Shown here: positions 1 through 64,000 of the stretch, in pieces | Layout of the letters: each line of letters begins with the position of its first letter | Numbering within the stretch: the stretch's first letter is position 1 | NCBI GenBank assembly: GCA_018992685.1 | Contig: JACVGT010000008.1 | Span: 3,257 to 67,256, forward strand | Length of the DNA: 64,000 bases | DNA from: Theionarchaea archaeon | GTDB taxonomy: Archaea; Methanobacteriota_B; Thermococci; Methanofastidiosales; SZ-28-30 | Direction: 5' to 3' | The notes under the pieces: generated by a model | What the model was told of the DNA's origin: nothing | Databases searched by the model: none | The model's input: the letters and a program-made list of their open reading frames with translations, nothing else | Made by a program: the position numbers and the translations under genes

Positions 1-2
1 TG

Positions 3-497
3 GAACGAGAATCTCTCGTCACCGGAGAAACTGTAAAAGAGGGTATTGGAAGACCAAAGGTCATCTACTCCATCACAGAAGAAGCTGAGAAGCTCTTCCC
101 CAAACATTATGGTTGGCTCATGGGACAGGTCATCAGTCACCTCCTGGAACAACTGGGAGAAGGACAGGTGCATACCATGTTCAAGCACATCGGCACCAGG
201 CTCTCAAAACCGTATTCTAAAAGAGTGGAAGGAAAACCGCTGGAAGAACGGGCCACAGAAGTTGCCAAGATACTCAATGAATGGGGAGCCTATGCCGCAC
301 TGGAGAATGACGGAAACGGCCTGATCCTCAAGAACTACAACTGTGCCTTTTATGAAGTTGCCCAGGAACATCCCCAGGTGTGTGATGTTCATGCAGCTTT
401 CCTGGAGCAGCTCCTGGAAAAGAAGCCGGAGCGGACAGCCTCCATGGCTGAAGGGAATGACTACTGTGCGTACCAGATCATGGAACGGAGAGAATGA
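3..497 (+). CDS. Winged-helix transcriptional regulator, 5'-truncated at window edge (track shows internal Met at 120)
   Basis: Reading frame open from nt 3. Contains a wHTH-like '...GRPKVIYSITEEAEKLF...' segment and a C-terminal Cys/His-rich segment (NYNCAFYEVAQEHPQVCDVH). Confidence 0.4.
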   Translation, partial: ERESLVTGETVKEGIGRPKVIYSITEEAEKLFPKHYGWLMGQVISHLLEQLGEGQVHTMFKHIGTRLSKPYSKRVEGKPLEERATEVAKILNEWGAYAALENDGNGLILKNYNCAFYEVAQEHPQVCDVHAAFLEQLLEKKPERTASMAEGNDYCAYQIMERRE

Positions 498-523
498 ACA
501 CAGCAAGAATAAAAAAAGGGAAA

Positions 524-742
524 TCAGGTTTTTAATTCTCCCTTGGGAATATTCAGTATGATGCTGTCGCCAATACGATCCACCTCATGTGGTGTGATGT
601 GGTGCCCAGTCATCATGCCAGATTTTATGTAGATCTTCTGTATAGTGAAAGACGATACATCGATTTCAAGATCGCTGACCTTTCCGATCTCAATGGCATC
701 TTTATCATAGACTTTCCTTCCCATCAAATCTTTTGCTTTCAT
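524..742 (-). CDS. PRC-barrel domain protein. Probable start is MKAKDLMGRKVYD; the track ORF extends to 829.
   Basis: 'KDLMGRKVYDKDAIEIGKVSDLEIDVSSFTIQKIYIK' matches the PRC-barrel pattern. Size (~72 aa) is typical for archaeal PRC-barrel proteins. Confidence 0.6.
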   Translation of the reverse strand: MKAKDLMGRKVYDKDAIEIGKVSDLEIDVSSFTIQKIYIKSGMMTGHHITPHEVDRIGDSIILNIPKGELKT

Positions 743-1065
743 ACTTTCTGTATTCTGCCCGAACATTATAAAGGTTGTTTTTCTCTCAGGATTCAAGCGC
801 CCTTCCGGTTCCTGTCTTCTTTTCCTCATGGTGAGAGCTTCAGATCTGAAGTCTCAGGGTCACCCACACTCCAGAGGATCTGTCAAATTTATGAGCCAGG
901 TGCTGACCCTCACATTCCTGTCTCTTTCGACCCTGAGTGTCTCTCCTCAAAATACATCAGACCTTCCCTCCTGAGATTGGGGCCTGCACCTCACAGTCCA
1001 CTCTGGAACACACATCCAGAGGAGTGCCAGCATCAAGAAGTGCAGTACTGCGCAGCGAGGAAAAC

Positions 1066-1073
1066 CTTTAAAA
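1066..1073 (+). promoter_or_regulatory. Putative archaeal TATA box (TTTAAAAT) about 25 nt upstream of the sucC start
   Basis: AT-rich TATA-like octamer preceded by a purine-rich BRE-like stretch. The spacing fits a leaderless or short-leader archaeal transcript. Confidence 0.35.
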
Positions 1074-1094
1074 TCCCCACCAGAAGGGTAACCC

Positions 1095-2192
1095 ATGAAA
1101 CTGTACGAGTATGAAGCCAAGGAAATATTTGGCCAGAACGGCATTCCCATACCTCAGAGCAAGGTGATCACACAGCCATCAGAACTTGAAGCTGATTCTT
1201 TCCCCATAATGCTGAAAGCCCAGGTGCTCGTGGGAGGAAGAGGGAAGGCAGGAGGAGTCAAACTGGCCAAGACTGAAGCGGAAGCCAGAGAAGCTGCTGA
1301 AAGAATCTTATCCATGGAGATAAAGGGTATACCTGTTAAGAAACTTCTTGTATATCCTGCAGTGGACATCAAGAAGGAATACTATCTTGGATTCGTTGTG
1401 GATAGAAGTGCACGAAGTCTGGTGGCGATTGCTTCTTCAGAAGGTGGTATGGATATCGAAGAAGTGGCACAGAAGTCGCCCGAAAAGATTGCCAAGCTGC
1501 AGATCGATCCCATTCTCGGGTTGCAGTCATATGAAGCCAACGAGCTGGGAAGAAAAATCGGGTTAGAAGGAAAACCCCTGCTGCAGTTTTCCAAGATCGC
1601 CCTGAACCTGTACAAGATCTGCAAGAAATATGATGCTGAGCTCATTGAGATTAATCCTCTCGCTTGGTCTGAAGAGGGATTCTGTGCTGTGGATGCCAAG
1701 TTAAATGTGGATGATAACGCCCTGTACAGACAGAAATTCCAACCCAAAGCAGAGGAGTACACAGAACTGGAACGAATGGCAAAGGATGCGGGACTTTCAT
1801 ACGTGTCACTGGATGGGAATATTGCCATCATCGGGTGTGGTGCAGGACTGGTCATGGCCTCACTTGACATTATTCAGAAATATGGTGGAAGCCCAGCCAA
1901 TTTCCTGGATGTGGGTGGGGGAGCAAATGCAGAGAACATGAGACAGGCTCTTGATATTGTCACCCGACAGGAAGGGCTGAAGTCCATTTTCATCAACATC
2001 TTTGGCGGAATTACCAGATGCGATCAGATTGCGGAAGGGATTGTGGAGTTCTCTCCGAAAATTCCCATCTCAGTGAGGATGATGGGGACGAATGAGGAGC
2101 AGGGGAAGCAGATCCTGGATGAACACGGCTATCACGCCTTTGACAGTATGGCTGAAGCTGCGCAAAAGGCGGTAGAACTGTCTCAGGCATGA
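1095..2192 (+). CDS. sucC: Succinyl-CoA synthetase (ADP-forming) beta subunit
   Basis: 365 aa. The N-terminus '[20 protein letters not shown]' and the ATP-grasp plus CoA-ligase domains align along the full length with SucC. Confidence 0.9.
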
Positions 2193-2914
2193 GTATCAGC
2201 TCACGTTCACAAATCTGATTAGAAGAGTGAGAAGCTGAGGTGACCCCTATCTTCTGATTGTGGAGAAGACCACAGGGAACAGACAGCAAGAGGCAAGACT
2301 CGATCGTACGCTCGTTCCTGGTCTGACTCCGCTTCTTCCAGGTCTTTGATCACATCTGGAATATAAGACTTCTTGAGCTCCACTCTTCAGTGCATTGCGG
2401 ATTTTCTTCAAGAAATGCAATTTCCATAGAAGAACCTCGTGATGGTCGTCTTGTGCAGTGTTGCCCCGATACCGTACATACTCTAAAATGTCTTTCAATT
2501 GTTCTGTTCCCTCATCGTCGAAAGCGAGAATGAAGACTCCTATTCAGGTTGCTCACCTGGTGAAAGAGGCAGCTTTGTCGTACAGATGCCACCTTCACGC
2601 ATTTCACTTCTTACAGTCATCTTTGCTGGTCGTGCTGTATTCGTTCGCTGAATGCCCTTATAAACTTTCTTGATGTGTCAGTATGAGAAAGATCGCAAAT
2701 TCAGGTATTTTTTGATTTGAAGTCTGTTTCTCTCTCTATTGGAGAGGGAACCTAATACAATATATCTCAAGAGCCAATCTCCTTACAAAGGACTTCACGT
2801 CCATCATTGCATTCTGGCAAACGATGGGTTGGTTCTGATTTTGTTCTCGTCGGAAACCTTTGTTTTACGATATCATACGGCAATCTTTTTAAGAATGTAT
2901 AGTCATCACAGACC

Positions 2915-4405
2915 ATGCAAAGACAGAAAGCAATCCTCCTGGCAGTGCTTCTGATCACGCCACCTCTGCTGGCAGCTGAAGGACCCCGGGGTCCACTGTG
3001 TGATCCCTTCCGTCCTGAAGTGGAAAACCACATTTGGTTCTGGTGGCCAGAAGGCATTGCTGGGTTTGAATTTGATGATTCTGGAACCTTATTATATATT
3101 GTGGATGGAATTCCTGCCCAATCTGGAGAACTCATTTCTTCCAGTGTGCAGAAAGAATTCCGGAAGTTACCATTAACTGGAGAATTTACCTTCTGGCGGC
3201 CCATAAAGAAGGATGGACTGGGTGGATTCTGGCTGAAGCATTTTGCAGTAAAGACCCTGAATCAGCCCTGGGGCACGGTCAGCCCGGGTGTAGATTACAA
3301 TTATCATCTCAACCTTGGGAAGAAGATAACAGAAATCAAGAGAGAAGATTTCAAATCGTTCAAAGAGCACCCCTTTGCGCAGGGCATGGGAGCCTACATA
3401 TGGAAAAAGGAAAGCTCTGAACTGTATGGTATAGAATTCGACACGAAAGGAGTTGCCAGGTACCTGGTCCATGGCATTCCGGGGGAATATTCCCTGGACG
3501 ATGTACCTCCCGACGGGTACATGACGTGGCAGCCTGTGGATTCAAAGAGTAAGGAGGGATACTGGCTGAAGCATGTTGCAGTGAGAGAACTGAGAATGCC
3601 TTGGGGAACGGTGTACCCTGGCATAGATTACCGGTTTCAATCAGAACATACTTTAGGGGAATTGACCCGAAGGCAGGCCGCAGAGTTCACTGACAACCCC
3701 TTCACTCCCGAATTGGCCAACCATATCTGGAAAAAGGAAGGGGACACGTTGCGTGGATTCAGATTCGATGAAAAAGGACATTTGCGGTACATGGTGGAGG
3801 GAATCAAGGGCTCATACACATTGGACGATGTGCCCTTTTCAGGAGAGTACACTGTGTGGGTTCCCGTCAGTCCCACCAGTTCCTCTGGATACTGGTTGAA
3901 CTATGCTGCAGTGGCTGAGTTCGAGATGCCCTGGGGAACGGTGCATCCTGGAATCGATTATAGATATGAAGATGGAAAATCTACCAAGGACCTGCCGAAG
4001 AGCAGTAAATTCACGTTCGAACCGTTTCCAGAGGGAGATTTGGAGAACCACATCTGGAGCCAGGAAATAGACTGTTTATACGGTGCGGAGTTCGACACTC
4101 AGGGGAATCTTCTGTACCTGGTTCATGGTGTGCCCGGCACCTACTCGCTCAATGATGTTCCCTTGTCAGGTGAGTATGTGGTATGGTACCCGCTCGAAGG
4201 AGGGGAACAGGAAGGGGTCTGGCTGAAGTATGTCGCAGTGAGGGAGGTTGACATGGAATGGGGTCCAGTGACCTATGGTATTGACCTCTCATACAATCAG
4301 CAGGAAGGCCACGGAATATCATTTCTGACCAGAGAGGACTACCACGAAAACTGGGACTTACTAAAGCTCTTGAAGTACTTCTGGGACGTTTTGATGGAAG
4401 ACTGA
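2915..4405 (+). CDS. Secreted protein with four tandem ~100-aa repeats of an uncharacterised domain
   Basis: N-terminal signal peptide MQRQKAILLAVLLITPPLLAAEG. There are four repeats, each with (E/A)NHIW...G(F/I)EFD...Y(L/I)V.GIPG.Y(S/T)LDDVP.(S/D)GEY..W.P...GYWL(K/N)(H/Y)(V/F)AV.E..MPWGTV.PGIDY. Confidence 0.7.
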   Translation: MQRQKAILLAVLLITPPLLAAEGPRGPLCDPFRPEVENHIWFWWPEGIAGFEFDDSGTLLYIVDGIPAQSGELISSSVQKEFRKLPLTGEFTFWRPIKKDGLGGFWLKHFAVKTLNQPWGTVSPGVDYNYHLNLGKKITEIKREDFKSFKEHPFAQGMGAYIWKKESSELYGIEFDTKGVARYLVHGIPGEYSLDDVPPDGYMTWQPVDSKSKEGYWLKHVAVRELRMPWGTVYPGIDYRFQSEHTLGELTRRQAAEFTDNPFTPELANHIWKKEGDTLRGFRFDEKGHLRYMVEGIKGSYTLDDVPFSGEYTVWVPVSPTSSSGYWLNYAAVAEFEMPWGTVHPGIDYRYEDGKSTKDLPKSSKFTFEPFPEGDLENHIWSQEIDCLYGAEFDTQGNLLYLVHGVPGTYSLNDVPLSGEYVVWYPLEGGEQEGVWLKYVAVREVDMEWGPVTYGIDLSYNQQEGHGISFLTREDYHENWDLLKLLKYFWDVLMED

Positions 4406-4463
4406 TGTGTCATTAGTAGTATCACCTGCTAGCTGCAGCTGCAGGAAACCTTGATAAGCACTG

Positions 4464-5222
4464 GTGAGTATCAGAATCATGGGAGGACCTGAAGCAAGTA
4501 TAGTGGAAGAAGCAGCACGCATTATTGATGCTGCCCATGACAATGACGTGACACTGAGGCTCCTGGGAGGGCTGGCCACCAGAATACACTGTGAACATGT
4601 GGACTTTTGCGACCGGGAGTACTCTGACATTGACATGGTGGGGCTCGGCAGAGAAAAGAGCAGGATCAGTATGTTGTTCTCAGCCCTGGGATACCTGCCC
4701 GATGAACGGTTCAATGCACTCCACGGCCACAAACGGCTGAAATTTGAAGAGACTGTGTACCACAGGCATGTGGATGTGTTTCTGGATCATTTTGACATGG
4801 ATCACGACTGGGACCTGTCCAGCAGACTGGATATTGAAAAGTACACGCTTCCTCTCAGTGATCTGCTTTTGACAAAACTCCAGATTTGCAAGATAAATGA
4901 AAAGGACATCCGGGACATACTCACCCTCCTGAAAGACTGCGCTATCGGTGAGGAAGACCTCCCTCACACCATAAACGTGGGATACATTGCAGAAAAATGC
5001 TCCGAAGACTGGGGATTATATGAAGCGGTGCTTGATAACCTGGAACATGTGGGTACATTTCTGGATACGTATGAATTGAGTGAAGAGGATAGGAATCTGG
5101 TGGAAAGGCGACTTAAACTCCTCACCAGGAACCTCATTTCACATCAGAAGACTGCCAGATGGAAGATGCGCTCTGCAGTGGGAAGACATCTGGCATGGTG
5201 CGAACAGGTAGAAGAAGAATAG
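4464..5222 (+). CDS. Hypothetical protein, possibly a nucleotidyltransferase-fold (NTP_transf_5-like) protein
   Basis: 252 aa. 'LLGGLATRIHC...EYSDIDMVG' resembles the G[GS]...D.D minimal NTase motif. The C-terminal half is helical. The assignment is weak. Confidence 0.3.
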   Translation: MSIRIMGGPEASIVEEAARIIDAAHDNDVTLRLLGGLATRIHCEHVDFCDREYSDIDMVGLGREKSRISMLFSALGYLPDERFNALHGHKRLKFEETVYHRHVDVFLDHFDMDHDWDLSSRLDIEKYTLPLSDLLLTKLQICKINEKDIRDILTLLKDCAIGEEDLPHTINVGYIAEKCSEDWGLYEAVLDNLEHVGTFLDTYELSEEDRNLVERRLKLLTRNLISHQKTARWKMRSAVGRHLAWCEQVEEE

Positions 5223-5267
5223 CTCTACTGTAACCTCACCTTTATATCTGCCATCAGAAGGTAGAGT

Positions 5268-6020
5268 ATGGAATCTCTCAAGGGAAAAACCGCTGTGATC
5301 ACGGGCAGCTCACGCGGCATTGGAAGAGGATGTGCTCTAGTACTTGCCAGATATGGCTGTAATATTGTGATAAATTACGTTGAATCTTCAGAAAAGGCAC
5401 AGGAAGTGGCAGAAGAGATCACGGGGCTGGGTGTGGAATCTCTCGTGGTAAGAGCGGATGTCTCCCGGGAGCAGGATGTCAAATCGATGATAGGGAGCGC
5501 AATCAGCACGTTTGGCGGAATAGATATCCTTGTCAATAATGCAGGCATTCACCAGCACCTCAAGACATGGGAACTCTCACTGGAGGATTGGAATAGAGTT
5601 ATTGCCACGAATCTGACGGGTGTATTCCTGTGTTCACGAGAAGCAGTTTCCCATATGAAGAAGGTAGGATCAGGATCAATCATTAACATTTCGTCGTGTG
5701 TGGCATTCACGGGTACGGATCATGAAATACACTACGCATCCACCAAGGCAGGTATTCTGGGATTTACCAAGAGTCTAGCTCTGGAGGTTGCCTCTTACAA
5801 CATACGAGTGAATGCCGTATCCCCCGGATTCTTTGCCACAGACATGGTTCTGCCTCTGATTACCAGCGAAGAAATGAAATCTTTGGAAACCAAAATCCCT
5901 CTGGGGAGATTGGGAGCTCCCGAGGATATTGGCAATGCCGTTGCTTTTCTGGCATCTGACAGGGCACAGTACATAACAGGGGAAGTACTGCACGTGAATG
6001 GCGGGCTGATAATGTACTAG
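5268..6020 (+). CDS. Short-chain dehydrogenase/reductase (FabG-like 3-oxoacyl reductase family)
   Basis: TGSSRGIGRG Rossmann motif, NNAG, and catalytic S...YxxxK (YASTKAG). 250 aa. Confidence 0.85.
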   Translation: MESLKGKTAVITGSSRGIGRGCALVLARYGCNIVINYVESSEKAQEVAEEITGLGVESLVVRADVSREQDVKSMIGSAISTFGGIDILVNNAGIHQHLKTWELSLEDWNRVIATNLTGVFLCSREAVSHMKKVGSGSIINISSCVAFTGTDHEIHYASTKAGILGFTKSLALEVASYNIRVNAVSPGFFATDMVLPLITSEEMKSLETKIPLGRLGAPEDIGNAVAFLASDRAQYITGEVLHVNGGLIMY

Positions 6021-6211
6021 GTGTGAACGTGTAAAGGTCGACTTCTCCCGGGCATAGCTGTCCCTCCCTGCAAAGACGTGGATAAAAACGCATGATAGAA
6101 TTCTGATTCTGGAACTACAGGAATCTCCATGAAAACATTTATATTGGAGACCAGCTTCTACACAGGGGATGCCCCAGATCCAGCATCACGCACCAGGAAA
6201 TGCGTACCTGA

Positions 6212-7606
6212 GTGCGATATTGCAGCCAGACTGTGCAGGAGACCGTAAGAATGACCCTGAGAAAACGTGAGTCAGAAGAGAACAGGACCAAGAGAAGAGG
6301 TCCCTCCGGAATGGTCGGATTCACCGTAGTGTGGGCTGGGCAGCTGGTTTCGCTCATGGGGAGCTCTATGACAGGATTTGCCATCATGATCTGGCTCTGG
6401 CAGACCACAGGGAAAGCCACTCCCTTTGCACTCTATAGATTCTTCTCCTCTGTTCCCCTGATCATTGCAAGTCCTTTGGCTGGTGCCCTGGTGGATCGAT
6501 GGGACAGGAAATTGACCATGATGCTCAGCGACTTGGCTGCAGGAATGTCCTCTGTCATTATCTTGATTTTGTATTCCATGGGGGGCCTGGAGGTGTGGCA
6601 CCTCTACGCGACGGGTGCACTGGCCGGGTTTTTTGGGGCTTTTCAGTTTCCTGCATTTTCTGCGGCAATTACCATGATGGTGTCCAAGACCCACTATGCC
6701 CGGGCAAGTGGCATGAGATCAGTGGCTGAATCAGCCTCAGGTATCTTCGGACCTCTGGCTGGTGCCGGACTCCTGGGGATCATTGGAATAGAAGGCATAC
6801 TCATAATTGACATCATCACCTTCTCTCTTGCCATTGGAACACTGCTCTTCATCTTTATACCAAAACCTCCCACTACTGCAGAAGGATCAGAAGGAGCTGG
6901 AAGCATTTGGAAAGAGTCAGTATACGGGTTCCGCTACATTTACCGGCGTACTGCCCTGCTAGGACTGTTGCTGGTCTTTCTCATTATCAACCTGACCACA
7001 ACATTTGGGTTCTCGGTGTGGGCACCCATGATACTGGCACGCACGAATAACAACGAAGTGGTGCTGGGTGGAGCTCAATCTGCTCTTGCTGTGGGGGGGC
7101 TGGTGAGTGGAGTGCTGATGTCTGTGTGGGGAGGTCCCCGGCGCAGAATCAGAGGAGTCTTTGTCACCATGGCAGGAATGGGGGTTGTCCTGTCTGTCAT
7201 GGGTATGGGCCAGGGATTATATGTGTGGGCCGTTGCAGGGTTCTGGTTCACCTTTTTTGGAGTGATTGCTTCTGCGTGCAGTAACGCCTTTTGGCAGTCC
7301 AAGGTTGCACCTGACGTCCAGGGGCGCGTGTTTGCAGCCAGGGCTATGATGGCCTGGGCAGCACGTCCTCTCTCCATGGTGCTGGCAGGTCCTCTTGCAG
7401 ACAGGTTCTTTGAACCTGCAATGAGAGAAGGAGGAATGTTGACAGGTATTTTCGGACAGGTGGTGGGCACAGGTTCAGGGGCAGGCATGGGGCTAATGTT
7501 TGTGTTGACTGGGATACTCTGTGCACTGGCTGCTGGAGTGGGGTACACCTTCCGATCAATTCGGGACGCAGAAGAGATATTGCCAGATCATGAGGCGGCG
7601 GGCTGA
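6212..7606 (+). CDS. MFS transporter (EntS / macrolide-efflux-like)
   Basis: 12 predicted TM helices, an 'LAGALVDRWDRK' MFS motif, and an N-terminal basic leader. The true start is probably an internal Met. Confidence 0.75.
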   Translation: MRYCSQTVQETVRMTLRKRESEENRTKRRGPSGMVGFTVVWAGQLVSLMGSSMTGFAIMIWLWQTTGKATPFALYRFFSSVPLIIASPLAGALVDRWDRKLTMMLSDLAAGMSSVIILILYSMGGLEVWHLYATGALAGFFGAFQFPAFSAAITMMVSKTHYARASGMRSVAESASGIFGPLAGAGLLGIIGIEGILIIDIITFSLAIGTLLFIFIPKPPTTAEGSEGAGSIWKESVYGFRYIYRRTALLGLLLVFLIINLTTTFGFSVWAPMILARTNNNEVVLGGAQSALAVGGLVSGVLMSVWGGPRRRIRGVFVTMAGMGVVLSVMGMGQGLYVWAVAGFWFTFFGVIASACSNAFWQSKVAPDVQGRVFAARAMMAWAARPLSMVLAGPLADRFFEPAMREGGMLTGIFGQVVGTGSGAGMGLMFVLTGILCALAAGVGYTFRSIRDAEEILPDHEAAG

Positions 7607-7774
7607 TCGAAATGACATGCAACAACTTCTCTTTTCAAGAAAAAAGTATACATACATTTTCAGATTGGCTTTTCCTAGAAAAAACGTCCTCGATAGAATC
7701 TTTTGAAGCATATGTGGAAATCTTTATATGCTTTCAACTGCAAAAGAAAAAAAACCTCATCAGGAGGAATATAG

Positions 7775-9031
7775 ATGAAAGCAGTAAGACTCTTTATTGC
7801 AGGGATGCTCTTGGTTTCGTTCTTTACAGTTATTTCTGAGCCATCGCAGGCAGCTTCTGCCTCGTTGAACATTAACAAAGGATGTGGAGCCACCTACTAC
7901 CCCGGAGAAGTGGTGACCATCAGCTATAAGGTGACAGCAAATGCCTCAGCAACGGTAGTGGCTTCACTCAGAGTGCAACTGCCTGATTCATCGTGGTCAA
8001 CATTTTTCATCAACAGAAGCATTCTGCCCAATGTCACGTACTATGCATCTGGAGTAGCTGGTTCGAATCTGGGAGGGAGAACAGTAGTCTTCGAGTGGGA
8101 AGCCACCTACATGGGGACTGATGCTGGGTCAACATCATGTACGTATGTAGTCTCTTCAGGTGGAGGAACTTTCGGAACCACTTTACAGATCAATAGCAAT
8201 GTTTCGGGATTCCAGGTGTGGTGGGATGGCGTGTACAGCCATACAACACCCTATAACTACGCTCTTCTGTATAATGTGCCCTCGGGAACCCATGTGGTGA
8301 CCTTGAAGAAGTCAGGATGCACCGATGCAAGCAAGACAGTTTCCATTGTTCCAGCAACCGCAAACCAGGTGACCATCAACATGAGCTGCGGCTCGAGCGG
8401 TGGTACAGAAGAAGAAGCTGACATTGATGGTGATGGTGTTCCAGACGATGAAGACGGGTGCTACAATCCTGACTGCAATGTAGTAGATAGAAATGGCTGC
8501 CCCAAGGATTCAGACAGAGACGGTGTAAATGAATGTGATGATGACTGCCCCACAGAGGCGGGAAGTCCTTCCAACGAGGGATGTCCCGCAGGTGACAAAG
8601 ACAGCGACGGTGTGACTGATGATGAAGATGCCTGCTACAATCCTGAATGCTCAATAGTTGATTCCCAGGGATGTCCAAAGGATTCCGATGGTGATGGACT
8701 GAATGATTGTGCAGATGACTGTCCCGATGAAGAAGGGGACCGGAGGAATAGAGGATGTCCTGCTGAAGATTCTGACAGCGATGGTATAACTGATGACCAG
8801 GACAACTGCTACAACCCAGGATGCACGCTGGTGGATCCCCGAGGATGCCCACGAGACTCTGACAATGATGGAATGAATGACTGTGAGGACTATTGCCCCA
8901 ACCAAGCAGGTTCCCGGAGCAACAATGGGTGCCCAGAGCAACAGCAAGCTCCCCAGTTCTGTTTGGGATCGGGACTGCTGGCACTGCTGGTCTGTCTTGG
9001 AAGTGTGGGAAAAGTCTTGAAACGGAAATAG
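7775..9031 (+). CDS. Secreted surface protein. It has an N-terminal beta-rich domain, three thrombospondin type-3-like Ca-binding Cys repeats, and a C-terminal 'PQF' + TM + KRK anchor.
   Basis: Signal peptide MKAVRLFIAGMLLVSFFTVISEPSQA. Three ~54-aa repeats (D.D.DG..D..D.CYNP.C..VD..GCP.DSD.DG.N.C.D.CP). C-terminus 'QQQAPQFCLGSGLLALLVCLGSVGKVLKRK'. An AGGAGG Shine-Dalgarno lies 8 nt upstream. Confidence 0.75.
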   Translation: MKAVRLFIAGMLLVSFFTVISEPSQAASASLNINKGCGATYYPGEVVTISYKVTANASATVVASLRVQLPDSSWSTFFINRSILPNVTYYASGVAGSNLGGRTVVFEWEATYMGTDAGSTSCTYVVSSGGGTFGTTLQINSNVSGFQVWWDGVYSHTTPYNYALLYNVPSGTHVVTLKKSGCTDASKTVSIVPATANQVTINMSCGSSGGTEEEADIDGDGVPDDEDGCYNPDCNVVDRNGCPKDSDRDGVNECDDDCPTEAGSPSNEGCPAGDKDSDGVTDDEDACYNPECSIVDSQGCPKDSDGDGLNDCADDCPDEEGDRRNRGCPAEDSDSDGITDDQDNCYNPGCTLVDPRGCPRDSDNDGMNDCEDYCPNQAGSRSNNGCPEQQQAPQFCLGSGLLALLVCLGSVGKVLKRK

Positions 9032-9066
9032 CTTTCTATTTTTACTTTATTATTCACCTTTTTTTT
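9032..9066 (+). terminator. Oligo-T archaeal terminator after the surface-protein gene
   Basis: ctttctatttttactttattattcacctttttttt immediately 3' of the stop codon. Confidence 0.4.
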
Positions 9067-9162
9067 GCTGGGGTTCAACCTTAAAGATTCCCAGACCACC
9101 TCGCTAGGATAGACACACAGTGACCATGCAAATCTATAAGAATATAAGATCAACTCTGTATT

Positions 9163-9945
9163 ATGAACTTGTTTTCCGTGGAGTTCCCCGTCATTGGCAT
9201 GATCCACTTACTTCCTCTTCCCGGTTCACCTCGGTTCACAGACATTCAATCGGTCATCCATCAGGCTTCTCACGATTATCAGGCCTTGAGAGATGGAGGG
9301 GTGGATGGTGTACTCATTGAAAACTTTGGAGATATTCCTTTTCCGAAAGAACGAGTCAGTCCTCACGTCGTGGCCTGGATGATGAGGATTGTCCTGTCTT
9401 TGGGAATTGATGTGCCTTTTGGGATAAATGTGTTGAGGAATGATGCAATTTCTGCCTTAGCTGTCGCTCATGCCACGGGAGCTCATTTCATCAGGTGCAA
9501 CATCTTGACGGGTGCCATGGTAACTGACCAAGGGATGATTGAGGGAAAATCTGCAGAAGTCTTGCGCTACCGCTCTCTCCTGAAATGTGATGTCAGAATT
9601 TTCGCGGACGTTCATGTGAAACATGCAGTTCCCCTTGTGGTCCAGCCCATTGAACGCGTGGCCAGAGATACTGCCTACCGGGGGTTGGCTGATGGATTGA
9701 TTGTAACAGGTGCAGAAACAGGAGATCCACCCACCAGCACAGATATGAGGGCAGTGAAGGGGGCAGTTCCAGACAAACCCCTCTTTGCGGGAAGTGGTAC
9801 CACCCATCAAACCGTGCCATCCATCATCGGGCTTGCTGATGGTTGCATTGTGGGGAAAGCTTTCAAGAAAGAAGGCATGATAGAGAATCCTGTGGACAGG
9901 GCACGGGTAGAATCATTCATGCAGCAGGTGAAAGACCTGCGGTAG
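9163..9945 (+). CDS. BtpA/SgcQ-family TIM-barrel protein
   Basis: 'FPVIGMIHLLPLPGSPRF...GVDGVLIENFGDIPF' is characteristic of the BtpA family (PF03437). 260 aa. Confidence 0.75.
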   Translation: MNLFSVEFPVIGMIHLLPLPGSPRFTDIQSVIHQASHDYQALRDGGVDGVLIENFGDIPFPKERVSPHVVAWMMRIVLSLGIDVPFGINVLRNDAISALAVAHATGAHFIRCNILTGAMVTDQGMIEGKSAEVLRYRSLLKCDVRIFADVHVKHAVPLVVQPIERVARDTAYRGLADGLIVTGAETGDPPTSTDMRAVKGAVPDKPLFAGSGTTHQTVPSIIGLADGCIVGKAFKKEGMIENPVDRARVESFMQQVKDLR

Positions 9946-10030
9946 CAGCTGCACGATGTATCCGTGTATCCCCTGAAATCTATTATTCACGTATTGAGCA
10001 GTTCCAGTGGTAGGTGAGCGTATAAACAAA

Positions 10031-10166
10031 CGGACCTGGGGGGATTCGAACCCCCGACCTACAGCTTTCTTCGCCTCTGCTAACTCTCTTTAGATCATTG
10101 AATCATCGAGCGGATATTCATCATCGGCATAGGAGGCTGTTGCCCTATCCTCTAGGCTACAGGTCC
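10031..10166 (-). tRNA. tRNA-Arg(CCU): tRNA-Arg (anticodon CCU) with a ~63-nt intron in the anticodon loop (canonical 37/38 position)
   Basis: The reverse complement folds as a cloverleaf: acceptor GGACCUG/CAGGUCC, D-arm GCCU-AGAGGAUA-GGGC, anticodon stem ACAGC/GCUGU with loop CU-CCU-A[intron]A, T-arm GGGGG-UUCGAAU-CCCCC, discriminator G. No CCA is encoded. Confidence 0.8.
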
Positions 10167-10321
10167 TATTCTATACTTCTGGACAGAATATATAACTCTT
10201 TCGAATCCTCTCTCTTCAGAGAGGCTGGCCTTTCCTCCCCTGTATCCTTCATCATAGACTACATCAGGTGGCAATCCTCTAAGAGGAACAGATTCAGACA
10301 TCGGAGTCCTTCCACCGGATC

Positions 10322-10807
10322 CTAGGGAAATATATACTCCAGGAGCCTTTTTCCCAGTTCCACAACCTCCCAGAAATGGTCAGTTCCTACGAGGTACCCT
10401 GCAGAGAACAAGAGAGCAACCAAACATCCCACAGGAAAGGAACCAATGCTGTCATTGGACACTCCCCAACCCCCAATGCCTATCTGATTCCCCCTGTGAG
10501 GCACTGGCCACAGAACGTACACGGGAGAACTGCTGAACATGTCCATCGCAATATGGAGACACATCCCCATGAGCCAGTACATTAGAAAAGGAACCCAGTA
10601 AGACAGCACTCCCACCGCTCCAGCTACAAATACATTATGGAGAAGTCTCCGGTGAACTCCCTGGGAGCTCACAGGAATATCCACAATATCCAGGTCACAG
10701 AACAGTCCGCCGAATACAATGAGGGACGCTGTCAGAGGAGGACAGCCTGCCAGCATTGCTGCTGTAGCCAGTATCAATCCACCTACCAAGTGGGCCTTTT
10801 GGTTCAT
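10322..10807 (-). CDS. Membrane-bound metal-dependent hydrolase (YdjM/DUF457-like)
   Basis: 161 aa and polytopic. His/Asp-rich motifs (HLVGG, DLDIVD, HRRLLHN, HIAMD) are typical of the LexA-regulated YdjM family. Confidence 0.45.
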   Translation of the reverse strand: MNQKAHLVGGLILATAAMLAGCPPLTASLIVFGGLFCDLDIVDIPVSSQGVHRRLLHNVFVAGAVGVLSYWVPFLMYWLMGMCLHIAMDMFSSSPVYVLWPVPHRGNQIGIGGWGVSNDSIGSFPVGCLVALLFSAGYLVGTDHFWEVVELGKRLLEYIFP

Positions 10808-10994
10808 GGAGATACCTGTCCCAACCAGTTATAAGGCTGTTCATTTCAGGTTGTGTAGAGAGGTTTCCGGGTGTTTCACATGATATGTTCCTTCCAGACC
10901 ATGAAATGTCAAACCAGAAAAAACTGAAAGAACCATCCTCCCTCAGCCACCTGACCATGTGAACCCTTAAAAACATCAGCCCGAATTTCATCAC

Positions 10995-12731
10995 ATGAAG
11001 ATTGTTCCTGATACCAGTATTGTCATTGACGGACGGTTGAAACGGTTTCTTGAACGCACCACGGTGGACGAAATCGTCCTCCCTGAGCTCGTCATTGCAG
11101 AAATAGAACATAATGCCAACAAAGGAACACGGATAGGCATCTCTGGGCTAGAGGAACTGGCTGAAGTCAGACAGTACTGTCTCATTAACCAGATAACGTT
11201 AACGTACTATGGGGGAAGGACGCAGGATTATCGAGATATGGATGAAAAAATCAGAAAAGTTGCAGAAGAAACAGATTCCATCCTGGTCACAGGGGATTTC
11301 GTCCAGGGAAAGATTGCAGAAGCCAAAGGGATTCCCTGCTTCATTCTGGAGAAAGACGTGGAAACTGAAATGAAAATTGAAGATTTCTTTGATCCCCAGA
11401 CACTTTCTGTTCACCTAAAAGAAGATCTACCCGTCCTCCTGAAGACAGGAAAACCAGGGGATATCGACCTGGTGAGAACCCAGCGAACACTGAACAAAGA
11501 AGAACTGGAGGCAATTGCACTGGACATTGTTGAAAGGGCCCGCCAATCTCAGGATTCTTTCATCGAACTGGATGAAAAAGGAGCGACTGTGGTCCAGCTA
11601 CGAGAGTACCGTATTGCCATCACCCAGCCACCATTCTCTGACCGCATGGAGATCACTGCAGTGAAACCATTGAAAAAATTGGGTCTACCAGAGTATTCCG
11701 TTTCAGACAGGCTGCTGAAGAGGCTGGAAAAAGCAGAGGGAATCCTGGTATCCGGATCTCCTGGTGCTGGGAAATCTACCTTTGTGCAGAGTCTGGCTGA
11801 ATTCTACAAAGACAAGGGTAAAATCGTCAAGACCATGGAGAGACCCAGAGATCTTCAAGTTTCTGAAGAGATCACTCAGTACACTGCTTTGAAGGGGTCT
11901 ATGGCCAAGACAGCAGACATTTTGCTGTTGACCAGGCCGGATTTCACCGTTTTTGATGAAATGCGCAGGACGGAGGACTTCCAGGTATTTGCTGACATGC
12001 GACTGGCTGGAGTGGGCATGGTGGGGGTGGTGCATGCGACAAATGCTATTGACGCAGTGCAGCGGTTTATTGGACGGATTGAACTGGGGATGATCCCACA
12101 GGTCATCGACACCATTATCCACATAGAGAATGGAGATATTGGCACAGTGCTAAACCTGACATTCTCAGTGAAAGTACCCGTCGGCATGAGTGAACCTGAC
12201 CTGGCCCGTCCTGTTATTGAGGCCAAGGACTTTGAATCAGGGGTGTGTGAATTCGAGATCTATTCATATGGAGAACAGATCGTGGTTATGCCCGTGAAAA
12301 AGCACAAACCCTCTCCCCCAAAGAAGATACTCAAGAATATAGACAAGTTCGTGGGAGTGGACTACCGGCTGGAACAGGTGGCACCCAACAGGGGTGTCCT
12401 GTACGTTCCAAAAGATGCCATGGCTGAGATTATCGGGAAAAAGGGAAGGACCATCTCTCAGATCGAAAAAGAAGTGAACATGAAACTGGACGTGAAGCCC
12501 ATGGAAGAGCAAATCCCGGCAACTCTTGATTTTACACGAAGGGGGGGACGTCTTTCTGTGAGCAGACGATACAGGAATATCCCTCTGACCTTTTACTGCC
12601 AGGGAGAGCCTCTCTTTTCTGCTACCGTGGGGAAAAAAGGAGTGATAAAGATCGATATGCAAAACAAGCTTGCACAGACGCTCCATGACATCTGGAGCAG
12701 GGGCGACACTGTTTATGCTAAGGAGGAATAG
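10995..12731 (+). CDS. PIN-domain / PhoH-PilT-like ATPase / KH-domain protein (COG1855 family)
   Basis: N-terminal PIN (MKIVPDTSIVIDG...), Walker A 'SGSPGAGKST', and a C-terminal KH motif 'IIGKKGRTISQIEKE'. 578 aa. Confidence 0.8.
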   Translation: MKIVPDTSIVIDGRLKRFLERTTVDEIVLPELVIAEIEHNANKGTRIGISGLEELAEVRQYCLINQITLTYYGGRTQDYRDMDEKIRKVAEETDSILVTGDFVQGKIAEAKGIPCFILEKDVETEMKIEDFFDPQTLSVHLKEDLPVLLKTGKPGDIDLVRTQRTLNKEELEAIALDIVERARQSQDSFIELDEKGATVVQLREYRIAITQPPFSDRMEITAVKPLKKLGLPEYSVSDRLLKRLEKAEGILVSGSPGAGKSTFVQSLAEFYKDKGKIVKTMERPRDLQVSEEITQYTALKGSMAKTADILLLTRPDFTVFDEMRRTEDFQVFADMRLAGVGMVGVVHATNAIDAVQRFIGRIELGMIPQVIDTIIHIENGDIGTVLNLTFSVKVPVGMSEPDLARPVIEAKDFESGVCEFEIYSYGEQIVVMPVKKHKPSPPKKILKNIDKFVGVDYRLEQVAPNRGVLYVPKDAMAEIIGKKGRTISQIEKEVNMKLDVKPMEEQIPATLDFTRRGGRLSVSRRYRNIPLTFYCQGEPLFSATVGKKGVIKIDMQNKLAQTLHDIWSRGDTVYAKEE

Positions 12732-12806
12732 TGCAGCTCTCTTGATTCCGGGGCACAGGTCGCATTCTACAACTATCTTTTTATACTTGCTACCGGATTA
12801 CAATCC

Positions 12807-13073
12807 ATGAAGCTGGTTAAAGAAGGTAAAGCTGGAACTAATGATGATTCTGACATTCTCATAGAAGTACAGCCTGCTGACACTGTCACGATTGAACTGG
12901 AAAGCAGAGTTAACACGTTGTATGGAAAGAAAATCCGGGAAGTCATTATGGAGACAGTGGAAACCCTCCAGGTAGAAGGGTGTGCCATTTCTGCCCATGA
13001 TAATGGAGCACTTGACTATACGATCCGTGCGCGCGTTGAAGCTGCAATACGACTGGCGGGAGGGATTGAATGA
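12807..13073 (+). CDS. citD: Citrate lyase acyl carrier protein (gamma subunit)
   Basis: 88 aa. 'MKLVKEGKAGTNDDSDILIEV...HDNGALDYTIRARVEAAIRLAG' aligns with E. coli CitD, including the prosthetic-group Ser14. Confidence 0.85.
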   Translation: MKLVKEGKAGTNDDSDILIEVQPADTVTIELESRVNTLYGKKIREVIMETVETLQVEGCAISAHDNGALDYTIRARVEAAIRLAGGIE

Positions 13074-13912
13074 TACGCAGATCTCGACTGTACATTCCTG
13101 GAAACAATCCCAAGATGATGCAGAGTGGCAAAGCATTGAACCCTGATGTCATTCTGCTGGACTTAGAGGACTCAGTCCCTCTACACGATAAATTGGCTGC
13201 ACGTCTCCTGGTGAGAGAGGCCATCACATTCCTGCAATTTAGAAAAGAAGTCATGGTGAGGATAAATCACTTCCCCATGGGAAAAGAGGATCTGAAAGAG
13301 GTTGTATGCGAGCAGGTGGATTCTGTTCTCTACCCAAAGTCGGAATCGTCTCAGGATATCGAAGAAGTTGCTGAACTGCTGGATGAATTGGAGAGCGCCA
13401 GATCACTCTCCAAGAGAATTGACATCGTGCCGGTAATTGAAACTGCCCGAGGGTGCCTGCGCTGTGAAGAAATCGCACTCTCGCCCAGGGTCTCTGCTAT
13501 CACTTTTGGAGCGGAGGACTTTGTGGCAGATATTGGAGGCACCAGAACCAGGGAAAGTCTGTTCCATGTGAAATCAACCCTTGCTGTTGCTGCTGCAGCA
13601 GCAGGGATCCAGGCCCTGGACACGGTATATCCTTTTATTGATGATGAGAAAGGGCTGAAAAAAGAAGCAGAAGAGAGCAAAGCCATGGGATTCTGCGGTA
13701 AGGGCGCCATCCACCCTCTGCAGCTGGCTGTAATCCATGAGGTATTCTCCCCGTCTGCAGAAGAGATAGCGTGGGCACAGAAGGTCATTGAAGCACTGAA
13801 AGATGCAGAAGAAAAGGGGAGAGCAGCTGCACAGCTTGAAGGACGGATGATTGATACGCCCACCTTGAAGAAAGCTCATCGCATCATGGAAACATACAAG
13901 GTGATGACGTGA
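13070..13912 (+). CDS. citE: Citrate lyase beta subunit (citryl-CoA lyase, HpcH/CitE family)
   Basis: 'RSRLYIPGNNPKMMQSG...DVILLDLEDSV' and 'GAEDFVADIGG' are CitE signatures. There is a 4-bp overlap with citD. Confidence 0.85.
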   Translation: MIRRSRLYIPGNNPKMMQSGKALNPDVILLDLEDSVPLHDKLAARLLVREAITFLQFRKEVMVRINHFPMGKEDLKEVVCEQVDSVLYPKSESSQDIEEVAELLDELESARSLSKRIDIVPVIETARGCLRCEEIALSPRVSAITFGAEDFVADIGGTRTRESLFHVKSTLAVAAAAAGIQALDTVYPFIDDEKGLKKEAEESKAMGFCGKGAIHPLQLAVIHEVFSPSAEEIAWAQKVIEALKDAEEKGRAAAQLEGRMIDTPTLKKAHRIMETYKVMT

Positions 13913-15441
13913 TTGTAAACGCTGCAGGCAGAACGCTCCCCGAGCAGATTGGAGGCCAGAAGGTTGAACCCTTCAGAGGAGCATTTGCCACACCTCCCCG
14001 GAAGAAGAGACTGTCTCCTAAGCTCTCGTACGTGAAACCCAGCGAGGACAAACTCATTTCTCTGGAAGATGCTGTCAAGAACTACGTGAAAGATGGCATG
14101 ACCATTTCGTTCCATCACCATCTGCGGGATGGGGACTACCTGGTGAACCAAGTGCTGGAGATGGTTTCCGACCTGGGGATCAAGGATATTGTCCTGGCAT
14201 CCACAGCACTCTTCCCCGTTCACGAACCTGTGGTGCAGCACCTGATGGAAGGCACCGTGCGCCGGATTGAAGGTAGTATGAATGGGCCGGTGGGAAGGGC
14301 GTGCTCTTTCGGACGCATGAAGGAAATAGCCACTCTCAGAGACCATGGGGGGAGAGCAGCTGCTGTTGAAATGGGAGACCTTCCCATTGATGTGGCCTTC
14401 ATTGCTGCTCCTACTGCAGACACCTACGGCAACTGCAATGGCGTCCACGGAAAATCAGCCTGTGGTCCCCTGGGTTATTCCTACCCAGACTCGCTCTACG
14501 CCAAGAAAGTCATTGCAGTCACTGACAACCTGGTAGAATATCCCGCAACCCCCATGAGCATCCATCAGACTCATGTGGATCACGTGGCTGAGATTGAAAC
14601 CATTGGGAATCCGGAACGAATAGTTTCAGGCACCACACAGGTCACCAGAAGTCCCACTAATTTGCAGATAGCAGATTTCGTGATAGAGACCATGGATGCT
14701 CTGGGAATTATCAGCAAAGGAGCTTCGATCCAGGCAGGCGCTGGAGGGATTTCCCTTTCTGTTACTTCTCAGATGGGAGATCTGATGGAAGACCGCCACG
14801 TGGTGGGCGGGTTTGGATTGGGGGGTGTTACCCAGTATCTGGTGGACATGCTGCACAGGGGGGTCATCCGAAAGATTCTGGATGCCCAGTGCTTTGATCT
14901 CACTGCAGTCCAGTCACTGCGGGAAGATCCCGATCATGTAGAAATCAACATGATCTACAGCAGCCCATACAACAAAGGGTCTGTATACAACCAGCTGGAC
15001 GCAGCGTTCCTGGGTGCTACAGAAGTGGATGTGGATTTCAATGTCAATGTCAACACCCATTCTGACGGACTGCTGCTTCATGGCATTGGGGGTCACCAGG
15101 GGCCTGCAGCCTGTGCCAAGGTCACCTTTATTACGGTACCCCTGTACAGAAAGAGAATTCCTGTGGTTCGGGACAGAGTAACAACAATTACCACTCCCGG
15201 AGAGGTCATTGATGTCATTGCCACAGAATACGGTATTGCTGTAAATCCCAGGCGAAAAGATATCCTGAAACAGGTTGAAAAAGCCAAGATACCAGTGCTG
15301 ACAATTGAAGAATTGAAAAAAGAAGCATATGACCTGTGTGGGGAGCCCGAACTTCCTGAAACCACAGATGACATTGTGGCTGCAATCCAGTGGAGAGACG
15401 GAACTGTCCTGGATACGGTAAAAAGAGTCGTGGAGACATAG
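13909..15441 (+). CDS. citF: Citrate lyase alpha subunit (citrate CoA-transferase)
   Basis: 510 aa with full-length similarity to CitF (PF04223). There is a 4-bp overlap with citE. Confidence 0.8.
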   Translation: MIVNAAGRTLPEQIGGQKVEPFRGAFATPPRKKRLSPKLSYVKPSEDKLISLEDAVKNYVKDGMTISFHHHLRDGDYLVNQVLEMVSDLGIKDIVLASTALFPVHEPVVQHLMEGTVRRIEGSMNGPVGRACSFGRMKEIATLRDHGGRAAAVEMGDLPIDVAFIAAPTADTYGNCNGVHGKSACGPLGYSYPDSLYAKKVIAVTDNLVEYPATPMSIHQTHVDHVAEIETIGNPERIVSGTTQVTRSPTNLQIADFVIETMDALGIISKGASIQAGAGGISLSVTSQMGDLMEDRHVVGGFGLGGVTQYLVDMLHRGVIRKILDAQCFDLTAVQSLREDPDHVEINMIYSSPYNKGSVYNQLDAAFLGATEVDVDFNVNVNTHSDGLLLHGIGGHQGPAACAKVTFITVPLYRKRIPVVRDRVTTITTPGEVIDVIATEYGIAVNPRRKDILKQVEKAKIPVLTIEELKKEAYDLCGEPELPETTDDIVAAIQWRDGTVLDTVKRVVET

Positions 15442-15482
15442 CGTGTCCCTTGCCCCCTCGCAACCCCAAGAGCCTGGAACCC

Positions 15483-16019
15483 ATGTTGATGGAGGACATC
15501 GAGCATTTTGCTGAATCCTGTTGCCAGCAGGATCCTGAAGACCCGCATCTTTTTGCTCACGTGCAGCTGGTAAGACAGTTTGCTGTGGAACTTGCCCGTT
15601 CCGAAACCGCAGACAGTGACGTGTGCGAGATAGCAGCCCTGCTCCATGATATTGGGAAGTGCACGGGAAGAAAAGATCATCACATAACTGGACGAGAGAT
15701 GGCAGAACACGTTCTGGAGACAGTCACCCTCCAACAGGAAAGGAAAGACCTGATTCTGAAGTGTATTGTGAACCGCAGAGCCATCCCTTCAGAGGATGAC
15801 GAGATTGAAGTCAGGATCGTGCAATCTGCTGACTGCCTGGGAGCACTCTTCCATGATGAATGGCAGGAGCACTGCAGGAAGACAATGTCTCGGGACGTAC
15901 TCATGCAGTTTTATAATGAAGGCTGCTTTCAAAGGCTCAGTATTGAATCTGCAAGAGCAATTGCCCTGCCCCGGCTGGAAATCCTGAAGGAACGGCTTAT
16001 CACAGAATCCTTCCACTGA
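15483..16019 (+). CDS. HD-domain phosphohydrolase. Probable start is MLMEDIEHF; the track ORF starts at 15390, overlapping citF.
   Basis: 'IAALLHDIGK...H' is an HD motif. The product is ~178 aa. Confidence 0.65.
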   Translation: MLMEDIEHFAESCCQQDPEDPHLFAHVQLVRQFAVELARSETADSDVCEIAALLHDIGKCTGRKDHHITGREMAEHVLETVTLQQERKDLILKCIVNRRAIPSEDDEIEVRIVQSADCLGALFHDEWQEHCRKTMSRDVLMQFYNEGCFQRLSIESARAIALPRLEILKERLITESFH

Positions 16020-16064
16020 CCCAGACCAGATGTATTCTCTCCGGGACACGGAATAGGACATGGG

Positions 16065-16658
16065 CTACCTGTGTTCTACAACATGCATGGCGAGATCTGC
16101 TAGGGTCTTCAGTATCAGAAACACCACCAGGGGAAGTGTCCCTGGCGAAATCACTCCAAAAACAATGATGACCAGATGCATGGGAAGGATACGAACGTAG
16201 GGAAAGAACATCACCCTGCCGATATTCGGTATCTTTTTCCTGTCCTGCCCCCTATTGTACCTGAATGAGAAGAAGTGATTAACTAGGAACACGAGAGATC
16301 CCAGTGCCACATACGGTATTTCAACGTGACCGCTCTGGGTAACCAGAAATGTCCCATAAATGAAGTGAAAGAACCCATAGTGGAGAGAGAAGAAAGTGGC
16401 CACCTGGCGTCTGGTCTTTGCAGTGGGAGGAACAGACTGATGGTTCATTGTGAACCCTTCTGTTGAGAACTTCTGCAGTGATAGAATGCGCGCGACATTG
16501 AACCCTCCAAGAATGACACTCTGGACCCAGTATACCGTCATGAGGGTACGCAGAGACCATGGTTCAACGAGAGCACAAACAATGGTGACGCCGTTGGAGA
16601 AAAGGAGCACCCAGAAGGATACGTCTTTATAGAAGTGTACAGGTCCTGGGTTGTTCAT
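16065..16658 (-). CDS. Hypothetical polytopic membrane protein
   Basis: 197 aa with 5-6 predicted TM helices. No recognisable motif. Confidence 0.5.
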   Translation of the reverse strand: MNNPGPVHFYKDVSFWVLLFSNGVTIVCALVEPWSLRTLMTVYWVQSVILGGFNVARILSLQKFSTEGFTMNHQSVPPTAKTRRQVATFFSLHYGFFHFIYGTFLVTQSGHVEIPYVALGSLVFLVNHFFSFRYNRGQDRKKIPNIGRVMFFPYVRILPMHLVIIVFGVISPGTLPLVVFLILKTLADLAMHVVEHR

Positions 16659-16737
16659 GCATGCACTCTAAGAGCAGCTATAAAAGGATTTCTTTCCTAT
16701 TTCTGGCTGTAACCCCCTCTGCTGTAAACCTTTAAAT

Positions 16738-17319
16738 ATGTCAACTGCCCAGACATACAAATGGATCCAGTTCGTGCAGCACGGATCGACAGGAGGGACT
16801 ACCATGAATGAAGAATATCTCAGAAAGACATTTCCTCAAATAGATCTCATAAAAGACCCTGATCTCAGAAAAAAAGTCATTTCTACATTCTTAAAGACTG
16901 CTCAGAGTGGAGGCTGGGATACGCTTGAAGGAATACCTTTCACCCTGCTCACCGATACATCAGTTACCTTTGCGGACCATACCAAGGCAGTGACTGACAT
17001 GGCTGTCCACTGTGCAGATGTCATGCAGAAGTTCGTTCCCATCAACCGGGACTATGTGGTGGCAGGTGGGCTCTTACACGACGTGGGAAAGCTGCTGGAA
17101 TATCAGAAGAAAGAAGGGAAGGTCACCCAGAGCAGGTATGGTGCCTTGCTGCGGCATCCCGTGTCCGGTGCAGTCATTGCTGGTGAAGTCGGTCTTCCCC
17201 CGGAGATCATCCACATTATTAGTGCCCACTCCAAAGAAGGTGATGCTGTCAAGAGAATTCCTGAAGCCATCATCATCCATCACTGCGATTTCGTACACTT
17301 TGAGAGTTTGAAGAAATAG
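16738..17319 (+). CDS. HD-domain phosphohydrolase
   Basis: 'VAGGLLHDVGKLLEY...IISAHSKEGD...IIHHCDF' gives HD-domain metal ligands. 193 aa. Confidence 0.7.
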   Translation: MSTAQTYKWIQFVQHGSTGGTTMNEEYLRKTFPQIDLIKDPDLRKKVISTFLKTAQSGGWDTLEGIPFTLLTDTSVTFADHTKAVTDMAVHCADVMQKFVPINRDYVVAGGLLHDVGKLLEYQKKEGKVTQSRYGALLRHPVSGAVIAGEVGLPPEIIHIISAHSKEGDAVKRIPEAIIIHHCDFVHFESLKK

Positions 17320-17404
17320 ACTGTTGCAGGTACCCCGTGAGACCTTCATACTCGAGTCAGGAGAACCAGGCTGCCCCGGGAATCTGCAATATTTATATTG
17401 ATAT

Positions 17405-18808
17405 ATGAGAATGCGTGCTGGAGGTTTTCTCATGGAATCTATCAGTCAAAAAATGGCACAATTCGCCCTCCGCCTGGAGTATAAGGACATCCCTCCAGAG
17501 GCGGTGAAGGAGGCTAAACGATTCCTCCTGGACAGCATCGGATGTGCCCTGGCTGCCTGTCATAATGAGGACATGGATAATGCAGTGCAGTATATTACAA
17601 ATTTAGGCGGGCACCCACAATCCACCATCATTGGATATGGACACAAAACCAACATGCCAAATGCAGCCCTGATGAACTCTCTTCTCATACGAGCTCTTGA
17701 TTACAATGACATCTACTGGAAGCAGGACCCGTCTCACCCTTCAGATATTATTCCCGCTGCCCTATGTCCTGGTGAATACCGACACTGCTCTGGAAAAGAG
17801 CTGATCACCAGTATTGTCATTGCGTATGAACTTGAGATGCGCCTGTGTCTGGCAGCTCATCCCGGTGTGCGGGAAGTCGGGTGGCACCATGCTACCCTGA
17901 CCCAGTTCGTCAGCCCCATCGTGGCAGGCGTCTCCCTGGGATTGACAGAGGAACAGATAGTGGCTGCTGTGGGCATCTCTGGATCTTCTCACTCCACCTT
18001 CGGTGGCGTGGTGGCAGGAGCTCTCACCAACATGAAGAACACGGCAGATCCCATGGCGACAGAAGCGGGTGTGCGGGCAGCCATGCTCGCTCAAACGGGA
18101 TATACAGGACCTGTCCACGTGTATGAAGGAAAAGAGGGGTTGTTCCAGGTCATCAACAATGTCAAGTGGGATGAATCCATACTTACTGAGCATCTGGGCA
18201 CGGACTTTCTGATTACCCAGTGTGAGTACAAGGCCTTCCCCACTGAAGCCTTGACCCATCAGCCAATAACTGCTGTCTTAACCCTCATGGAGGAGAACAC
18301 CGTTGACCCACACCAGGTCACAGAAATCCTCGTTGAAACTACCACACGGGGAGCTGACATTCTGTCTGATCCCTCAAAGTACAACCCCACCACCAAGGAG
18401 ACAGCTGATCACTCCCTTCCCTACTGTATTGCGGTAGCTGCAGCCAAGGGGAACGTACTGCCCAGTGACTTTGAGGAACAAGCACTCTTTGACCCTCTGG
18501 TGCGGGAGTTGATCAAAAAGGTGAAAGTGGTCGCCAATCCGGAAATTGATTCCCTCTTCCCCAAGATCAAGCGTGCCGTCTGTTCCATAACCACCAAAGA
18601 GGGAAAGACGTACACGAGACAGGAAGATTTCGCCAGGGGAAGCACAGGATATCCCATGACAGACCAAGAGCTCGTCAGCAAGTTCAAAGCGAACTCAGGT
18701 ACTCAGATGTCAGAATCACGTCTTGAAAAGATTACGGATGCCACCTTCAACTGCGAAAAGTTCACAGATATCACCGATTACATGGAAATCCTTGTTAGCG
18801 ACCTGTAA
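17405..18808 (+). CDS. MmgE/PrpD-family protein (2-methylcitrate dehydratase / cis-aconitate decarboxylase superfamily)
   Basis: 467 aa with full-length PrpD-like architecture ('RFLLDSIGCALAA...ALMNSLLIRALDYNDIY'). The probable start is MESISQK at 17432. Confidence 0.8.
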   Translation: MRMRAGGFLMESISQKMAQFALRLEYKDIPPEAVKEAKRFLLDSIGCALAACHNEDMDNAVQYITNLGGHPQSTIIGYGHKTNMPNAALMNSLLIRALDYNDIYWKQDPSHPSDIIPAALCPGEYRHCSGKELITSIVIAYELEMRLCLAAHPGVREVGWHHATLTQFVSPIVAGVSLGLTEEQIVAAVGISGSSHSTFGGVVAGALTNMKNTADPMATEAGVRAAMLAQTGYTGPVHVYEGKEGLFQVINNVKWDESILTEHLGTDFLITQCEYKAFPTEALTHQPITAVLTLMEENTVDPHQVTEILVETTTRGADILSDPSKYNPTTKETADHSLPYCIAVAAAKGNVLPSDFEEQALFDPLVRELIKKVKVVANPEIDSLFPKIKRAVCSITTKEGKTYTRQEDFARGSTGYPMTDQELVSKFKANSGTQMSESRLEKITDATFNCEKFTDITDYMEILVSDL

Positions 18809-18855
18809 TTTCCTTTTCTTTCTTTCTTGAATGTTTTCATTTTCTATCTTCTTGA
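18809..18855 (+). terminator. Oligo-T terminator after the PrpD-like gene
   Basis: tttccttttctttctttcttgaatgttttcattttc, with T-runs directly after the stop. Confidence 0.4.
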
Positions 18856-19087
18856 AATGACCTGTGTTATTGAACCAGAACTCTGGGGAATGTCCTCTGG
18901 TCATTTTCAAATGCTCAGTACGGCACGTGCAGTTCAAACCTCCTCATAGTGCCTCTTACACGGGTAGTTCTTCATCTACTTTACATAAGTAAATATAACT
19001 GAATTCCAGGACTGGAATCAAAGCACGGTACCGTATTTGTTCCACAACATTTAAAAGGTAGATGCAGAATAACGAGCAGGTGTTACT

Positions 19088-20053
19088 ATGCCCGAGAAAA
19101 AGGAGTATGATGTTGTCATTGTTGGAGGAGGACCTGGAGGACTCACTACTGGCATCATGTGCGCGGACAGAAAGCTTGACGTTCTGGTGCTGGAAGGTGG
19201 AACGTGGGGAGGGCTGCTGGCCACACTCTATCCTAACAAGGTGATCCCGAATTATCCAGGATTTCCTGACGGAATTGTCGCCATTGAGCTGGTGAGACGT
19301 TGGCTGAAGCAGGCCAAAGCATCAGGTATCGACATGAAAAACGAACGAGTCGTGGAGATAACCCCTGATAGAAAGGTCATAGTCCAAGATGGAAAAGAAT
19401 ACCGTGGCAAAGTGATCATTATTGCAGTCGGGATCAGACCTCGAGAGCTGGGAATTGCCGGTGAATCAAAGTTCAATAAGAAAGACAAAGGTGTCTTCTA
19501 CTATGTAACCCACCCAGAAGACTTCATTAGCAAGCACGTGCTGGTGATAGGAGGGGGAGACACTGCTATTGATGCCACTCTTGATCTGGTAGACCTGGCT
19601 CAGGAAATTACGATTGCTCATCGTAAGGAAGCCTTCAGAGGAGTTGATGAAAACGTTGAAAAGATGAAGAAGAGCGAAAAGATCAATATCCTCATGAACA
19701 CTGAACTGGAAAAGATTGAAGGAGACGACACGGTGAAAAAGGTAACCCTGTGGAACAACCGAGAAGACAGGAGTTACCAGATGGATATGGACGCAGTTAT
19801 TCTCAGTGTCGGAATGGTACCCAACAGTGAAATCTTCGACAAGGTTGGCATCAAGGCAGACAAGAGAGGATACATTGTCACCGACACATCACAGAGAACG
19901 AATGTTGAAGGAATCTTCGCTGTGGGGGACATTGTGGAAGGCGCGTTCAAACTGATCATTGTGGGAGCAGCACATGGTGCAGTGGCGGCTCACCACGCTT
20001 ATGCATATATCAACAAGCCATACTGGGCGGCTGAAGAACAGTGGAAGGGATAG
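19088..20053 (+). CDS. Thioredoxin-reductase-like FAD/NAD(P) flavoprotein lacking the CxxC redox centre (ferredoxin-NADP reductase type-2-like)
   Basis: 'DVVIVGGGPGG', 'VLVIGGGDTAIDA' and 'GIFAVGD' are TrxR-fold motifs. The protein has only one Cys and no CxxC. 321 aa. Confidence 0.7.
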   Translation: MPEKKEYDVVIVGGGPGGLTTGIMCADRKLDVLVLEGGTWGGLLATLYPNKVIPNYPGFPDGIVAIELVRRWLKQAKASGIDMKNERVVEITPDRKVIVQDGKEYRGKVIIIAVGIRPRELGIAGESKFNKKDKGVFYYVTHPEDFISKHVLVIGGGDTAIDATLDLVDLAQEITIAHRKEAFRGVDENVEKMKKSEKINILMNTELEKIEGDDTVKKVTLWNNREDRSYQMDMDAVILSVGMVPNSEIFDKVGIKADKRGYIVTDTSQRTNVEGIFAVGDIVEGAFKLIIVGAAHGAVAAHHAYAYINKPYWAAEEQWKG

Positions 20054-20245
20054 TCCTTCCTTTCTTTTCCATTCATGATGGACGGCGACGTGAAGAGTTA
20101 CGTTGAAGAAGATTTGTGGACACGGGATTCTTCTGCCCTGTGCTCGATATGTGGAATTGCCTGTACCCCGGGCCTGCTGGTTTTGGATGTCTAGATTCTC
20201 AGAATTTGCATAAAACCCCCACTCAAACCCGCATGGTTCAACACA

Positions 20246-21466
20246 ATGTTTTTAAGACAACTGATTGCAGGGGACAAAGTGAAAAAAGCCCCTGTGTATA
20301 TTACCGTTGCAGGGTATTCCATTGGACTGTATGCCCTCACGTACGTGGACTATTTTGCGGTGGCACTGGGGACAACTCCCTTGCTGCAGTCTGTTTTGGT
20401 CAGTGTGAGAAACCTGGGTGGGAACATGCTGCAGCTCTTCTGGGGGGCTCTGTCAGATAAGAGAGGTAGGAAAACCTTTCTGTTGTATGGATTTTTAGTG
20501 TATGGAGTAACCTCTGTGAGTTTTCTGGCAATATCCTCCCCTATCACTCTCATTCTGCTGGTCATCATACAGTCATTGCTGGGTTCGACTATCGTACCGG
20601 CGTGGAATGCACTGCTTGGTGACTATAGTGTGAGAAAAACCAGGGGCGCATTCATTGGAGAGGTTACTGCATTTGGAACTGTTGCTGCTGTCTTTGCCAT
20701 TTTACTCATAGGATATGTCTCTGATTTGGTCCCGGGGGAAATCAACCAGTACTTTGTGCCCTTTGCCGTGGCTGCCTTCTGTTTCTTCCTGGCTGCTGTG
20801 TCCTCCCGGAGGATTACGGAACACATGAAGCCCGTGACCGCCACGGCGACACTGCGAGAAGCAGTCCTCAAGGACAGGCGGTTCACCAAGTTCCTGTGGA
20901 TCAATGGGATCTACCGGGCGATGATGGCTCTGGCCTGGCCTCTTTTCGCCTTCGTAACGGTGGATGTCGTCGGGGCAACCAAGTTTCAAATATCAATTAT
21001 CTGGGCTATCCACATGTTCATAGGGGCACTCAGCCAGAAATATGGAGGGATGCTTTCCGATAGAATCGGCAGGAGAAAATCTCTTTTCTGGTTTCATCTC
21101 CCCTTTTTCATGGTGTCCTTGTTGTATGCAATCGCAGACAACTGGTTGTATCTGGTGGCAGCCTCGTTTCTTGGTGGATTCGGTATGGGGGCAGGAACTG
21201 TCGCCCTCAATTCATACATATTGGATTGTGCACATGAGGAGAAACGCGCTTCATATACTGCCCTGAACAATGTGGTGTTCGGGATAACATCTTTTTGTGC
21301 CAGCATGGCATCAGGCGCTGCCGCTGAATACGTTACTGGAACACTTGGATTGGTTCCTGCTCTTCATGCGATGCTCCTGTCAATTTCGGTGCTTCGGTTC
21401 TGCTCGGTGTTTCTGTACTTGAAGACAGATGAAACCCTGTATGCAGTAGGTGTAGAATCTACTTGA
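20246..21466 (+). CDS. MFS transporter
   Basis: 406 aa, 12 TM helices, 'LSDKRGRK' loop motif. Confidence 0.75.
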   Translation: MFLRQLIAGDKVKKAPVYITVAGYSIGLYALTYVDYFAVALGTTPLLQSVLVSVRNLGGNMLQLFWGALSDKRGRKTFLLYGFLVYGVTSVSFLAISSPITLILLVIIQSLLGSTIVPAWNALLGDYSVRKTRGAFIGEVTAFGTVAAVFAILLIGYVSDLVPGEINQYFVPFAVAAFCFFLAAVSSRRITEHMKPVTATATLREAVLKDRRFTKFLWINGIYRAMMALAWPLFAFVTVDVVGATKFQISIIWAIHMFIGALSQKYGGMLSDRIGRRKSLFWFHLPFFMVSLLYAIADNWLYLVAASFLGGFGMGAGTVALNSYILDCAHEEKRASYTALNNVVFGITSFCASMASGAAAEYVTGTLGLVPALHAMLLSISVLRFCSVFLYLKTDETLYAVGVEST

Positions 21467-21926
21467 TAGATAACCGGATATCTTCTTTTGTGGTATGGAT
21501 GCAGATGAGCAGGTTGAGGTCACGAACGCTCCCAATGGCCGCAACCTTTTCAATGAGAAATGCCCTCAAGGCAGTGGTATCCGGAACCTTGACTTTGATC
21601 AATATGTCCTGCTCCCCCGAGATTTCATGGACTTCCAGGACCTCGTCCACCTGTGCCAGCTTCTGTGCAGTTTCCTCAACAGCAGAAATTGGATGGACAG
21701 ACACGCCAATATATGCAGTCGTTGAAATTCCTATCATCTCCCCATCCAGTAGAGGTACAACTGCTTTGATCACTTTCTGATCTTTCAATCGTTTCGTTCT
21801 ATCGTAGATTGTAGATTCGGGAGCACCTATTTCCGAAGCAAGGATTTTATACGATGTGGTGGCATCCTCCTGCAATTTCCTGAGAATTCTCTTGTCAAGC
21901 TCGTCCAGTTTCGGCTCCCTCTTCAT
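21459..21926 (-). CDS. Lrp/AsnC-family transcriptional regulator
   Basis: N-terminal HTH 'LDELDKRILRKLQEDATTSYKILASEIGAPESTIYDRTKRL' plus a C-terminal RAM domain. 155 aa. Confidence 0.85.
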   Translation of the reverse strand: MKREPKLDELDKRILRKLQEDATTSYKILASEIGAPESTIYDRTKRLKDQKVIKAVVPLLDGEMIGISTTAYIGVSVHPISAVEETAQKLAQVDEVLEVHEISGEQDILIKVKVPDTTALRAFLIEKVAAIGSVRDLNLLICIHTTKEDIRLSIK

Positions 21927-22410
21927 GAGTAGGATTCACGGTGGATATATTTATTCTTTGTGGTAGGGTTGCATTTTTGAGTAATCAGTCCTCAGTTATC
22001 AGGTTTGAGTACTTCCAGACTATGGGAATCGTGCGAATTACAGACAGAAAAGGCTGTCTTATACCTGTGGTCTCGGGCATCATCACCCGATCCTTTTCTG
22101 ACAATAACAGGGGCAATCCACGAACCTCCACCAATTCCCTGTTCAGATATGCCTTTTACCTTTATCCACCGTCAACCGAACAAAAAGCAGATGACGGCGT
22201 GCGCCAGAATACCTTGGAACAATCTCACCGCGGACCCGAACAATCAACATCAAGATATCCTGAATTCGAAACTCGATGGATAATCAAGAAACCACCTCTC
22301 GGAGTTGACCTGATTCCCGAGGTTGATGGGGCTCAGGATGATTCTTTCAGGGTTCCAGTGGAGTCTGGACGCTGCATAAGGTTTAAATACAACGTTGAAA
22401 GGTCATAGTA

Positions 22411-23460
22411 ATGAGTGTCCCTGATCTCATCGTGGTGCTTTTCCTCTTGATTGTTGTATATGACTGCTACTACTTTATCATCTTTCTTTACCAGAGTTTC
22501 AAGGCACCTGCCATTGAGTACTCCCCTCGCAGTTCTGTGATCATACCTGTGTACAACAATGAGTCCACCATCGGTCTGTGTGTACAGGCCGTTCTGGATT
22601 CTGATTACCTTCTTGAAGAGGTCATTGTGGTGAACGATGGATCTACTGACCGTACACACGATATTCTCCAGAACCTGACAGGCATAACAGTGTACAGCAT
22701 ACCACATTCAGGGAAAGCCGCTGCCCTCAACTACGGGATCGCTCACTCAAGAGGGGATGTTGTCACTCTTGATGCCGATACTACAGTCAGAAAAGACACA
22801 ATCAGAATGCTGGTCCGCAATTTGCAGCTCTATGATGCAGTGGCGGGTAACCTCCAGGTCTTCAATGCAAGAACATTCTTGGGGAGGTGCCAGGCTATTG
22901 AACACGTCAGGGTGGCCATGTTCAGAAAAGTGGCCCAGTACTTTGACGATGTTGATATTGTCCCAGGACCCATTGGAGCATTCAAACGAGAAGTGTTTTC
23001 GAAGGTCATCTACGGATCATCCATGGTGGAAGATATGGAGTTAACCCGTAACCTGAAACGGGAGGGGTTTACTGTGGGGTATGAACAGGAAGCAAAAGCC
23101 TACACCCAGATGCCTGACAAATGGATACCCTTTGTGAGGCAGCGCTTCAGATGGGCAAAGGGAAATCTGCATCTGTTGCTTGAGGGGAATGCACCCGTAA
23201 GGAAGTTCCTGATGGGGTATGGGCTATCCTCAGCAGATATAGTGCTGGTGATTCTGTGTTTCCTGTACGGGCAATATCTGGTCTTGGCCCTTTTTCTGGG
23301 GTTTGAATCTGTCACCATGATCATTGGAACTTACAGGGAAAAGGCCACCCTGTTTGTTGAATCACTGTTCTTCCCGGTGTTCATGCTTTTTCTGGACAGT
23401 ATATTCCTTTTATCTCATTTTGTGGGATTTTTTTCCATTCTTTGCCTACATCGATCTTAG
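22411..23460 (+). CDS. Family-2 glycosyltransferase with flanking TM segments
   Basis: 'SVIIPVYNNESTIGLCVQAVLDS...VIVVNDGSTDRT' (GT-A DxD region). N-terminal TM helix and C-terminal TM helices. Confidence 0.8.
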   Translation: MSVPDLIVVLFLLIVVYDCYYFIIFLYQSFKAPAIEYSPRSSVIIPVYNNESTIGLCVQAVLDSDYLLEEVIVVNDGSTDRTHDILQNLTGITVYSIPHSGKAAALNYGIAHSRGDVVTLDADTTVRKDTIRMLVRNLQLYDAVAGNLQVFNARTFLGRCQAIEHVRVAMFRKVAQYFDDVDIVPGPIGAFKREVFSKVIYGSSMVEDMELTRNLKREGFTVGYEQEAKAYTQMPDKWIPFVRQRFRWAKGNLHLLLEGNAPVRKFLMGYGLSSADIVLVILCFLYGQYLVLALFLGFESVTMIIGTYREKATLFVESLFFPVFMLFLDSIFLLSHFVGFFSILCLHRS

Positions 23461-24531
23461 ATATTCTTTTACAGAAGAACAGGCACCACATCTGACGCAG
23501 CCTGCCTTATTCTTGAAGGGATCTATTCCTGCTTCCATCATTTTTTTGGCTGCCCAAACAGAATACATCTGAACAACATCAAGAGATGGCAGGGGGTGAG
23601 ATTCCAGAACAGTTCCCGGGAGAGGTCTGAATGGAACAACAAAGGGGATCACACCGTGCTGTACCATGTTTTCAATGCCTGTCTTGGTTTTCCTTTCATC
23701 TTCTCCCAATCCCACCAGGATATAGGAACTGACCTGATTTTCGCCGAAAATATCTACAGCATCCTCCCATGCACGGCTGAATTCTGAAAAATTCTTTGAC
23801 GGACAGATTTTCTCAAACAATGTCTCATCCACAGTTTCAATGTGGATGCCAATGGTGTCTGCCCCCTGGTCTCTCAATAGTTCCTGATACGTCCTGGGTA
23901 CTGGCTCGAGCTGAGAATGAACAGGCAATCCTGTCCGCTTGAGAGCAGCAGCACACTCAGCCAGCATGAATGCTCCCCTGTCACTGGTATTGACAGTACC
24001 TGTGGTCAGGGTAACGTGAGAGGCACCTTCTTTCTTTGCTGCCTCTGCCACTTCCTCAAGTTGCTGAGGGGTTTTTTGCTGGATCGTTCCTCCATACTCC
24101 AGTGACCGTTCAATCCCGCAGAACCAGCAGGGCGCAGTCCTCCACCTGACGCATCTCTGGTATACCGTGGTGGCCAGACAATCCACACCATGCAGGAGTG
24201 CGATTTTCTTGTAGGGAACACCCTCTCGTGTGGTGAGATCATAGAAGTATGGATCTTTCACTACGTGAACTGGCAGCCTGTCCCGGAAAGTGCTTTCGGG
24301 ATTTCTGTCCACCAGAACACAGAGTTCATCTTCCTCTTCCAACCAGATATCAGAATCCATGGCAGCCCCATACACGAAACAGTTCACCACCATCTTCTCC
24401 ACCACCACATATCTTCCGCCTGCAGGGCCTGCCCCTCCCCTCCTTGCTGTTCTCATTAATTCTGGCACCCGCACTCCCTGACAGAGTAACCTGGTCTTCA
24501 AATCCGCACTATTCATGACACCACCTCTCAT
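23446..24531 (-). CDS. Fe-S enzyme, radical-SAM-like, with an atypical Cys motif
   Basis: 361 aa. 'RCVRWRTAPCWFCG' gives CX7CX2C spacing instead of CX3CX2C. A TIM-barrel-like 'ASHVTLTTG' follows, and 'GCVRCGAC' sits at the extreme C-terminus. Overlaps the upstream GNAT gene by 23 nt. Confidence 0.45.
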   Translation of the reverse strand: MRGGVMNSADLKTRLLCQGVRVPELMRTARRGGAGPAGGRYVVVEKMVVNCFVYGAAMDSDIWLEEEDELCVLVDRNPESTFRDRLPVHVVKDPYFYDLTTREGVPYKKIALLHGVDCLATTVYQRCVRWRTAPCWFCGIERSLEYGGTIQQKTPQQLEEVAEAAKKEGASHVTLTTGTVNTSDRGAFMLAECAAALKRTGLPVHSQLEPVPRTYQELLRDQGADTIGIHIETVDETLFEKICPSKNFSEFSRAWEDAVDIFGENQVSSYILVGLGEDERKTKTGIENMVQHGVIPFVVPFRPLPGTVLESHPLPSLDVVQMYSVWAAKKMMEAGIDPFKNKAGCVRCGACSSVKEYLRSM

Positions 24532-24979
24532 ACTTTTGAACCGTCATTCCCGGAGCCTGCTCAAAGACAGGCCCCTTCTTGGAGAAGCCATACTTCTCAA
24601 CCAGGCGGAGGCATCCCCTGTGACTGGTCAGGATATTGACGTAGTTTTTCCTACAGTGTTGATCATGAGCAAACTGTATAAACTGGCTGTACATGGCAGA
24701 AGCAATCCCTTGTCCCACATAGTCCGGGAGGATTGATTGATGCTCCCCGAAACACCCCTCCTCAGTTATCAGCAGCTTGTAGCAACCGACAATCTTCCCC
24801 CTATCTCTGGCCCCGAAGAACCGGAACCCTGATTGCATCTCCTGTTTGACTTTCTGACTGCTGATCTTACGCCTCTCTCTCCACGCTTCAGGATACTCAT
24901 GAGCACATGACCATACCTTCGTGAACAGGTCTTCCAGTTCTTCTGCATCTTCTTCTGTGAATTCTTCAATATTCTGCAC
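24509..24979 (-). CDS. GNAT-family N-acetyltransferase
   Basis: 156 aa. 'DYVGQGIASAMYSQFIQFA' is an acetyl-CoA-binding motif A-like segment. Confidence 0.75.
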   Translation of the reverse strand: MQNIEEFTEEDAEELEDLFTKVWSCAHEYPEAWRERRKISSQKVKQEMQSGFRFFGARDRGKIVGCYKLLITEEGCFGEHQSILPDYVGQGIASAMYSQFIQFAHDQHCRKNYVNILTSHRGCLRLVEKYGFSKKGPVFEQAPGMTVQKYERWCHE

Positions 24980-25054
24980 AGAGAAACATCATTCACCTCA
25001 TTTAAATAGGTGTGGATTCTGTACTCAGGGGATAGTAAAACGTGAGAAAACGGA

Positions 25055-25261
25055 GTGTTGAACGTGAGTAACCTTTATAAACAGCCTCTAGGAACACAGA
25101 GTATGGACATGAAACTCAGAGACATCGTACAGTGCCCAAAGTGTGGATTCCGATTCAGTAAATCATATTCCAGAATAACCAGTTGCAAAGGCTGTCCTCA
25201 ATCTGCGGGTCAATGTGGTCTGATCCGGTGCCCCAAATGCAGCAATGAATTCACCGGTTAG
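25055..25261 (+). CDS. Small zinc-ribbon protein. Probable start MDMKLRD (~52 aa).
   Basis: Three Cys pairs: CPKCG, CKGCP, CGLIRCPKC. Confidence 0.4.
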   Translation: MLNVSNLYKQPLGTQSMDMKLRDIVQCPKCGFRFSKSYSRITSCKGCPQSAGQCGLIRCPKCSNEFTG

Positions 25262-25394
25262 GTTGCCAGAATTCTCAGCAGAGTAAATCCTGCAGGTTCC
25301 TTCTGATCTTACAGTCATTTTCTCAATCGTGTTTATGAGATACTGAAAGGTTGCTATCCAAAACCCTTATAAAGGATTTTGCCGTTCAAAACTT

Positions 25395-25898
25395 ATGGAA
25401 ATGGAGAATGAACTGCGCGAAGTAGGCGAAGGGTTACTCATCGCGGTTGTCATCTACCTTATCATTCAAGCCTCCTTGATGGTCACCCTGGGGGTGGAGA
25501 GACCCCTGTATGTCGTGATATCAGGAAGTATGGAACCCACCTTTTATGAGGGGGACATTCTGGTCGTCAAGAGGGCAGATCCTTACACGCTGGAAGAAGG
25601 GGACATTATCGTGTTTGAATCTCCTTCCGGAGGAATACCCATCGTTCACCGGGTGTTTGAAGTTGAAACTAAAGACGGGGTGCCATATTACATTACCAAG
25701 GGAGATCATAACAATAGCCTGGATATATATTATCAGTTCAGCTATCCCGGCGTTCCTCCTGAGCGTGTCATCGGAAAACCTGTTTTCAGGATACCCAAAC
25801 TGGGCTGGGCACAGATCAAGCTGCGGGAACTATTCGTGTTTTTGAGAACAAGATTCAGAGAGCTGGGTGAAGTGATACGATGTCCTCAGATAGTATGA
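25395..25898 (+). CDS. Signal peptidase I, archaeal/eukaryotic Sec11 type (S26B)
   Basis: N-terminal TM then 'VVISGSMEPTFYEGDILVV' (catalytic Ser region) and 'IVHRV'. 167 aa. Confidence 0.8.
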   Translation: MEMENELREVGEGLLIAVVIYLIIQASLMVTLGVERPLYVVISGSMEPTFYEGDILVVKRADPYTLEEGDIIVFESPSGGIPIVHRVFEVETKDGVPYYITKGDHNNSLDIYYQFSYPGVPPERVIGKPVFRIPKLGWAQIKLRELFVFLRTRFRELGEVIRCPQIV

Positions 25899-26317
25899 AG
25901 AAAAACCTTACAGACGTGGCCGTAGCGTTGTGCATTTTCCTGGTGATCCAGGGAGCGCTCTATGGAGTGCTGGGGGTGTTCCCTCCGTACAGGGTGGTGA
26001 GCTCGGGAAGTATGGAACCCACCTATTACGAGGGAGACATCGTGTTTATCAAGCATGTTGACCCTCACGAGCTGCAAGTAGGAGACATCATTGTCTTCAA
26101 TCCGAAAGGGGGAGGAATTCCCATTGTACACAGGGTCGCCGAGGTGGTAGAAGAAAATCAGACACGTTATTTTGTGACTCAGGGAGATCATAACGCGTTT
26201 CCTGATTCTTTTTATGCCCCACTTCCCGGTGTCCCAGAATCAGAAGTCGTTGGCACTCCGGTGCTGAAGATTCCCAAGATCGGGTACATCTCAGTGTTTT
26301 TCAGGAGACTGCTATGA
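25880..26317 (+). CDS. Signal peptidase I paralog (Sec11 type)
   Basis: 'VVSSGSMEPTYYEGDIVFIKH...IVHRV'. Tandem duplicate of the preceding gene with a 19-nt overlap. Confidence 0.8.
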   Translation: MSSDSMKKNLTDVAVALCIFLVIQGALYGVLGVFPPYRVVSSGSMEPTYYEGDIVFIKHVDPHELQVGDIIVFNPKGGGIPIVHRVAEVVEENQTRYFVTQGDHNAFPDSFYAPLPGVPESEVVGTPVLKIPKIGYISVFFRRLL

Positions 26318-26721
26318 GAGAGAAAAGGATAGCAGTGGCAGTCGATGGAGTTGTCATTGAGGGTGGACGCATTCTGCTCATCAGGAGAGGGAAGGATCCA
26401 TTCAGGGGATTCTGGGCCTTGCCTGGTGGGTTCGTGGAATATGGGGAATCCACAGAACATGCAGTAGTCAGGGAAGTGGAGGAGGAGACTGGACTTCTCT
26501 GCAGAATCGAGAGATTGCTGGGAGTCTATTCAGCCCCTGATCGGGATCCTCGGGGACACGTCATTTCTGTTGCCTATGTCTTGAGCGTCAAAGAGGAAAA
26601 GCCAACCCCAGGAGATGATTCAGCTGCTGCTACCTGGTTCAGTGCTGCTGAAGTGCCTGATAACATTGCTTTTGATCATCTGAATATCATTCGAGATGCT
26701 CTGACACTCAGGTCACTGTGA
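26314..26721 (+). CDS. Nudix hydrolase
   Basis: Nudix box 'GGFVEYGESTEHAVVREVEEETG'. 135 aa. ATGA overlap with the upstream gene. Confidence 0.85.
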   Translation: MREKRIAVAVDGVVIEGGRILLIRRGKDPFRGFWALPGGFVEYGESTEHAVVREVEEETGLLCRIERLLGVYSAPDRDPRGHVISVAYVLSVKEEKPTPGDDSAAATWFSAAEVPDNIAFDHLNIIRDALTLRSL

Positions 26722-27222
26722 GCTTTTTACAGCAGAAATCACCTGTTTTGGCCTGTATGCCGTATCCACGAGAATGGTGGTTACAGGGTTGAAATTCTGT
26801 TGACGCAGAATCGGAACCAGTTCCCTGGCAGACAGGGGGAAAGGATCCCATGAGGTGGGAGTTTTCTGGCAGTATTCGATGACAATGAGATGCCCCGTGG
26901 AATTGAGCACTCTGTAGGATTCCCTGACAAACGTGACGATCCTGGGATAGTAATGAAGCACATTTACGTAGAGAATTCCAGAAACTGCTTCATCTTTGAA
27001 AGGCAGGCACTGACAATCCCCCTGCACAGCACGTATGTCCGGGGGAAGAGTTTTCAGTACATGAAAGGCATTGTCAATCCCTATGACCGGGGCTGCTCCG
27101 AGAAAGGCCAGTGCCTCACTGTACACACCGTGTCCACATCCACAGTCGACCCACGCCCCTCTCACCGTGATGTCTGACGCTCTCAGGAAGGAGACTGCCT
27201 TCTTTATATAGTGCATTCTCAT
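26713..27222 (-). CDS. Class I SAM-dependent methyltransferase
   Basis: 'VDCGCGHGVYSEALA...GIDNA' is motif I. 169 aa. Confidence 0.75.
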   Translation of the reverse strand: MRMHYIKKAVSFLRASDITVRGAWVDCGCGHGVYSEALAFLGAAPVIGIDNAFHVLKTLPPDIRAVQGDCQCLPFKDEAVSGILYVNVLHYYPRIVTFVRESYRVLNSTGHLIVIEYCQKTPTSWDPFPLSARELVPILRQQNFNPVTTILVDTAYRPKQVISAVKSSQ

Positions 27223-27246
27223 GGTCTGACCTTGTTCAACAATGAA

Positions 27247-28212
27247 TTACTGGCGAATTCTTACGTGACGCAGAAGATAGAACCAAAGAAATCCTGCAGG
27301 GATGATACAGAACATCAGTTTAACCTCATTACTGATTGATTCCACAAATGAGAAATATCCTTCAATGATGCCAGCAATGATCAGTAGGATGATAGCTCCT
27401 GCCACCAGTTGAGTTGCCTCTTTGCCTGCTGTACTGATTGATTCTGAACGGGACAACTGTCCGGGGTTCAAAACAGCATTTCCTAGTTTTAACCCGGCTC
27501 CTCCACAAATGAAGATTGCAGTCAGCTCGAGAATTCCATGAGGAAGGATATTGGCTGCCAGCGAGATGCCCAGTCCGTGCTCCACAAAGAACGCCGTGAC
27601 AACTCCCATCATCAGCCCATTGATGACCAGATAAAAGATGGTCCCCAGCCCCAGGAGTATTCCACTTCCATAGGTTGCTATGCCTACCTGAGTATTGTTG
27701 GCAAAAATGGAGGAGGTGGCAATGGGAGCCACGAACATATTCATGTTAGGGCCCGCACTTCCCCGGGAGGCTCGCTCCTCAAGAATATCCAGGGGGATAG
27801 GAGAAAGACCTGCGAAGAACTGCTTGTCAACTTGCCACCCCACATACGTTAATGCCATGGTGGCCATGAACACCAGGAATGCGAGCCCTACAAATTTCGC
27901 ATTACTGGCAAACAGCCCGGGGAAGGTTGTGGTGAAAAACTGCTTTATTCTTATGGAAGAAGCCTGACGGGTCCTGGCAAATTGAGAGTGAGACCTAGCC
28001 ACCAGATTGTTCAGATACTCCTCAGCTCGGCTGTGTGGATAATACGTGCGCACATATGCCAGATCTGCGCATCCCTGCCGATATAATCTCAAGAATGAAT
28101 CCAGATCGTCACGGGACAGGGAGGAATAGCCCTTGCGTTTGATGTGCGATGAGAGCTGGTCAAGTTCTTCCCAGCGACCCTCACGGGAAGAAATGAATTC
28201 CTCATAATTCAT
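27247..28212 (-). CDS. SpoIIM/DUF95-family integral membrane protein
   Basis: Cytoplasmic N-domain 'WEELDQL...LSRDDLDSFLRLYRQGCADLAYVRT' followed by 6 TM helices. 321 aa. Confidence 0.65.
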   Translation of the reverse strand: MNYEEFISSREGRWEELDQLSSHIKRKGYSSLSRDDLDSFLRLYRQGCADLAYVRTYYPHSRAEEYLNNLVARSHSQFARTRQASSIRIKQFFTTTFPGLFASNAKFVGLAFLVFMATMALTYVGWQVDKQFFAGLSPIPLDILEERASRGSAGPNMNMFVAPIATSSIFANNTQVGIATYGSGILLGLGTIFYLVINGLMMGVVTAFFVEHGLGISLAANILPHGILELTAIFICGGAGLKLGNAVLNPGQLSRSESISTAGKEATQLVAGAIILLIIAGIIEGYFSFVESISNEVKLMFCIIPAGFLWFYLLRHVRIRQ

Positions 28213-28448
28213 GGGGGCCCTATGGCACGATAGTATAAATGGTTTATTGAATCGCGAGGTATGGTGCTCACAAGTCCTTCACTCTACCAGGAAGGGTTCA
28301 TTGACAGGACTGGTGACAGGAGGCCGCAGAAGCTTTCGGGCTCCACGCAGGTACGTATCGGGCAAGAAGGCAGTATCCACCCCTGCCAGTGCCTCTGGAT
28401 CGTTCTTCATATTCTTTCTCACCCCTGCCCCCTCCATTCACGCCCCGT

Positions 28449-28907
28449 TCAAGGAAAATCATATACTGCAATCACCACTACACAGCCATATTCATCACAT
28501 TCGCCCTCTATCACTTTAAAATCAGGCTGAGAATTCCAGGTCCAGTCGCGGGCAGCAGCCATTTCCTTCAGTCCTGAAGCCAGGTTCGCCGTCACATCCT
28601 CCATGGTTTCTCCCCACCCCTCCAGGAGTATGCCCCCCTCCACGGACTGCATCCAGGCGAGACCGGCAGAAATCCGGGACGGGCCCTTGATGATCTTCCG
28701 CGCCATCACAACATATACAATGTCTCCGGGAATCCTGTTGCATCGATTGATGTACTCATGGGTTTTTTCAATCACAGCTCCCGGTGGAATCACAGAGGTC
28801 AAAGGGATCAAATTGAAGTTGTTTACTCCTGCTTCAGCCAGGGCAAGATCAAAACTACCTAAGGGAGTTGTTCCCTTCCCTGTACCCCAGACAATCTGTA
28901 TGTTCAT
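28449..28907 (-). CDS. pdaD: Pyruvoyl-dependent arginine decarboxylase. Probable start MNIQIVWG; the track ORF extends to 28961.
   Basis: 'GTTPLGSFDLALAEAGVNNFNLIPLTSVIPPGA' aligns with the PdaD self-cleavage region (NLIRISSIMPP in M. jannaschii). Confidence 0.8.
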   Translation of the reverse strand: MNIQIVWGTGKGTTPLGSFDLALAEAGVNNFNLIPLTSVIPPGAVIEKTHEYINRCNRIPGDIVYVVMARKIIKGPSRISAGLAWMQSVEGGILLEGWGETMEDVTANLASGLKEMAAARDWTWNSQPDFKVIEGECDEYGCVVVIAVYDFP

Positions 28908-29011
28908 AGTAGAGCAAGATGACTGAATCCTATAAGTATCTTTCTCACATATTGGAATCAATACCTTGAAACCAGGAAAACCTTTTTCAACAGCCCCCTC
29001 GTAACAGCCTC

Positions 29012-29761
29012 ATGGAAGACCATACCTTGTCTACAGCAGAGAATGTCCCCGTATATTATGACATTGCTACGGCGGGTTCACGAGCCGTGGCCTTTCTCGT
29101 TGACTACAGTATCATCGTACTGGCCTCTCTCGCATTGATTTTGGTCACGGATGCCCTCGACCATTTCGGGCTCAGGGGGTTCTCTTCCTATGCTGTTGCA
29201 CTGATCTACGTCGTGGTGGGAACATTGACCTGGGGATATTTTGTTGTCAGTGAGCTGGCACTGAACGGCAGCTCTATTGGAAAGAACATAATGGGGTTGC
29301 GAGTCATAAAAGAAGATGCAACTCCCATAGATGTTGTTGACTCTCTCACACGGAATTTTGTCAGATACATTGATTTATGGCCCGGTACATGCCTCGTGGG
29401 ATTCACCGTGATGATGCTCAATGCGAAATCAAAGAGATTGGGGGATTTTGCTGCAGGCACGATTGTAGTAAGAACGAGGTCAGTTGGTCTGGACAAGCTG
29501 GAACTTGGAGAATCATCCTACGACTACACAGTCAGCAGGAGTCCATACCTCAGCCAGATCACCCCCGACGAATATCAGCTGATGAGAGAGTTTCTTGTGA
29601 GATATGAAAAGATCCCCATTCATAAGGCGTACATGATTGCAGCAAAAATCGCCTCTGAGATGGCAGAGAAGCTTCATCTAGAAGCTCCCAGAGGAATGGA
29701 GAATTGCATATTGTTCCTGAAAAGTTGCGCCAAGTACTACAGACACAAACCAAAAGTTTAA
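29012..29761 (+). CDS. RDD-family membrane protein with a C-terminal cytoplasmic domain
   Basis: RDD segment 'RAVAFLVDYSIIVLASL...' with 3 TM helices. 249 aa. It is the first gene of a co-directional six-gene cluster. Confidence 0.6.
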   Translation: MEDHTLSTAENVPVYYDIATAGSRAVAFLVDYSIIVLASLALILVTDALDHFGLRGFSSYAVALIYVVVGTLTWGYFVVSELALNGSSIGKNIMGLRVIKEDATPIDVVDSLTRNFVRYIDLWPGTCLVGFTVMMLNAKSKRLGDFAAGTIVVRTRSVGLDKLELGESSYDYTVSRSPYLSQITPDEYQLMREFLVRYEKIPIHKAYMIAAKIASEMAEKLHLEAPRGMENCILFLKSCAKYYRHKPKV

Positions 29762-30733
29762 ATGGGATCGACGGTTTCCCTCTGTATGGACCGCAATCAG
29801 TTTCTAAGACCCATGGGATTGGGTGAACTCCTTGATTCCTCTGTCAGATTGTACAGAAAGAACTTTCTCTTGCTGGTAATAGCCCAGCTTCCTTTGGCGG
29901 TGTTTTACCTCTTGCAGAATGCTTACAATTATTACACTGGTGCTGGAGGAAGTGGACTTTTGGAGATTTATGAGATATTCAATGATCCCCTTGGCTACAC
30001 AGCTCCTCAGCAGGCTGCTCCCATATCAGCTTTTTGGAATTTTCTGATTGTCATGCTGTTCACCCTTTTTCAGATAGGGTTAATATACCCTCTGACTCTC
30101 TCTGCAGTTACCAAGGTCGCTTCTGACACCATCCTGGAGGGTGAAGCATCAGTGAAGAACGCTTACAGATACTCCTTGAAGAACTGGCTCAAACTAGGTG
30201 TAACCAATGTCATCTACACCATAGCTCTTATCGTCGTCCTGGCAGTGGCCGTGAGCATACCTGCAGTTGTAGTCATTTCAATTGTTGCATACGCAGCACT
30301 GTCTGGGGGCGCAGGATTCATGTCGGGATTAATTGTAGGCATCATTGTAATACTAACGGGTTTTTTCATTGCTGGAATCGTGTGGGTCCGTCTGTCAGTG
30401 ATGTATCCAATCATGGTCAATGAGAAGGTCTTCATTTTTGAAGCAATGAGCCGCAGCTGGAAATTGGTGGGAGGACACACCTTCCGTCTGTATGCAGCCT
30501 TGATAATAGTTTTCTTGATTCCTACTGTGCTACAGTCCTCCTCACTTATCCTGGAAGGTCTGTTTAGCAGGTCGATGTATATGGTAATCATGGCGCTGGG
30601 CCTGCTAACTCAGGGAATACTGATTCCACTGGCAGACTGCACCCGAGTGTTGGCTTACTTCGACTTGCGAACGAGAAAAGAAGGATTCGATCTGGAGATG
30701 AGAACGCAGAACCTGTCACTGCCAGCAGAGTGA
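29762..30733 (+). CDS. Polytopic membrane protein (GPDPase-membrane-domain-like / DUF)
   Basis: 323 aa with 6-7 TM helices. Its start codon abuts the upstream stop (TAAATG). Confidence 0.5.
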   Translation: MGSTVSLCMDRNQFLRPMGLGELLDSSVRLYRKNFLLLVIAQLPLAVFYLLQNAYNYYTGAGGSGLLEIYEIFNDPLGYTAPQQAAPISAFWNFLIVMLFTLFQIGLIYPLTLSAVTKVASDTILEGEASVKNAYRYSLKNWLKLGVTNVIYTIALIVVLAVAVSIPAVVVISIVAYAALSGGAGFMSGLIVGIIVILTGFFIAGIVWVRLSVMYPIMVNEKVFIFEAMSRSWKLVGGHTFRLYAALIIVFLIPTVLQSSSLILEGLFSRSMYMVIMALGLLTQGILIPLADCTRVLAYFDLRTRKEGFDLEMRTQNLSLPAE

Positions 30734-30748
30734 TGAACTGCCCATCAA

Positions 30749-31327
30749 ATGAGAACCCTGGAGGGGATACCCATGATAGTGTACAGTAGCCCGAGCCCAG
30801 AAGAGATTGAGGAAGACCTTGAGGAGATTCTGAGAGAACTTGGGTACATTAGGTCAGAGTACCCACCTACCGTTCCTCTCCCTGTATCCAAGGCAGTGCT
30901 GATCATTTTTGTTCTTGTTCTCATGCTTCTCCTGACGTATCTGGTGGTAACCTGGATTTCACGTCCCTCGGGAAAAGTCACTATCCCCCGGAAAAGAGAA
31001 GAAGAAATTCTGGTGAAAAAAAAGGATTACTATGGACTGTACAAGACAGCCCTGACCCTGGGATCTAGAAAGGAGTATGCAGAAGCAGTACGCATTCTAT
31101 ACATGGCACTCCTTGTGCTCCTAGACACTCAGAATGTAATTTCATATCATCCATCTTTAACAAACTATGAGTACAGGCAGAAAGTTCATGCCTACGCTTT
31201 CAGTGGCCTCTTCAACAGGATGACCAGCATCTTTGACGTTGTATACTACGGTGGTACTCCTGCAACAGGACATGACTTTTCCCAGTGCGTGGAAGCTTTC
31301 ACGCACATTCAGGAGGCGCTATCATGA
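30749..31327 (+). CDS. DUF4129-domain membrane-anchored protein
   Basis: One TM then 'DYYGLYKTALTLGSRKEYAEAVRILYMALLVLLDTQNVISYHPSLTNYEYRQ', typical of DUF4129. 192 aa. Confidence 0.6.
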   Translation: MRTLEGIPMIVYSSPSPEEIEEDLEEILRELGYIRSEYPPTVPLPVSKAVLIIFVLVLMLLLTYLVVTWISRPSGKVTIPRKREEEILVKKKDYYGLYKTALTLGSRKEYAEAVRILYMALLVLLDTQNVISYHPSLTNYEYRQKVHAYAFSGLFNRMTSIFDVVYYGGTPATGHDFSQCVEAFTHIQEALS

Positions 31328-32250
31328 AGTGGGCACATGTTCTCACACTCGTGGTGTTCGTGGTGGGAGTGGTGTCAGTGGCTGTCATTGCAGAACAAGT
31401 CAATCTCCCGCCTGCTCATTCTTCAAAAGACGCTGAAGAAATGGGAACCCTGGCCTTTTACCTGCTGATGGAAAAGTACACGGAAGTGGAACGAATTAAA
31501 GACACCATAGAAGCGTTGGATCCCGGAAGCCTCCTTCTGATCTATCCTGTTCGACCCCTGGCTCCAGAAGAAAAGGAACATGTACTCACCTGGGTGAAGG
31601 AGGGGAACAGACTGATCATATTCACTGAATCGCCTGAAATAGCAGAGGATTTTGGAGTGAACATCACCCCAGCCGAGGACGGACTGGCCTCAATAACCCC
31701 CAATGATCACTGGTCAACCAGAGATGTCCACATGGTCAGGGTTCGCTATCAGCAGTCCATCGACACCGATGTCAATATCATCCTGGCTGATGCTGAGAAT
31801 GTCCTGGCAGCAGAAATCCCATATGGATTGGGAGAAATCGTCGTCATCACTTGTACCTCACTGGTTGAAAATTATTCTATTGACCGGGCTGATAATGAGA
31901 TATTCCTGGTCCGGCTATCCCTCTCTGAGAAAGTGTATTTTGACGAGTACCACCTCTACCTGATTGATCAGTCAACGGGGATGACTCTCAGCAAGATCAA
32001 GACTGCATTTTCCTCCAGGTACAGCTCGTTTTTCATTCAATTGATCATTACAATTACCATATTCATGGTGAGCTATGGTAAGCGATTTGGGAAGGCAAGA
32101 CCATCTGTTACCAGGGGCGTACAGTCCTCGCAACTGGTGACTTCTGCAGCAGAACTGTACTACAGGGCACGGAAAAAGGAAATTCTGGATCTGATTGAAG
32201 CCCATTCCCCGCTTATTCACAGCAATAAAAACTCTGATATAAAGCCCTGA
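31324..32250 (+). CDS. DUF4350-like protein with N- and C-terminal TM anchors. Probable start is MKWAHVL (ATGA overlap); the track ORF starts at 31285.
   Basis: N-terminal TM, a large extracytoplasmic domain and a C-terminal TM. Position and topology match DUF4350 partners of MoxR/DUF58. Confidence 0.5.
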   Translation: MKWAHVLTLVVFVVGVVSVAVIAEQVNLPPAHSSKDAEEMGTLAFYLLMEKYTEVERIKDTIEALDPGSLLLIYPVRPLAPEEKEHVLTWVKEGNRLIIFTESPEIAEDFGVNITPAEDGLASITPNDHWSTRDVHMVRVRYQQSIDTDVNIILADAENVLAAEIPYGLGEIVVITCTSLVENYSIDRADNEIFLVRLSLSEKVYFDEYHLYLIDQSTGMTLSKIKTAFSSRYSSFFIQLIITITIFMVSYGKRFGKARPSVTRGVQSSQLVTSAAELYYRARKKEILDLIEAHSPLIHSNKNSDIKP

Positions 32251-32263
32251 GAGGTGAAAAAAA

Positions 32264-33205
32264 GTGTTTAATGATGTGGTAACCCAGATGAAAACGGAAC
32301 TCCACAAAGTCATTGTGGGGTATGATTCACTTCTGGAATTGCTGTTGGTTTCCTTCTTCTCTTCTGGACACTGTCTCCTGGAAGGAGTGCCGGGGACAGC
32401 CAAGACCTTGATGGTGAGAGCGTTGTCCAAGATACTGAGTCTTGATTTCTGTAGAATTCAGTTCACTCCGGATTTGATGCCTTCAGACATTATTGGAACC
32501 AATGTCTTTGACTTGGACACGGGGACATTCCACCTGAAGAAAGGTCCCATCTTCACCAATCTGCTCCTTGCCGATGAAATCAACAGGGCCCCTCCCAAGA
32601 CACAGGCTGCTTTGCTGGAAGCCATGGAAGAACGACAGGTGACCATAGATGGAGTGACGCATCCTCTTTGTGAGTTCATGGTATGTGCCACTCAGAACCC
32701 CATTGAGTACGAAGGAACCTATCCTCTACCTGAGGCGCAGCTGGACCGGTTCATGATGAAATTGGCGGTCCCCTATCCTGACATCAAGGAAGAGGTTGAC
32801 ATACTCCAGCTCTATCAGACGGGGTTTGATGCACATAACTTGGATGCCATCCACTTTGACTACCGTGTGGACCAGGAACAGATTGAGGCTATCAGGAAGG
32901 AGATCTTCCAGGTGAGAATTCAGCCTGAGGTCATGGAGTACATCACCAGGATTGTCAGAGCCACCAGAGAGTCACCTCACGTTGTCCTGGGTGCCAGCCC
33001 TCGAGCATCTGTGGTGCTCTTCCAGACGGCAAAGAGTTTTACAGCCATGCAGGACGAACAATTCGTTACTCCTGATACTGTGAAACGGATGGCTTTTCCT
33101 GTGATGCGCCACCGGATTATTCTGAAACCTGAAGCTGAAATTGAAGGGTTGACAGCAGACCAAGTGATTGCAGAGTGCCTGGAAAAGGTGGAGGTGCCCC
33201 GGTAG
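32264..33205 (+). CDS. MoxR-family AAA+ ATPase
   Basis: 'LLEGVPGTAKT' Walker A, 'LLADEINRAPPKTQAALLEAMEE' Walker B/sensor. 313 aa. Confidence 0.9.
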   Translation: MFNDVVTQMKTELHKVIVGYDSLLELLLVSFFSSGHCLLEGVPGTAKTLMVRALSKILSLDFCRIQFTPDLMPSDIIGTNVFDLDTGTFHLKKGPIFTNLLLADEINRAPPKTQAALLEAMEERQVTIDGVTHPLCEFMVCATQNPIEYEGTYPLPEAQLDRFMMKLAVPYPDIKEEVDILQLYQTGFDAHNLDAIHFDYRVDQEQIEAIRKEIFQVRIQPEVMEYITRIVRATRESPHVVLGASPRASVVLFQTAKSFTAMQDEQFVTPDTVKRMAFPVMRHRIILKPEAEIEGLTADQVIAECLEKVEVPR

Positions 33206-34488
33206 TGGTTCCTTCTTCTCGATGTGTAATCCTTTTTGCTCTGGGCTGTCTCGTGGCTGTACTAGGGAAGGCTCCATACTACAATGCTGTGGTCCTTGCC
33301 GTAATCATTACTGATTTTCTGATTTCATATAGACAGTCTTTCGTTCTAACGCGAGATTTTGACCCTGTCCTTTCCATTGGGGTGGAGAATCCAGTCTCCA
33401 TAGGAGTGGAAAACAATTCACCAGCCCCCCTCCGTCTCCTCATAAAGGATGAGTACCCTACAGGATTTTCCAGCAGCTGTCCTGAACTCTCAACCACGAT
33501 CCCTGCCTTTGAATCTGAGACTCTCAGGTATACGGTCACCCCCTATAAACGAGGAGAATACCTGTTTGGAACCTGCTTTGTCCGGAGAAGAAGCAGGCTG
33601 GGACTGTGGCTTTTTGACGAGGCTGTTCCGATGAAAGAAGATGCCCGGGTCTATCCCAATGTCCAGATGGTAAGAAAGTATGATCTTCTGTCAAGAAAAC
33701 AGATGTTGAACCTGGCCGGGATAAAGCCTTCCAGAATCTTTGGGCAGGGTACAGAATTTGAAATGCTCAGAGATTACCAGGTGGATGATGAGTACAGGGC
33801 GATAGACTGGAAGGCCACATCCAAGAAAGGAACACCTGTTTCCAGAGTGTACCAGGTGGAAAGAACTAAGAGAGTAGTGCTGATGCTGGACACGGGAAGA
33901 ATCATGGGGGTCAATGTGGGGGATTTGACCAAACTGGAGCATGCTGTCAATTCTGCCCTGCTGGTCTCTTTTGTTGCCCTGCGACTGGGTGAACGGGTGG
34001 GGTTATGTACTTTCTCTTCAGAGATAAAAGAGTACATACCTCCGCAGGGAAGACAGATCCAGTTCCCAATCATCTTGAAAACACTATACAATGTTAAGGG
34101 TGATTCTTTTGAATCTGACTACAAGAAAGCCTTTGAGTTCGTGGCCTCTCAAAACAAGAAGAGGACCTTGGTGATTGTGTACACTGATTTGATTGAAAGC
34201 CATATTTCCAGAGGATTGATTCAGTACTCAGCAGCTCTTCAAAGAGCTCACCTTCCCATGGTGGTTGCAGTCAAGGATACAAACATAGCCCACATTGCCA
34301 ATAGCATTCCCGGGTCGGAACGAGAACTGTACCAAAAGGCAGTGGCTCTGAGTCTGCTAAAAGAGAGGAAGAAGGCCATAGCCGAATTGACGAGAAGAGG
34401 AATGCGAGTGGTGGATGAACTCCCCGAGAATCTGACCATTTCCACCTTAAACAAATACCTGGAGTTGAAACACACATACAGAATCTAA
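33175..34488 (+). CDS. DUF58 protein (vWA-like partner of MoxR)
   Basis: 'FEMLRDYQVDDEYRAIDWKATSKKGTPVSRVYQVERTKRVVLMLDTG' is the DUF58 hallmark. N-terminal TM helices. 437 aa. Confidence 0.8.
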   Translation: MPGKGGGAPVVVPSSRCVILFALGCLVAVLGKAPYYNAVVLAVIITDFLISYRQSFVLTRDFDPVLSIGVENPVSIGVENNSPAPLRLLIKDEYPTGFSSSCPELSTTIPAFESETLRYTVTPYKRGEYLFGTCFVRRRSRLGLWLFDEAVPMKEDARVYPNVQMVRKYDLLSRKQMLNLAGIKPSRIFGQGTEFEMLRDYQVDDEYRAIDWKATSKKGTPVSRVYQVERTKRVVLMLDTGRIMGVNVGDLTKLEHAVNSALLVSFVALRLGERVGLCTFSSEIKEYIPPQGRQIQFPIILKTLYNVKGDSFESDYKKAFEFVASQNKKRTLVIVYTDLIESHISRGLIQYSAALQRAHLPMVVAVKDTNIAHIANSIPGSERELYQKAVALSLLKERKKAIAELTRRGMRVVDELPENLTISTLNKYLELKHTYRI

Positions 34489-34721
34489 TTTTGTGCCCTT
34501 TGCAGAAGACGCTTGTGACAAAATCCAGGAGAGAGGGATTGACATTCGACCTTCCTCGGACTTCGGAATTCTGTTCCTGTTAAGAGCAGATGTAACTGCT
34601 TCACATGCTTCAGCCTGCTTCCTTAAACGTGCCGGGCGCTCACAGAATTCGGGGGAACCACTCTGTCACGTGTGGATTCACTGTGAAGCTCTTTGAAGAT
34701 TCATCTAGCATTGCACCTACA

Positions 34722-34729
34722 GTAATCTA
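34722..34729 (+). promoter_or_regulatory. Putative TATA box (TATTTAAG) ~27 nt upstream of gltX
   Basis: AT-rich octamer in the 267-bp intergenic region. Confidence 0.3.
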
Positions 34730-34755
34730 TTTAAGATTTAGTTAGAAGAATTCCT

Positions 34756-36435
34756 ATGGAAGCCCTTACCATTATCAAAAAATACACCTTAATGAATGCT
34801 TTAGAATACCAGGGGACAGCGTCTGCAAAAGCTGTCATGGGAAAAGTCATGGGGGAGAGCGAAGAACTCCGAAGAGACCCCAAGAGGACCATGCAATTAA
34901 TCCAGGAGGAAGTCATAAAAATCAATCAACTGAATAAAGAAGAACAGGAGTCAGAATTAAAAAAGATCTACCCAGAATATTTTCAGGAGAAAGAAGTCAA
35001 AGAAAAAAAGGAATTGCCCCCTTTGCCAGATGTCGATCACGTCGTTACCAGATTACCACCAGAACCCAATGGCCTCCCCCATATTGGGCACGGGCTATCT
35101 TTCTACTTCAACTACTACTATGCCCGAAGGTATAATGGCACCGTCATTTTGCGCTTTGATGACACAAACCCTGAAAAAGAAGAGCTTCTCTACTACGAAA
35201 AGATGAAGGAAGGAATTACCTGGCTGAAAATCGACTGGGACAAAGAACACTACGAATCTGGTGATCTTCCACTATTCTATGACTATGCTGAAAAAATGAT
35301 TACCAGTGGGGATGCGTACATTTGTTTCTGCCCCCAGTCTAGGATCAAGACCGACAGGTATCACATGAGAGAATGCGGGTGCAGAAAGCGAAATGTTTCA
35401 GAGAATGTACAATTGTGGAAGGAAATGCTTTCTGGTACGAAGTACATCCTCCGATTAAAAGGAGACATGAAAGCTCCTGATTCACAAATGAGAGATCCCA
35501 CCCTGTTTCGAGTGGTCACTGCTCCCCATCCCATCCAAAAGGAGAAATACTGTGTGTGGCCCACCTATGATTTCGCCTGCGCTATTGAAGATTCAGTACT
35601 GGGTATCACACACGTCCTGCGGTCCAACGAGTTCCACACACGTCTGCAGAACTACATCAGGGACGCCTTGGGGATGCGACACCCTGTTATCATCCAGTAC
35701 TCCCGGTTCAACGTCAGAGGTTCACCCGCTTCCAAGAGACAACTGAGACCCTTGATTGCCCAGGGACTGGTTGAAGGCTGGGATGATATTCGATTGACGA
35801 CCTTGGTTGCCCTGAAAAGACGCGGCATCGTTCCTGAGACAATTCACGCTCTGGCCAAAGAGATGGGACTCTCGACGTCAGAGCCGGAGATTGACTGGTC
35901 GATTATCGAAGCACTAAACAGGAAAATCATTGATCCCACTGCTAGAAGGTACTTCTTTGTTCCGAATCCTATCAAGATCACAGTTGAAGGTGCTCCTTCA
36001 ATAACGGTGAAGCTCAAGCTGCATCCAGACATAGACTACGGAAACAGAGAGATAACCACTGGTGGAGTATTCTTCGTGCCCAGATCAGATATTGCAGCTA
36101 TCAAAGATGAATTCAGGCTCAAGGACCTGTTCAATGTACGTGTTACTGGAAAAGGAGAAGAGATCCAGGGAGAGTTTGCAGGAAAGGAAGTCAAGAAAGA
36201 CCTCGAGAAGATACAGTGGGTCACTGACGATCATGTCAAGGTGCGAGTCCTTGTCCCTCACGAGCTGTTCAAAGAGGGAGAGTTCAATCCTGATAGTCTT
36301 GAGGTGATTGAAGGACTGGCTGAAAAAGCAGCGGGGGAGCTTCCCGTGGGTGAGATTGTGCAGTTTGAACGGTTTGGATTCTGCCGGATTGATAGGACTG
36401 GAGAAGAGATTACTGCATGTTTTGCTCATCGATAG
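34756..36435 (+). CDS. gltX: Glutamyl-tRNA synthetase, archaeal/eukaryotic type
   Basis: 'LPPEPNGLPHIGHG' HIGH motif, class I catalytic core and C-terminal anticodon-binding domain. 559 aa. Confidence 0.9.
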   Translation: MEALTIIKKYTLMNALEYQGTASAKAVMGKVMGESEELRRDPKRTMQLIQEEVIKINQLNKEEQESELKKIYPEYFQEKEVKEKKELPPLPDVDHVVTRLPPEPNGLPHIGHGLSFYFNYYYARRYNGTVILRFDDTNPEKEELLYYEKMKEGITWLKIDWDKEHYESGDLPLFYDYAEKMITSGDAYICFCPQSRIKTDRYHMRECGCRKRNVSENVQLWKEMLSGTKYILRLKGDMKAPDSQMRDPTLFRVVTAPHPIQKEKYCVWPTYDFACAIEDSVLGITHVLRSNEFHTRLQNYIRDALGMRHPVIIQYSRFNVRGSPASKRQLRPLIAQGLVEGWDDIRLTTLVALKRRGIVPETIHALAKEMGLSTSEPEIDWSIIEALNRKIIDPTARRYFFVPNPIKITVEGAPSITVKLKLHPDIDYGNREITTGGVFFVPRSDIAAIKDEFRLKDLFNVRVTGKGEEIQGEFAGKEVKKDLEKIQWVTDDHVKVRVLVPHELFKEGEFNPDSLEVIEGLAEKAAGELPVGEIVQFERFGFCRIDRTGEEITACFAHR

Positions 36436-36447
36436 TGCCAGGCGAAT

Positions 36448-37479
36448 CTAGCTGTCATGGGTTTGTTTTCTCAGGAACTGATCTCTTTCTTTTTTCAACT
36501 GCTGAAGATACAGTCTCAATTGTTCAGAAAATATCTCTCTGTCTTTGGGATTTCGCGCATTCTCTATCGTGTTTATCAGTTCCTCCAGGTACGTGACCCT
36601 CCGAACCGGTATCTCAAAGTTCCCAAAATCCTTCCCCAGCTCTTCTTCAAAAATCTGTCCCATGGTGACAACTCCCATCCTTGGTGGTTTGTCAGTAGAA
36701 ATGGAGAAAATATGCCTTATTCGATTGAAAAATCGCTTTGATGCTGCAGAATGACGCAATTCGTAATCAAGAATGTCAGATCTCTCATGTTCCATGCGAC
36801 TTCTGCGCGGAACAGTGGTGTCTCCAGACATCCTTTGGTCCTGATGGTCCATGACGTGGTTAAATGCATCCAGCCATTTCCTGGACAGAGATTTCCCCTT
36901 TATTTCCTTTATCGTCTCCCCCGATATTTCTCCTGCTGTGCTTCCTGCCTTCCCCCCAATGACGTCACCTATCACCTCACCGACCTTACCAGAAAGAGAT
37001 TCTCCAATTCTCTCTCCTATCTCACCACCCAGTAGTCCCACGCCCAGTCCCGCTATTATGTCGAGATACAGAGTTTTTTGCGGCTTCAACAGGAACTTTC
37101 TGGTTCGGGCCACTTCATCATAGGTCACCACAATCGTGTTCTCTAATCGCTTCTTCTTGACCTTTCTCACTGCAGAAGTACGTATCTCGAAATGTTTTCT
37201 GCTCCTTCCTGCTGCTACTGAAATAAGATGAAACAATGTCCTAATTTCGACCCTGCCAACAAAGACAAAGCGTTTGTTGGTAAGGAAGGCATCACCTGTG
37301 TTAAAATGGCCAAAGATCTTGGATTCAGAAAATTTGGCATGCGATGAGAGTATCAGTTGCTCATCTGATTCAAGTAAAAGCTCAGCCATATGCTTTCCCT
37401 CACCATATGTTAAACTGTGGAGAATAAAAACATTTCCTTTCTTTATGTCAGAGCCGAGAATATGTGGCAAAGCTATCAA
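36448..37479 (-). CDS. Hypothetical protein with an N-terminal bacterial-type PH/GRAM domain, a central Gly-rich repeat, and a C-terminal domain of unknown function
   Basis: 'SDEQLILSSHAKF...GDAFLTNKRFVFVG' fits bPH_2. 'GLLGGEIGERIGESLSGKVGEVIGDVIGGKAGSTAGEISGE' is a G-x-x-x-G repeat. Confidence 0.5.
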   Translation of the reverse strand: MIALPHILGSDIKKGNVFILHSLTYGEGKHMAELLLESDEQLILSSHAKFSESKIFGHFNTGDAFLTNKRFVFVGRVEIRTLFHLISVAAGRSRKHFEIRTSAVRKVKKKRLENTIVVTYDEVARTRKFLLKPQKTLYLDIIAGLGVGLLGGEIGERIGESLSGKVGEVIGDVIGGKAGSTAGEISGETIKEIKGKSLSRKWLDAFNHVMDHQDQRMSGDTTVPRRSRMEHERSDILDYELRHSAASKRFFNRIRHIFSISTDKPPRMGVVTMGQIFEEELGKDFGNFEIPVRRVTYLEELINTIENARNPKDREIFSEQLRLYLQQLKKERDQFLRKQTHDS

Positions 37480-37535
37480 CTAGAGTGTAGTAGTACTCTG
37501 GTATCTCAAAAGAACAGACATTCGCCACCAGTTCC

Positions 37536-37778
37536 CTAGAGTCCCTTGAGTTTCTCCATCACTTTCTCCTTTCCGTCCTGATCCTGGAGCAATCGCTTGA
37601 GCTCTTTCCACGTTGAGCTGCAGTCTTTATACTCCACACCCACCAGGGAATGAAGTGCCCTGTCAATATCCTTCTTGTTTTCCTTGGTGACTGTGACCCC
37701 TGCCCTTTGAAAGACATCCGACATATGCCTGAAGTAACACGACATAAACCGTTCTTGGGATTGCAGATTTAAATACAT
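37536..37778 (-). CDS. Small hypothetical protein (~70-80 aa), the C-terminal part of a longer track ORF
   Basis: 'MSCYFRHMSDVFQRAGVTVTKENKKDIDRALHSLVGVEYKD...' has protein-like composition. The upstream part of the track ORF overlaps a divergent promoter region and is unlikely to be coding. Confidence 0.3.
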   Translation of the reverse strand: MYLNLQSQERFMSCYFRHMSDVFQRAGVTVTKENKKDIDRALHSLVGVEYKDCSSTWKELKRLLQDQDGKEKVMEKLKGL

Positions 37779-37911
37779 TTTGAGGAGCAATTGAATAGAT
37801 TTTGTCCACCGTTCTCTTACCGTTACTGTGCAGCCTGAAATTGGGCTGAATAAGTGGTCTTCTCTAACCCGGTCAGCCAAAACCCTAATAGGCATCAGTG
37901 AAACCCACACC

Positions 37912-39003
37912 ATGAAGAGAATATTCGTTTCCATTACTCTGATTACTCTCGTTATCACGCTTGGCTGTGAAGAACAGCAGCCCACAGGGCAGCCAGTGAA
38001 CGTGACTTCCGGAAAGCTTGGAATATGGATAAATCCCAAAGAGGGCGACATGGACCATTACGATGAAGCCCTGGGCGTGGCTAGAGAGGCACAGGTTCAG
38101 CTTGCACATGTATACGTCCAATGGGGACTCGTAGAAAAGGCAAGAAACGAATATGACTGGAGGATACCCGACTACGTTCTGGGCAAGTTCGAAACGTATT
38201 GGTTTGAAGCGGTGGTGGTTATCCCCATCATTTTTACTACCAAGCTGGATGTCATGCCCTCAGACATTACGTTCACAGGATTTCAGGATCCAGAAATCGT
38301 CAGCAGGTTTGTCACGTTCACAGAACTTTTGCTGAAACGATATGGATCAACTGTGAAATACCTGATTATTGGAAATGAAGTAGACCTGTATTTATCGATG
38401 CACCCTGAGTACATCACTGATTTTAGGGCACTGGTGGAGGCTATGGCCAGAACAAGCGATGTCCCTGTAGGGACAGAACTTGCCATTCACTCAGTAATCA
38501 AGTCCAGGACCGAAGACATTGCCCGAGACATCATAGCTGGCGATATGATCTTCTATACCCTCTACCCCACTGGTGAAAACTTCTCTTTCAGCCGACGTGT
38601 GGAAGAGAAAGCCGGCTACTTTAATGCCATGTTTTCCCTAGCGGGGAACAGAAAAATAGCGGTGGTAGAAACTAGTTGGAGCTCCTCTCCCAGCCTGGAA
38701 AGCTCAGAAGAGACCCAAGCCCAGTACATCAAGGAACTCTTCCAGATTCTAACGCAGAACAGAGATAGAATTGAGTTTCTCATGTGGATTACCCTCTACG
38801 ACTCAATCCCACAGACCTGCGAAGAAAGTGCACGATTCTTTGTTGAAGGAGTGGATGATGAGAAGCTCACGGACACTGTGACAATGGGGAGGTTTGCAGA
38901 GTTCATATGCCACCTTGGGTTGAGGAGAGCTGACGGGACTCCAAAACCTGCCTGGTATCAGTGGTTGGCCGAAGTGGAAACATACTACGCTTCCCACCGG
39001 TAG
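37912..39003 (+). CDS. Secreted glycoside hydrolase, TIM-barrel clan GH-A-like (GH5/GH113-type). Probable start MKRIFVS; the track ORF starts at 37828.
   Basis: Signal peptide MKRIFVSITLITLVITLGC. 'YLIIGNEVDLY' (candidate acid/base Glu) and 'AVVETSWSS' (candidate nucleophile Glu). Confidence 0.55.
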   Translation: MKRIFVSITLITLVITLGCEEQQPTGQPVNVTSGKLGIWINPKEGDMDHYDEALGVAREAQVQLAHVYVQWGLVEKARNEYDWRIPDYVLGKFETYWFEAVVVIPIIFTTKLDVMPSDITFTGFQDPEIVSRFVTFTELLLKRYGSTVKYLIIGNEVDLYLSMHPEYITDFRALVEAMARTSDVPVGTELAIHSVIKSRTEDIARDIIAGDMIFYTLYPTGENFSFSRRVEEKAGYFNAMFSLAGNRKIAVVETSWSSSPSLESSEETQAQYIKELFQILTQNRDRIEFLMWITLYDSIPQTCEESARFFVEGVDDEKLTDTVTMGRFAEFICHLGLRRADGTPKPAWYQWLAEVETYYASHR

Positions 39004-39131
39004 GACATATCTTCATACAGTAACCCTGGAAAGATCAATAGTTCAAACCCGCGTTTCCGACTCTACCTATCAAACAAAATCGAAAAGTATATATACTATT
39101 TCTACAGTAAATACATTGGAAATAGCAATAA

Positions 39132-40661
39132 GTGATATTCATGATGGAACTTGAAACCAGTGAGAAGCACATTAGAGTTTCAGACTTTCCACCCTTTGTC
39201 AGAGTGGCTCTGGATCAGAAAGCTCGGAGGAATATTTTCTCCAGAGCCATGAAGAGGGTAGGAGAAGTAAAGAGAACATATGAAAAGCCAGATAACTTTC
39301 CCGTTGAGTTATATGGAAAGAAAAAGGGAAAAATCATAAGACTACTTTCAGAAGGACCACAATCTGCCGCTCATCTGATTGAAGCCAGTGAATTGAGTCC
39401 CAGTGCAGTGTATCATTTTCTGGGAAACCTGAACCAACAGGGGATTCTAGAGAAGAGACAGCGCCAGTATTCTCTGAAAGAAGACGCTTTCAATGTTCTA
39501 TCATTGAGCAATTTGGTTAAACTCGAAGAAGATCCCCGTTTGCGGCGAAAGTATGGCATTTCAGTCAAAGAACTGGAACTGGCATTCTATTTGTGGGACC
39601 GATTTGAAGAAGTGGCTCCCAAGGAGAGGGGCTATGCCCAGACGTACAACAGCACATACACCCTGGCAGATGCAGTGCACCGATGGAGAACAGGCCGGAC
39701 AGATACGCCTATCTGGGCACTGAAAAAACTTATTGAGCTGGATGAATCTGATATATTGGATAACAGGAACAGTATCGTAAAATATCATCTTCCTCCTGGA
39801 ATCCCAGTCAATCCAATGTTCCAGGGAGAATATAAGCTTCCTGTTGCAGTGGATTCAACGCTGGACAGGATCTTGATTCAACTCCTCCAGAAACTTTCAA
39901 AGAATCATCTTTACACATTCCCCAAGAAAAGAAAATGGCTGTTTGAGAACCTTCATGAAAAATTCGGTGAATTCGACGATTCTACGTCACGCCTTCCCTC
40001 AGCCATTACTGTGATTCTTAAATCGTATTACGGATTGCATCGTCTGAAGCGATCTTCAGCACGGATTCCCTCCAAAATTCCGGATAGATGGTCCACGTTA
40101 AGTCCTGTGGATCAAATGCAGGAGAAGTCCCAGCTTCTCCTGCATATAATTTCCTTATCAAGCAAATCAAATGGCGGATTTGAAATCACATCACGTTCAG
40201 AGTCATTCCTTCAGGACATTTCCAATCTTTCCTCCGATCTAGGACTGGGGATGCTCACAGTGCGAAAAAAGCACAAGAGACCCCATTTCAGGGCATACCT
40301 TTCTGAGAACAAGACAGTGACTCTGCGAAGGTATGCCTCATTATCCCAAGTGTACCCGGAGTTGGATTTGTGGATGAGGATTCCTCTCAACCAGATTGCC
40401 CAGAAAATATTGGGTACCGATGGAAGTGCTCACGCCATTGAACGAGTATGCAGCGAAGAGCTTGTGCGGTTCGTGGAATCCATCATCTATTCACTGCAGA
40501 GAAAAAAGAAGTCATACACCTATCCTGCACCAGACTACATGCAGTACAAGGAGGACATCTCACACCACTTCTGGGAGAACAAAGCCCTCCCCACACCCAA
40601 GAAAGTGGAAGAGCTCCTGGAAATGCGTCAAGCTGAAGAGGAGAATCTCCTGTACGCTTGA
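39132..40661 (+). CDS. Large hypothetical protein (509 aa) with an N-proximal winged-helix DNA-binding domain
   Basis: 'KIIRLLSEGPQSAAHLIEASELSPSAVYHFLGNLNQQGILEK' is wHTH-like. The rest is basic and helical with no recognisable motif. Confidence 0.5.
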   Translation: MIFMMELETSEKHIRVSDFPPFVRVALDQKARRNIFSRAMKRVGEVKRTYEKPDNFPVELYGKKKGKIIRLLSEGPQSAAHLIEASELSPSAVYHFLGNLNQQGILEKRQRQYSLKEDAFNVLSLSNLVKLEEDPRLRRKYGISVKELELAFYLWDRFEEVAPKERGYAQTYNSTYTLADAVHRWRTGRTDTPIWALKKLIELDESDILDNRNSIVKYHLPPGIPVNPMFQGEYKLPVAVDSTLDRILIQLLQKLSKNHLYTFPKKRKWLFENLHEKFGEFDDSTSRLPSAITVILKSYYGLHRLKRSSARIPSKIPDRWSTLSPVDQMQEKSQLLLHIISLSSKSNGGFEITSRSESFLQDISNLSSDLGLGMLTVRKKHKRPHFRAYLSENKTVTLRRYASLSQVYPELDLWMRIPLNQIAQKILGTDGSAHAIERVCSEELVRFVESIIYSLQRKKKSYTYPAPDYMQYKEDISHHFWENKALPTPKKVEELLEMRQAEEENLLYA

Positions 40662-40662
40662 A

Positions 40663-42501
40663 CTACTCGCTTGTTGGAATGAGATTGGACACGCTTCTGA
40701 AGGAGGGGTTGGTTCTGGCAAGCCGCTCTCTCACCAGAGGGAACAATTCCAGGTTGGAGTGTGGAAAATACATCGCATCCACGAACTCCTGCTGAAAGTC
40801 CTTCCGAGATGAAAGCTCCACATAGTTGACAGATTCAGAAATTACCCGGGCCTTCTTCCTTTCTTTCACTGAAAGTAAACACAGCTTGGCCCCCACCCCC
40901 GCTGCGTTCCCTATACCCTTGATCTTCTCTGTAGGGATGTCAAAGATCAATCCGATGTCCTTTGCTGCCTCCTTGGGAATGTAGTTACCAAAGGCACCTG
41001 CCAATGCGATTTCTTCAACATCCTTCACTGTCACTCCGTACGTCTTCAGCAGAATCCTCTGGGCTGCAAAAATCGCTCCCTTGGCCAACTGGATCTCTCT
41101 CAGGTCTTTCTGAGTAACTGCAATTGCACCATTGATCACGAACGAATCGTTTTTCATCCTGGAGGCAAACCTCTCACTTGTCTGGAGCTTCCCAGCCGCA
41201 TTGATCAAACCATTTCTGAGCAGCTCTGCTGTTACACTGATCAACCCAGAGCCAGCAATTCCCTGGGGTGGCTCGTCATCAATCGTGTGGACTGTCACGT
41301 GGTCATTGATCTCCACCCGTTCGATAGCCCCGGGCGCTGCCCGCATCCCGTATCTGATATGGGTGCCTTCAAAAGCAGGGCCTGCAGCAGTAGAACAGGC
41401 CAAAACCCTGTCCTCCGTTCCCAGAACTACTTCACAGTTTGTTCCTATATCAATAAGGAGGCGCAAACGGTCATCAAGAGGATGCGCAATGATATCTGCC
41501 ACGGTATCTGCTCCCACAAATCCCGCTATCATTGGGAGCACATACATTCGCTTTCCATACAGTGTGGAAGGAACAGACAGGGGTTCTTTCACCACAGGAA
41601 TATAGGGGGAAACAGCCAGACTGCGGGGAGAAATACCCAGGAGCAGATGCTGCATGCAGGCATTTCCCGCCACTACCAGCTCATAGACTTCGCCTTTTCT
41701 TGTTCCAGCTGCATCTGCAAGTTCGGTGATAATGCCCATAAGGCAGTCTCGCAGTGATCTACGCAACCGGTCCAGATTCTCAGGATTCTGAGCAAAATTG
41801 ATCCTGGAAATGACGTCATCCCCATAACTGATCTGTGGATTCATCCTGGCCTTGACAGCGCATTGTTCTCCTGAATTTAAATCCATGAGGTAACCCACCA
41901 CAGTGGTCGTTCCGACATCAAAGGCCACTCCGAAACAACGATCACTGGTGTCACCTCTCTCGCATCCCACCAGTTCATCTCCCAGGAGAACCAGAGTGAC
42001 CTCGAATTTGGAATCCCTCATGGCCACGGGTATTTGGTTCAGAGCTTCCAGGCTGACAGACCTCATATCGTACTCCATCGAGTCCCTCAGCCTCTCTACA
42101 TCCGTCCTGTTGTCCTCCAGAGACGGTTCTGGGAGCTTGAGGAAGATCTTCTTGACATTGGGGGCTAATAGTATCTTTCTGGTGACCCCTTCCACCAGGA
42201 TACGCTGCTTTCTGGCCAGCGATTCCTCGGGTATGTAGACAGTAAGGTTTTTGTCAACAATAGCCTGACATGCCAATCTGAACCCTCGTCTCAACTCATT
42301 CTGGGAGAAGAATTCCATTTCCTCTTCAGTGTATCCTTCGTAGCCAGATACCTGCACCTTACACTTGCCACACAACCCTTTTCCTCCACATTCAGCGCGC
42401 AGCTGGATCCCTGCGGCGTGTGCGGCCTCCAGTACTGTGTGCCCTGGTTCCACCAGAAGGCGTTTTGCTGAGGGTTGAAAGGTTACCTGAAGGCTGACCA
42501 T
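40663..42501 (-). CDS. RACo-like ferredoxin-ASKHA ATPase (COG3894 / DUF4445; reductive activase family). Probable start MVSLQVTF; the track ORF extends to 42600.
   Basis: N-terminal plant-type 2Fe-2S ferredoxin 'CGGKGLCGKCKV...ACQ', followed by an ASKHA fold 'VAFDVGTTTVVGYL'. Confidence 0.75.
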   Translation of the reverse strand: MVSLQVTFQPSAKRLLVEPGHTVLEAAHAAGIQLRAECGGKGLCGKCKVQVSGYEGYTEEEMEFFSQNELRRGFRLACQAIVDKNLTVYIPEESLARKQRILVEGVTRKILLAPNVKKIFLKLPEPSLEDNRTDVERLRDSMEYDMRSVSLEALNQIPVAMRDSKFEVTLVLLGDELVGCERGDTSDRCFGVAFDVGTTTVVGYLMDLNSGEQCAVKARMNPQISYGDDVISRINFAQNPENLDRLRRSLRDCLMGIITELADAAGTRKGEVYELVVAGNACMQHLLLGISPRSLAVSPYIPVVKEPLSVPSTLYGKRMYVLPMIAGFVGADTVADIIAHPLDDRLRLLIDIGTNCEVVLGTEDRVLACSTAAGPAFEGTHIRYGMRAAPGAIERVEINDHVTVHTIDDEPPQGIAGSGLISVTAELLRNGLINAAGKLQTSERFASRMKNDSFVINGAIAVTQKDLREIQLAKGAIFAAQRILLKTYGVTVKDVEEIALAGAFGNYIPKEAAKDIGLIFDIPTEKIKGIGNAAGVGAKLCLLSVKERKKARVISESVNYVELSSRKDFQQEFVDAMYFPHSNLELFPLVRERLARTNPSFRSVSNLIPTSE

Positions 42502-42927
42502 GAAGGTACATGCTTGAGAACAGATAAAAAGCTTTGCTATCAAATGAAGGAGGTCTATTCTGTGATATGTCCAGCAGAGAGCGTACTTTACATATATCAA
42601 GGTTCAGAGGTACCTATCATCTTCATATACCCTGAGACCTCATACTCTACATATACCAAGGCCCCAAAGTGATATTCAGGTAGAATTTATGTCACATTAT
42701 GCTTCTCATGGAGCAGAAGGAGCATACATTCCTGTTAACAGTATTCGGTGAGCGGTGGATAATTCTCAAGGAATGTCTCCCTGGGACGCAAGGGTGAGGA
42801 CTCTGAATTCGGGAAGGTCCTGGGTTCTCTATCCACCTCACCCGGTCAACCACAGGTCTGGAGACTACTCCACGATGAGCTTCAAGCTGCAAAACCTTTA
42901 ATAAAGAGCTGCAACAAGAGAGAACAA

Positions 42928-43578
42928 ATGCTCGTGGGAATCGATGAATCTGGGAGAGGGCCTGTCATAGGCCCACTGGTGGTGTGTGCTGTGGCAGTAT
43001 CACCTGGCACTGTTGAAGAGCTAGAAGCATTAGACCTCCATGATTCCAAGAAATATACGCGAAAGAAGAGGGAAGCACTTGAGCCACTCATTCTGCCCCT
43101 GGTGGACACTGAAATTGCTGAGATTTCTGCACATGAGATCGACGTCCAGAGGATGTGCAGGACCTTGAATGATATTGAAGCAGAGATGTTCGCCCAGGTG
43201 CTGACGAGGTTCTCTGATGCCCGCACCATCATTGTTGATGCCTGTGATGTAAATCCTCGACGATTTGGCGAGAAAGTGTGCCGCCATTCAGGAGTGCACA
43301 AAATCATCTCAGAACATAGAGCAGATGATACATATCCTGTTGTTTCTGCTGCTTCGATCCTTGCAAAAGTGCAGAGAGATAGAAGAATTGACGAGCTGAA
43401 AGACACGTATGGTGACTTCGGGTCTGGGTACTGTTCCGACACCAGGACTACAACATTCCTCAGAGAGTATCTTCACAGGGAGGGTACATTACCCCCCATT
43501 ACTCGCTCTTCGTGGGACACAGCCAGAAGAATGCTGGAAGAGTACTCTCAGTGTACACTTGATGAGTTCTCCCACTGA
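42928..43578 (+). CDS. rnhB: Ribonuclease HII
   Basis: 'MLVGIDESGRGPVIGPLVVCAV' includes the catalytic DESGRG. 216 aa. Confidence 0.9.
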   Translation: MLVGIDESGRGPVIGPLVVCAVAVSPGTVEELEALDLHDSKKYTRKKREALEPLILPLVDTEIAEISAHEIDVQRMCRTLNDIEAEMFAQVLTRFSDARTIIVDACDVNPRRFGEKVCRHSGVHKIISEHRADDTYPVVSAASILAKVQRDRRIDELKDTYGDFGSGYCSDTRTTTFLREYLHREGTLPPITRSSWDTARRMLEEYSQCTLDEFSH

Positions 43579-43622
43579 AAAATGACTGAGATACACGTGG
43601 TAATTTCACTAGAACCTGAGAA

Positions 43623-43778
43623 TTATTCCTTCTCCTTCACCTTCTTTATGGCATTCTCCAGAAGATCGTCTGTGTCTCGTTCCCCCTTGGTCAATGCTGA
43701 GAGGGGGTCCTGAGGGGGGATCATGTCCTTCAAAGCTTCTCTGATGTAATGGTCTCTTGCCTTTTTTCTGGAAGACAT
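43623..43778 (-). CDS. Possible small basic protein (51 aa) not in the ORF track
   Basis: Hand translation gives MSSRKKARDHYIREALKDMIPPQDPLSALTKGERDTDDLLENAIKKVKEKE, ATG to TAA. No homology assignable. Coordinates are ±2 nt. Confidence 0.2.
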   Translation of the reverse strand: MSSRKKARDHYIREALKDMIPPQDPLSALTKGERDTDDLLENAIKKVKEKE

Positions 43779-44076
43779 ACTCTAATATTCGTTCAGAACT
43801 TTAAGAATGTTTTGATGCTGTGATTACTGTGATCTCGTCATTGGTGGACGTCTTCTTATACTCCCTGCTGGCAAAAGGGAAAAAAGAAGAATTGCAGACT
43901 GTGCCCAAATAGCAGGCGACCTTCAGAGCCAGCTGTCCATTGATGGCTTTTCTATCCTATCTTTTCAAGAATACCTCTGATATACCCTGGGGAATGATGC
44001 AGGGAAAAAATAGGCCAAGAGAGACACGACACCCCGATTCAGAGCTGTCCTGTCTCACCTCAAAATGAAAGAGTGG

Positions 44077-44997
44077 TTATTGTCTCTTGAAAACCTTCTT
44101 GTATGTCATCATCCCTGCAAAGGCCAATGCTGTCAGGAACACGGCCAGCGGAACAAAGTATCCCAGAAATATGATGATACCTCTGATAGCTCCCAGGAAC
44201 CCTTCAATTGCCTGGTCCAAAGCTCTTCTCATTCCTGACTCATGAACGACTTCCTCTGGTTCTGCCATCTGGATATAGATTGCAGAATAGCGTATCTGGG
44301 TTTCCATGTAGTTGAGAGTCCCCTGCAGGCTCTCGATTTCCCCCCGTATCCTTTCAAGCTGGGTTTCCACCCTCAACACTTCTTCCACCGTGGTGGCCAT
44401 GTCCAGGATTTCCAGGTACCGCTGTTCCTGGTGTTCCAGGTTGTCAAGGCGAGCTTTCAGATCGATGTACTGCTCTGTCACGTCTTCCAGTGTAAGATTC
44501 TCCTCTTTCAGATCCCCCACAGTCTCAATGTCTTTGACTGCTTCCTCAAACCGATCCTCTGGAACCCTGATGGCGACATGACCAACTTCTCTGTCACCAT
44601 ACTGCTGAACTGCTGAGTCAGCAACATACCCGCCATATGTTGCAGCTATCTCCTCAACAGCTTTGAGAGCCTGGGAGTAGGAATCAACCTCCAGAGAGAG
44701 AAATGCGGTCTTGATGAGCAGCGGCTCTGAAGGAACTGAATACTGCCCACCAGTGGAAGGAAGAGGCACAGCCTCAGATTCCTTGAACAACGATGGAAAA
44801 CTGAAAAAATCTCTGGAGAAAGCAGCCTCGCGGGCAACGTATACCTCTTCAGGTGGACTTCCTGCATACCTATCTTCCTCAAGATACGAAGACTGACCAA
44901 TCTGGACGACAGCCAGGAAGGCTGCCAGTACACAGCTGACAGCAATGACACCAATCAACAATGTCTTTTCTCTCATAATTCTACTGGATTCCTCCAC
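44077..44997 (-). CDS. DUF4349-like membrane protein (N- and C-terminal TM, central coiled-coil)
   Basis: N-terminal TM 'TLLIGVIAVSCVLAAFLAVV'. Central 'EENLTLEDVTEQYIDLKARLDNLEHQEQRYLEIL...' coiled-coil. C-terminal TM. 306 aa. Confidence 0.55.
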   Translation of the reverse strand: MEESSRIMREKTLLIGVIAVSCVLAAFLAVVQIGQSSYLEEDRYAGSPPEEVYVAREAAFSRDFFSFPSLFKESEAVPLPSTGGQYSVPSEPLLIKTAFLSLEVDSYSQALKAVEEIAATYGGYVADSAVQQYGDREVGHVAIRVPEDRFEEAVKDIETVGDLKEENLTLEDVTEQYIDLKARLDNLEHQEQRYLEILDMATTVEEVLRVETQLERIRGEIESLQGTLNYMETQIRYSAIYIQMAEPEEVVHESGMRRALDQAIEGFLGAIRGIIIFLGYFVPLAVFLTALAFAGMMTYKKVFKRQ

Positions 44998-45035
44998 TAT
45001 TTATAGATTTCCCTATACTTCAACTTCTATTGAAC

Positions 45036-45893
45036 TCATTCTTTAAGAAAAATAAGATTTGTGCGCTTATACTTCTCTTTTTTGACTACATTTCTGCTTT
45101 CAAGGTCTGAAATTATCTTTGAAATCTTTGATTTAGAAAATCCCGTATTTCTCACCAGGTCTTTCTGAACAATCCTCCCCCCTGCCTTTCGTATTTCCTC
45201 CAGGACTTTCTGTTCATCAGCAACAACGTACTCGGGCTGGGGCTTGCGCCTTCTCCCCAGGTAGAACCCCACGGCAAGTCCGGCAACCAGTGCCGCAGCA
45301 AGGTAGTACAGCAGGAATTCGTCAGAGTTGGGAGAACTCACAGGCTTATACCCCAGTAATACCATGAACTCTTCTCCTTCCGACAGAACGTCTCTTTTCC
45401 ATTTCACCACTAGGGTTTCCCGATACGAATAGAAGGAGGTGGGTACAGGGTAAATGGGAGATACCACAGCCATTTCTGACGGAACGGTAATCTCAATCTG
45501 AAAATTCTTTACCGGAACAGAAAACTGGAATATGGGTGAGAATACCCACTTTCCCTCCTTCACGGGGCTGATATAGCCAGAGGTATCAAATTCAACGGTA
45601 AAGGTATAGGGTCTCGACCCTATGATGTCAAGGTAGCACAGCAGCAGATCATTCTTGATCTCATGGTTAACCCTACCCTGGCTGTCATATACCTGCAGGT
45701 TCTCCAATGGATACAGAAAACTGTATTCAAGAATCGGCAGTGAATCATAATTCTCCACAGTAATGGTAATCTCTTCATGGACCTTTCCCTCTGAAATATT
45801 GATGGTCACACTGTACTCAGTTATTTCATACGGGTAGTCCGTGGGTAAGGGCTGCAGCAACAGCATCACAGCAACCAATGCGCTGAGAACCAT
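45036..45893 (-). CDS. Membrane-tethered winged-helix regulator with an extracytoplasmic beta-rich sensor domain
   Basis: Signal/TM at the N-terminus, ~190-aa beta-rich ectodomain, TM 'FLLYYLAAALVAGLAVGFYLG', then a C-terminal MarR-like HTH 'KDLVRNTGFSKSKISKIISDLESRNVVKK'. Confidence 0.55.
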   Translation of the reverse strand: MVLSALVAVMLLLQPLPTDYPYEITEYSVTINISEGKVHEEITITVENYDSLPILEYSFLYPLENLQVYDSQGRVNHEIKNDLLLCYLDIIGSRPYTFTVEFDTSGYISPVKEGKWVFSPIFQFSVPVKNFQIEITVPSEMAVVSPIYPVPTSFYSYRETLVVKWKRDVLSEGEEFMVLLGYKPVSSPNSDEFLLYYLAAALVAGLAVGFYLGRRRKPQPEYVVADEQKVLEEIRKAGGRIVQKDLVRNTGFSKSKISKIISDLESRNVVKKEKYKRTNLIFLKE

Positions 45894-45947
45894 GCAGTCA
45901 CATACTGTACCTGCTTTAAAAAAGGTTCGTATTCTTCAAGACAACAA

Positions 45948-46691
45948 TCAGACGAACCTGGTCTTCTCTATGCGCACTTTGTCTGGAAAGACTGTAGGTT
46001 CAGGAACCAGAAAGGGAATCAAAAGTTCAAAATCAGGCTGTTCAATAATCACGTCCACACTTCTACTGAACTCAATAAACTCCTTCTTGAATCCCTTCTC
46101 TGCCTCTTCAAGGCACTGCTTCAATCGCTGTGTGAGGTTTGACGACGGGTTAAACAAGATTGAGAATCCAACCTCTTGGAACATAGCCCAGTCATTCTCA
46201 TCATTTCCCACTGCCACACTTTCCTTCTTGGACGATTTCTGGGCCACAATCTTCCGCACGAGGTCTCCTTTCGACTGCAGGGTGATGAGTGTCTCTGAAA
46301 CAAGGGATCCCGTGATCTTTCCCTCTCGGATTTCGAGAGTGTTCCCATAGCACTCTGTAATTCCCAACCTCTCGGCAAAAGCGGCCGCTATCTGCTGCAC
46401 TCCATTGGTGATGAGAATTGGCTGATACTCTGCTCTCTTCAGCGCTTCAATGGTTCTTTCAGCTCCTTTCACTACAGGCAGAGTGTCTCCCACTTCCTTC
46501 AGTATTGATTCAGGTATATCGCAGAACAGGCTCACTCCTTTCCGAATTACCCATTCCAGTCCAATCTTCTTGTTTGTCGTCCCAGAAAATATCTTCTTGA
46601 GCTCAGCTTCTCTGCCCACCTTTTCTGCAAAGTGAAGAGCGTGTGCTGTGGGGGTGAGTACCCCATCCATATCAAAGAAAACAAGCTTCAT
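45948..46691 (-). CDS. HAD-superfamily phosphatase (phosphoserine-phosphatase SerB-like, subfamily IB)
   Basis: 'MKLVFFDMDGVL' motif I, 'ILITNG', and a 'GDGENDWAM'-type motif IV (VGNDENDWAM). 247 aa. Confidence 0.7.
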   Translation of the reverse strand: MKLVFFDMDGVLTPTAHALHFAEKVGREAELKKIFSGTTNKKIGLEWVIRKGVSLFCDIPESILKEVGDTLPVVKGAERTIEALKRAEYQPILITNGVQQIAAAFAERLGITECYGNTLEIREGKITGSLVSETLITLQSKGDLVRKIVAQKSSKKESVAVGNDENDWAMFQEVGFSILFNPSSNLTQRLKQCLEEAEKGFKKEFIEFSRSVDVIIEQPDFELLIPFLVPEPTVFPDKVRIEKTRFV

Positions 46692-46693
46692 GG

Positions 46694-46927
46694 TTACAAC
46701 TCGACAACTACCAATGTCATGGATTCAGTGACACCGTCAATCCTCTCAATACGGTGAAGGATGATGTCTGTCAACTGGGTCAACCCTTCCACAGCCAAGT
46801 AGATCACCATGTCGTACGGGCCTGTAATGGCCTCAGCCTCTATCACTTCATCCAGTTCTCTAACTCTCTCCAGTGCCGTCTTCAACATGCCAATACGCAC
46901 TGTCAGGAGGAGATACGCGTACAGCAT
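46694..46927 (-). CDS. Stand-alone RAM (Lrp/AsnC C-terminal ligand-binding) domain protein
   Basis: 77 aa. 'AEAITGPYDMVIYLAVEGLTQLTDIILHRIERIDGVTESMTLVVV' matches the RAM domain. Confidence 0.65.
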   Translation of the reverse strand: MLYAYLLLTVRIGMLKTALERVRELDEVIEAEAITGPYDMVIYLAVEGLTQLTDIILHRIERIDGVTESMTLVVVEL

Positions 46928-47224
46928 ACTCTTTCTTTCGTTAGGAGTTTATAAAGTCTTTGATTCGCCGCAAGTACTGGATTTTGTAGAAATGAAAGCA
47001 GTCTGCAGAACCACCACGACATCCCTGATGCACTCAGACCCGGATGAGCATGTCACTTCTGTTGAATTCGATTCTCGGTGGATAATTATAATGGGAGAGG
47101 GGCTCTGTGACGGGGAACTCATGGATTCCAAGAGTCTCATGGTGGAAAAGAGGATGTGATACAGGGAGTTGCTCTTCTTGACTGGAAGCACAAAGGTTTT
47201 TAACAGCTGATCGAAGTTTCTCTC

Positions 47225-47383
47225 ATGATGGTGGAAAAAGATTTATGTATGTACTGTGGCTGTTGCGCCAGCGTCTGTCCATTCAGCGGTGTTATTGTTA
47301 CAGATTATGATGTTCAGGTCACAGATACCTGTACAGACTGCAAGACCTGCGTCAGAGCTTGCCCCATGGGGGCGATCCAATGA
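47225..47383 (+). CDS. 2x[4Fe-4S] ferredoxin (52 aa), absent from the ORF track, translationally coupled to the geranylgeranyl reductase
   Basis: Hand translation gives MMVEKDLCMYCGCCASVCPFSGVIVTDYDVQVTDTCTDCKTCVRACPMGAIQ, i.e. two CxxCxxCxxxCP motifs. Its TGA overlaps the GGR ATG (MRECDVL...) as ATGA. Coordinates are ±1 nt. Confidence 0.65.
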   Translation: MMVEKDLCMYCGCCASVCPFSGVIVTDYDVQVTDTCTDCKTCVRACPMGAIQ

Positions 47384-48555
47384 GAGAATGTGATGTCCTT
47401 GTGGTGGGAGCAGGCCCGGCAGGAAGTATTGCAGCCCTAACTGCAGCCCCTCACTGCGACGTAGTGGTACTTGAGAAGAGAGCCCACATTGGGGTACCGA
47501 AGCAGTGTGCAGAAGGAACCAGTGAAGCGATTTTTGAGAAACTGGGCATACCACTGAGCCCCAAATGGGTATCCCGAAAGATCGAGTTTGCCCGGTTGAT
47601 ATCGCCTTCCAGAATCGCGGTTGATCTTAAAGATGAAAGAGTTAAACAACTCAAGTTTGGGTATGTTCTTGAAAGAAAGAAATTTGACAAAGCTCTTGCA
47701 GAGTTGGCGGCCAAGAAGGGAGCCGAGTTCTATCTGCGGACGCAGTATCAGGGACTGAAGCGAGAGGACAACCATGTTGTGATAAAAGCACGACAGTTTG
47801 ATAAGGACCTGACCTTCAAAGCTCGGATTGTCATCGCTGCAGATGGGTTAATGTCACGGGTTGCTAAAGATTTCGGCATTGATTCCACCACCAAGTTGAG
47901 ACATCTTGAGTCATGCTGCCAGTACGAGATGACAGGAATGGAACGAGAAAGCTGTATAGAACTGTATTTTGGAAATGAAATTGCTCCTAAAGGGTATGCA
48001 TGGGTATTTCCCAAAGAGGGTGATGTGGCAAATGTGGGAATTGGCATTCTGCCCACCAAAGCCGAATACCCGGCAAAATACTATCTGGATAAATTCGTCA
48101 GCTGGTTGGGGCTTTCTGGAACGGTTGTAGAAGTAAATGCAGGGGGAGTTCCTGTGGGTGGTCCACTGGATCAGACCTATGACGATAACCTACTCATAGC
48201 AGGAGACGCGGCACATATGGCAAATCCCATCTCAGGAGGAGGTATTCATACTGCCATGCTGTCGGGGAAGTTTGCAGGTGAGACTGCAACAAGAGCCCTG
48301 GAGTCGCAGAGTACTGATAAGGAGACTCTCTCTGAATATGAAACACGGTGGAAAGCAGACTTCGGCAGAGAACTTGACCTGTCACTGAAGGGACGGTTCA
48401 TCTTGGAGGAGTTCACTGATGAAGACTTTGACGCCACAGCGAAATGGATGAACGAGAAGGGGGTTGGTCAACTGGGTGCTCTGGACCTGGTAAAATTCGC
48501 TTTAAAGAGGCATCCCAAGTTTGCCATCAAGTTTGCGTCATTCCTTACTTCCTAA
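47359..48555 (+). CDS. Geranylgeranyl reductase (digeranylgeranylglycerophospholipid reductase family). Probable start is MRECDVL at ~47380.
   Basis: 'CDVLVVGAGPAGS' FAD motif. 'GDAAHMANPISGGGI' is typical of GGR/ChlP-family flavoproteins. 398 aa. Confidence 0.85.
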   Translation: MPHGGDPMRECDVLVVGAGPAGSIAALTAAPHCDVVVLEKRAHIGVPKQCAEGTSEAIFEKLGIPLSPKWVSRKIEFARLISPSRIAVDLKDERVKQLKFGYVLERKKFDKALAELAAKKGAEFYLRTQYQGLKREDNHVVIKARQFDKDLTFKARIVIAADGLMSRVAKDFGIDSTTKLRHLESCCQYEMTGMERESCIELYFGNEIAPKGYAWVFPKEGDVANVGIGILPTKAEYPAKYYLDKFVSWLGLSGTVVEVNAGGVPVGGPLDQTYDDNLLIAGDAAHMANPISGGGIHTAMLSGKFAGETATRALESQSTDKETLSEYETRWKADFGRELDLSLKGRFILEEFTDEDFDATAKWMNEKGVGQLGALDLVKFALKRHPKFAIKFASFLTS

Positions 48556-48892
48556 TTTCTTCTTTCTCATGCCCAGCATCAGGACTACGAGCTAATTCCA
48601 GACAGCTAAGATGTGGTACTAGTGCTTCATGAAAATGCGATAGCTGCAACACATCGAGGACTTAAAAAGGAAGGTTCTGGTACTGCAAATGGCACATGGA
48701 TACATGGAGCTAAACAATGTTACTGGGCGGAATATGCGATTATTGTGATGTGCACAAGAATGATCTCTGCAAGAATATGCTGCTATTGCCGCAGCTGCCT
48801 ACACCAGGGTGTTGCAACTTCATAATCGCTTCCTGAGAACTGGAACACGCTGTGAGGAAGACCAAAACCTCATAAAGGGATACTGACCACAG

Positions 48893-49732
48893 GTGACCAT
48901 GGATATCAAGACACTGCTCGAATTGACCCGTCCCATAAACGACATCATGTCCGGATTTGCTGTCTTCATTGCAGGAGCAATATCAGTGGGATGGCATATG
49001 CCACTCATGAGTCTGGCGGCTGCCTCCCTGGGTACTTTTTTTGCATCTGCAGGGGGAATGGTAATCAATGATTATTTTGACATTGACATAGACAGCGTCA
49101 ATCGTCCTCATAGACCCATACCTAGCAACAGAATAACTCGTCGGGGAGCATTACAATTCTCGCTGTTCTTATTTATGGGAGCTGGAGTATGCGTGCTGTT
49201 CACCAATGTGTGGTGCATCGTGGTGGGGCTCCCTGCGCTATTCTTGATCATTCTGTATTCCTGGAAGTTGAAGAGACGGCTGTTTGTGGGAAATCTGGCA
49301 GTAGCCCTGCTTTCTGCCCTGGCCCTACTGTATGGGGGGATTGCCGCGGGTAATATCCAGCTGGTATCCATCCTGGCCCTGATTGCCTTCTTTGCCACTG
49401 TTTCCAGAGAACTGGCAAAAGACATTGAGGATATTAAGGGCGATCGAATAGGAGGATCTCAATCTGTGCCTGTCCTCCTTGGAGAGAATCTGAGTGCCCA
49501 GATTGCAGGTGGGTTTCTTGCCCTGGCCATTTGTACATCACTGCTCCCATATGTGCTTGGGATCTTCGGCAACCTGTATCTGGTGCTGATAGTACCCGTA
49601 AACCTGGTCATGGGGTTTGTTATGGTGCAGATGTTCCTGAAGAACATTGAGAGAATACCAGTGTGGCAGAAAATGCTCAAAGTAGGAATGTACGTTACTC
49701 TGGGAATCTTCCTGGCAGCACGATTCATTTGA
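48893..49732 (+). CDS. UbiA-family prenyltransferase, digeranylgeranylglyceryl phosphate (DGGGP) synthase-like
   Basis: 'VINDYFDIDIDSVNRPHRPIPS' (first Asp-rich motif) and 'KDIEDIKGDR' (second). 8-9 TM helices. 279 aa. Confidence 0.8.
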   Translation: MTMDIKTLLELTRPINDIMSGFAVFIAGAISVGWHMPLMSLAAASLGTFFASAGGMVINDYFDIDIDSVNRPHRPIPSNRITRRGALQFSLFLFMGAGVCVLFTNVWCIVVGLPALFLIILYSWKLKRRLFVGNLAVALLSALALLYGGIAAGNIQLVSILALIAFFATVSRELAKDIEDIKGDRIGGSQSVPVLLGENLSAQIAGGFLALAICTSLLPYVLGIFGNLYLVLIVPVNLVMGFVMVQMFLKNIERIPVWQKMLKVGMYVTLGIFLAARFI

Positions 49733-50606
49733 GGGGTGGTACACTAAACTTGAGGGCCTTTTCATACATGTGAAAGGTTGCGGGTGTGTCTCCAATGTAT
49801 TCCCCTTCCACGTGAATCGAAAGAGGCTGATGGGAGTGCAGTTCCACATGACGCCCCCTGAAAGCTCCCACTTTTGGATTGTTCAGATGCGTTCCGCGGT
49901 ATAATGTAGGTAATTTCACCAGTGATTCAAGTCTGCTGAGATCTCCAATGACAATGATGTCGAATAACCCGTCATCTACTTCCGCATGTGGTGCGATATT
50001 CATGCCTGCTCCCACATATTTTCCGTTAGCTACATCCACAAACATGACCTTCTGATCAATGTGCACATCATCAACAGTCAGAGAAACGTCGATGCTCCGG
50101 TAATCTGCCAGATGCTTCAGAATTCCCATGACGTACGGGACAGTTCCCATTTTAGGTTTTGTGACCTGGCTAGTAGTCTTGGAAACCAACCCGTCGAATC
50201 CCATGCCCGCCACGCCAATGAAATACCTCTTTCCACCACTGAACGTCACGCATCCTGCATCCACGCTGCGAACCACATCCTGGGAGATGGAACGGGATGC
50301 AGCAATGCAATCAGACACCAGTCCTGCAGACTTCACAAAGTCGTTTCCTGTTCCTGTTGGAATGACTGAGAGTACAATATCCCTCCCCATGATACCATTG
50401 ATAATCTCGTTTAGAGTGCCGTCTCCCCCCACTGAAGCAATAACATCAAAGCCATTGTTCTCTGCAGCAATAGCAGTAGCGTGACCCCTCTCTTCCGTGT
50501 GCTGCACTTCAAAATCGTACTCCATGTCACGAAATACGCTCTTTATGGCAGGCCAGTACTTACAGGTCCTTCCTGCCACCGGATTCACTATAGCGAGAAT
50601 TCGCAC
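49725..50606 (-). CDS. Diacylglycerol-kinase-catalytic-domain lipid kinase (YegS/BmrU/LCB5 family)
   Basis: 'ILAIVNPVAGR...VIASVGGDGTLNEIINGI' is DAGK_cat. 293 aa. Convergent with the DGGGP synthase gene with an 8-nt overlap. Confidence 0.7.
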   Translation of the reverse strand: MRILAIVNPVAGRTCKYWPAIKSVFRDMEYDFEVQHTEERGHATAIAAENNGFDVIASVGGDGTLNEIINGIMGRDIVLSVIPTGTGNDFVKSAGLVSDCIAASRSISQDVVRSVDAGCVTFSGGKRYFIGVAGMGFDGLVSKTTSQVTKPKMGTVPYVMGILKHLADYRSIDVSLTVDDVHIDQKVMFVDVANGKYVGAGMNIAPHAEVDDGLFDIIVIGDLSRLESLVKLPTLYRGTHLNNPKVGAFRGRHVELHSHQPLSIHVEGEYIGDTPATFHMYEKALKFSVPPLK

Positions 50607-51017
50607 TGTCCTCCCTCAGGTTACAGTTTTCTGATGAGAGGGTAGAACTTGATGTTTTTAAGACTTTCGGTAGTTGCTGATGAGATTGTATGAAAGGCAG
50701 AAGAAAAGCTGAAGTGAGAGTATCTATTGGTGAAAATATTGTGCAAGAACAGTACACCGCTCCTCAGGAGTATCGACTCAGCATTTCCTGACTCTTTCAT
50801 CCCGATACGGAGGTTAAGGAAGATTGTCTGATTTTTTTGGACTCTCGCTTCGAGGAAATTGAGGAAAGTGGCAAATGAGTGCACTGTAGAGTATAGACGA
50901 CTCCGCCATGCTGAATCTGCTTTCCCACCATAAGACTTATATACATCTTTCTAGAAATGTCTCATTACTATAGTGTCCGGCAACTCTTACAGCACCTGAA
51001 TACATTAGTGGTGAGAA

Positions 51018-51623
51018 GTGTCCAGAACGTTGTGCAGGCAGGATGATGGAATGCAGCTCCCCAAACAAAAAAAACTCTACAGCGATCTTGAAACGAGATT
51101 CACAGATTTGGAATCTCTCATCAGAGAGCTGAAAAAAAGGAAGCTTACAGGAGTGCTAAAACTGACGTTCGATGCGTGTGAGGGAGTGAGCATCTTTGAT
51201 GAAGGAAGAATTATTGACGGATACGAGATATATGGGGAAGAAATGCCTGTCAAGGATCGGAAAGGACATAATATTATGGAACGTTCCCAGATCGAACCAG
51301 GAAAGATCGACGTATATGAACTGCCACGGGAGATTCTTCAGATATTCATCATGACACTCAGAGAGCGGCCCACTCAGACTCTCCACACCATGTATGCAGA
51401 TTTCAAGAAGCTGCTCAACTTCTATGTTCAGAGGAAACTCTATGGCACACTGGAAGTGAAAACATCTCAGGGGAAGGGATATGTCTTGCTGGACGCTGGA
51501 AAGCCTATTGATGTTTTTTTTGGCGATAGATGTGGCAGCGAAGCTCTGGATCAGCTGCTAGAATGTGTTGATAGGGAAGATGTAGAGATCAGCATCTACT
51601 CACGAGAGGGAGGTGTTCGATGA
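51018..51623 (+). CDS. Hypothetical protein with two tandem ~90-aa DUF4388-like domains
   Basis: Internal duplication: 'LTGVLKLTFDACEGVSIFDEGRIIDGYEIYGEE' and 'LYGTLEVKTSQGKGYVLLDAGKPIDVFFGDRCG'. Confidence 0.45.
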   Translation: MSRTLCRQDDGMQLPKQKKLYSDLETRFTDLESLIRELKKRKLTGVLKLTFDACEGVSIFDEGRIIDGYEIYGEEMPVKDRKGHNIMERSQIEPGKIDVYELPREILQIFIMTLRERPTQTLHTMYADFKKLLNFYVQRKLYGTLEVKTSQGKGYVLLDAGKPIDVFFGDRCGSEALDQLLECVDREDVEISIYSREGGVR

Positions 51624-52495
51624 AGCATGAAGGATACCATGACATAGGCAGTCGGATGAAGTACAAAGAGTGGTGGGATTTCTATTTCTTTTCCCGGAGA
51701 GAGAACCTTGTCTTTTCCTTTATCATGCTGAAGTCCAAGATCAGGGACCATCTCAGCAGCTGCATATGGAATTTCAAGAAGGACGAGAGGATCGAACTGA
51801 GCTTTGATTCAGGAATAGAAGCTTCACAGGAAGACTACACAGATTTACACGCTGAAGGAAAATGGGGAACTGCATCAGTGAAGGGGAAATACGAAGAAGG
51901 AGGATGGGAACTCAGAATCAAGAATCCAGAATTCTCTGCGGATCTCTTCTACTCTCCAGATTGTCCTCAGAAGATCATTGAGCGGTTCTGGGATGATCAG
52001 TTCAAGTGTGAGTTGTTCCCCAAGGTTACGGTTACCGGGACGCTTGACGCCTTCGGGAGAACATATGAGATCAACACGTACGGGTGCAGGGAGCATACGT
52101 TCTGCGACTTTCCCCGCAATGTTGCATGGAACTGGGTGATTGTACTCCACGATGATTATTCCGTTGTGGTTTCCCAGGGAGACTATTCAGGATTTGATTA
52201 CAAGTATGCCGTCATGTTCTGTGAGGGAAAGTGGGTTGATCTGGACGCAGACGTTGATTTTGTGGTGGATGAAGATCACCTTCTGAAAACCTGCAAGGTG
52301 ACCTCTGCTGACATGAACCTGGATATTTACCCTATCAGGCACCGGTACGAACATAAAAAGATACTGCTTGGTCTTCTTGTGGACTCTCACTACTGGGAAC
52401 TCCCCACACGAATTGCGGGAACTGTCACCTTCAAGGATAGGAAGGTGCCAGTAGAAACCTATGGAATCATGACTCGGTCTAGAATGAAGTGGTAG
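51620..52495 (+). CDS. Hypothetical protein, CrtC/AttH-like (lipocalin-like hydratase family) candidate, paralog A
   Basis: N-terminal 'KYKEWWDFYFF' resembles the aromatic 'WWY' motif of CrtC carotenoid 1,2-hydratases (e.g. GGYAWWYVDA). 291 aa. Paralogous to the next gene. Confidence 0.35.
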   Translation: MKHEGYHDIGSRMKYKEWWDFYFFSRRENLVFSFIMLKSKIRDHLSSCIWNFKKDERIELSFDSGIEASQEDYTDLHAEGKWGTASVKGKYEEGGWELRIKNPEFSADLFYSPDCPQKIIERFWDDQFKCELFPKVTVTGTLDAFGRTYEINTYGCREHTFCDFPRNVAWNWVIVLHDDYSVVVSQGDYSGFDYKYAVMFCEGKWVDLDADVDFVVDEDHLLKTCKVTSADMNLDIYPIRHRYEHKKILLGLLVDSHYWELPTRIAGTVTFKDRKVPVETYGIMTRSRMKW

Positions 52496-52566
52496 CTTCC
52501 ACCCTGTGCTCGAGGTGTACCACATCACATTGACAATAGTTATAAACTCATTCTCCTATAGCAATT

Positions 52567-53610
52567 ATGGAAGTAAAGGACGAGGACAAGAAACTCCATG
52601 ATGACGGCATCTTAGACAGTCTCATGGGCTACAAGGAATGGTTCCACTTTCTGGGCACCTTTTTTGTTGATGAAACTCCGTTGTCATTTATGCTGGGCTT
52701 TCCCAGGAGTTTTACTGGGATGGGTGCTTTTGGATGGATTGCTTTTCAGAAGAACCAATACTCCCTGGTAGGAAACCCGGATCAAGACAAAGATGGATTC
52801 TTCGATCTTCAGAGAATCCCTGTTAAGTTCCAGACTACAACGTCCGGATACGAGCTCTGGTACGTGGCAGAACCACAACCGCGCAACATATACCATGGTA
52901 TCATTGAGGGGAACTATCCTCACTATGCCCTGGAGATTGAAACACCTCAGGTAGACATCAAAATGACCATGGACATCGAGCTTGACCCGTGTTCAGTTAC
53001 CACCAAAGAGGTTTTCAGCTGGATGCCTTTTGAAAAAAGAATCGCCAGCTGGTTTCATTCAGGGGATATCACAATGTCGTTGAAGGGCACCGTAAGGGGC
53101 GAAGATGTGACAACAAGCAGCAGAAAAAATCGAGGATGGTATGAACGCATGTGGTCCAAGATCCCTGTGTGCTGGCCTTCTGAATGGTTGTGGATCATGT
53201 CACACCCGGAGACGGGAGCAGTCCTTGACCTGTATATTGCCACATCTCTGGGAATTAGAGTGCGGCCCCTGGATGAGTGCTGGCTGTACATCAATGGAAA
53301 ATTTCATCCTTTTCGTGAGTATACTGCCGAATTTCCCCGCACCCTGGAGACAGCTATCAGAGAAAAGAAGTATCCTGACATCATTGGGAAAGAAATCCAC
53401 TGTGAGGGACGTGATGGAGACAATTCTTTTGACCTTACCGCCGAGATTACCGATTTCCGGCAATATGAATACAAAGATTACAGTGCACGGGTTAAATACG
53501 TCAATTTCTTCTTTGATACCACAGGTGAAGCAGTCATCGACGGAACTGCCACAACCCTGAACGGGAAAGGAGCTGCAGAGCGCGCTCCTATGCTGTACTG
53601 GTGGATTTAG
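52567..53610 (+). CDS. Hypothetical protein, CrtC/AttH-like candidate, paralog B
   Basis: 'GYKEWFHFLGTFFVDE' is the same N-terminal motif as paralog A. 347 aa. Confidence 0.35.
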   Translation: MEVKDEDKKLHDDGILDSLMGYKEWFHFLGTFFVDETPLSFMLGFPRSFTGMGAFGWIAFQKNQYSLVGNPDQDKDGFFDLQRIPVKFQTTTSGYELWYVAEPQPRNIYHGIIEGNYPHYALEIETPQVDIKMTMDIELDPCSVTTKEVFSWMPFEKRIASWFHSGDITMSLKGTVRGEDVTTSSRKNRGWYERMWSKIPVCWPSEWLWIMSHPETGAVLDLYIATSLGIRVRPLDECWLYINGKFHPFREYTAEFPRTLETAIREKKYPDIIGKEIHCEGRDGDNSFDLTAEITDFRQYEYKDYSARVKYVNFFFDTTGEAVIDGTATTLNGKGAAERAPMLYWWI

Positions 53611-53619
53611 AGAGGGGCA

Positions 53620-55683
53620 TCAGTCTGCAGGGACCCTTACACACATGGGACGAGAAAGTGTGTCGTTCATGTCCCAGGCGACCTGCAGTATGCCCATTCG
53701 TTCTACGCCACGGGGCCCATCTAGATGAATTTCACCTGCTTCTCCGCAGTAGATACCCTGTCCCCTGTCATGGGCTTCACAGACGAGAATGGTGTGACCA
53801 TCAGTGCTGGCCAGAGAATGCTTCCAGCCCAGGGGAGTCTCAGTAACCTCCACCGGCGAGGTGCACCTCATCGTAATGACAATCCGGGTGAGTGTGCTTC
53901 CCTCCTTCAGATTTGTCACCCGCCACCTGTATGTCGTATGCAGCCCAAAGAAGTCGGCCACGCGATCTGATACTTCAAAGGTCTCTCTCAGCCCAATTTC
54001 CCCAAAAGAGCGCCTGGCAGATTCTCGCAGAGATACCAGCTCAGACTGATGGACCACAATTCTGATCCTGTCCCTGGTGTACACCCCATGGTACCCTGGA
54101 GGACTCAACTTGACAGCCTCTGCGCCCCCTTCCTCATTCTGTATTCCAATGGGACCAGACGATATGGCATTGCAGAAAACGGGCCCTCTCTTGAGGGCAT
54201 TCCCATCTCTCAGAATGACGTGAGGGCCTTCCACCTGGAATATGCCTGTCCTGTGAGCATGGCCCGTGAGTACGATGTCCACTCCCTTTTCAGGAATGGC
54301 TGTGTAGCCCATCCTCCCATAGAGGCTGCTTCCAAGGCACACCCTGATAAACTCATTCCGTTTCAACCGGAAGGTTCCATCCACCAGATCCTTCTGTGGC
54401 TCATAGTGATCTGTCAGCCCGCTGGTGTAGAAGATGTTGGTCTCAGGATTGGCAGCAACCTCCCGATCCCCTATCTCGGGGAAGGGGTTAAAGACTGAAC
54501 AGTGCATTGCCACCACCGAGACTACCGGGTTCCTCTTCCTGTGATTGATAACTTTCTTCCGCCACAGGGTCAGAGTCTTCCATTGTCTTGGAGAGAGGGC
54601 CTTCTCTGCCCAGGGGTTGCCCTCCTCATGATCTTCTCCCAGGTTCCAATCAAGCATCAGAAAGGCCATGTTCCCGTAAAAGAACTGATAGTCAAGAAGA
54701 GGGTTGAGAACAAGAGCATACCATCGCACAGCGTAGGGAGCTTTTAAAATGTGATTCTTGGTGATGTTGAGTGCGTGAGGGTCTTCATGGAGACCATTCA
54801 TCTCGGTGCGAGTCAGGTTGACGGTCGGCGCCATGTTGAAGAACTCGCGGATCCTCCTGGACAGGATCAAAGGATTGGGGGGATATGGATTAAGCCGGTA
54901 ATCATGGTTACCCAGCACAGAAAAGAAGGGTTTCTCATAGGTCCTGTACAGTATCTGGTAAAAGAGAGCCCAGTTTCTGTCCAGGTGATAATCTCTTGAC
55001 AGGTCGTTTTCCCCATCCGGGTTGTGATATCCTCTGTTGTAGTCGGTGATGTCTCCTGTGTGAATGATGATGTCCACATCCTTGTTCTGGGCTATCATGG
55101 TCAAAAGATGCTCAACCTGAGCATTGTAGTTTGAGAAATCACCTGGTTTTCCTTCCTCCAGACAGGATTGAGACCGCACATCATGGTAATTGGAATTCCA
55201 CCTGTCTTCCAGCAGGTAGAGCCTGTTTGCCATGTGACTGTCTGACATGTGGGCAATGTTCAGGTAGTCAGACTTCCCGATGTAGAAGGGGTGGTACAGC
55301 TTCACAGAGTCATCCAGGAAGGAGTCGGGAGACTCCCGCCTGAGAATGTGGGCAACCTGTTCATCCGAGGAATGGGCCAACTGGTACAACCCCTTTGACA
55401 CAGACAGCCTGATCCGTGCCCTCACCAGCCGGGTGAGCCCTTCTTTCTTGTATGCTGAGAGCACAAACTCTGATATGTGGCAATCTGATGGGACAAAATT
55501 TACCATTTCAATATCCTTTCTGTCAAGTGACTTTGATTTTCCTTTCTTCCATGGTGAATAGGACAGTTCACAGAGTTCGTCCTGATGAAATGATTTGGTC
55601 GTCAGAAGAAGAACATCCACTTCATCTCCCTTCTTGAAGAGACCGGGGCATGCGAGAGCCGGAGTAAGGACAACAAAGCTCAT
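53620..55683 (-). CDS. Large calcineurin-like metallophosphoesterase (687 aa) with extra N- and C-terminal domains
   Basis: 'DIIIHTGDITDYNRG', 'SVLGNHDY' and 'VLTGHAHRTG' give the GD / GNH(D/E) / GHxH metallophosphatase motifs. The start overlaps the upstream flavoprotein stop (ATGA). Confidence 0.7.
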   Translation of the reverse strand: MSFVVLTPALACPGLFKKGDEVDVLLLTTKSFHQDELCELSYSPWKKGKSKSLDRKDIEMVNFVPSDCHISEFVLSAYKKEGLTRLVRARIRLSVSKGLYQLAHSSDEQVAHILRRESPDSFLDDSVKLYHPFYIGKSDYLNIAHMSDSHMANRLYLLEDRWNSNYHDVRSQSCLEEGKPGDFSNYNAQVEHLLTMIAQNKDVDIIIHTGDITDYNRGYHNPDGENDLSRDYHLDRNWALFYQILYRTYEKPFFSVLGNHDYRLNPYPPNPLILSRRIREFFNMAPTVNLTRTEMNGLHEDPHALNITKNHILKAPYAVRWYALVLNPLLDYQFFYGNMAFLMLDWNLGEDHEEGNPWAEKALSPRQWKTLTLWRKKVINHRKRNPVVSVVAMHCSVFNPFPEIGDREVAANPETNIFYTSGLTDHYEPQKDLVDGTFRLKRNEFIRVCLGSSLYGRMGYTAIPEKGVDIVLTGHAHRTGIFQVEGPHVILRDGNALKRGPVFCNAISSGPIGIQNEEGGAEAVKLSPPGYHGVYTRDRIRIVVHQSELVSLRESARRSFGEIGLRETFEVSDRVADFFGLHTTYRWRVTNLKEGSTLTRIVITMRCTSPVEVTETPLGWKHSLASTDGHTILVCEAHDRGQGIYCGEAGEIHLDGPRGVERMGILQVAWDMNDTLSRPMCVRVPAD

Positions 55684-56990
55684 AATAAGGATTCACCTCT
55701 CAGAACGTTCAGGAGATCCACAACAGAATAAGAAGCACGGGTGATGCCCATGCTCTTCTTGACTGTATCAGTTCCCACAACATAGAGATCAGGGATAGGA
55801 GTTGTAATAGGGGGAAAGGGAACAGTGGTCCAGGCAGCCTTGTCTGGCTGCAGCACCTGGGTATGGATCATGTCGATAGAGATATCAGGAATCATCTCCT
55901 CAACGGCTTGTAAGGCCTTCTTTTCGATATTGTCCTCATAGGGGAAGGCAAATCCAAGAAGCTGATGTCCCTCAGGGGACAGACCCGGGTCATAGAGAGA
56001 TGTTGGGACCACCCAGCAGGGAGGGTCTGTATCTACCCAGATCTCAGACCCTGCTCTTTCAATAACGGTGTCAGGTGTTCCCACCCACACAGCGAATGCT
56101 GTGGTTGTCTCCAGCTGCGACACTGTGGCCCTGTATTCAGGGGGCACGTCTGTGATCCTGGGGAGGTCCTTCACCATACCGGAATACACTACAAGATCAT
56201 AAGGATATTCGTGTTCTTCAGTGGATACCACATGCTGGCCTACATCAATGTGGGTTGACTCCTCTCTGATAACTGTTCCCGTGAAGCTTTTCAGTACACA
56301 GTCGGTGAGAGATTGGATTCCCCCCACAGGATAGAACTGATCCTGCCTGGTGTTCTGTCCCAGCAGGCTCAGCGCTTTCTTCACCATGTTACCGTCACCA
56401 TCTTTGTACTTCTGGGAATCCCAGAACCGTGAAATTGGGACCTCCTGGGGAGATACACCAGCCAGAAAGTGACACAGTGCAGCCACCAACCTTCCAGTAC
56501 TGGGAGACAGATCATATCGATTGGTGAATTGTTCCACAGAGAGAGACTTGTCGGGGAGCAGAATGCCATCCACGATACATCGAATCAGAGTGATGCGCTC
56601 TCGTGGTGGGACGGTATCAAAAGTGAGGAAATCCTTGAGGGCCCATGGGAACCTGCCACGTGCTCCATTCATTCGCAGGGAATAGTCACCATGGGGGACA
56701 AATGTGGGTTCACAGGTGAAATATCTGTCCATCAAGGAGCGAAGAGGACCTGAGATGAGGCGAGTCAGAATATGGGGTCCTGTATCCACAATATACGTTC
56801 CTGAATCACCTTCCACGGGGTACGATCTCACCACATTACCTATTTCTCCTCTTTCCAGCACTGTAACCTTCTTTCCTTCTCTTTGAAGGGCAAGTCCCGT
56901 TAGAAGGCCGCTTATTCCTCCTCCAATGACAGTGACCCGGTTCACGTGAGTCTTGCTATCAAAAGACATATAAAAGGTTTGTGTGTTCAC
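55680..56990 (-). CDS. FAD-dependent oxidoreductase of the amine-oxidase/CrtI (phytoene-desaturase-like) superfamily
   Basis: 'RVTVIGGGISGLLTGLALQREGKKVTVLE' is a dinucleotide-binding fold. 436 aa. No TM segment. Confidence 0.7.
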   Translation of the reverse strand: MNTQTFYMSFDSKTHVNRVTVIGGGISGLLTGLALQREGKKVTVLERGEIGNVVRSYPVEGDSGTYIVDTGPHILTRLISGPLRSLMDRYFTCEPTFVPHGDYSLRMNGARGRFPWALKDFLTFDTVPPRERITLIRCIVDGILLPDKSLSVEQFTNRYDLSPSTGRLVAALCHFLAGVSPQEVPISRFWDSQKYKDGDGNMVKKALSLLGQNTRQDQFYPVGGIQSLTDCVLKSFTGTVIREESTHIDVGQHVVSTEEHEYPYDLVVYSGMVKDLPRITDVPPEYRATVSQLETTTAFAVWVGTPDTVIERAGSEIWVDTDPPCWVVPTSLYDPGLSPEGHQLLGFAFPYEDNIEKKALQAVEEMIPDISIDMIHTQVLQPDKAAWTTVPFPPITTPIPDLYVVGTDTVKKSMGITRASYSVVDLLNVLRGESLL

Positions 56991-57047
56991 TGATACCCAG
57001 CCAGAGGAGAGAGTAATGTATTTAAATGACGGAAATGTAGAGGATCG

Positions 57048-57230
57048 GTGATAAGAATGGAACCTATTGTAACGCTCGTCGGGATCTTCGTGATCATTCT
57101 AGGCATAGCTGCTCTTTTTCTTCCAGCAATTGCCAGATTCATTAACTTTCCTGGAAATGAGAAGGTCAAATCTATTGGAGTGATTGTCGTAGGAGTTATC
57201 ATGGTGCTCCTGGGATATTTCTATCTTTGA
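57048..57230 (+). CDS. Small two-TM membrane protein (60 aa)
   Basis: MIRMEPIVTLVGIFVIILGIAALFLPAIARFINFPGNEKVKSIGVIVVGVIMVLLGYFYL gives a two-hydrophobic-helix hairpin. Confidence 0.45.
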   Translation: MIRMEPIVTLVGIFVIILGIAALFLPAIARFINFPGNEKVKSIGVIVVGVIMVLLGYFYL

Positions 57231-57235
57231 TTCTT

Positions 57236-57880
57236 TCAGTTTCTTTTTTCAATATTGAGAGCCTTTCGAACCGCTTCTGCATGTATTTTTCCTGCTTCGT
57301 GAATGGAGCCCCTGGGACCTGACGATGATTGACAGTAGTACTGAGAGAGAAGTCCTGCTTTTTGGCACGCTTCTTCTGCAGGCACTCCCACCAGGTTCTT
57401 AGCAACAAAATCTGCATCCCCACATCGAGTATGGCACACGACAGTAACCTGAGTTATGACATCATCGTGGACGGTAATGGAGAAGGAAGGTGCTCCAAAC
57501 TCCTGCCGGAACTCCTGGATGACTGAATTCTTTGAAGGGGGGATCACACAGCAGGGCTTCAGAACCCCCACCAGGAGAGAGTTAATCTCATGGTAGCCCG
57601 GAGGCAGGGGTGCTTTGCTGTACGGCATCAGCAGGACGCTCCTTTTTGACTTCAGAAGATCAATGACAGCCAGGTTGATATCAGGGTGAAGGGCATACGA
57701 GAGGACGAGATCACAGTCACAGAACACTGGTAGCTCTACAGCATCGTTCTCCATCAAAGGAGGAAGGTTCTCACTGATATCCCAGGTTTGGGCGAGTAGG
57801 TTCTTCTTCCCATGCGTCACGAGCGTCTCCTTCACCACTTTACCAAGGTTCCCCCTGGTAATCAGGCATACCCTGTTCAT
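57236..57880 (-). CDS. Hypothetical Cys-rich protein, DUF166-like
   Basis: 214 aa. Conserved Cys positions (FCDCD, KPCCVIP, VVCHTRCGDADF, YYCQ). Resembles the archaeal DUF166 family. Confidence 0.35.
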   Translation of the reverse strand: MNRVCLITRGNLGKVVKETLVTHGKKNLLAQTWDISENLPPLMENDAVELPVFCDCDLVLSYALHPDINLAVIDLLKSKRSVLLMPYSKAPLPPGYHEINSLLVGVLKPCCVIPPSKNSVIQEFRQEFGAPSFSITVHDDVITQVTVVCHTRCGDADFVAKNLVGVPAEEACQKAGLLSQYYCQSSSGPRGSIHEAGKIHAEAVRKALNIEKRN

Positions 57881-58196
57881 TACCGATATATTCAGCCATC
57901 ACCTTAAATGACTTTCTGAAAAAATGGAAGAAAGCCGCATTGAAAATTCCGCCAACGATGCATTGCAAGTAAAATGTGTAAATCCTTAACAAACTCAAGC
58001 GAAAACTATATAAGGGGAAACATTTATGTAAGTCTGCCCAAGACAGTACCTCAGTCTCTCATCCGTATCGGGGTCGTGCCGGAAGGTGGAGGAAAGCCTT
58101 TATTACGACCCCCATTTCTTTTTTGTGATTGGTTTATAAGCGTGTGATCATGATGGTCAGCTACCTACAAGGGGACGTTCTTGTATGCCTCTGCAG

Positions 58197-59069
58197 TTAT
58201 TCTTGTAAACTTCTTCTGTTGAATATCCAGAATAGAATCACTGCTCCTGCCAGCAAGACCAGCACCACAATGAGGGGGGACATGGGGTACGTATTTTGTT
58301 TTTCTTCAGTAGGTGTTCCTTGATTTTCTGCTGCTTCTTCTGCTTTCCCTTCTACCGGTTCTCGGCCCCCTTCAACTTCTCCTTCCTGAGCAAATCCAGT
58401 CAAAGGGACGAAGCGCACATCGCTGATGTGACTGGTAAACATCTCACCATTTCGCTTTTCAACAAGGGTAAGAGCCTGGTAGTAGAGTGGGTTGCCCAGA
58501 GGGAGGATCAGCCTGCCCCCCTCCTTGAGCTGGCTCACCAGAGGAGGAGGAATGTGGTCCACAGCAGCCGTGATTATCACAGCATCATATGGGCCGTTTT
58601 CTTCCCATCCAAAGTATCCATCTGCATTCCTGACACTGACATTACGATACCCCAGCTCACTCAGAACAGTTTCAGCTCTCTGGGCCAGCTCAGGGATGAT
58701 TTCAATCGTGTACACGTGGTGGACGATTTCTGCAAGCACAGCGGCCTGGTACCCGGAACCCGTACCCACCTCCAGGACGGTCTCATCCCCTTTAAGCTGC
58801 AGAGAAGAGGTCATGAGAGCCACAATATAGGGCTGAGATATGGTCTGTCCATATCCGATAGGAAGTGGATAGTCGGCATACGCCTGACTTCGGAGATCTT
58901 CCGGCACAAACTGGTGACGGGGCACTGTTATCATGGCGCTGATCGTCCTGGAATCAGTGATTCCCCGAGAGAGGATCTGTCTCTCCACCATGTCATGTCT
59001 CTGCTCCGTATACCCATCTGCGGCCATCAATACTAAGAAAGTAAGTACGATCCCGAGAACGACTTTCAT
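58197..59069 (-). CDS. pcm: Protein-L-isoaspartate O-methyltransferase with an N-terminal signal/TM and a C-terminal acidic linker plus TM anchor. Probable start MKVVLGIV; the track ORF extends to 59174.
   Basis: '[15 protein letters not shown]...[16 protein letters not shown]...[12 protein letters not shown]' is PIMT. N-terminal '[19 protein letters not shown]'. C-terminal '[29 protein letters not shown]...[22 protein letters not shown]'. Confidence 0.8.
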
Positions 59070-59254
59070 GTATAGATATAGGAAGAGACGTCTAAAAAGG
59101 ATTTGGATAGTTGCCGGTGTGAGACCCTCTCCAGAACATGGATGGTGAAGGACATCGTACCAGTCATATCTCAAGGAGTGGAGATGACCACCTGTGGATG
59201 AGAAGGTAAAGAGCTCATGAGGTGTTTTCTCCTTCTGTCATCAACTGAGCCCTC

Positions 59255-60367
59255 CTAGGATTGCTTGATGGCCTCAACCACAGCATCTCCTACCTGTGAG
59301 CATCGAGCTTCTCCTCCCAGGTCGTACGTGAGTGGTTTTCCCCTTTGAAGAACAGAGCCCACAGCCTTCTCCACAGCCCCTGCAGCCTCTTTCGCCCTGT
59401 CATCAGACTTCTTCTCGCCCAAATAAGAGAGCATCATCTGAACTGAAAGAATACTGGCTATAGGGTTTGCTTTGTCTTGACCCGCATACTTGGGAGCAGA
59501 GCCATGAACAGGCTCAAACATGGCATGGCTGTCACCAATATTGGCAGAAGCAGCCATTCCCATTCCCCCCTGTAGTACTGATGCCAGATCTGTGGCAATG
59601 TCTCCCAGCATATTAGAAGTAACAGCGACATCATAAAATTCCGGGTTCCGAATAATCCACTGAGTGAAAGCGTCGATGTATGAATAATCCCTCTCTACAG
59701 GGTATGTAGGAGCGATCTCATCATAGACCTGTCTGAAGAGCTGACATCCATTCATGACATTGCTCTTGTCCACACAGGTCACCCGTCGCTTCCCATCTTT
59801 GGGCGCCCCTTTTCGGTTCATGCACAATTTAAATGCAAATCGGATAACTCTTTCACAGCCCTTTCTGGTGATAATCCTGGAATCCACCGCCAGCTCTGTT
59901 ATTCCTCCTCTCTTCAAGAATCCCCTGGTAGGAGTGTAGCAGCCCTCAGTGTTCTCTCTGACAATAACAAAGTCAACACTCTCTGGCTTCCAGACCTGCC
60001 TGAACTCGTTGCAGATTCTGTGCCTGACACCCGGATAGAGTTTCGTGGGCCTCACATTCGCATACAGATCCAGCCCGAACCGAAGACCAAAAACAACTCC
60101 AGCTCCCGCCAGGTTTCCATCAGGAAGGGTTGCACCAGGCCATCCGATGGCTCCCAGTACAACGGCATCAGCCTTTTTACAATCTTCAAAGGCCTCATCA
60201 GCGCATTCTTTCCCCGTCTCAAGATAGTATTGACCGCCACAAGAATATGATTCACAGTGAAAAGAAATCCCATAATGATCAGAAACTGCTTCCAGAACCT
60301 TCCTTCCTTCACGGGTGACCTCACGGCCCACGCCATCTCCTGGCAAAAAAATGATGCGGTAACTCAT
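59255..60367 (-). CDS. Isocitrate/3-isopropylmalate/tartrate dehydrogenase-family protein
   Basis: 370 aa. 'IIFLPGDGVGREV', 'NLAGAG', and an 'NLFGDILSD'-type 'NMLGDIATD' with a Gly-rich tail. Confidence 0.8.
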   Translation of the reverse strand: MSYRIIFLPGDGVGREVTREGRKVLEAVSDHYGISFHCESYSCGGQYYLETGKECADEAFEDCKKADAVVLGAIGWPGATLPDGNLAGAGVVFGLRFGLDLYANVRPTKLYPGVRHRICNEFRQVWKPESVDFVIVRENTEGCYTPTRGFLKRGGITELAVDSRIITRKGCERVIRFAFKLCMNRKGAPKDGKRRVTCVDKSNVMNGCQLFRQVYDEIAPTYPVERDYSYIDAFTQWIIRNPEFYDVAVTSNMLGDIATDLASVLQGGMGMAASANIGDSHAMFEPVHGSAPKYAGQDKANPIASILSVQMMLSYLGEKKSDDRAKEAAGAVEKAVGSVLQRGKPLTYDLGGEARCSQVGDAVVEAIKQS

Positions 60368-60514
60368 GGTTAATATATGGGAGATGCCTTTTTAATGTAT
60401 GCGGTCATGGCACCCTACCATCAGGATGTCTTTTCTCTTTTTCCCGCGGGCTGTGCTCTCCTCTGACAATCCATAACTCACTGTCCCTGCTGGCATTCCT
60501 GCTGACACACAGAG

Positions 60515-61099
60515 TTACTCAAAGAACCTGTTCAACCGATAGTCCACCTGCAGTATCTCCAATTCTCTCTCCAGCAGAGAGAGCTGTTTCTTGTCCAGAA
60601 CAGCGGGATTCAGAGGGATGATCAACGTTGCCCTGCTAAGGATGATCCGGTCATTCAATGATTGCAGAAATTTCAGAGTGCTCTCAAACGAGTTCTGGAG
60701 GGCTATGTACTCTATTCCATCAAGCAGAATCACTGCTTTCTCATTCTGAGAGACAAATTCTTGAACGAAATATTCCAGCTTTTCCAGATCAGAGGGATCA
60801 ATACTGCCTTCTGTCTTCTCACGGCTCAACCACAAAAAGATGTCTTTATCCATCTTGTATTTCTGACGGATTTTATCGGGGAACGTACGTGTAATTATCA
60901 TTCCCTTGGAGGACTGCTTTTCTCTTATCTTCTCGTAGGCTTCGAATCCCTTTTTTGTATCCTTTGTTTTCAGAATATAGGAAGCACCAAGATCATCAGT
61001 AAATCGGAGCGGTTCTCTCCTCCTCATGTGTTTCGCTACCCAAAAGGCTGCGATTCCCGCTGCGATAGCTATAACTGCAAGACCTACATAGGTTTTCAA
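60515..61099 (-). CDS. DUF835-domain protein with an N-terminal TM
   Basis: TM 'VGLAVIAIAAGIAAFWV'. 'AVILLDGIEYIALQNSFESTLKFLQSL...LIIPLNPAVLDKKQLSLLERE' is characteristic of archaeal DUF835. Confidence 0.6.
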   Translation of the reverse strand: MKTYVGLAVIAIAAGIAAFWVAKHMRRREPLRFTDDLGASYILKTKDTKKGFEAYEKIREKQSSKGMIITRTFPDKIRQKYKMDKDIFLWLSREKTEGSIDPSDLEKLEYFVQEFVSQNEKAVILLDGIEYIALQNSFESTLKFLQSLNDRIILSRATLIIPLNPAVLDKKQLSLLERELEILQVDYRLNRFFE

Positions 61100-61320
61100 G
61101 TACCGTCACCTGTGATTCCCTATGATCCAGTGATATTTAAATGCTACCAATAGAGCTTTCTCTGTTGTGGTTTTCGCAGTGAGACGGGTGTTGACCGAGA
61201 TTTCATTGTCACTATGCTTATCCTGCAGGAGAGAATCCAAGATAGAAGGGGTTTCCATCAGGTTTGACTGGGTGTAACCAAAACCTTTTTTATGAAGCGA
61301 AGTAAGTAAACCAAAAAGAG

Positions 61321-62619
61321 GTGAGAGCTATGAAAAAGTTGTACATTCAGGGTCTGAAAAACAAAATCGGACAGACGGTGGAGTTGACCGCCTGGGTGCA
61401 CCGGAAGAGGACTCATGGTAGTCTGCTGTTTCTGGTACTCAGAGACTCCTCAGGAACAGTCCAGGCATCAATAAAGAAAGACCAGTGCGGGGAGGAACCC
61501 TTCAATAACGCCTGCGCCGTCACCCTTGAATCGATAGTTACCGTCAAGGGAGTGGTGGTGGAGGACAGGAGAGCTCCTGCTGGCATAGAGATTCGGGTGA
61601 GCAACTTCAATAGCTTGAGCCTCTCCGAGGAATTCCCCCTGCAAGAGGATACAGGGCTGGAAGTCCTCCTGGACCACAGACATCTGCACCTGAGGAGCAT
61701 CAGACTGACCAACATCATGAAGGCGCGGCACTACCTTCTTCAATACCTGAGGGAATTTTTCATCAAAGACACGTTCTGGGAAGTCTATCCTCCCATTCTG
61801 ACGGTTGCTGGGTGTGAAGGTGGTTCTACTTTGTTTAGTCTGGATTACTATGGGGATACGGTGTACCTGTCCCAGTCCGCTCAGCTGTACCTTGAGGCGT
61901 TGATTCTTTCCCTCGAGAAGGTGTATGCCTTTACCCCCTCATTCAGGGCAGAGAAATCGAGGACTCCAAAGCACGTGACAGAATACTGGCACCTGGAACA
62001 GGAAGCCTCGTTCTATGACAATGAGGACAACATGACGTTTCAGGAGAACATGATCAGCTACGTGTGCCAGAGAATGGCTGACCAGCACGGAGACCTTGTC
62101 AGGGAACTGGGGAGAGACCCCGACTACTTGAAGAATGTGAAACCACCCTTCTATCGTGTGACCTATGATGAAGCACTTGAGAGGCTGGCAGATGCCGGCA
62201 TCGAGAAGGAGTGGGGAGATGACCTGGGAACTGAGGATGAATTCGCACTGACTGAGGAACTGGACAAGCCGCTGTTCGTGTGGAGATGGCCCAAGACTGC
62301 AAAGCCATTCTACATGAAGCTCGACCCCCAAAACGAGGAATACGTGCTGAACGATGATTTGCTGGCGCCAGAGGGTCACTCAGAGCTGATAGGAGGTTCT
62401 CAGAGAATACATGACTATGATGAACTGGTGCAGCGGATAGAAGAAGAGCATATGGACCCTGCGGCTTACCAGTGGTATATTGACCTGAGAAAATACGGGA
62501 GTGCTCCTCATTCGGGATTCGGGTTGGGGACAGAACGGCTGCTAAAGTGGATGCTCAACCTGGAACACATCAGAGATGTTATCCCCTTCCCCAGGACACC
62601 GCGGAGATACTACCCTTAA
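61321..62619 (+). CDS. asnS: Asparaginyl-tRNA synthetase (class IIb), chosen over AspRS
   Basis: 432 aa. 'YLSQSAQLYLEALI...TPSFRAEKSRTPKHVTEYWHLE' matches the AsnRS signature (SFRAEKS.T.RHL.E(F/Y)W) rather than AspRS (FRAEEH.T.RHL). A GAGGTGA Shine-Dalgarno lies 6 nt upstream. Confidence 0.75.
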   Translation: MRAMKKLYIQGLKNKIGQTVELTAWVHRKRTHGSLLFLVLRDSSGTVQASIKKDQCGEEPFNNACAVTLESIVTVKGVVVEDRRAPAGIEIRVSNFNSLSLSEEFPLQEDTGLEVLLDHRHLHLRSIRLTNIMKARHYLLQYLREFFIKDTFWEVYPPILTVAGCEGGSTLFSLDYYGDTVYLSQSAQLYLEALILSLEKVYAFTPSFRAEKSRTPKHVTEYWHLEQEASFYDNEDNMTFQENMISYVCQRMADQHGDLVRELGRDPDYLKNVKPPFYRVTYDEALERLADAGIEKEWGDDLGTEDEFALTEELDKPLFVWRWPKTAKPFYMKLDPQNEEYVLNDDLLAPEGHSELIGGSQRIHDYDELVQRIEEEHMDPAAYQWYIDLRKYGSAPHSGFGLGTERLLKWMLNLEHIRDVIPFPRTPRRYYP

Positions 62620-62640
62620 TTTCCTTTTTTTCTTGAGGTG
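62620..62640 (+). terminator. Oligo-T terminator after asnS
   Basis: taatttcctttttttcttgagg. Confidence 0.4.
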
Positions 62641-62790
62641 AAGTGACTCTTCCTGCTGCATCTTCTGAACCCAGTATTCCCGAGAAACCGGTTATAATCA
62701 GCATCAATTTGGAGTAGCGTGACCAGTCTCTCTGTATTCCTGACCACAAGAGAGAGCTTTGGGATTTCCTGCCATTCATTGCCTTCCAGG

Positions 62791-62883
62791 CAATCCTCCT
62801 TCCGGCAATCCTCCTTCATCCTCCTTCAGTCTGGATCTGGTTTCGTATCACCCATGCTTTTTCCTCCTTCAGTCTGGATCTGG
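62791..62883. repeat. Short direct-repeat cluster. A 20-bp perfect direct repeat (ctccttcagtctggatctgg) occurs twice, plus four copies of a cctccttc/caatcctccttc motif.
   Basis: Seen directly at 62821-62840 and 62864-62883. caatcctccttc occurs at 62791 and 62806. The cluster lies in a 700-bp non-coding gap. Confidence 0.5.
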
Positions 62884-63337
62884 CCTGGTATCCCCAAAAG
62901 GGCGCAACAGAAATCCAGACACCATGGACCTGGGTCCAACCATGTCCTCATCCAAAAGTAGTATCCCTCTGCCACCATCACTTCTTCTCAATGAAGTTTT
63001 TCTGATCATTGTTTTTTCCTCCTAAGCTCACGTTCTTCCAAATGGAAGATACATCATATGAATATCCTTAGAGGGACTATTTATATCTTTCAGTCTGAGT
63101 ATAACTGGGAGGAATGTACGATGAAGAATTACTCTTTCAGACTTTTTCTTCCAGCAGCCAGCGCGCAAACCGCAGAAGATCCTTCTCAATTACATCAACT
63201 TGCAGTTCGTTCTTCTGCAGCCAGTGGGGCATCCGTTCCTTCTGCATTGTGTCAATGGCGCCCATGATTTCTCCCATGGTTCGCATATCACCGTTGTTCG
63301 GGTAAAGGTTTAAAAGCCTTTCTAATTACCCACATGT

Positions 63338-64000
63338 ATGCTCTCACAGATCATTTTAACCCCCTGGGAAGCCAGGCGGCTGATTGCCAAGGCTGTGGTC
63401 CAGCTTCCCCCCGTAAAGCACGCATTACGCCAAGGTATCGTCTGCATTGCCAGAGGAACCACCACCTCATACATTGTGGAAGAGCTTTCAGGCCCAATCA
63501 AGAAGGAGGAGTATTGTATTGGGTGTATTGGCCCTGAAAGACTGTGTCTGGTTCCAGAAAAGAACAGACTACCAGAAATCGCATACATACATGGAACTCC
63601 TCAAGAAATTGCCTCAAAAGATATTGTCAAAGACATGGGATCAGGAGATGTCTTCATCAAAGGGGCAAATGCTGTTGACCCCGACTTTGAAGCGGGTATC
63701 CTGCTGGGAAGTGCTGTGGGCGGAACCATAGGAAGTGCTATTGGAGCACTATATGCCAAAGGAATTCATTTTGTCATCCCTGTAGGGCTGGAGAAACTGG
63801 TTCCTTTCTCAGTGCGGAAAGCCAAAACGTTCACTGGATTCACGCGAGTAGACTCCTCCATGGGGATGGCCGTGGGATTGTTCCCTGTGGTGGGCACTGT
63901 TGTGACAGAAATCCAGGCACTGGAGCAGATGGGTGTGACAGCGGTACCCATTGCAGCAGGTGGATGCAATGGAGCTGAAGGTGCTTCCATTCTGGCCATC
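63338..64000 (+). CDS. Hypothetical protein, 3'-truncated at the window end (not in the track because no stop is reached)
   Basis: The frame is open from ATG ~63338 to the window end. Hand translation gives 'MLSQIILTPWEARRLIAKAVVQLPPVKHALRQGIVCIARGTTTSYIVEEL...GILLGSAVGGTIGSAIGALYAKGIHFVIPVGLEKLVP...', a Gly-rich alpha/beta-type sequence with no family assigned. Confidence 0.45.
   Translation, partial: MLSQIILTPWEARRLIAKAVVQLPPVKHALRQGIVCIARGTTTSYIVEELSGPIKKEEYCIGCIGPERLCLVPEKNRLPEIAYIHGTPQEIASKDIVKDMGSGDVFIKGANAVDPDFEAGILLGSAVGGTIGSAIGALYAKGIHFVIPVGLEKLVPFSVRKAKTFTGFTRVDSSMGMAVGLFPVVGTVVTEIQALEQMGVTAVPIAAGGCNGAEGASILAI

Follow-up and report, generated by a model that had tools for sequence, protein, structure and literature searches.

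A secreted four-repeat protein of Theionarchaea, a histidine-less offshoot of an undescribed extracytoplasmic family

Among described proteins, the sole motif-level analogue found for the family considered here is ZepA, a cyanobacterial extracellular zinc-scavenging protein of the PEP-CTERM type, with two domains, ~27 kDa and a three-histidine H-X(2-9)-H-F/Y-H zinc site (PMC10957091). It emerged from a broadened literature search; one for an 'HFH motif' with copper returned no papers. Clostridial DUF7922 proteins, such as A0Q3E6 / WP_039226226 of Clostridium novyi, match the domain in part only, and no papers on DUF7922 were found. A more general likeness is to carbohydrate-binding modules (CBMs) and other beta-sandwich binding domains rich in aromatic residues, the domain described here being a small all-beta extracellular unit, arranged in tandem and rich in Trp/Tyr. 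Here we analyse a gene from a window of 64,000 nucleotides (the whole stretch of DNA from a Theionarchaea archaeon) whose product carries four copies of one domain, R1 to R4, the first with a possible aromatic platform.

Gene, signal peptide and four repeats

The features of the locus are the following.

2886..2893, + strand: A/T-rich element TTTTTAAG, ~25 nt 5' of the ATG, read from the sequence
2915..4405, + strand: complete gene of the four-repeat protein, 496 aa, stop codon 4403-4405, from the ORF list
2915..2977, + strand: signal peptide MQRQKAILLAVLLITPPLLAA, aa 1-21, putative cleavage before E22
2978..3025, + strand: mature N-terminus EGPRGPLCDPFRPEVE, aa 22-37, nearly invariant in alignment A1, contains Cys29
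2996..3361, + strand: repeat 1 (R1), aa 28-149, including a 10-aa insertion
3026..3073, + strand: R1 aromatic patch NHIWFWWPEGIAGFEF, aa 38-53, columns N38-F53 invariant in 16/16 orthologues (A1)
3125..3154, + strand: R1-only insertion GELISSSVQK, aa 71-80, from the repeat alignment
3362..3688, + strand: repeat 2 (R2), aa 150-258
3689..4015, + strand: repeat 3 (R3), aa 259-367, the unit modelled singly
4016..4342, + strand: repeat 4 (R4), aa 368-476
4355..4396, + strand: conserved amphipathic C-terminal helix DLLKLLKYFWDVLM, aa 481-494

The open reading frame is a genuine gene under constraint, with a dN/dS of 0.10-0.13 against two orthologues, and its product matches NCBI hypothetical protein HXS49_09740 (Theionarchaea archaeon) residue for residue. 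Because an in-frame stop lies at 2900-2902, the ATG at 2915 is the earliest start possible. The upstream element TTTTTAAG is a candidate archaeal TATA box, which would imply that the gene has its own promoter and a near-leaderless mRNA; ATCTTTTTAAGAA is kept at equal spacing in the orthologous loci L001 and L008, and TTTATAAA lies at a comparable distance 5' of the gene in L002 and L003. A sigma-70 and intrinsic-terminator scan was set aside as not applicable to an archaeon.

A preliminary description of this DNA had proposed a secreted protein of four tandem ~100-aa units; the tandem repeats and the signal peptide hold, but the unit measures ~109 aa. Smith-Waterman scores between repeats reach 174-281 against a shuffled mean of ~29 (sd ~5), i.e. 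z = 29-49, with pairwise identities of 35-49%. Every motif cited in that description was found in the repeats, with NHIW/AYIW anchors at aa 38, 160, 269 and 378 and WG(T/P)V anchors at aa 119, 230, 340 and 449, and no further copies of the domain were found elsewhere in the window.

The signal peptide comprises a basic n-region (MQRQK) and a 16-residue stretch that is the sole hydrophobic segment of the protein, and AF2 models a helix at aa 2-18. Orthologue identity is 34% at aa 1-21 versus 87% at aa 22-37, and dN/dS is 0.43-0.89 in the signal region versus ~0.1 in the remainder; such an identity step, with relaxed selection before it, is the pattern expected for a cleaved signal peptide. A lipoprotein was considered and rejected, the Cys that stands just before EGPRGP in 4/15 orthologues with an intact N-terminus being non-canonical and the window protein reading LLAA-EG there. 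The whole protein has two cysteines, of which Cys29 occurs in 13 of the 15 orthologues covering that position. The mature protein is acidic (pI 4.9) and contains 4.2% Trp and 15.6% aromatic residues.

A conserved tail of ~20 aa with an amphipathic helix, absent from the preliminary description, follows R4. AF2 places the helix at aa 482-494 with low pLDDT, its hydrophobic moment is up to 0.65, and residues W480, D481, K487, Y488 and W490 are invariant among orthologues (A1).

A signal peptide, an acidic pI, a rigid beta-rich multi-domain body and the lack of a catalytic signature might also denote a structural envelope protein, S-layer or S-layer-associated, whose four rigid beta domains would build or brace the cell wall. 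The C-terminal amphipathic helix could then dock to the membrane or the lattice, and a second secreted protein, C-terminally anchored, is encoded 3.4 kb downstream of the gene. We nevertheless consider this unlikely. Tests of sequons and hydrophobicity did not favour S-layer glycoprotein features: the protein has 0 N-glycosylation sequons versus 1.2 +/- 1.0 expected (0-3 in orthologues, at positions that are not conserved), and its C-terminus (...FWDVLMED) carries neither a transmembrane anchor nor a PGF-CTERM-like signal. Furthermore, S-layer proteins are fast-evolving, and a conservation as strong as that seen here (dN/dS ~0.1, R1 core 90% identical) is unusual for them.

Homology to a His-triad family

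The preliminary description had recognised no named domain, and our searches of Pfam, NCBIfam, PDB and BFVD agree, giving no family or fold match; the repeat thus did not map to a well-known fold or family of annotated function, as that description had allowed it might. The whole protein matched 0 families of Pfam and NCBIfam at E <= 10, the 64 repeats and 34 sister domains scanned singly gave no consistent family, and scans of 20 relatives and of all A2/A3 members left the domain without one. The best recurring match, mRNA_G-N7_MeTrfase (9/64 repeats, E of at least 0.003, also precomputed for P0006), was judged to be chance. PDB sequences gave no match by phmmer or by profile, the best hits, to the tick lipocalin Arg r 1 (E = 0.19, owing to a GGYWLK string) and to the heavy chain of an antibody (E = 0.69), being put down to chance, and a lipocalin-like fold found no support by Foldseek (TM < 0.3). 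AF2 models the single repeat R3 with seven beta strands (pLDDT 92.1, pTM 0.83) and the full-length protein with pLDDT 84 and pTM 0.80. Foldseek found no credible match for either model in the PDB or for the single repeat in BFVD; the top full-length matches, RhsA, teneurin, OspA and LptD (TM ~0.1, rmsd > 17 A), indicate a model rich in long beta sheets and nothing more.

An exhaustive profile search found the repeat to be homologous to a wider undescribed family (alignment A3), hereafter the His-triad family, with examples such as P0045, P0097 from Natronolimnohabitans, P0022 and P0023, which are without Pfam, NCBIfam or PDB entry. The hhalign probability is 99.7% (E = 2e-26, 93 columns), and an HMM built from 10 His-rich seeds only recovers R1 to R4 with domain E-values of about 3e-12, 2e-14, 1e-15 and 1e-10. 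The members of this family are extracytoplasmic, carrying a signal peptide, a Tat motif or a TM anchor. They have three invariant histidines, H65, H67 and H78 (FTHFH...AGHGG), the first two on strand 4 (HFH) and the third in the loop after it (GHG); often they are fused to Cytochrom_C, Copper-bind or Cupredoxin_1, or such a gene follows. The family has the look of a metal or redox domain. The window positions aligned to THFH read TFWR in R1, MTWQ in R2, TVWV in R3 and VVWY in R4, the GHG loop is deleted in R1-R4, and the consensus drawn from the 64 repeats of 16 orthologues has no triad either. As judged from these alignments, the window repeat is a histidine-less offshoot of this wider, equally undescribed family. 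The superfamily as a whole is represented in Haloarchaea, Methanoperedens, Chloroflexi, Gemmatimonadota, Binatia, Thermomicrobiales and Clostridia.

Only Theionarchaea have the four-repeat protein, which shows the same stand-alone architecture in 18/18 homologue clusters and in all full-length orthologues; a full-length alignment search added one species-representative genome. Its neighbours in the window are the genes of an ATP-grasp CoA-ligase beta subunit, a 252-aa protein, an SDR and an MFS transporter, a cytoplasmic housekeeping setting that is similar in L001-L003. No cupredoxin or c-type cytochrome is fused or adjacent in the window or in L001-L003.

This homology raises the question of whether the protein could still be an extracytoplasmic metal-binding or electron-transfer protein, which would use another site (H39/E52/D54/H109 in R1, H220 in R2) or a bound cofactor and might act in the reduction of sulfur compounds, Theionarchaea having been proposed to reduce polysulfide and thiosulfate (PMC12806544). 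Besides the secure relationship to a family linked to cupredoxin or cytochrome c, this would accord with the invariance of H39, E52 and H109 of R1 among orthologues and with the setting of P0197, the closest single-domain His-less relative, whose gene lies between that of a Ferric_reduct membrane protein and DUF5654 and ferredoxin genes and so hints that even His-less members may join electron transfer. However, none of the four repeats keeps the three sister-family histidines, which are substituted (HFH to TVW-type) or deleted (GHG loop); the possible leftover ligands lack conservation in R3 and R4; the two cysteines include a Cys29 that is not universal; and none of the four Theionarchaeal loci examined has a gene for an electron carrier, a Ferric_reduct protein or metal handling close to that of the four-repeat protein. 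We regard a metal or redox role as rather improbable.

The same comparison bears on glycan binding, of which the conserved aromatic and proline positions had been taken as a sign. Nearly all of them are also conserved in the His-rich family: the W of xHxW, the F of EFD, the Y of LxY and the P of VP, as well as GxY/F, GYWL, PWG and PGxD. Being common to a metal/redox-like family, these residues are fold-defining rather than a sugar-binding site. Fusion of homologues to enzymatic domains, suggested as a check in the preliminary description, was not seen in the 18 clusters, either with a carbohydrate-active enzyme or with any other; no carbohydrate-active enzyme gene lies within 8 kb of the window gene, and no CBM or lectin family matched at E <= 10 or by fold. 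Only the WFWWPEG patch of R1, a candidate glycan platform, still points to a binding surface, and the four-repeat protein may bind a glycan.

Repeat 1 and the favoured reading

At the position where R2-R4 read IWKKExxxL in the repeat alignment, the R1 patch holds an invariant WFWWPEG (W41-F42-W43-W44). AF2 gives the R1 insertion a short helix (aa 76-81), and pLDDT falls below 50 over aa 80-83. Single-domain relatives score 58-66 bits against the R1 HMM versus 82-94 bits against those of R2-R4, while identity among orthologues is 76% in R1 (90% in its core, aa 36-66) versus 59-66% in R2-R4. R1 is thus the most derived repeat and yet the best conserved between species, which, with the invariant WFWWPEG, makes it the likely binding head. 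All four repeats are under strong purifying selection, with a dN/dS of 0.06-0.13 in each.

The explanation that we tentatively prefer, at somewhat less than even confidence, is a secreted, metal-free and non-catalytic protein that serves for binding or as a scaffold, in the archaeal cell envelope or outside the cell. The signal peptide, the loss of the His triad, the purifying selection and the lack of an enzymatic fusion or of an electron carrier nearby all count for it. Its four domains would be packed as one rigid body, as the pTM of the full-length model suggests, and this body would resemble, in covalently linked form, the tandem or oligomeric arrangement that is frequent among sister-family members. 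R1 would be the ligand-binding head, its presumably exposed aromatic patch holding a glycan or other polymer, a hydrophobic surface or some component of the envelope, and R2-R4 would serve as scaffold or spacer, while the C-terminal amphipathic helix may provide membrane or envelope retention, or oligomerisation. Against a metal-free protein, the invariant H39, E52 and H109 of R1 could form a different, smaller metal site.

The two aromatic and amphipathic elements could alternatively belong to a membrane-active protein, in which the WFWWPEG loop of R1 and the C-terminal helix would insert at a lipid interface, either its own (anchoring) or a foreign one (antagonism). The invariant four-aromatic cluster lies in a loop or strand end of R1, the hydrophobic moment of the helix is strong, and, by analogy only, several secreted proteins use Trp-rich loops to bind at the membrane interface. 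We hold this to be quite improbable, as the protein resembles no pore-forming or lipid-binding family in sequence or fold, its conserved housekeeping neighbourhood contains no immunity-like partner, and its strong conservation is not the diversifying pattern expected of antagonistic proteins.

The metal-free binding or scaffold reading can be extended into a bolder and more doubtful proposal, that of a new fold and superfamily whose ancestral three-His centre, most plausibly of copper, would exchange electrons with a cupredoxin or cytochrome c encoded alongside it. In Theionarchaea, a metal-free derivative would have been quadruplicated into a single rigid, pseudo-tetrameric chain and turned into a surface receptor, with a new binding site at the Trp cluster of R1.

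Comparison with relatives and described proteins

The closest non-orthologous relatives (E = 1e-25) are the single-domain, N-terminally membrane-anchored and His-less proteins P0019, P0020 and P0196-P0198, of metagenomic and probably bacterial origin. They share EFD, GxxGxY, GEH/Y-V-W and GYWLR with the window repeats, and the end of R4, QQEGHGISFLTREDY, resembles the C-terminal extension (QExGHGLxxL) of P0019 and P0020. They differ from the window protein by an uncleaved TM anchor and a ~45-aa linker in place of a signal peptide, and by a His-free loop that is longer, in the region deleted from the window repeats. In the clostridial DUF7922 proteins, the C-terminal ~60-70 residues match positions 15-77 of the repeat profile (E = 1e-6 to 1e-4) through an LxGxxYDxxGxxxYxxxGIPG...QP...GY...W...GYW core; these proteins combine a DUF7922 domain in their N-terminal part with long, charged linkers of low complexity, and look non-secreted on inspection.

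The likeness of ZepA to the His-triad family is at the motif level only and is an analogy, the order of the motif being reversed (HFH...H in the family); no ZepA-like or PEP-CTERM protein was among the homology matches, and the window protein is without ZepA-type histidines.

For poorly known uncultured sediment archaea, the window protein adds one well-defined, strongly constrained secreted protein, of a lineage-specific surface type that is common in metagenome-assembled genomes. The wider value lies in a superfamily outside Pfam and NCBIfam with no detectable solved structure, whose His-triad main branch could represent a periplasmic metalloprotein, or redox enzyme, that has so far gone unrecognised, and may be the more interesting lead. 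Tandem duplication is common in this branch, with many two-domain members, and it has in common with the Theionarchaeal repeat the elements PF, xHxW, (E/H)FD, LxYxGxGxxGxF/Y, P, GYWLxHxAV and PWGxVxPGxD, while only the Theionarchaeal protein has the architecture of four domains, the aromatic patch of R1 and the C-terminal helix. If the main branch does hold a metal centre, the Theionarchaeal protein would be a natural case of a metal centre lost and a scaffold reused, and could serve as a metal-free control for the family.

Architecture, distribution, and constraint of the four-repeat protein

The gene encoding the four-repeat protein starts with an ATG at 2915, which is the first possible start because an in-frame stop lies at 2900-2902. 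Its anchor motifs are spaced 122, 109, and 109 residues apart, and the four repeats, cut by these periods, are delineated as follows.

Four-repeat gene: 2915..4405, + strand, ORF of 496 aa
R1: aa 28-149
R2: aa 150-258
R3: aa 259-367
R4: aa 368-476

The repeats share 35-49% identity, with Smith-Waterman scores 29-49 SD above shuffled controls, and an insertion of 10 aa (aa 71-80) is unique to R1. The N-terminus comprises a basic n-region and the only hydrophobic segment of the protein. Identity between orthologues jumps from 34% at aa 1-21 to 87% at aa 22-37, which fits signal cleavage before the near-invariant EGPRGPLCDPFRP. The mature protein (475 aa, 54.8 kDa, pI 4.9, 4.2% Trp, 15.6% aromatic residues) ends after R4 with a conserved tail of ~20 residues forming an amphipathic helix (hydrophobic moment up to 0.65). 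The signal peptide, the four repeats, and all the motifs quoted in the preliminary description were confirmed. AlphaFold2 models a single repeat with seven beta strands (pLDDT 92.1, pTM 0.83), and the high pTM of the full-length model (pLDDT 84, pTM 0.80) implies that the domains would be held in a fixed mutual arrangement.

The protein is lineage-restricted. A Theionarchaea MAG encodes the identical sequence, annotated as "hypothetical protein", and the homologues form only 18 clusters among 5.8 billion, those with a name being Theionarchaea or Methanofastidiosia. The four-repeat architecture is found in all 16 aligned clusters (15 full length and one N-terminally truncated; 55-83% identity), and the two shortest clusters, on contigs of 1.2-1.4 kb, have three repeats each. 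Among 185,579 species-representative genomes, one further Theionarchaea MAG alone encodes such a protein. Identity is 59-76% between orthologous repeats versus 34-46% between paralogous ones, so the quadruplication is older than the sampled Theionarchaea and each repeat is under separate constraints. With two orthologues, dN/dS is 0.10-0.13 overall, 0.06-0.13 per repeat, and 0.43-0.89 in the signal peptide. A structural protein of the S-layer type is rather unlikely given this unusually strong conservation, the absence of sequons, and the missing anchor.

Genomic setting

An A/T-rich TATA-like element ~25 nt 5' of the ATG is kept in close orthologous loci and suggests that the gene has its own promoter. 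In the window, the four-repeat gene is preceded by the gene for an ATP-grasp CoA-ligase beta subunit and followed by those for a 250-aa protein and an SDR, these three partners all appearing cytoplasmic. Loci L002 and L003, whose four-repeat proteins are 64-65% identical to that of the window, repeat this order with an extra opposite-strand gene between the four-repeat and 250-aa genes; in locus L001, just the downstream part recurs. The remaining window is ordinary archaeal chromosome (citrate lyase, PrpD, GluRS, AspRS, RACo, geranylgeranyl reductase).

Several observations concern the neighborhood. The upstream ATP-grasp/CoA-ligase gene (1095-2192, + strand), conserved in L002 and L003, is succinyl-CoA-synthetase beta-like and has no adjoining alpha-subunit gene. 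It is followed by an unusually long stretch of ~720 bp (2193-2914) devoid of convincing ORFs, the sole one encoding 83 aa (2247-2498, minus strand); the matching region holds three small called genes (51-111 aa) in L001 and is reduced to a gap of just ~130 bp in L002 and L003. Downstream, 58 nt separate the stop codon from the GTG that starts the next gene, and this spacer contains a perfect 12-nt palindrome, CTGCAGCTGCAG (4433-4444), with no T-run after it. This next gene (4464-5222, + strand) encodes an apparently cytoplasmic 252-aa protein with no Pfam match. All the orthologous loci examined have it 3' of the four-repeat gene: the two are adjacent in the window and L001, a single opposite-strand gene separates them in L002 and L003, and the SDR always comes next.

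Farther away, a second secreted protein (7775-9031, + strand), conserved in L001, displays a signal peptide, a PEGA domain, four Asp-rich thrombospondin-type-3-like calcium-binding repeats (DxDxDGxxDxxD, paired Cys), and a C-terminal PQF followed by a hydrophobic segment and a basic tail reminiscent of a PGF-CTERM/archaeosortase signal. The window also contains a cluster encoding a CitE-like HpcH/HpaI aldolase, the citrate lyase alpha subunit CitF, and an MmgE/PrpD family protein (13070-18808, + strand), a MoxR-type DUF4350/DUF58-VWA cluster (31285-34488), and a RACo corrinoid activator (40663-42600, minus strand).

Relatives of the repeat and the His-triad sister family

The earlier claim that the repeat corresponds to no named domain holds. 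The four-repeat protein has no match in Pfam and NCBIfam at E <= 10, and 64 orthologous repeats scanned singly point to no consistent family. Neither phmmer nor a profile search matched PDB sequences, and Foldseek yielded no credible match for single-repeat and full-length models against the PDB or for the single-repeat model against BFVD; a well-known fold or family was thus looked for and not found.

When the 64-repeat profile HMM was searched exhaustively against 1.84 billion representative proteins, 81 matched at E <= 1e-3. The nearest relatives, P0019 and P0020 (E about 1e-25), have a single domain and are anchored in the membrane at their N-terminus; they are followed by a broad set of one- or two-domain extracytoplasmic proteins having the core in common plus a His-rich insert (FTHFH...AGHGG). 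Homology of the repeats with this sister family is secure by sequence comparison, since all four repeats are recovered by an HMM whose only seeds are 10 His-rich sequences (domain E = 1e-10 to 1e-15) and profile-profile comparison gives 99.7% probability (E = 2e-26, 93 columns). Clostridial DUF7922 proteins are more distant and match half of the domain. In these (P0031, P0033, P0039, P0046, P0048, and P0060, from Clostridium novyi and relatives), an N-terminal DUF7922, of which the literature makes no mention, and long Lys/Glu-rich low-complexity linkers accompany a C-terminal ~65-aa module matching profile positions 15-77.

The sister domain (~120 aa, extracytoplasmic, FTHFH...AGHGG..GYWL; e.g. 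P0022, P0023, P0045, P0047, P0086, P0097, and P0177) is likewise undescribed, with no Pfam or NCBIfam model and no PDB sequence match. It occurs in Haloarchaea, Methanoperedens, Chloroflexi, Gemmatimonadota, Binatia, and Thermomicrobiales. A second search gave 87 matches, every one annotated as "hypothetical protein"; where a source is named, it is Natronolimnohabitans, Binatia, Gemmatimonadota, Chloroflexi, or Methanoperedens. Three histidines, G86, and W88 are invariant in 34 aligned domains. Loci of the family are listed below.

L004: 5001-6011, sister-family locus
L005: 5001-6107, sister-family locus
L006: 5001-5968, sister-family locus

The family is recurrently linked to small electron carriers: the domain is fused C-terminally to Cytochrom_C (P0022), Copper-bind (P0023), or Cupredoxin_1 (P0047, P0086, P0177), a plastocyanin-type or cytochrome c gene lies directly 3' on the same strand in three of six genomic contexts, and a weak Cytochrome_P460-like gene is nearby in two others. 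Neighbors seen in contexts without such a carrier also include Crp/FNR regulators, an ECF sigma/NrsF pair, DUF411, and MbnB/HvfC/DoxX genes. The family is a candidate for a new periplasmic metallo-redox domain, possibly copper-binding; widespread, electron-carrier-linked, and wholly unannotated, it may be a more rewarding subject than the window protein. The His-less single-domain relative P0197 is encoded in a same-strand cluster (L012, 4929-6844) between a Ferric_reduct (PF01794) membrane protein and DUF5654, followed by a 4Fe-4S ferredoxin, which hints that His-less members too may act in transmembrane electron transfer. The DUF5654 neighbor is found again in L009 (691-1587).

Loss of the putative metal site and proposed role

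Compared column by column with the sister family, the window repeats retain the structural core (PF, xHxW, EFD, LxYxVxGxxGxY, VP, GYWLK, AV, WGxV, and PGxD). However, THFH of the sister family is replaced by TFWR, MTWQ, TVWV, and VVWY in R1, R2, R3, and R4, respectively, the GHG loop is deleted, and another histidine (FLHFD), which is conserved less well, is replaced by E or R. Because the whole His triad is lost, the presumed ancestral metal site, whatever its role, cannot operate in the window protein. A residual metal or redox function, for which the invariant H39, E52, and H109 of R1 and the context of P0197 could speak, is distinctly improbable given this loss and the lack of any electron carrier near the four-repeat gene.

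The conserved aromatic residues and prolines, previously taken as a sign of glycan or surface binding, are mostly a superfamily fold signature common to the sister family and therefore no evidence for a sugar-binding site. Specific to the Theionarchaeal protein are its architecture of four domains, the N-terminus of the mature chain, which is invariant, the R1 insertion, the C-terminal helix, and the invariant R1 segment NHIWFWWPEGIAGFEF, where R2-R4 carry IWKKExxxL. Of the four repeats, R1 resembles the single-domain relatives least (58-66 bits versus 82-94 for R2-R4), yet it is the one most conserved between species (76% identity, core 90%), the pattern of a repeat that would have gained a new and important function.

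We tentatively propose, as a possibility somewhat short of an even chance, that the four-repeat protein is a metal-free, non-catalytic extracellular binding or scaffold protein. Its four rigidly packed domains would be the covalent equivalent of the usual tandem or oligomeric state of the family, a presumably exposed aromatic patch of R1 may form the ligand-binding head, and the C-terminal amphipathic helix might keep the protein attached to the membrane or envelope or bring about oligomerization. The analysis shows secretion, the repeat structure, the homology, the loss of the histidines, and the pattern of selection; patch exposure, the role of the helix, and the type of ligand are inferred. 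That a Trp-rich loop would rather render the protein membrane-active, by analogy, seems very unlikely. For a binding or scaffold protein, a glycan is one possible ligand. Since Theionarchaea are described as fermenting organic matter of sediments anaerobically (PMC12806544), it would be reasonable to picture the protein capturing polymeric substrates or attaching to particles, as context and not as evidence. Proteins of this general type, secreted and made of tandem beta domains, are familiar, but this one is made from a domain family undescribed in the libraries, in a derived form without the putative metal site.

Follow-up and report, generated by a model that had tools for sequence, protein, structure and literature searches.

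The window considered here is the whole 64-kb stretch of DNA that was analysed; it comes from a Theionarchaea MAG, of an uncultured archaeon from sediment. The genes discussed below are the following.

12807..13073, plus strand: citD, citrate lyase gamma subunit (acyl carrier protein), 88 aa; Pfam PF06857, 2.2e-23
13070..13912, plus strand: citE, citryl-thioester lyase beta subunit, 280 aa; Pfam HpcH_HpaI, 3.2e-47
13909..15441, plus strand: citF, citrate CoA/ACP-transferase alpha subunit, 510 aa, GTG start; Pfam CitF, 1.8e-147
15483..16019, plus strand: HD1, generic HD-domain hydrolase, 178 aa, alternative GTG start at 15390; Pfam HD, 3.6e-12
16065..16658, minus strand: DUF6498 membrane protein, 197 aa; Pfam PF20108, 1.6e-40
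16804..17319, plus strand: HD2, HDIG-type hydrolase, 171 aa; Pfam HD and NCBIfam HDIG
17432..18808, plus strand: MmgE/PrpD-family protein, 458 aa, alternative start at 17405; Pfam MmgE_PrpD_N and _C

The ORF coordinates and the Pfam assignments (ACP/MdcD, HpcH_HpaI and CitF) agree with the preliminary description of this DNA, which recognised a CitD–CitE–CitF trio with 4-bp overlaps (citD/citE and citE/citF). The Pfam matches also bear out the two HD proteins, the membrane protein and the PrpD-family protein that it placed downstream; the membrane protein gene, on the minus strand, codes for a DUF6498 protein. Since this gene on the opposite strand parts HD2 and PrpD from citDEF, the window cluster is not a single transcript. 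A PINA-like ATPase is encoded upstream, TrxR-like and AsnC genes lie downstream, and the entire region is syntenic within Theionarchaea, so that the adjacency of PrpD inside this group proves little on its own. The trio had also been called unusual in archaea, which does not hold: it is present in Thermoplasmata and in Aciduliprofundum boonei, and CitF homologues (50–56% identity) are found in Thermoplasmata, Thermoproteales, Euryarchaeota and Thermoplasmatota MAGs; one 90%-identity cluster includes CitF from A. boonei T469, a cultured strain.

The gamma–beta–alpha order and the translational coupling are those of the bacterial citCDEFXG genes (E. coli, Klebsiella pneumoniae; EC 4.1.3.6), and CitD, CitE and CitF are 37%, 34% and 41% identical to the E. 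coli subunits. CitD (NF009726, 87.2 bits for a cutoff of 65; TIGR01608, 70.5 for a cutoff of 63.5) and CitF (TIGR01584, 550.2 bits for a cutoff of 501.45) clear the NCBIfam citrate-lyase equivalog cutoffs; CitE does not, its best match being TIGR01588 citE with 226.7 bits (cutoff 443.4), followed by RipC at 164.9. The window CitE and that of E. coli have the DLEDS, RIN, IET and GAEDF motifs in common, but the former scores equally well against E. coli CitE and human citramalyl-CoA lyase CLYBL, which is its closest PDB sequence match (167 bits). CitF matches PDB entry 2hj0 at 9e-137, and a database protein identical to it, from a Theionarchaea archaeon, carries the name citrate lyase subunit alpha. 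Judging from family membership, the three proteins would together form a citrate lyase: CitF would pass the thiol carrier from the acetyl group to citrate, releasing acetate, and CitE would split the citryl thioester into oxaloacetate and the regenerated acetyl thioester.

The window locus differs from the bacterial operons with respect to the carrier. CitD had been credited with the conserved serine that bears the prosthetic group; there is a serine, but it is one residue past the canonical position, since Ser14 of E. coli (LES14GD) falls opposite Asp14 in the window CitD, which has its serine at the next residue, Ser15 (DDS15D). Among the 145 CitD representatives nearest to the window protein, the canonical Ser14 is absent in 37 (about a quarter), 20 of which, including those of loci L012, L013 and L021, have no serine at either position. 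The absence of citC (acetate:SH-citrate lyase ligase), citX and citG from the window, pointed out earlier, is confirmed over the 64 kb: phmmer searches with the E. coli proteins against the six-frame ORFs of at least 50 aa returned only CitD, CitE and CitF, and Pfam searches with some 50 ORFs of the window detected none of the CitG, CitX and CitC families. Nor is there any homologue within 8–10 kb of citDEF in the window and the eight related loci (L003, L006, L009, L012, L013, L019, L021 and L027). Either citX and citG lie in another part of the genome, or the complex works with acetyl-CoA in free form.

The latter possibility corresponds to a lyase devoid of prosthetic group, in which CitF would be an acetyl-CoA:citrate CoA-transferase and CitE a citryl-CoA lyase, both working with free acetyl-CoA and citryl-CoA, and CitD would be merely structural, so that citC, citX and citG would be truly absent. 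The lack of these genes around citDEF in all nine loci and the loss of Ser14 in part of the CitD family agree with this proposal, as does the existence of sister modules that consist of CitF and citryl-CoA lyase, a free-CoA enzyme, with neither CitD nor CitE; the alpha and beta subunits of the bacterial enzyme, when isolated, are indeed active on free CoA thioesters. On the other hand, CitD has been kept and is translationally coupled to CitE, and in the Theionarchaea clade (window, L003, L006, L009, P0361 and P0362) residue 14 or 15 is always a serine, suggestive of selection on an attachment site; moreover, citX and citG could be unlinked, outside the 64-kb window. We regard this scheme without prosthetic group as tentative. 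It bears on the carrier, and can hold together with the citrate-handling module that we propose below.

Beyond the HD motif, HD1 and HD2 show no relationship to one another (BLASTP E 0.12), and only HD2 is conserved. HD1, whose gene call begins at ATG in the identical contig L001, is absent from the relatives L003 (91%), L009 (75%) and L006 (71%), and its PDB matches are weak and all to uncharacterised HD hydrolases. The DUF6498 gene also adjoins citF in L009 (57% identical) and is absent in L003 and L006. HD1 and DUF6498 are thus lineage-specific genes within a variable spacer that extends from citF to HD2, and HD1 is outside the conserved module.

HD2 has the complete H..HD..H..H..D motif with an HDxGK signature, consistent with a two-metal site; H59, H92, D93, K96, R117, H118, H142, E145, H160 and D162 are invariant. 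The best fold match of its AF2 model (pLDDT 96.5) is the HD domain of YhaM (20% identical, E 8e-6). HD2 shares the HD fold and the full metal motif with YhaM and PgpH, but it is a single domain and its neighbours are citrate enzymes rather than nucleotide or RNA enzymes. No profile of a characterised subfamily matches it, and its family comprises 1,173 hits.

HD2 is a conserved partner of citrate-cleaving and citrate-isomerising enzymes. The order citD-E-F-HD2 is found in L006 (HD2 62% identical), L013 (45%, with a 4-bp overlap with citF) and L019, and where an HD2 orthologue abuts citF, CitF is 54–71% identical to that of the window. In L018, L075 and L076, HD2 adjoins CitF and a protein that scores above the NCBIfam "citryl-CoA lyase" cutoffs. 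Large and small subunits of the aconitase family accompany HD2 in L017, L018, L019, L023, L027 and L077, with Iso_dh as a further neighbour in L023 and L077; these proteins are of the IPMI/homoaconitase and IPMDH-like type, which makes their substrates ambiguous. A DASS di/tricarboxylate transporter is encoded near HD2 in the bacterial locus L021. When metagenomes were scanned with the HD2 alignment as seed and CitF was scored within the contig, it occurred with 5 of 18 true members of the HD2 family and at none of 42 HD loci unrelated to that family (Fisher p = 0.0016). No citrate gene is found near roughly half of the HD2 loci that were informative (L020, L022, L031), and neither HD2 nor PrpD is near citDEF in L009 (a 75% relative) or L012 (Aciduliprofundum-type). 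Conservation of the HD and PrpD genes beside citDEF in relatives, a point raised in the preliminary description, is partial: it is seen for HD2 in L006, L013 and L019, not for HD1, and not for HD2 and PrpD in the latter two loci.

The PrpD-like protein has both MmgE/PrpD domains. It scores 105 bits against the PrpD equivalog (NCBIfam cutoff 575) and, by PDB comparison, is about equally far from every solved member, including PrpD, IRG1/cis-aconitate decarboxylase (CAD) and iminodisuccinate (IDS) epimerase. A comparison of its active-site residues, as suggested earlier, shows that the shared His/His/Lys/Lys positions are kept, but they do not tell these functions apart, since they are common to the aligned IDS epimerase and IRG1/CAD structures. 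The subfamily is tightly conserved, with homologues 68–70% identical to the archaeal protein in Bipolaricaulota/Acetothermia and Atribacteria, and its neighbours are genes of citrate cleavage or Iso_dh (as in L078) rather than prpBCE. In Acetothermia (L079/L080), a tight operon encodes HD2 (50%), an SCS-beta-like protein, an SCS-alpha::citryl-CoA-lyase fusion and the PrpD-like protein (69%); the central pair has the architecture of ATP-citrate lyase. Eight of the longest-contig sizes are common to the HD2 and PrpD-like hit lists, some of only 3.4–5.8 kb, an indirect sign of adjacency. E. coli PrpD (2-methylcitrate dehydratase) also dehydrates citrate, and to our knowledge all characterised MmgE/PrpD members bind aconitate-related polycarboxylates. 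The window protein probably fills the slot of an aconitase-type dehydratase, and is a candidate tricarboxylate dehydratase.

We propose, with a probability of about 0.55, that this locus represents, in Theionarchaea, a module for citrate handling that occurs in several anaerobic archaeal and bacterial lineages. Because the gene neighbourhood is conserved across phyla, HD2 and the PrpD-like protein would be functional partners of the lyase and not chance neighbours; the functional tie of the HD and PrpD genes to citDEF that had been suspected is thus upheld, since HD2 abuts citF in divergent lineages and HD2 and PrpD-like genes bracket the ATP-citrate-lyase type in Acetothermia. The PrpD-like protein would most likely interconvert citrate and cis-aconitate, possibly isocitrate; it would hold the place that an aconitase-family dehydratase takes in other versions, and would join citrate cleavage to the isocitrate/2-oxoglutarate branch. 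HD2 goes with citrate cleavage whatever the enzyme (CitDEF, CitF with citryl-CoA lyase, or the ATP-citrate-lyase type), which suggests an accessory or regulatory role in citrate and CoA-thioester metabolism. The net conversion, citrate to oxaloacetate and an acetyl unit, is the same as that of ATP-citrate lyase, or citryl-CoA synthetase and citryl-CoA lyase, in the reductive TCA cycle. CitDEF is ATP-independent and not homologous to the synthetase part of ATP-citrate lyase, and in the window system the acetyl unit would presumably leave as acetate rather than acetyl-CoA.

As one version of this module, the cluster most probably has citrate itself as its substrate. The preliminary description favoured an analogue (citramalate, 2-methylcitrate or an itaconate-related compound); on this reading, PrpD would serve the pathway of the trio as a methylcitrate dehydratase or an aconitate decarboxylase. 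The subthreshold score of CitE, the good scores of CLYBL and of RipC, a lyase of itaconate degradation, the equal proximity of the PrpD-like protein, with its shared residues, to IRG1/CAD and PrpD, and the IPMI/homoaconitase type of the HD2-linked aconitase-family genes, capable of acting on citramalate-like acids, would fit such a substrate. The three-subunit, citrate-lyase-like citramalate lyase of Clostridium tetanomorphum would match in architecture and thioester chemistry. However, CitF and CitD exceed citrate-lyase cutoffs, the same partners flank citrate and citryl-CoA enzymes, the PrpD-like residues are non-discriminating, and Pfam scans of the window detected no prpB/C/E, citramalate synthase, mesaconase or itaconate CoA-transferase; the gene neighbourhood (citryl-CoA lyase, ATP-citrate-lyase type, DASS transporter) speaks for citrate, and we consider an analogue unlikely.

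It is quite improbable that citDEF encodes a conventional citrate lyase, with citC, citX and citG elsewhere, next to which HD1, DUF6498, HD2 and PrpD were kept by recent common ancestry, as neighbours with no functional link to it. The Theionarchaea synteny does extend to obviously unrelated genes (PINA-like ATPase, TrxR-like, AsnC), and L009 and L012 have neither HD2 nor PrpD beside citDEF, but HD2 reappears in different phyla next to genes for citrate cleavage, with overlaps of 4 bp (L013, L075, L076, L079 and the bacterial L021), and citrate-lyase genes occur at none of the 42 control HD loci.

Last, the position of the HD genes by citDEF in a window lacking citC, citX and citG, and the translational coupling of HD2 to citF in L013, had suggested or could suggest that the HD proteins replace CitX and CitG (or CitC) in making or attaching the CitD prosthetic group, a role that we find hardly credible, since HD1 is missing even from a relative at 91% identity, HD2 also adjoins systems without CitD (CitF with citryl-CoA lyase, the ATP-citrate-lyase type, or aconitase/Iso_dh only) and is found together with CitD proteins devoid of the attachment serine (L013, L021), and both in fold and in motifs it is an HD protein, matching nucleases and phosphodiesterases, with no hint of the transferase chemistry that CitG and CitX catalyse.

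The E. coli cit operon has neither HD-domain nor PrpD-like partners. If the locus is indeed a citrate-handling module, HD2 would represent an uncharacterised family tied to citrate metabolism across distant microbes, in association with unrelated citrate-splitting enzymes.

The gamma, beta and alpha subunits of citrate lyase (EC 4.1.3.6) are encoded together in the window by three coupled open reading frames. The layout given in the preliminary description, with two HD genes, a membrane protein and an MmgE/PrpD gene after the trio, is real, and all of these genes could be located:

12807-13073, + strand: citD, citrate lyase gamma subunit (Pfam ACP)
13070-13912, + strand: citE, beta subunit (Pfam HpcH_HpaI), with a 4-bp overlap with citD
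13909-15441, + strand: citF, alpha subunit (Pfam CitF), with a 4-bp overlap with citE
15483-16019, + strand: HD1, the first HD-domain protein after citF
16065-16658, - strand: DUF6498 membrane protein
16804-17319, + strand: HD2, the second HD-domain protein
17432-18808, + strand: MmgE/PrpD protein (hereafter the PrpD-like protein), whose open reading frame is readable from 17405

The window CitF passes the citF equivalog TIGR01584 (550.2 bits for a cutoff of 501.45), and CitD passes both TIGR01608 (70.5 bits, cutoff 63.5) and NF009726 (87.2, cutoff 65). CitE fails the citE equivalog TIGR01588 (226.7 bits, cutoff 443.4); citE is nevertheless its top-scoring NCBIfam model, and the motifs DLEDS, RIN, IET and GAEDF are common to this protein and E. 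coli CitE. The identities to the E. coli citrate lyase subunits are 37% (CitD), 34% (CitE) and 41% (CitF). The window is part of a Theionarchaea MAG. Contig JACVGO010000092 of GCA_018992765.1 encodes a CitF identical to that of the window, under the name "citrate lyase subunit alpha [Theionarchaea archaeon]", and a CitF scan of genome contigs matched a single locus, on the same Theionarchaea contig as locus L004. Archaeal citrate lyases are little known, as was remarked in 2006 (PMC1403158). The trio is not unusual in archaea, contrary to what had been proposed, since CitF homologues (50–56% identity) occur in Thermoplasmata, Thermoproteales and other archaeal MAGs; the locus is a variant of an already known citrate lyase system.

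The gene immediately upstream of citD (10995-12731, +) codes for a PIN + KH ATPase, which matches PRK13764, falls short of the model cutoff of PINA (a Holliday-junction ATPase), and is syntenic in all the Theionarchaea-type loci (L003, L006 and L009). Elsewhere in the window, the gene at 7775-9031 (+), which is kept in L003, codes for a protein that is either secreted or anchored in the membrane and that has four Asp-/Cys-rich repeats of the thrombospondin type 3 kind (DSDGDG..CP), and a gene set at 31285-34488 (+) comprises DUF4350, a MoxR AAA ATPase and DUF58/VWA.

The spacer that holds HD1 and the DUF6498 gene is variable: L003 has another gene there and L006 has none. HD1 is absent from the relatives whose CitF is 91, 75 and 71% identical to that of the window, and it is unrelated to HD2 (E 0.12); on these grounds it was rejected as a partner. 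The DUF6498 gene lies on the opposite strand directly after citF in two Theionarchaea-type genomes (the window and L009, 5812-6468, -) and is missing in two others.

HD2, on the contrary, is kept in loci from which HD1 is absent. In L003 it is 91% identical to the window HD2; in L006 it is 62% identical and starts 3 nt past citF; in L013, which has a citD-citE fusion and a CitF of just 56% identity, it is 45% identical and overlaps the citF stop codon. Judging from these sequences, the ancestral order was probably citD-citE-citF-HD2. The neighbourhoods were tested by scanning metagenomes with an HD2 alignment, which gave 18 true family members to be compared with 42 unrelated HD loci: CitF is on the contig in 5 of the 18 and in none of the 42 (Fisher p = 0.0016).

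Gene arrangements at HD2 loci, compiled from the metagenome scan and contig look-ups (Iso_dh, isocitrate/isopropylmalate dehydrogenase family).
L016: HD2-CitF
L018: HD2-CitF-citryl-CoA lyase-aconitase
L076 (Thermoplasmatales): HD2-CitF-citryl-CoA lyase
L075 (Methanobacteriota): citryl-CoA lyase-HD2-CitF
L019: CitD/E-CitF-HD2-aconitase large subunit
L021 (bacterial): DASS transporter-HD2-CitD-CitE-CitF-LysR
L027: HD2-aconitase ... CitD-E-F
L017 and L023: HD2-aconitase large/small subunit (Iso_dh next in L023)
L077 (Eisenbacteria): Iso_dh-aconitase large/small subunit-HD2

The short citrate-synthase-like proteins encoded at HD2 loci score above the NCBIfam "citryl-CoA lyase" cutoffs, and many gene junctions of these loci show 4-bp overlaps. 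No citrate gene is found near HD2 in L020, L022 and L031, so that the link between HD2 and citrate genes is strong, not obligatory. L018, L075 and L076 are hybrids, in which the place of CitE and CitD beside CitF (a CoA-transferase) is taken by a short citryl-CoA lyase that has the citrate-synthase fold. In a Thermoplasmatota locus (L014, 8001-11191), CitF is solitary, without CitD, CitE or HD2, and the genes right after it encode the two subunits, large and small, of an aconitase-family enzyme. The AcnX large and small subunits of L076 (3990-5560) at first suggested a further link to aconitase but were discounted: their genes are neighbours of those for GHMP kinase, UbiD and LpdD, lie 1.5 kb from the citrate genes without being related to them, and correspond to the type II AcnX found in the modified mevalonate pathway of archaea (PMC8184944 and PMC10040528).

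The PrpD-like protein contains both MmgE/PrpD domains (PF03972 at 4.2e-70 and PF19305 at 1.6e-38) and falls far short of the PrpD equivalogs (88 bits vs 458 for TIGR02330, 105 vs 575 for PRK09425); the methylcitrate-cycle genes prpB, prpC and prpE are absent from the window. Among PDB entries, it is at roughly equal distances from CAD (88–104 bits), IDS epimerase (108) and PrpD (74). Its alignment with cis-aconitate decarboxylase places SHPS, WHH, NMK and YKAFP at matching positions. The comparison of active-site residues that had been suggested shows that the His/His/Lys/Lys set is kept; these residues are also common to the aligned IDS epimerase and IRG1/CAD, and hence cannot tell the functions apart.

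The subfamily is strikingly conserved, the proteins from Bipolaricaulota/Acetothermia and Atribacteria being 68–70% identical to that of the window, and its neighbours in other genomes are Iso_dh or of the ATP-citrate-lyase type. In the bacterial locus L078, for instance, Iso_dh is directly upstream of the PrpD-like gene. In Acetothermia (L079 and L080), four genes form a tight operon that begins with HD2 (50% identical to that of the window) and ends with the PrpD-like gene (product 69% identical); between them, an SCS-beta-like subunit and a fusion of SCS-alpha with citryl-CoA lyase show the ATP-citrate-lyase architecture. The match lists of HD2 and of the PrpD-like protein have eight "longest contig" sizes in common, some of only 3.4–5.8 kb, which hints indirectly that the two genes are frequent neighbours. 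At 1095-2192 (+), the window encodes a succinyl-CoA ligase beta subunit without an adjacent alpha subunit (NF001913, 445.6 vs 370, above the cutoff), and a comparable lone SucC is found in L079 (12059-13189).

From these gene neighbourhoods, HD2 and the PrpD-like protein appear to be partner families around three citrate-cleaving systems: CitDEF, CitF with citryl-CoA lyase, and the ATP-citrate-lyase type. This pattern is the one expected of a conserved module in which one step is carried out by interchangeable enzymes. The proposal that the HD and PrpD genes belong functionally with citDEF is partly right: it is supported for HD2 and the PrpD-like protein, which recur with citrate cleavage, and not for HD1, which is not conserved. 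Because the same partners surround all three systems, the substrate that these have in common is likely to be citrate; the citrate analogue suggested in the preliminary description is not supported.

The slot that the PrpD-like protein occupies in Theionarchaea and Acetothermia is taken by an aconitase-family dehydratase in L018, L019 and L027. Considering this shared position, the simplest reading is that the PrpD-like protein would dehydrate citrate to cis-aconitate and perhaps also finish the isomerisation, a step that would join citrate cleavage to the isocitrate/2-oxoglutarate branch. An Iso_dh encoded about 40 kb away in the window (59255-60367, -) could act downstream of this step; it scores below every equivalog cutoff, the best being that of IPMDH (332.6 vs 393).

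Citrate cleavage is a branch point in anaerobic carbon metabolism, in citrate and amino-acid fermentation as well as in the reductive TCA cycle. Since the equilibrium of citrate lyase lies strongly on the side of cleavage, it is more plausible that the module would drain citrate into oxaloacetate and acetate than that it would make citrate. The citrate may come from uptake, or from the reductive carboxylation of 2-oxoglutarate produced by amino-acid breakdown. Theionarchaea are listed among the taxa that have CCS/CCL homologues and possibly a complete reductive TCA cycle (preprint 10.1101/2022.10.25.513756). The window also encodes a RACo-type reductive activator of corrinoid iron–sulfur protein (40663-42600, -), a hint that the organism has a Wood-Ljungdahl-type pathway.

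It had been noted that citC, citX and citG, which encode the acetylating ligase and the proteins for the attachment and the synthesis of the prosthetic group, are not in the window, and this is confirmed over its 64 kb: phmmer searches with E. coli CitC, CitX and CitG give no match among all the six-frame open reading frames of at least 50 aa, and Pfam scans of about 50 window open reading frames detect none of the three families. In eight related loci, too, the 8–10 kb around citDEF contain none of these genes, and we found no literature on citX or citG in archaea. The conserved prosthetic-group serine attributed to the window CitD is displaced, on the contrary: Ser14 of E. coli CitD (LES14GD) aligns without gaps with Asp14, and the serine is Ser15 (DDS15D). 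In a survey of the 145 representatives closest to the window CitD, Ser14 is present in 108, Ser15 alone in 17 (the class of the window protein), and 20 have no serine at either position. The serine-less proteins, in which the motif xK[GEDN]D replaces LES[SG]D, include those of L012 (an Aciduliprofundum-type locus), L013 (a CitD::CitE fusion) and L021, as well as P0373, P0384, P0402, P0407, P0412, P0413, P0416, P0418, P0423, P0427, P0507 and others. CitD::CitE fusions are recurrent (L013, P0375, P0418, P0452, P0507). In the Theionarchaea clade, CitD has a serine at 14 or 15 in every case.

The conventional explanation, according to which citX, citG and citC are encoded at other sites of the genome and CitD carries the usual prosthetic group, fits the constant serine in the CitD loop of the Theionarchaea clade. 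It may also be, although we consider it rather unlikely, that the complex of this genome runs on free acetyl-CoA, without a prosthetic group; in favor of this are the fact that none of nine related citDEF loci has the helper genes nearby, the existence of hybrids of CitF and citryl-CoA lyase, and the 20 CitD representatives that lack the serine. Operation with free acetyl-CoA is likelier in the lineages whose CitD has no serine than in the window genome.

The HD2 family is compact (about 170 aa) and has 1,173 database matches; Thermoplasmatota and the Theionarchaea/Methanofastidiosia group supply most of them, and bacteria supply some. Across 46 sequences, no variation is seen at H59, H92-D93, K96, E99, R117-H118, H142, E145, H160 and D162, and the motif H..HD..H..H..D, of the HDIG type, is complete, which is consistent with a two-metal site. 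The AF2 model is helical and confident (pLDDT 96.5); Foldseek ranks the HD domain of YhaM, an exoribonuclease, first (E 8e-6, 20% identity) and generic HD phosphodiesterases after it, and a profile search of PDB sequences returns YhaM alone (E 0.008). Both the metal ligands of HD2 and its entirely helical HD fold are those of the HD-domain metal-dependent phosphohydrolase superfamily; the predicted fold thus makes it a putative hydrolase and leaves the substrate unspecified. Judging from the HDxGK signature, the conserved arginine and the full set of metal ligands, HD2 may act on a nucleotide- or CoA-type phosphoester.

HD proteins had been placed where maturation factors might be expected. 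This idea is supported neither for HD1, which is not conserved, nor for HD2, which is also found in citrate-cleaving systems without CitD; these CitD-less partners, together with the CitD partners devoid of the attachment serine, rule out HD2 as a substitute for CitX or CitG, and neither HD protein shows similarity to E. coli CitX or CitG. The translational coupling of HD2 to the genes of CitF, citryl-CoA lyase and ATP-citrate lyase rather suggests that it assists or regulates citrate cleavage that depends on CoA thioesters. We found no paper that connects citrate lyase or ATP-citrate lyase with an HD or PrpD-like partner.

Taken jointly, these observations may mean that a citrate toolkit, so far unrecognised, is common to anaerobic archaea and to several candidate bacterial phyla, a reading to which we give a probability of about 0.2. 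It would consist of a CoA-dependent lyase freed from the phosphoribosyl-dephospho-CoA prosthetic group and from CitC/X/G (considering the serine-less CitD, the CitD::CitE fusions and the hybrids of CitF and citryl-CoA lyase), an iron–sulfur-free aconitase replacement of the MmgE/PrpD family, and a dedicated HD hydrolase as a general partner of citrate cleavage, including that by ATP-citrate lyase.

Three leads emerge: the HD2 family, the PrpD-like candidate substitute for aconitase, and a possible independence from the prosthetic group. If the associations hold up, the textbook requirement of citrate lyase for the prosthetic group and CitC/X/G becomes directly testable. Aciduliprofundum boonei, which is cultured and fully sequenced, is a candidate test organism, since the CitF of strain T469 clusters at 90% identity with that of L012, whose CitD has no serine; we found nothing relevant in the literature on Aciduliprofundum citrate lyase. 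The associations would also give a place in metabolism to an HD family that is uncharacterised and to the highly conserved PrpD-like subfamily, and the reconstructions of Theionarchaea, Thermoplasmatota, Acetothermia and Atribacteria with a "missing" aconitase or a 2-methylcitrate dehydratase would need revision.

What the first reader, a model, noticed from the sequence alone, without database searches (positions are those of the whole stretch)
23446..24979. GNAT acetyltransferase co-transcribed with an Fe-S (radical-SAM-like) enzyme carrying a non-canonical CX7CX2C motif
The GNAT gene overlaps the downstream 361-aa protein by 23 nt. That protein has a Cys triad 'CVRWRTAPCWFC' (CX7CX2C, with another Cys 9 residues upstream) in place of the canonical CX3CX2C. 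It also has a 'HVTLTTG' segment where radical-SAM enzymes usually have the GGEP-like SAM-binding strand, and a CxxCxxC at the extreme C-terminus.

The pairing echoes Elp3 (radical SAM plus KAT domain) and lysine 2,3-aminomutase plus beta-lysine acetyltransferase, but in reversed order and with atypical spacing. It may be an uncharacterised acetylation-coupled radical enzyme.
Basis: seen in the sequence. Interest (0 to 1): 0.55.

Follow-up and report, generated by a model that had tools for sequence, protein, structure and literature searches.

The report
Archaeal GNAT plus NitD-type radical-SAM pair
This is a real, translationally coupled two-gene unit from a Theionarchaea archaeon: an acetyltransferase followed by a radical-SAM enzyme of the already named but biochemically uncharacterised MSMEG_0568/NitD family, and it matters mainly because it looks like a stripped-down archaeal core of the 20-year-old unsolved bacterial "Nit1C" cluster.

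Summary
A 156-aa GNAT gene (24509-24979, minus strand) overlaps a 361-aa gene (23446-24531) that carries C127-x7-C135-x2-C138, HVTLTTG and a C-terminal CxxCxxC.

The large protein is not an orphan. It passes NCBIfam TIGR04043, "MSMEG_0568 family radical SAM protein" (322 bits, cutoff 304). It is 38% identical over its full length to NitD of the Klebsiella Nit1C cluster, and NCBI already gives it that name. AlphaFold (pLDDT 93.8) predicts a HydE/PylB/LipA/BioB-like radical-SAM barrel.

Across 231 relatives only two Cys triads are near-universal: C-x7-9-C-x2-C and the C-terminal CxxCxxC. I read this as a SAM-cleaving cluster plus an auxiliary cluster.

GNAT coupling is typical of the family, but the GNAT here belongs to a separate archaeal lineage with no detectable similarity to the bacterial MSMEG_0567 GNAT. 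Each GNAT type also occurs fused to the radical-SAM protein, at opposite ends.

The nitrilase, AIR-synthase-like and other Nit1C genes are absent from the window.

The function remains unknown. It most likely performs a radical transformation of a small amine substrate, coupled to N-acetylation in a complex.

Verdict: new variant of a known, uncharacterised kind; moderate interest.

The parts
24509..24979 (-). GNAT acetyltransferase gene (156 aa, GTG start). It belongs to an archaeal GNAT lineage that travels with this radical-SAM family.
   Evidence: - ORF.
- PF00583 at 40.7 bits.
- The identical protein is annotated 'GNAT family N-acetyltransferase [Theionarchaea archaeon]' (P0121).
- AF2 model has pLDDT 94.9 and a GNAT fold, TM 0.7-0.84 to PAT/ArsN, SpeG, PaiA and RimI.
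- Orthologues (phmmer E 1e-33 to 1e-81) lie next to the radical-SAM gene in 25 other loci.
- There is no hit to TIGR04045 and no BLASTP alignment to Klebsiella NitE.
23446..24531 (-). MSMEG_0568/NitD-family radical-SAM gene. The longest ORF is 361 aa. The probable true start is the ATG at 24516, giving 356 aa.
   Evidence: - TIGR04043 at 322.2 bits (cutoff 303.7), NF045502 'variant_rSAM' at 137.4 (cutoff 125), PF04055 at 52.7.
- P0001 is 100% identical and named 'MSMEG_0568 family radical SAM protein'.
- 38% identity over the full length to Klebsiella NitD.
- AF2 model pLDDT 93.8, pTM 0.92.
- Foldseek best matches are HydE (6e-10), PylB, LipA and BioB.
24509..24531 (-). Overlap of the GNAT 3' end with the radical-SAM 5' end. 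It is 23 nt with the longest ORF and 8 nt (24509-24516, ATGAATAG) with the annotated start. A GGTGGTG Shine-Dalgarno-like element lies just upstream of the ATG at 24516.
   Evidence: Sequence and length of P0001. The same overlapping or 4-nt-gap arrangement occurs in L001, L011, L014, L017, L018, L020, L022, L030, L055, L071, L073 and L081-L084.
24118..24153 (-). C127-x7-C135-x2-C138 (CVRWRTAPCWFC). These are the proposed ligands of the SAM-binding [4Fe-4S] cluster. F137 is the aromatic residue immediately before the last Cys.
   Evidence: - The motif lies in the loop between predicted strand b1 (118-122) and helix 140-145.
- C135 and C138 align with the 2nd and 3rd Cys of human LIAS CTRGCRFC.
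- Conserved 220/221, 221/222 and 223/223.
- Spacing is x7, x8 or x9 in different clades.
23479..23499 (-). C-terminal C345-x2-C348-x2-C351, the proposed three-Cys site for an auxiliary Fe-S cluster.
   Evidence: Present in 198/200 sequences and about 97-98% of 231 aligned relatives, including bacterial NitD. It sits on a short helix at 345-348 in the model.
23998..24018 (-). HVTLTTG (residues 172-178), strand b2 of the barrel, at the position of the GGE-type SAM-binding strand.
   Evidence: DSSP strand 172-176. It aligns with LIAS 'YVVLTSvDRDD'. T176, G178 and T179 are invariant.
24202..24531 (-). Family-specific N-terminal domain (about residues 1-110: one helix plus five strands) with the invariant glycine-rich motif GAGPAGG (residues 33-39).
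   Evidence: Secondary structure. Invariant K12, L16, G19, G33, A34, G35 and G38. The motif is present in bacterial NitD as GGAGPS. This region is not covered by the PDB fold matches, which align about 245 columns.
25000..25008 (-). TATTTAAAT, a candidate archaeal TATA box about 25 nt upstream of the GNAT GTG start. This would imply a leaderless or near-leaderless transcript.
   Evidence: Read from the sequence. This is inference only; no transcript data are available.
22411..23460 (+). Convergent membrane GT2 glycosyltransferase (349 aa, PgaC/NodC-like, QRFRW motif). Its 3' end overlaps the radical-SAM 3' end by 15 nt. It is a conserved neighbour in this clade and a possible functional partner.
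   Evidence: - PF00535 at 106.5 bits; TIGR03937 PgaC_IcaA at 135 bits, below its cutoff.
- The same convergent, overlapping GT2 occurs in L001, L081, L082, L083 and L084, although the outer flanks differ.
- Similarity to GT2 genes in other lineages is only generic.

Best explanation
**Proposal.** The two genes form one translationally coupled operon, and the two proteins work together, probably as a complex.

**The radical-SAM protein.** It belongs to the MSMEG_0568/NitD family of the BioB/LipA/HydE/PylB-like branch.
- C127, C135 and C138 sit in the b1-a1 loop. The first Cys is displaced by a 7-9-residue insertion. These three are proposed to hold the [4Fe-4S] cluster that reductively cleaves SAM to a 5'-deoxyadenosyl radical.
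- C345, C348 and C351 are proposed to hold a second cluster with one non-Cys-ligated iron. That iron would bind the substrate or donate sulfur.
- The radical abstracts a hydrogen from a small amine or amino-acid-type metabolite.

**The GNAT.** It uses acetyl-CoA to N-acetylate that substrate or product. The purpose would be either to prepare the substrate or to trap the product.

**In related archaea.** A PurM/HypE-like ATP-dependent enzyme adds a third step.

**Shown versus inferred.**
- Shown: family membership, fold, Cys conservation, gene coupling and the fusions.
- Inferred: cluster assignment, complex formation, the class of substrate and the order of the steps.
- Unknown: the actual reaction.
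For: **Membership.**
- TIGR04043 at 322 bits against a cutoff of 304, NF045502 and PF04055.
- NCBI's own name for the identical protein.
- 38% full-length identity to NitD inside an annotated Nit1C cluster.

**Fold.** AF2 pLDDT 93.8 with a b1-loop-a1 element followed by five further b/a units. Best PDB matches are HydE, PylB, LipA, BioB, LIAS, ThiH and HydG.

**Clusters.**
- Only C127/C135/C138 and C345/C348/C351 are near-universal in 231 relatives. C17, C118 and C243 vary.
- C135 and C138 align with the LIAS radical-SAM Cys residues.
- An aromatic residue (F137) precedes the last Cys, and a BioB-like VGLGE motif is present.

**Coupling to the GNAT.**
- The genes overlap.
- 29 of the 49 loci with the non-canonical motif have a GNAT adjacent or fused. 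This spans Theionarchaea, Thermoplasmata, Bathyarchaeia, several Asgard lineages and bacteria.
- P0195 is an archaeal-type GNAT fused N-terminally to the radical-SAM protein.
- At least six cluster representatives, plus L077, are radical-SAM proteins fused C-terminally to an MSMEG_0567-type GNAT.

**GNAT chemistry.** It has a standard small-molecule GNAT fold. The b4-a3 loop carries the nearly invariant G91-x-A93 at the usual acetyl-CoA pyrophosphate-binding position.

**AIR-synthase-like third partner.** Present in 16 loci.
Against: - No biochemical data exist for any family member, so the substrate and reaction are guesses.
- I could not obtain model coordinates. The spatial clustering of each Cys triad was therefore not measured and rests on sequence position and homology.
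- 36 Asgard homologues also carry a canonical Cys (C-x4-C-x3-C-x2-C). C127 could therefore have a role other than ligating the SAM cluster.
- The GNAT is not an orthologue of the bacterial cluster's GNAT. The archaeal and bacterial modules may therefore not perform the same chemistry.
- The nitrilase, Sll0783-like, MSMEG_0570 and AIR-synthase-like genes are absent from the 64-kb window.
- 20 of the 49 loci with the non-canonical motif show no GNAT nearby. Some of these are truncated contigs.
Confidence: 0.72

Rival explanations
1. **Elp3-like chemistry.** The GNAT does not N-acetylate anything. It presents acetyl-CoA to the radical-SAM active site. The 5'-deoxyadenosyl radical abstracts a hydrogen from the acetyl methyl group, and the resulting radical forms a C-C bond (carboxymethylation or acetylation at carbon) on a third substrate.
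For: - The radical-SAM and GNAT proteins are repeatedly fused into one polypeptide. The radical-SAM-then-GNAT order seen in L077 and P0173/P0174/P0188/P0202 matches the domain order of Elp3.
- Two unrelated GNAT lineages have been recruited to the same radical-SAM family. This shows that acetyl-CoA binding is obligatorily tied to the radical step.
- An NDP-forming acyl-CoA-synthetase-like gene is a recurrent neighbour where no GNAT is present.
Against: - No Elp3 model or structure appears among the matches. The radical-SAM domain belongs to the BioB/HydE/LipA branch.
- The GNAT's nearest folds are ordinary small-molecule N-acetyltransferases.
- Independent recruitment of two GNAT lineages at opposite termini is more easily explained by generic N-acetylation than by a geometry-critical radical relay.
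Confidence: 0.1
2. **Sulfur-inserting cofactor enzyme.** The protein is a BioB-, LipA- or LipS2-type enzyme, for example an archaeal lipoyl or biotin synthase subunit. The C-terminal cluster is the sacrificial sulfur donor, and the GNAT is an unrelated neighbour.
For: - The nearest characterised sequence and fold relatives are LipS2 (52.8 bits), LipA, BioB and LIAS.
- A three-Cys auxiliary site is present.
- The bacterial cluster includes a DsrE/YchN-like protein, the Sll0783 family.
Against: - All these models score far below their cutoffs: LipS2 52.8 against 270, LipA 27.8 against 310, BioB 23.9 against 225.
- The LipA N-terminal CX4CX5C motif and the BioB cluster ligands are not present.
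- The GNAT link is conserved and occurs as fusions, so the GNAT is not an unrelated neighbour.
- Sulfur insertion into some other substrate is still compatible with the best explanation.
Confidence: 0.08
3. **Same pathway as bacterial Nit1C.** The pair performs the same steps as NitD/NitE in bacterial Nit1C (nitrile or cyanide nitrogen assimilation). The nitrilase, AIR-synthase-like and other genes would be encoded elsewhere in the genome.
For: - The protein passes the TIGR04043 cutoff and is 38% identical to NitD.
- Related archaea keep the AIR-synthase-like partner.
- Nit1C is required for growth on cyanide in Pseudomonas (PMC6368324) and is nitrogen-starvation-induced in Synechocystis (family names).
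Against: - The window holds no nitrilase, Sll0783, MSMEG_0570 or AIR-synthase-like gene.
- None of the archaeal loci inspected shows a nitrilase next to the module.
- The GNAT is not orthologous to NitE.
- In archaea the module sits among housekeeping genes.
Confidence: 0.1

Closest known systems
NitD / MSMEG_0568 / Sll0785 radical-SAM protein of the Nit1C (MSMEG_0565-0572, sll0783-0787) cluster (NCBIfam TIGR04043)
   Same: - Passes the family HMM cutoff and is 38% identical over the full length.
- Same N-terminal GAGPAGG domain.
- Same displaced first Cys (x7-x9), same C-terminal CxxCxxC and same barrel.
- Genetically tied to a GNAT, and in related archaea to an AIR-synthase-like protein.
   Different: - Archaeal host.
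- No nitrilase, Sll0783-, MSMEG_0570- or FAD-oxidoreductase genes nearby.
- Gene order is GNAT then radical-SAM instead of radical-SAM then GNAT.
- The GNAT partner belongs to a different lineage.
- Spacing is x7 instead of x8/x9.
- It carries extra Cys residues (C17, C118, C243) that Klebsiella NitD lacks.
NitE / MSMEG_0567 / Sll0786 'nitrogen starvation N-acetyltransferase' (TIGR04045)
   Same: It is a GNAT-superfamily protein encoded next to, or fused with, the same radical-SAM family.
   Different: - No detectable specific similarity: no TIGR04045 hit, 2.9 bits against the archaeal GNAT profile, and no BLASTP alignment at E<=100.
- When fused it sits at the opposite end of the radical-SAM protein.
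HydE, PylB, LipA/LIAS, BioB, ThiH, HydG, HmdB (BioB-like branch of the radical-SAM superfamily)
   Same: - Best structural matches (Foldseek E 6e-10 to 1e-5) and weak HMM matches.
- VGLGE motif.
- An auxiliary Fe-S site, as in several of these enzymes.
- HmdB likewise has a widened first spacing (CX5CX2C, from my own knowledge).
   Different: - About 20% identity, and all family cutoffs are missed by a wide margin.
- An extra 110-residue N-terminal domain.
- A different position and type of auxiliary Cys motif.
Elp3 (radical-SAM plus KAT/GNAT in one polypeptide)
   Same: It combines a radical-SAM domain with an acetyl-CoA-binding GNAT. The bacterial fusions have the same domain order.
   Different: No sequence or fold match to Elp3 was found. 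The radical-SAM domains come from different branches of the superfamily. This is an analogy only.
Lysine 2,3-aminomutase AblA plus beta-lysine acetyltransferase AblB (archaeal osmolyte pathway)
   Same: It is a two-gene radical-SAM plus GNAT operon in archaea that acts on a small amine metabolite. This is the pattern I consider most likely here.
   Different: No KamA-family model matched and no KamA structure is in the top 50 fold matches. The Cys motifs and auxiliary site differ.

Membership tests
Radical SAM superfamily (PF04055) | Pfam HMM score above the gathering threshold | tested here: met
   52.7 bits against 29.5, residues 135-280.
Radical SAM superfamily (PF04055) | Three conserved Cys in the loop after strand b1 (canonical CX3CX2C), with an aromatic residue before the last Cys | tested here: met
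   - Met with variant spacing: C127-x7-C135-W-F137-C138 lies in the loop between b1 (118-122) and helix 140-145.
- Conserved in at least 220 of about 222 relatives.
- C135 and C138 align with the LIAS radical-SAM Cys residues.
- The canonical x3 Cys is absent here.
Radical SAM superfamily (PF04055) | Partial or full (beta/alpha) TIM-barrel fold | tested here: met
   AF2 pLDDT 93.8 with six b/a units. Foldseek prob 1.00 to HydE, PylB, LipA and BioB.
Radical SAM superfamily (PF04055) | The three Cys are spatially clustered above a SAM pocket; [4Fe-4S] binding and reductive SAM cleavage | not testable with these tools
   Model coordinates are not exposed, so no Sγ-Sγ distances could be measured. 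No biochemistry was possible.
MSMEG_0568 / NitD family (TIGR04043) | NCBIfam HMM score above the curated cutoff | tested here: met
   322.2 bits against 303.7, residues 15-357 matching model positions 3-353 of 354. The identical protein is named this way by NCBI.
MSMEG_0568 / NitD family (TIGR04043) | Family signature residues: N-terminal GAGPAGG-type motif, displaced first Cys, C-terminal AGCxRCGACS | tested here: met
   All are present here and in Klebsiella NitD.
MSMEG_0568 / NitD family (TIGR04043) | Located in the conserved Nit1C / MSMEG_0565-0572 cluster (Sll0783-like, Nit6803 nitrilase, MSMEG_0567 GNAT, sll0787 AIR-synthase-like, MSMEG_0570, flavoprotein) | tested here: not met
   Only a non-orthologous GNAT is adjacent. 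A six-frame HMM search finds no AIR-synthase-like gene in the 64 kb. The neighbours are GT2, Lrp/AsnC, MFS, S26 peptidases and NUDIX. Compare the canonical cluster in L086.
MSMEG_0567 / Sll0786 GNAT (TIGR04045) | HMM score above the cutoff (68.45 bits) | tested here: not met
   - The window GNAT gives no hit at E<=0.01.
- The archaeal orthologues L006 and L020 give none either.
- No BLASTP alignment to Klebsiella NitE.
GNAT superfamily (PF00583) | Pfam score above threshold, GNAT fold, and a b4-a3 pyrophosphate-binding loop (R/Q-x-x-G-x-G/A) | tested here: met
   - 40.7 bits against 20.7.
- AF2 pLDDT 94.9 with TM up to 0.84 to solved GNATs.
- G91-I-A93 lies after strand 76-83 and is nearly invariant.
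- The first position is V here and R in most orthologues.
Elp3 | Elp3-type radical-SAM domain and KAT domain recognisable by sequence or fold | tested here: not met
   No Elp3 family appears in the NCBIfam or Pfam output. There is no Elp3 chain in the PDB sequence search or in the top 50 fold matches.
Lysine 2,3-aminomutase (KamA/AblA) | KamA-family HMM or fold match | tested here: not met
   There is no KamA model at E<=0.01 and no KamA structure in the top 50. PLP binding was not tested.
Lipoyl synthase LipA / LipS2, biotin synthase BioB | Equivalog HMM score above the cutoff | tested here: not met
   LipS2 52.8 against 270, LipA 27.8 against 310, BioB 23.9 against 225.

The most novel reading that the evidence does not exclude
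The archaeal GNAT/radical-SAM pair (with its fused forms) could be a second, independently evolved Elp3-like machine. In that reading acetyl-CoA held by the GNAT is itself the radical substrate. The module would be the ancient catalytic core of Nit1C and would build a carbon-carbon bond on a still unknown metabolite or macromolecule. Two unrelated GNAT lineages would have converged on the same radical-SAM scaffold.
Probability: 0.1. Interest if true: 0.8.

Novelty: new variant of a known kind. Interest (0 to 1): 0.38.

Why it matters
**The open problem.** The Nit1C / MSMEG_0565-0572 / sll0783-0787 cluster has been known since 2005. It is essential for cyanide assimilation in Pseudomonas and is nitrogen-starvation-induced in cyanobacteria and mycobacteria. 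It also sits on Klebsiella virulence plasmids: 373 of the 517 plasmid records matching the radical-SAM protein are Klebsiella. The reactions of its radical-SAM, GNAT and AIR-synthase-like proteins remain unknown.

**What this locus and its relatives add.**
- The radical-SAM/GNAT pair, with or without the AIR-synthase-like protein, exists without a nitrilase. It is found across Theionarchaea, Thermoplasmata, Bathyarchaeia and several Asgard lineages.
- Two unrelated GNAT lineages were recruited to the same radical-SAM family.
- Both pairings have been fused into single proteins.

**Why that helps.** The unknown chemistry is reduced to a minimal two-protein, or single-polypeptide, system that can be expressed and assayed. 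The nitrilase is recast as a bacterial add-on.

**Limits.** The finding does not overturn anything, and the enzyme class was already named.

Tried and rejected
- **Other Nit1C genes in the window.** A six-frame HMM search with the AIR-synthase-like profile found nothing. Pfam and NCBIfam annotation of the neighbours showed no nitrilase, DsrE-like or MSMEG_0570 gene.
- **Orthology of the GNAT with NitE.** Rejected.
- **A solved structure of the family.** None exists. The best PDB sequence hit is LIAS at E=1e-3.
- **Literature on the family's function.** There were no hits for MSMEG_0568. Searches for sll0785/NitD/TIGR04043 were noisy and uninformative. The Nit1C papers list NitD/E/F only as induced proteins. 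Nothing useful was found on 'methanogenesis marker 2'.
- **GT2 link beyond this clade.** Similarity to Asgard GT2 genes three genes away is only superfamily-level (E about 1e-19). A family-wide GT2 link was therefore not accepted.
- **Further recurrent neighbours of the archaeal module.** The flanks are unrelated housekeeping genes: RACo, ABC exporters, Topo VI and DUF362.
- **C17/C243 as an extra conserved pair.** They co-occur only loosely and are missing in the bacteria, so they are not treated as core ligands.


Full report
**1. The observation**

One search lists two same-strand ORFs. One is at 24509..24979 (-, GTG start, 156 aa) and the other at 23446..24531 (-, 361 aa). They overlap by 23 nt.

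The identical large protein is in NCBI as a 356-aa product (P0001). It begins at the second ATG (24516, MNSADL...), which follows a GGTGGTG element. The real overlap is therefore probably the 8-nt ATGAATAG. Either way the genes are translationally coupled.

- C127-VRWRTAP-C135-WF-C138.
- C118, nine positions upstream of C127.
- HVTLTTG at residues 172-178.
- C345-x2-C348-x2-C351, ten residues from the end.

The window comes from a Theionarchaea (Methanofastidiosia) MAG. Both proteins have 100% matches named from 'Theionarchaea archaeon' on a 131-kb contig.

**2. What the large protein is**

Sequence evidence:
- It matches PF04055 at 52.7 bits (cutoff 29.5).
- It matches NCBIfam TIGR04043, 'MSMEG_0568 family radical SAM protein', at 322.2 bits (cutoff 303.7).
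- It matches NF045502, 'variant_rSAM', at 137 bits (cutoff 125).
- All characterised equivalogs fall far below their cutoffs: LipS2 52.8/270, HmdB 39.5/321, LipA 27.8/310, PylB, BioB and ThiH.
- No solved structure is close in sequence. The best is human LIAS at E=1e-3. That alignment places C135 and C138 on the second and third Cys of the LIAS CTRGCRFC motif, and places HVTLTTG on the LIAS b2 strand.

Structural evidence:
- An AlphaFold model built on 70 homologues is confident (pLDDT 93.8, pTM 0.92).
- It shows an N-terminal 110-residue domain of one helix and five strands.
- Strand b1 (118-122) follows, then a 17-residue loop carrying the three Cys, then helix 140-145.
- Five further b/a units follow: b2 172-176, b3 204-208, b4 224-229, b5 267-273, b6 295-300.
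- The model ends with a long helix and a short C-terminal helix bearing the CxxCxxC motif.
- Foldseek against the PDB returns HydE (6e-10), PylB, M. tuberculosis LipA, BioB, LIAS, ThiH and HydG.

I could not obtain coordinates, so I could not measure whether each Cys triad is spatially clustered. That part of the test remains open.

**3. The cysteines across the family**

- The family is large: 3256 homologues at E<=1e-5 in the 90% clusters, and 469 representatives at 50% identity with E<=1e-30.
- In 231 aligned sequences only two triads are near-universal:
  - C127 (220/221), C135 (221/222) and C138 (223/223).
  - C345, C348 and C351 (about 97-98%).
- C17, C118 and C243 are invariant among the closest 70 archaeal sequences. 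They are variable family-wide and absent from Klebsiella NitD.
- The first spacing is x8 in most sequences (127 of about 200). It is x7 in the Theionarchaea-like clade plus three Asgard sequences (32 in all), and x9 in Klebsiella.
- F137, the aromatic residue before the last Cys, and a BioB-type VGLGE motif (273-277) are conserved.

The simplest reading is one SAM-binding [4Fe-4S] cluster on C127/C135/C138 and one auxiliary cluster on C345/C348/C351 with a free or non-Cys-ligated iron.

There is one complication. 36 Asgard homologues have C-x4-C-x3-C-x2-C. That is the family Cys plus a canonical x3 Cys. Which Cys ligates the cluster in those proteins is ambiguous, and whether C127 has a second role is unresolved.

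Variant spacings such as CX7CX2C and CX8CX2C are already listed for radical-SAM megaclusters by RadicalSAM.org (PMC9477430).

**4. The acetyltransferase and the coupling**

The 156-aa protein is a clear GNAT:
- PF00583 at 40.7 bits.
- AF2 pLDDT 94.9.
- TM 0.7-0.84 to phosphinothricin/ArsN, SpeG, PaiA and RimI-type enzymes.

Its orthologues form a tight family with the motifs EYPExWR, FGEHQS and FEQxxGMxVQxYE.

I surveyed 86 loci: the window, 80 species-representative genome loci and 5 further contigs. One of the 80 genome loci gave no radical-SAM ORF; the canonical Klebsiella Nit1C locus L086 is counted among the 86.

Of these, 49 carry only the non-canonical motif, and 29 of those 49 have a GNAT adjacent or fused:
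- In 16 loci the archaeal-type GNAT lies directly upstream, overlapping or 4 nt away. These include the Theionarchaea-like clade, Bathyarchaeia, Sif-, Borr-, Baldr- and Odinarchaeota.
- In 9 Thermoplasmata loci it lies two genes downstream, in the order radical-SAM, AIR-synthase-like, GNAT.
- In 2 bacterial loci an MSMEG_0567-type GNAT lies directly downstream.
- 2 loci are fusions.

The fusions are informative:
- L077 and at least six 50%-identity representatives (P0173, P0174, P0188, P0202, P0221, P0246) are radical-SAM proteins with a C-terminal TIGR04045 GNAT.
- P0195 is the archaeal-type GNAT (179 bits to its profile) fused N-terminally to the radical-SAM domain.

In both cases the domain order mirrors the gene order.

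The two GNAT lineages show no specific similarity: 2.9 bits profile against sequence, no TIGR04045 hit, and no BLASTP alignment at E<=100. An acetyl-CoA-dependent step is thus tied to this radical-SAM enzyme in two independent ways. That argues strongly for a shared pathway and probably a physical complex.

None of the 36 Asgard loci with the added canonical Cys has a GNAT or AIR-synthase-like neighbour. That subclade may do something different.

**5. Relation to what is known**

The canonical arrangement is seen on Klebsiella plasmid pVP-JS4 (L086), in this gene order:
1. Sll0783-family protein.
2. Nit6803 nitrilase.
3. MSMEG_0568 radical SAM.
4. MSMEG_0567 GNAT.
5. sll0787 AIR-synthase-like.
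6. MSMEG_0570.

This is the Nit1C cluster of Podar et al. 2005 (PMC1199592). That paper noted that the Nit1C radical-SAM genes are closest to archaeal and bacterial 'biotin synthase-related' genes, and that no function was known.

Later work shows the cluster is required for cyanide assimilation in Pseudomonas pseudoalcaligenes. NitD/E/F appear only as induced proteins (PMC6368324, PMC8567248). I found no biochemical characterisation.

The window protein is 38% identical to Klebsiella NitD over its full length. The window lacks every other Nit1C gene.

The AIR-synthase-like partner in other archaea scores best to 'methanogenesis marker 2' and to sll0787. Both scores are below cutoff.

This locus is therefore a sequence-level member of the NitD family in a reduced, rearranged archaeal context with a non-orthologous GNAT. 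It is not a member of the Elp3, KamA, LipA/LipS2 or BioB families.

**6. Additional context**

In the six loci of the Theionarchaea-like clade (window, L001, L081-L084; radical-SAM identity down to about 60%), a membrane GT2 is always convergent. It is PgaC/NodC-like with a QRFRW motif, and it overlaps the 3' end of the radical-SAM gene. The outer flanks differ between these loci. This suggests a clade-specific third partner.

The bacterial clusters sometimes carry an unrelated glycosyltransferase. I did not accept a family-wide GT link.

Elsewhere the archaeal module is flanked by unrelated housekeeping genes.

**7. Mechanism and confidence**

Confidence in each step:
- About 0.9 or higher: a genuine radical-SAM enzyme of the NitD family, co-expressed with and functionally tied to the GNAT.
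- About 0.7: C127/C135/C138 is the SAM cluster and C345/C348/C351 is an auxiliary cluster.
- About 0.5: the pair acts on a small amine or amino-acid-like metabolite, with N-acetylation before or after the radical step, in a complex. The AblA/AblB pattern is the best analogy for how it works.

Rival explanations:
- An Elp3-like use of acetyl-CoA as the radical substrate (about 0.1).
- A LipA/BioB-type cofactor sulfur insertion with an irrelevant GNAT (about 0.08).
- Identity with the bacterial Nit1C pathway, with the missing genes located elsewhere in the genome (about 0.1).

**8. Verdict**

- What is new is the archaeal minimal module, the second GNAT lineage, the two fusion orientations and the clade-specific GT2.
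- Novelty: new variant of a known kind.
- Interest: 0.38. It is useful as a tractable entry point to an old open question, but not surprising to a radical-SAM specialist.

Noticed in passing
window 25103-25261 (+); also L001 2464-2667, L081 6173-6358, L084 3296-3493: A small Cys-rich zinc-ribbon-like ORF of about 52 aa (MDMKLRDIVQCPKCGFRFSKSYSRITSCKGCPQSAGQCGLIRCPKCSNEFTG) is divergently transcribed upstream of the GNAT. It is 71-85% conserved in three related loci, and stop codons upstream of the Met confirm the short form. It has no Pfam or NCBIfam hit. It could be a metal-binding or electron-transfer partner, or simply conserved synteny.
   Followed up: partly
window 22411-23460 (+): A membrane GT2 glycosyltransferase (PgaC/NodC-like, QRFRW motif) is convergent with the radical-SAM gene and overlaps its 3' end by 15 nt. 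The same arrangement is kept in L001 and L081-L084 while the outer flanks change.
   Followed up: partly
L015, L019, L024, L028, L033, L035-L041, L043-L049, L051, L052, L056-L058, L060-L064, L067-L070, L072, L079, L080: 36 Asgard (mostly Promethearchaeota) homologues carry C-x4-C-x3-C-x2-C, which is a canonical CX3CX2C plus the family-specific upstream Cys. None of them has a GNAT or AIR-synthase-like neighbour. They sit next to ribosomal protein uL16 and methylmalonyl-CoA mutase/MeaB genes instead.
   Followed up: partly
L011 4045-5463; L012, L013, L016, L025, L046, L061 (gene directly downstream of the radical-SAM gene): An NDP-forming acyl-CoA-synthetase-like protein (CoA_binding + Succ_CoA_lig, about 450 aa) lies immediately downstream of the radical-SAM gene in Bathyarchaeia, Jord-/Freyarchaeota and some Promethearchaeota. 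In many other Asgard loci it lies 2-5 genes upstream. This is a possible alternative link to acyl-CoA.
   Followed up: partly
L002-L010, L020, L022, L031, L034 (gene next to the radical-SAM gene): The archaeal AIR-synthase-like partner scores higher to 'methanogenesis marker 2' (TIGR03267, up to 323 bits, cutoff 365) than to sll0787 (TIGR04049). This hints that an unexplained methanogen marker protein is a relative of the Nit1C NitF protein.
   Followed up: no
P0298 (937 aa): A 937-aa protein joins an N-terminal RaSEA-like (archaeosine biosynthesis) radical-SAM region to a C-terminal variant_rSAM/MSMEG_0568-like domain.
   Followed up: no
window 25395-25898 and 25880-26317 (+): Two tandem, overlapping S26 signal-peptidase paralogues are followed by a NUDIX gene at 26314-26721. 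This block is syntenic in L081 and L084.
   Followed up: no
L084 6823-10789: Three consecutive radical-SAM/SPASM genes with small ORFs, resembling a RiPP-like cluster, lie just beyond the GT2 in one relative.
   Followed up: no
plasmid collection: Nit1C-type radical-SAM genes occur on 517 plasmid records. 373 of these are Klebsiella, mostly non-mobilizable IncFIB/IncHI1B virulence-type plasmids such as pVP-JS4.
   Followed up: no
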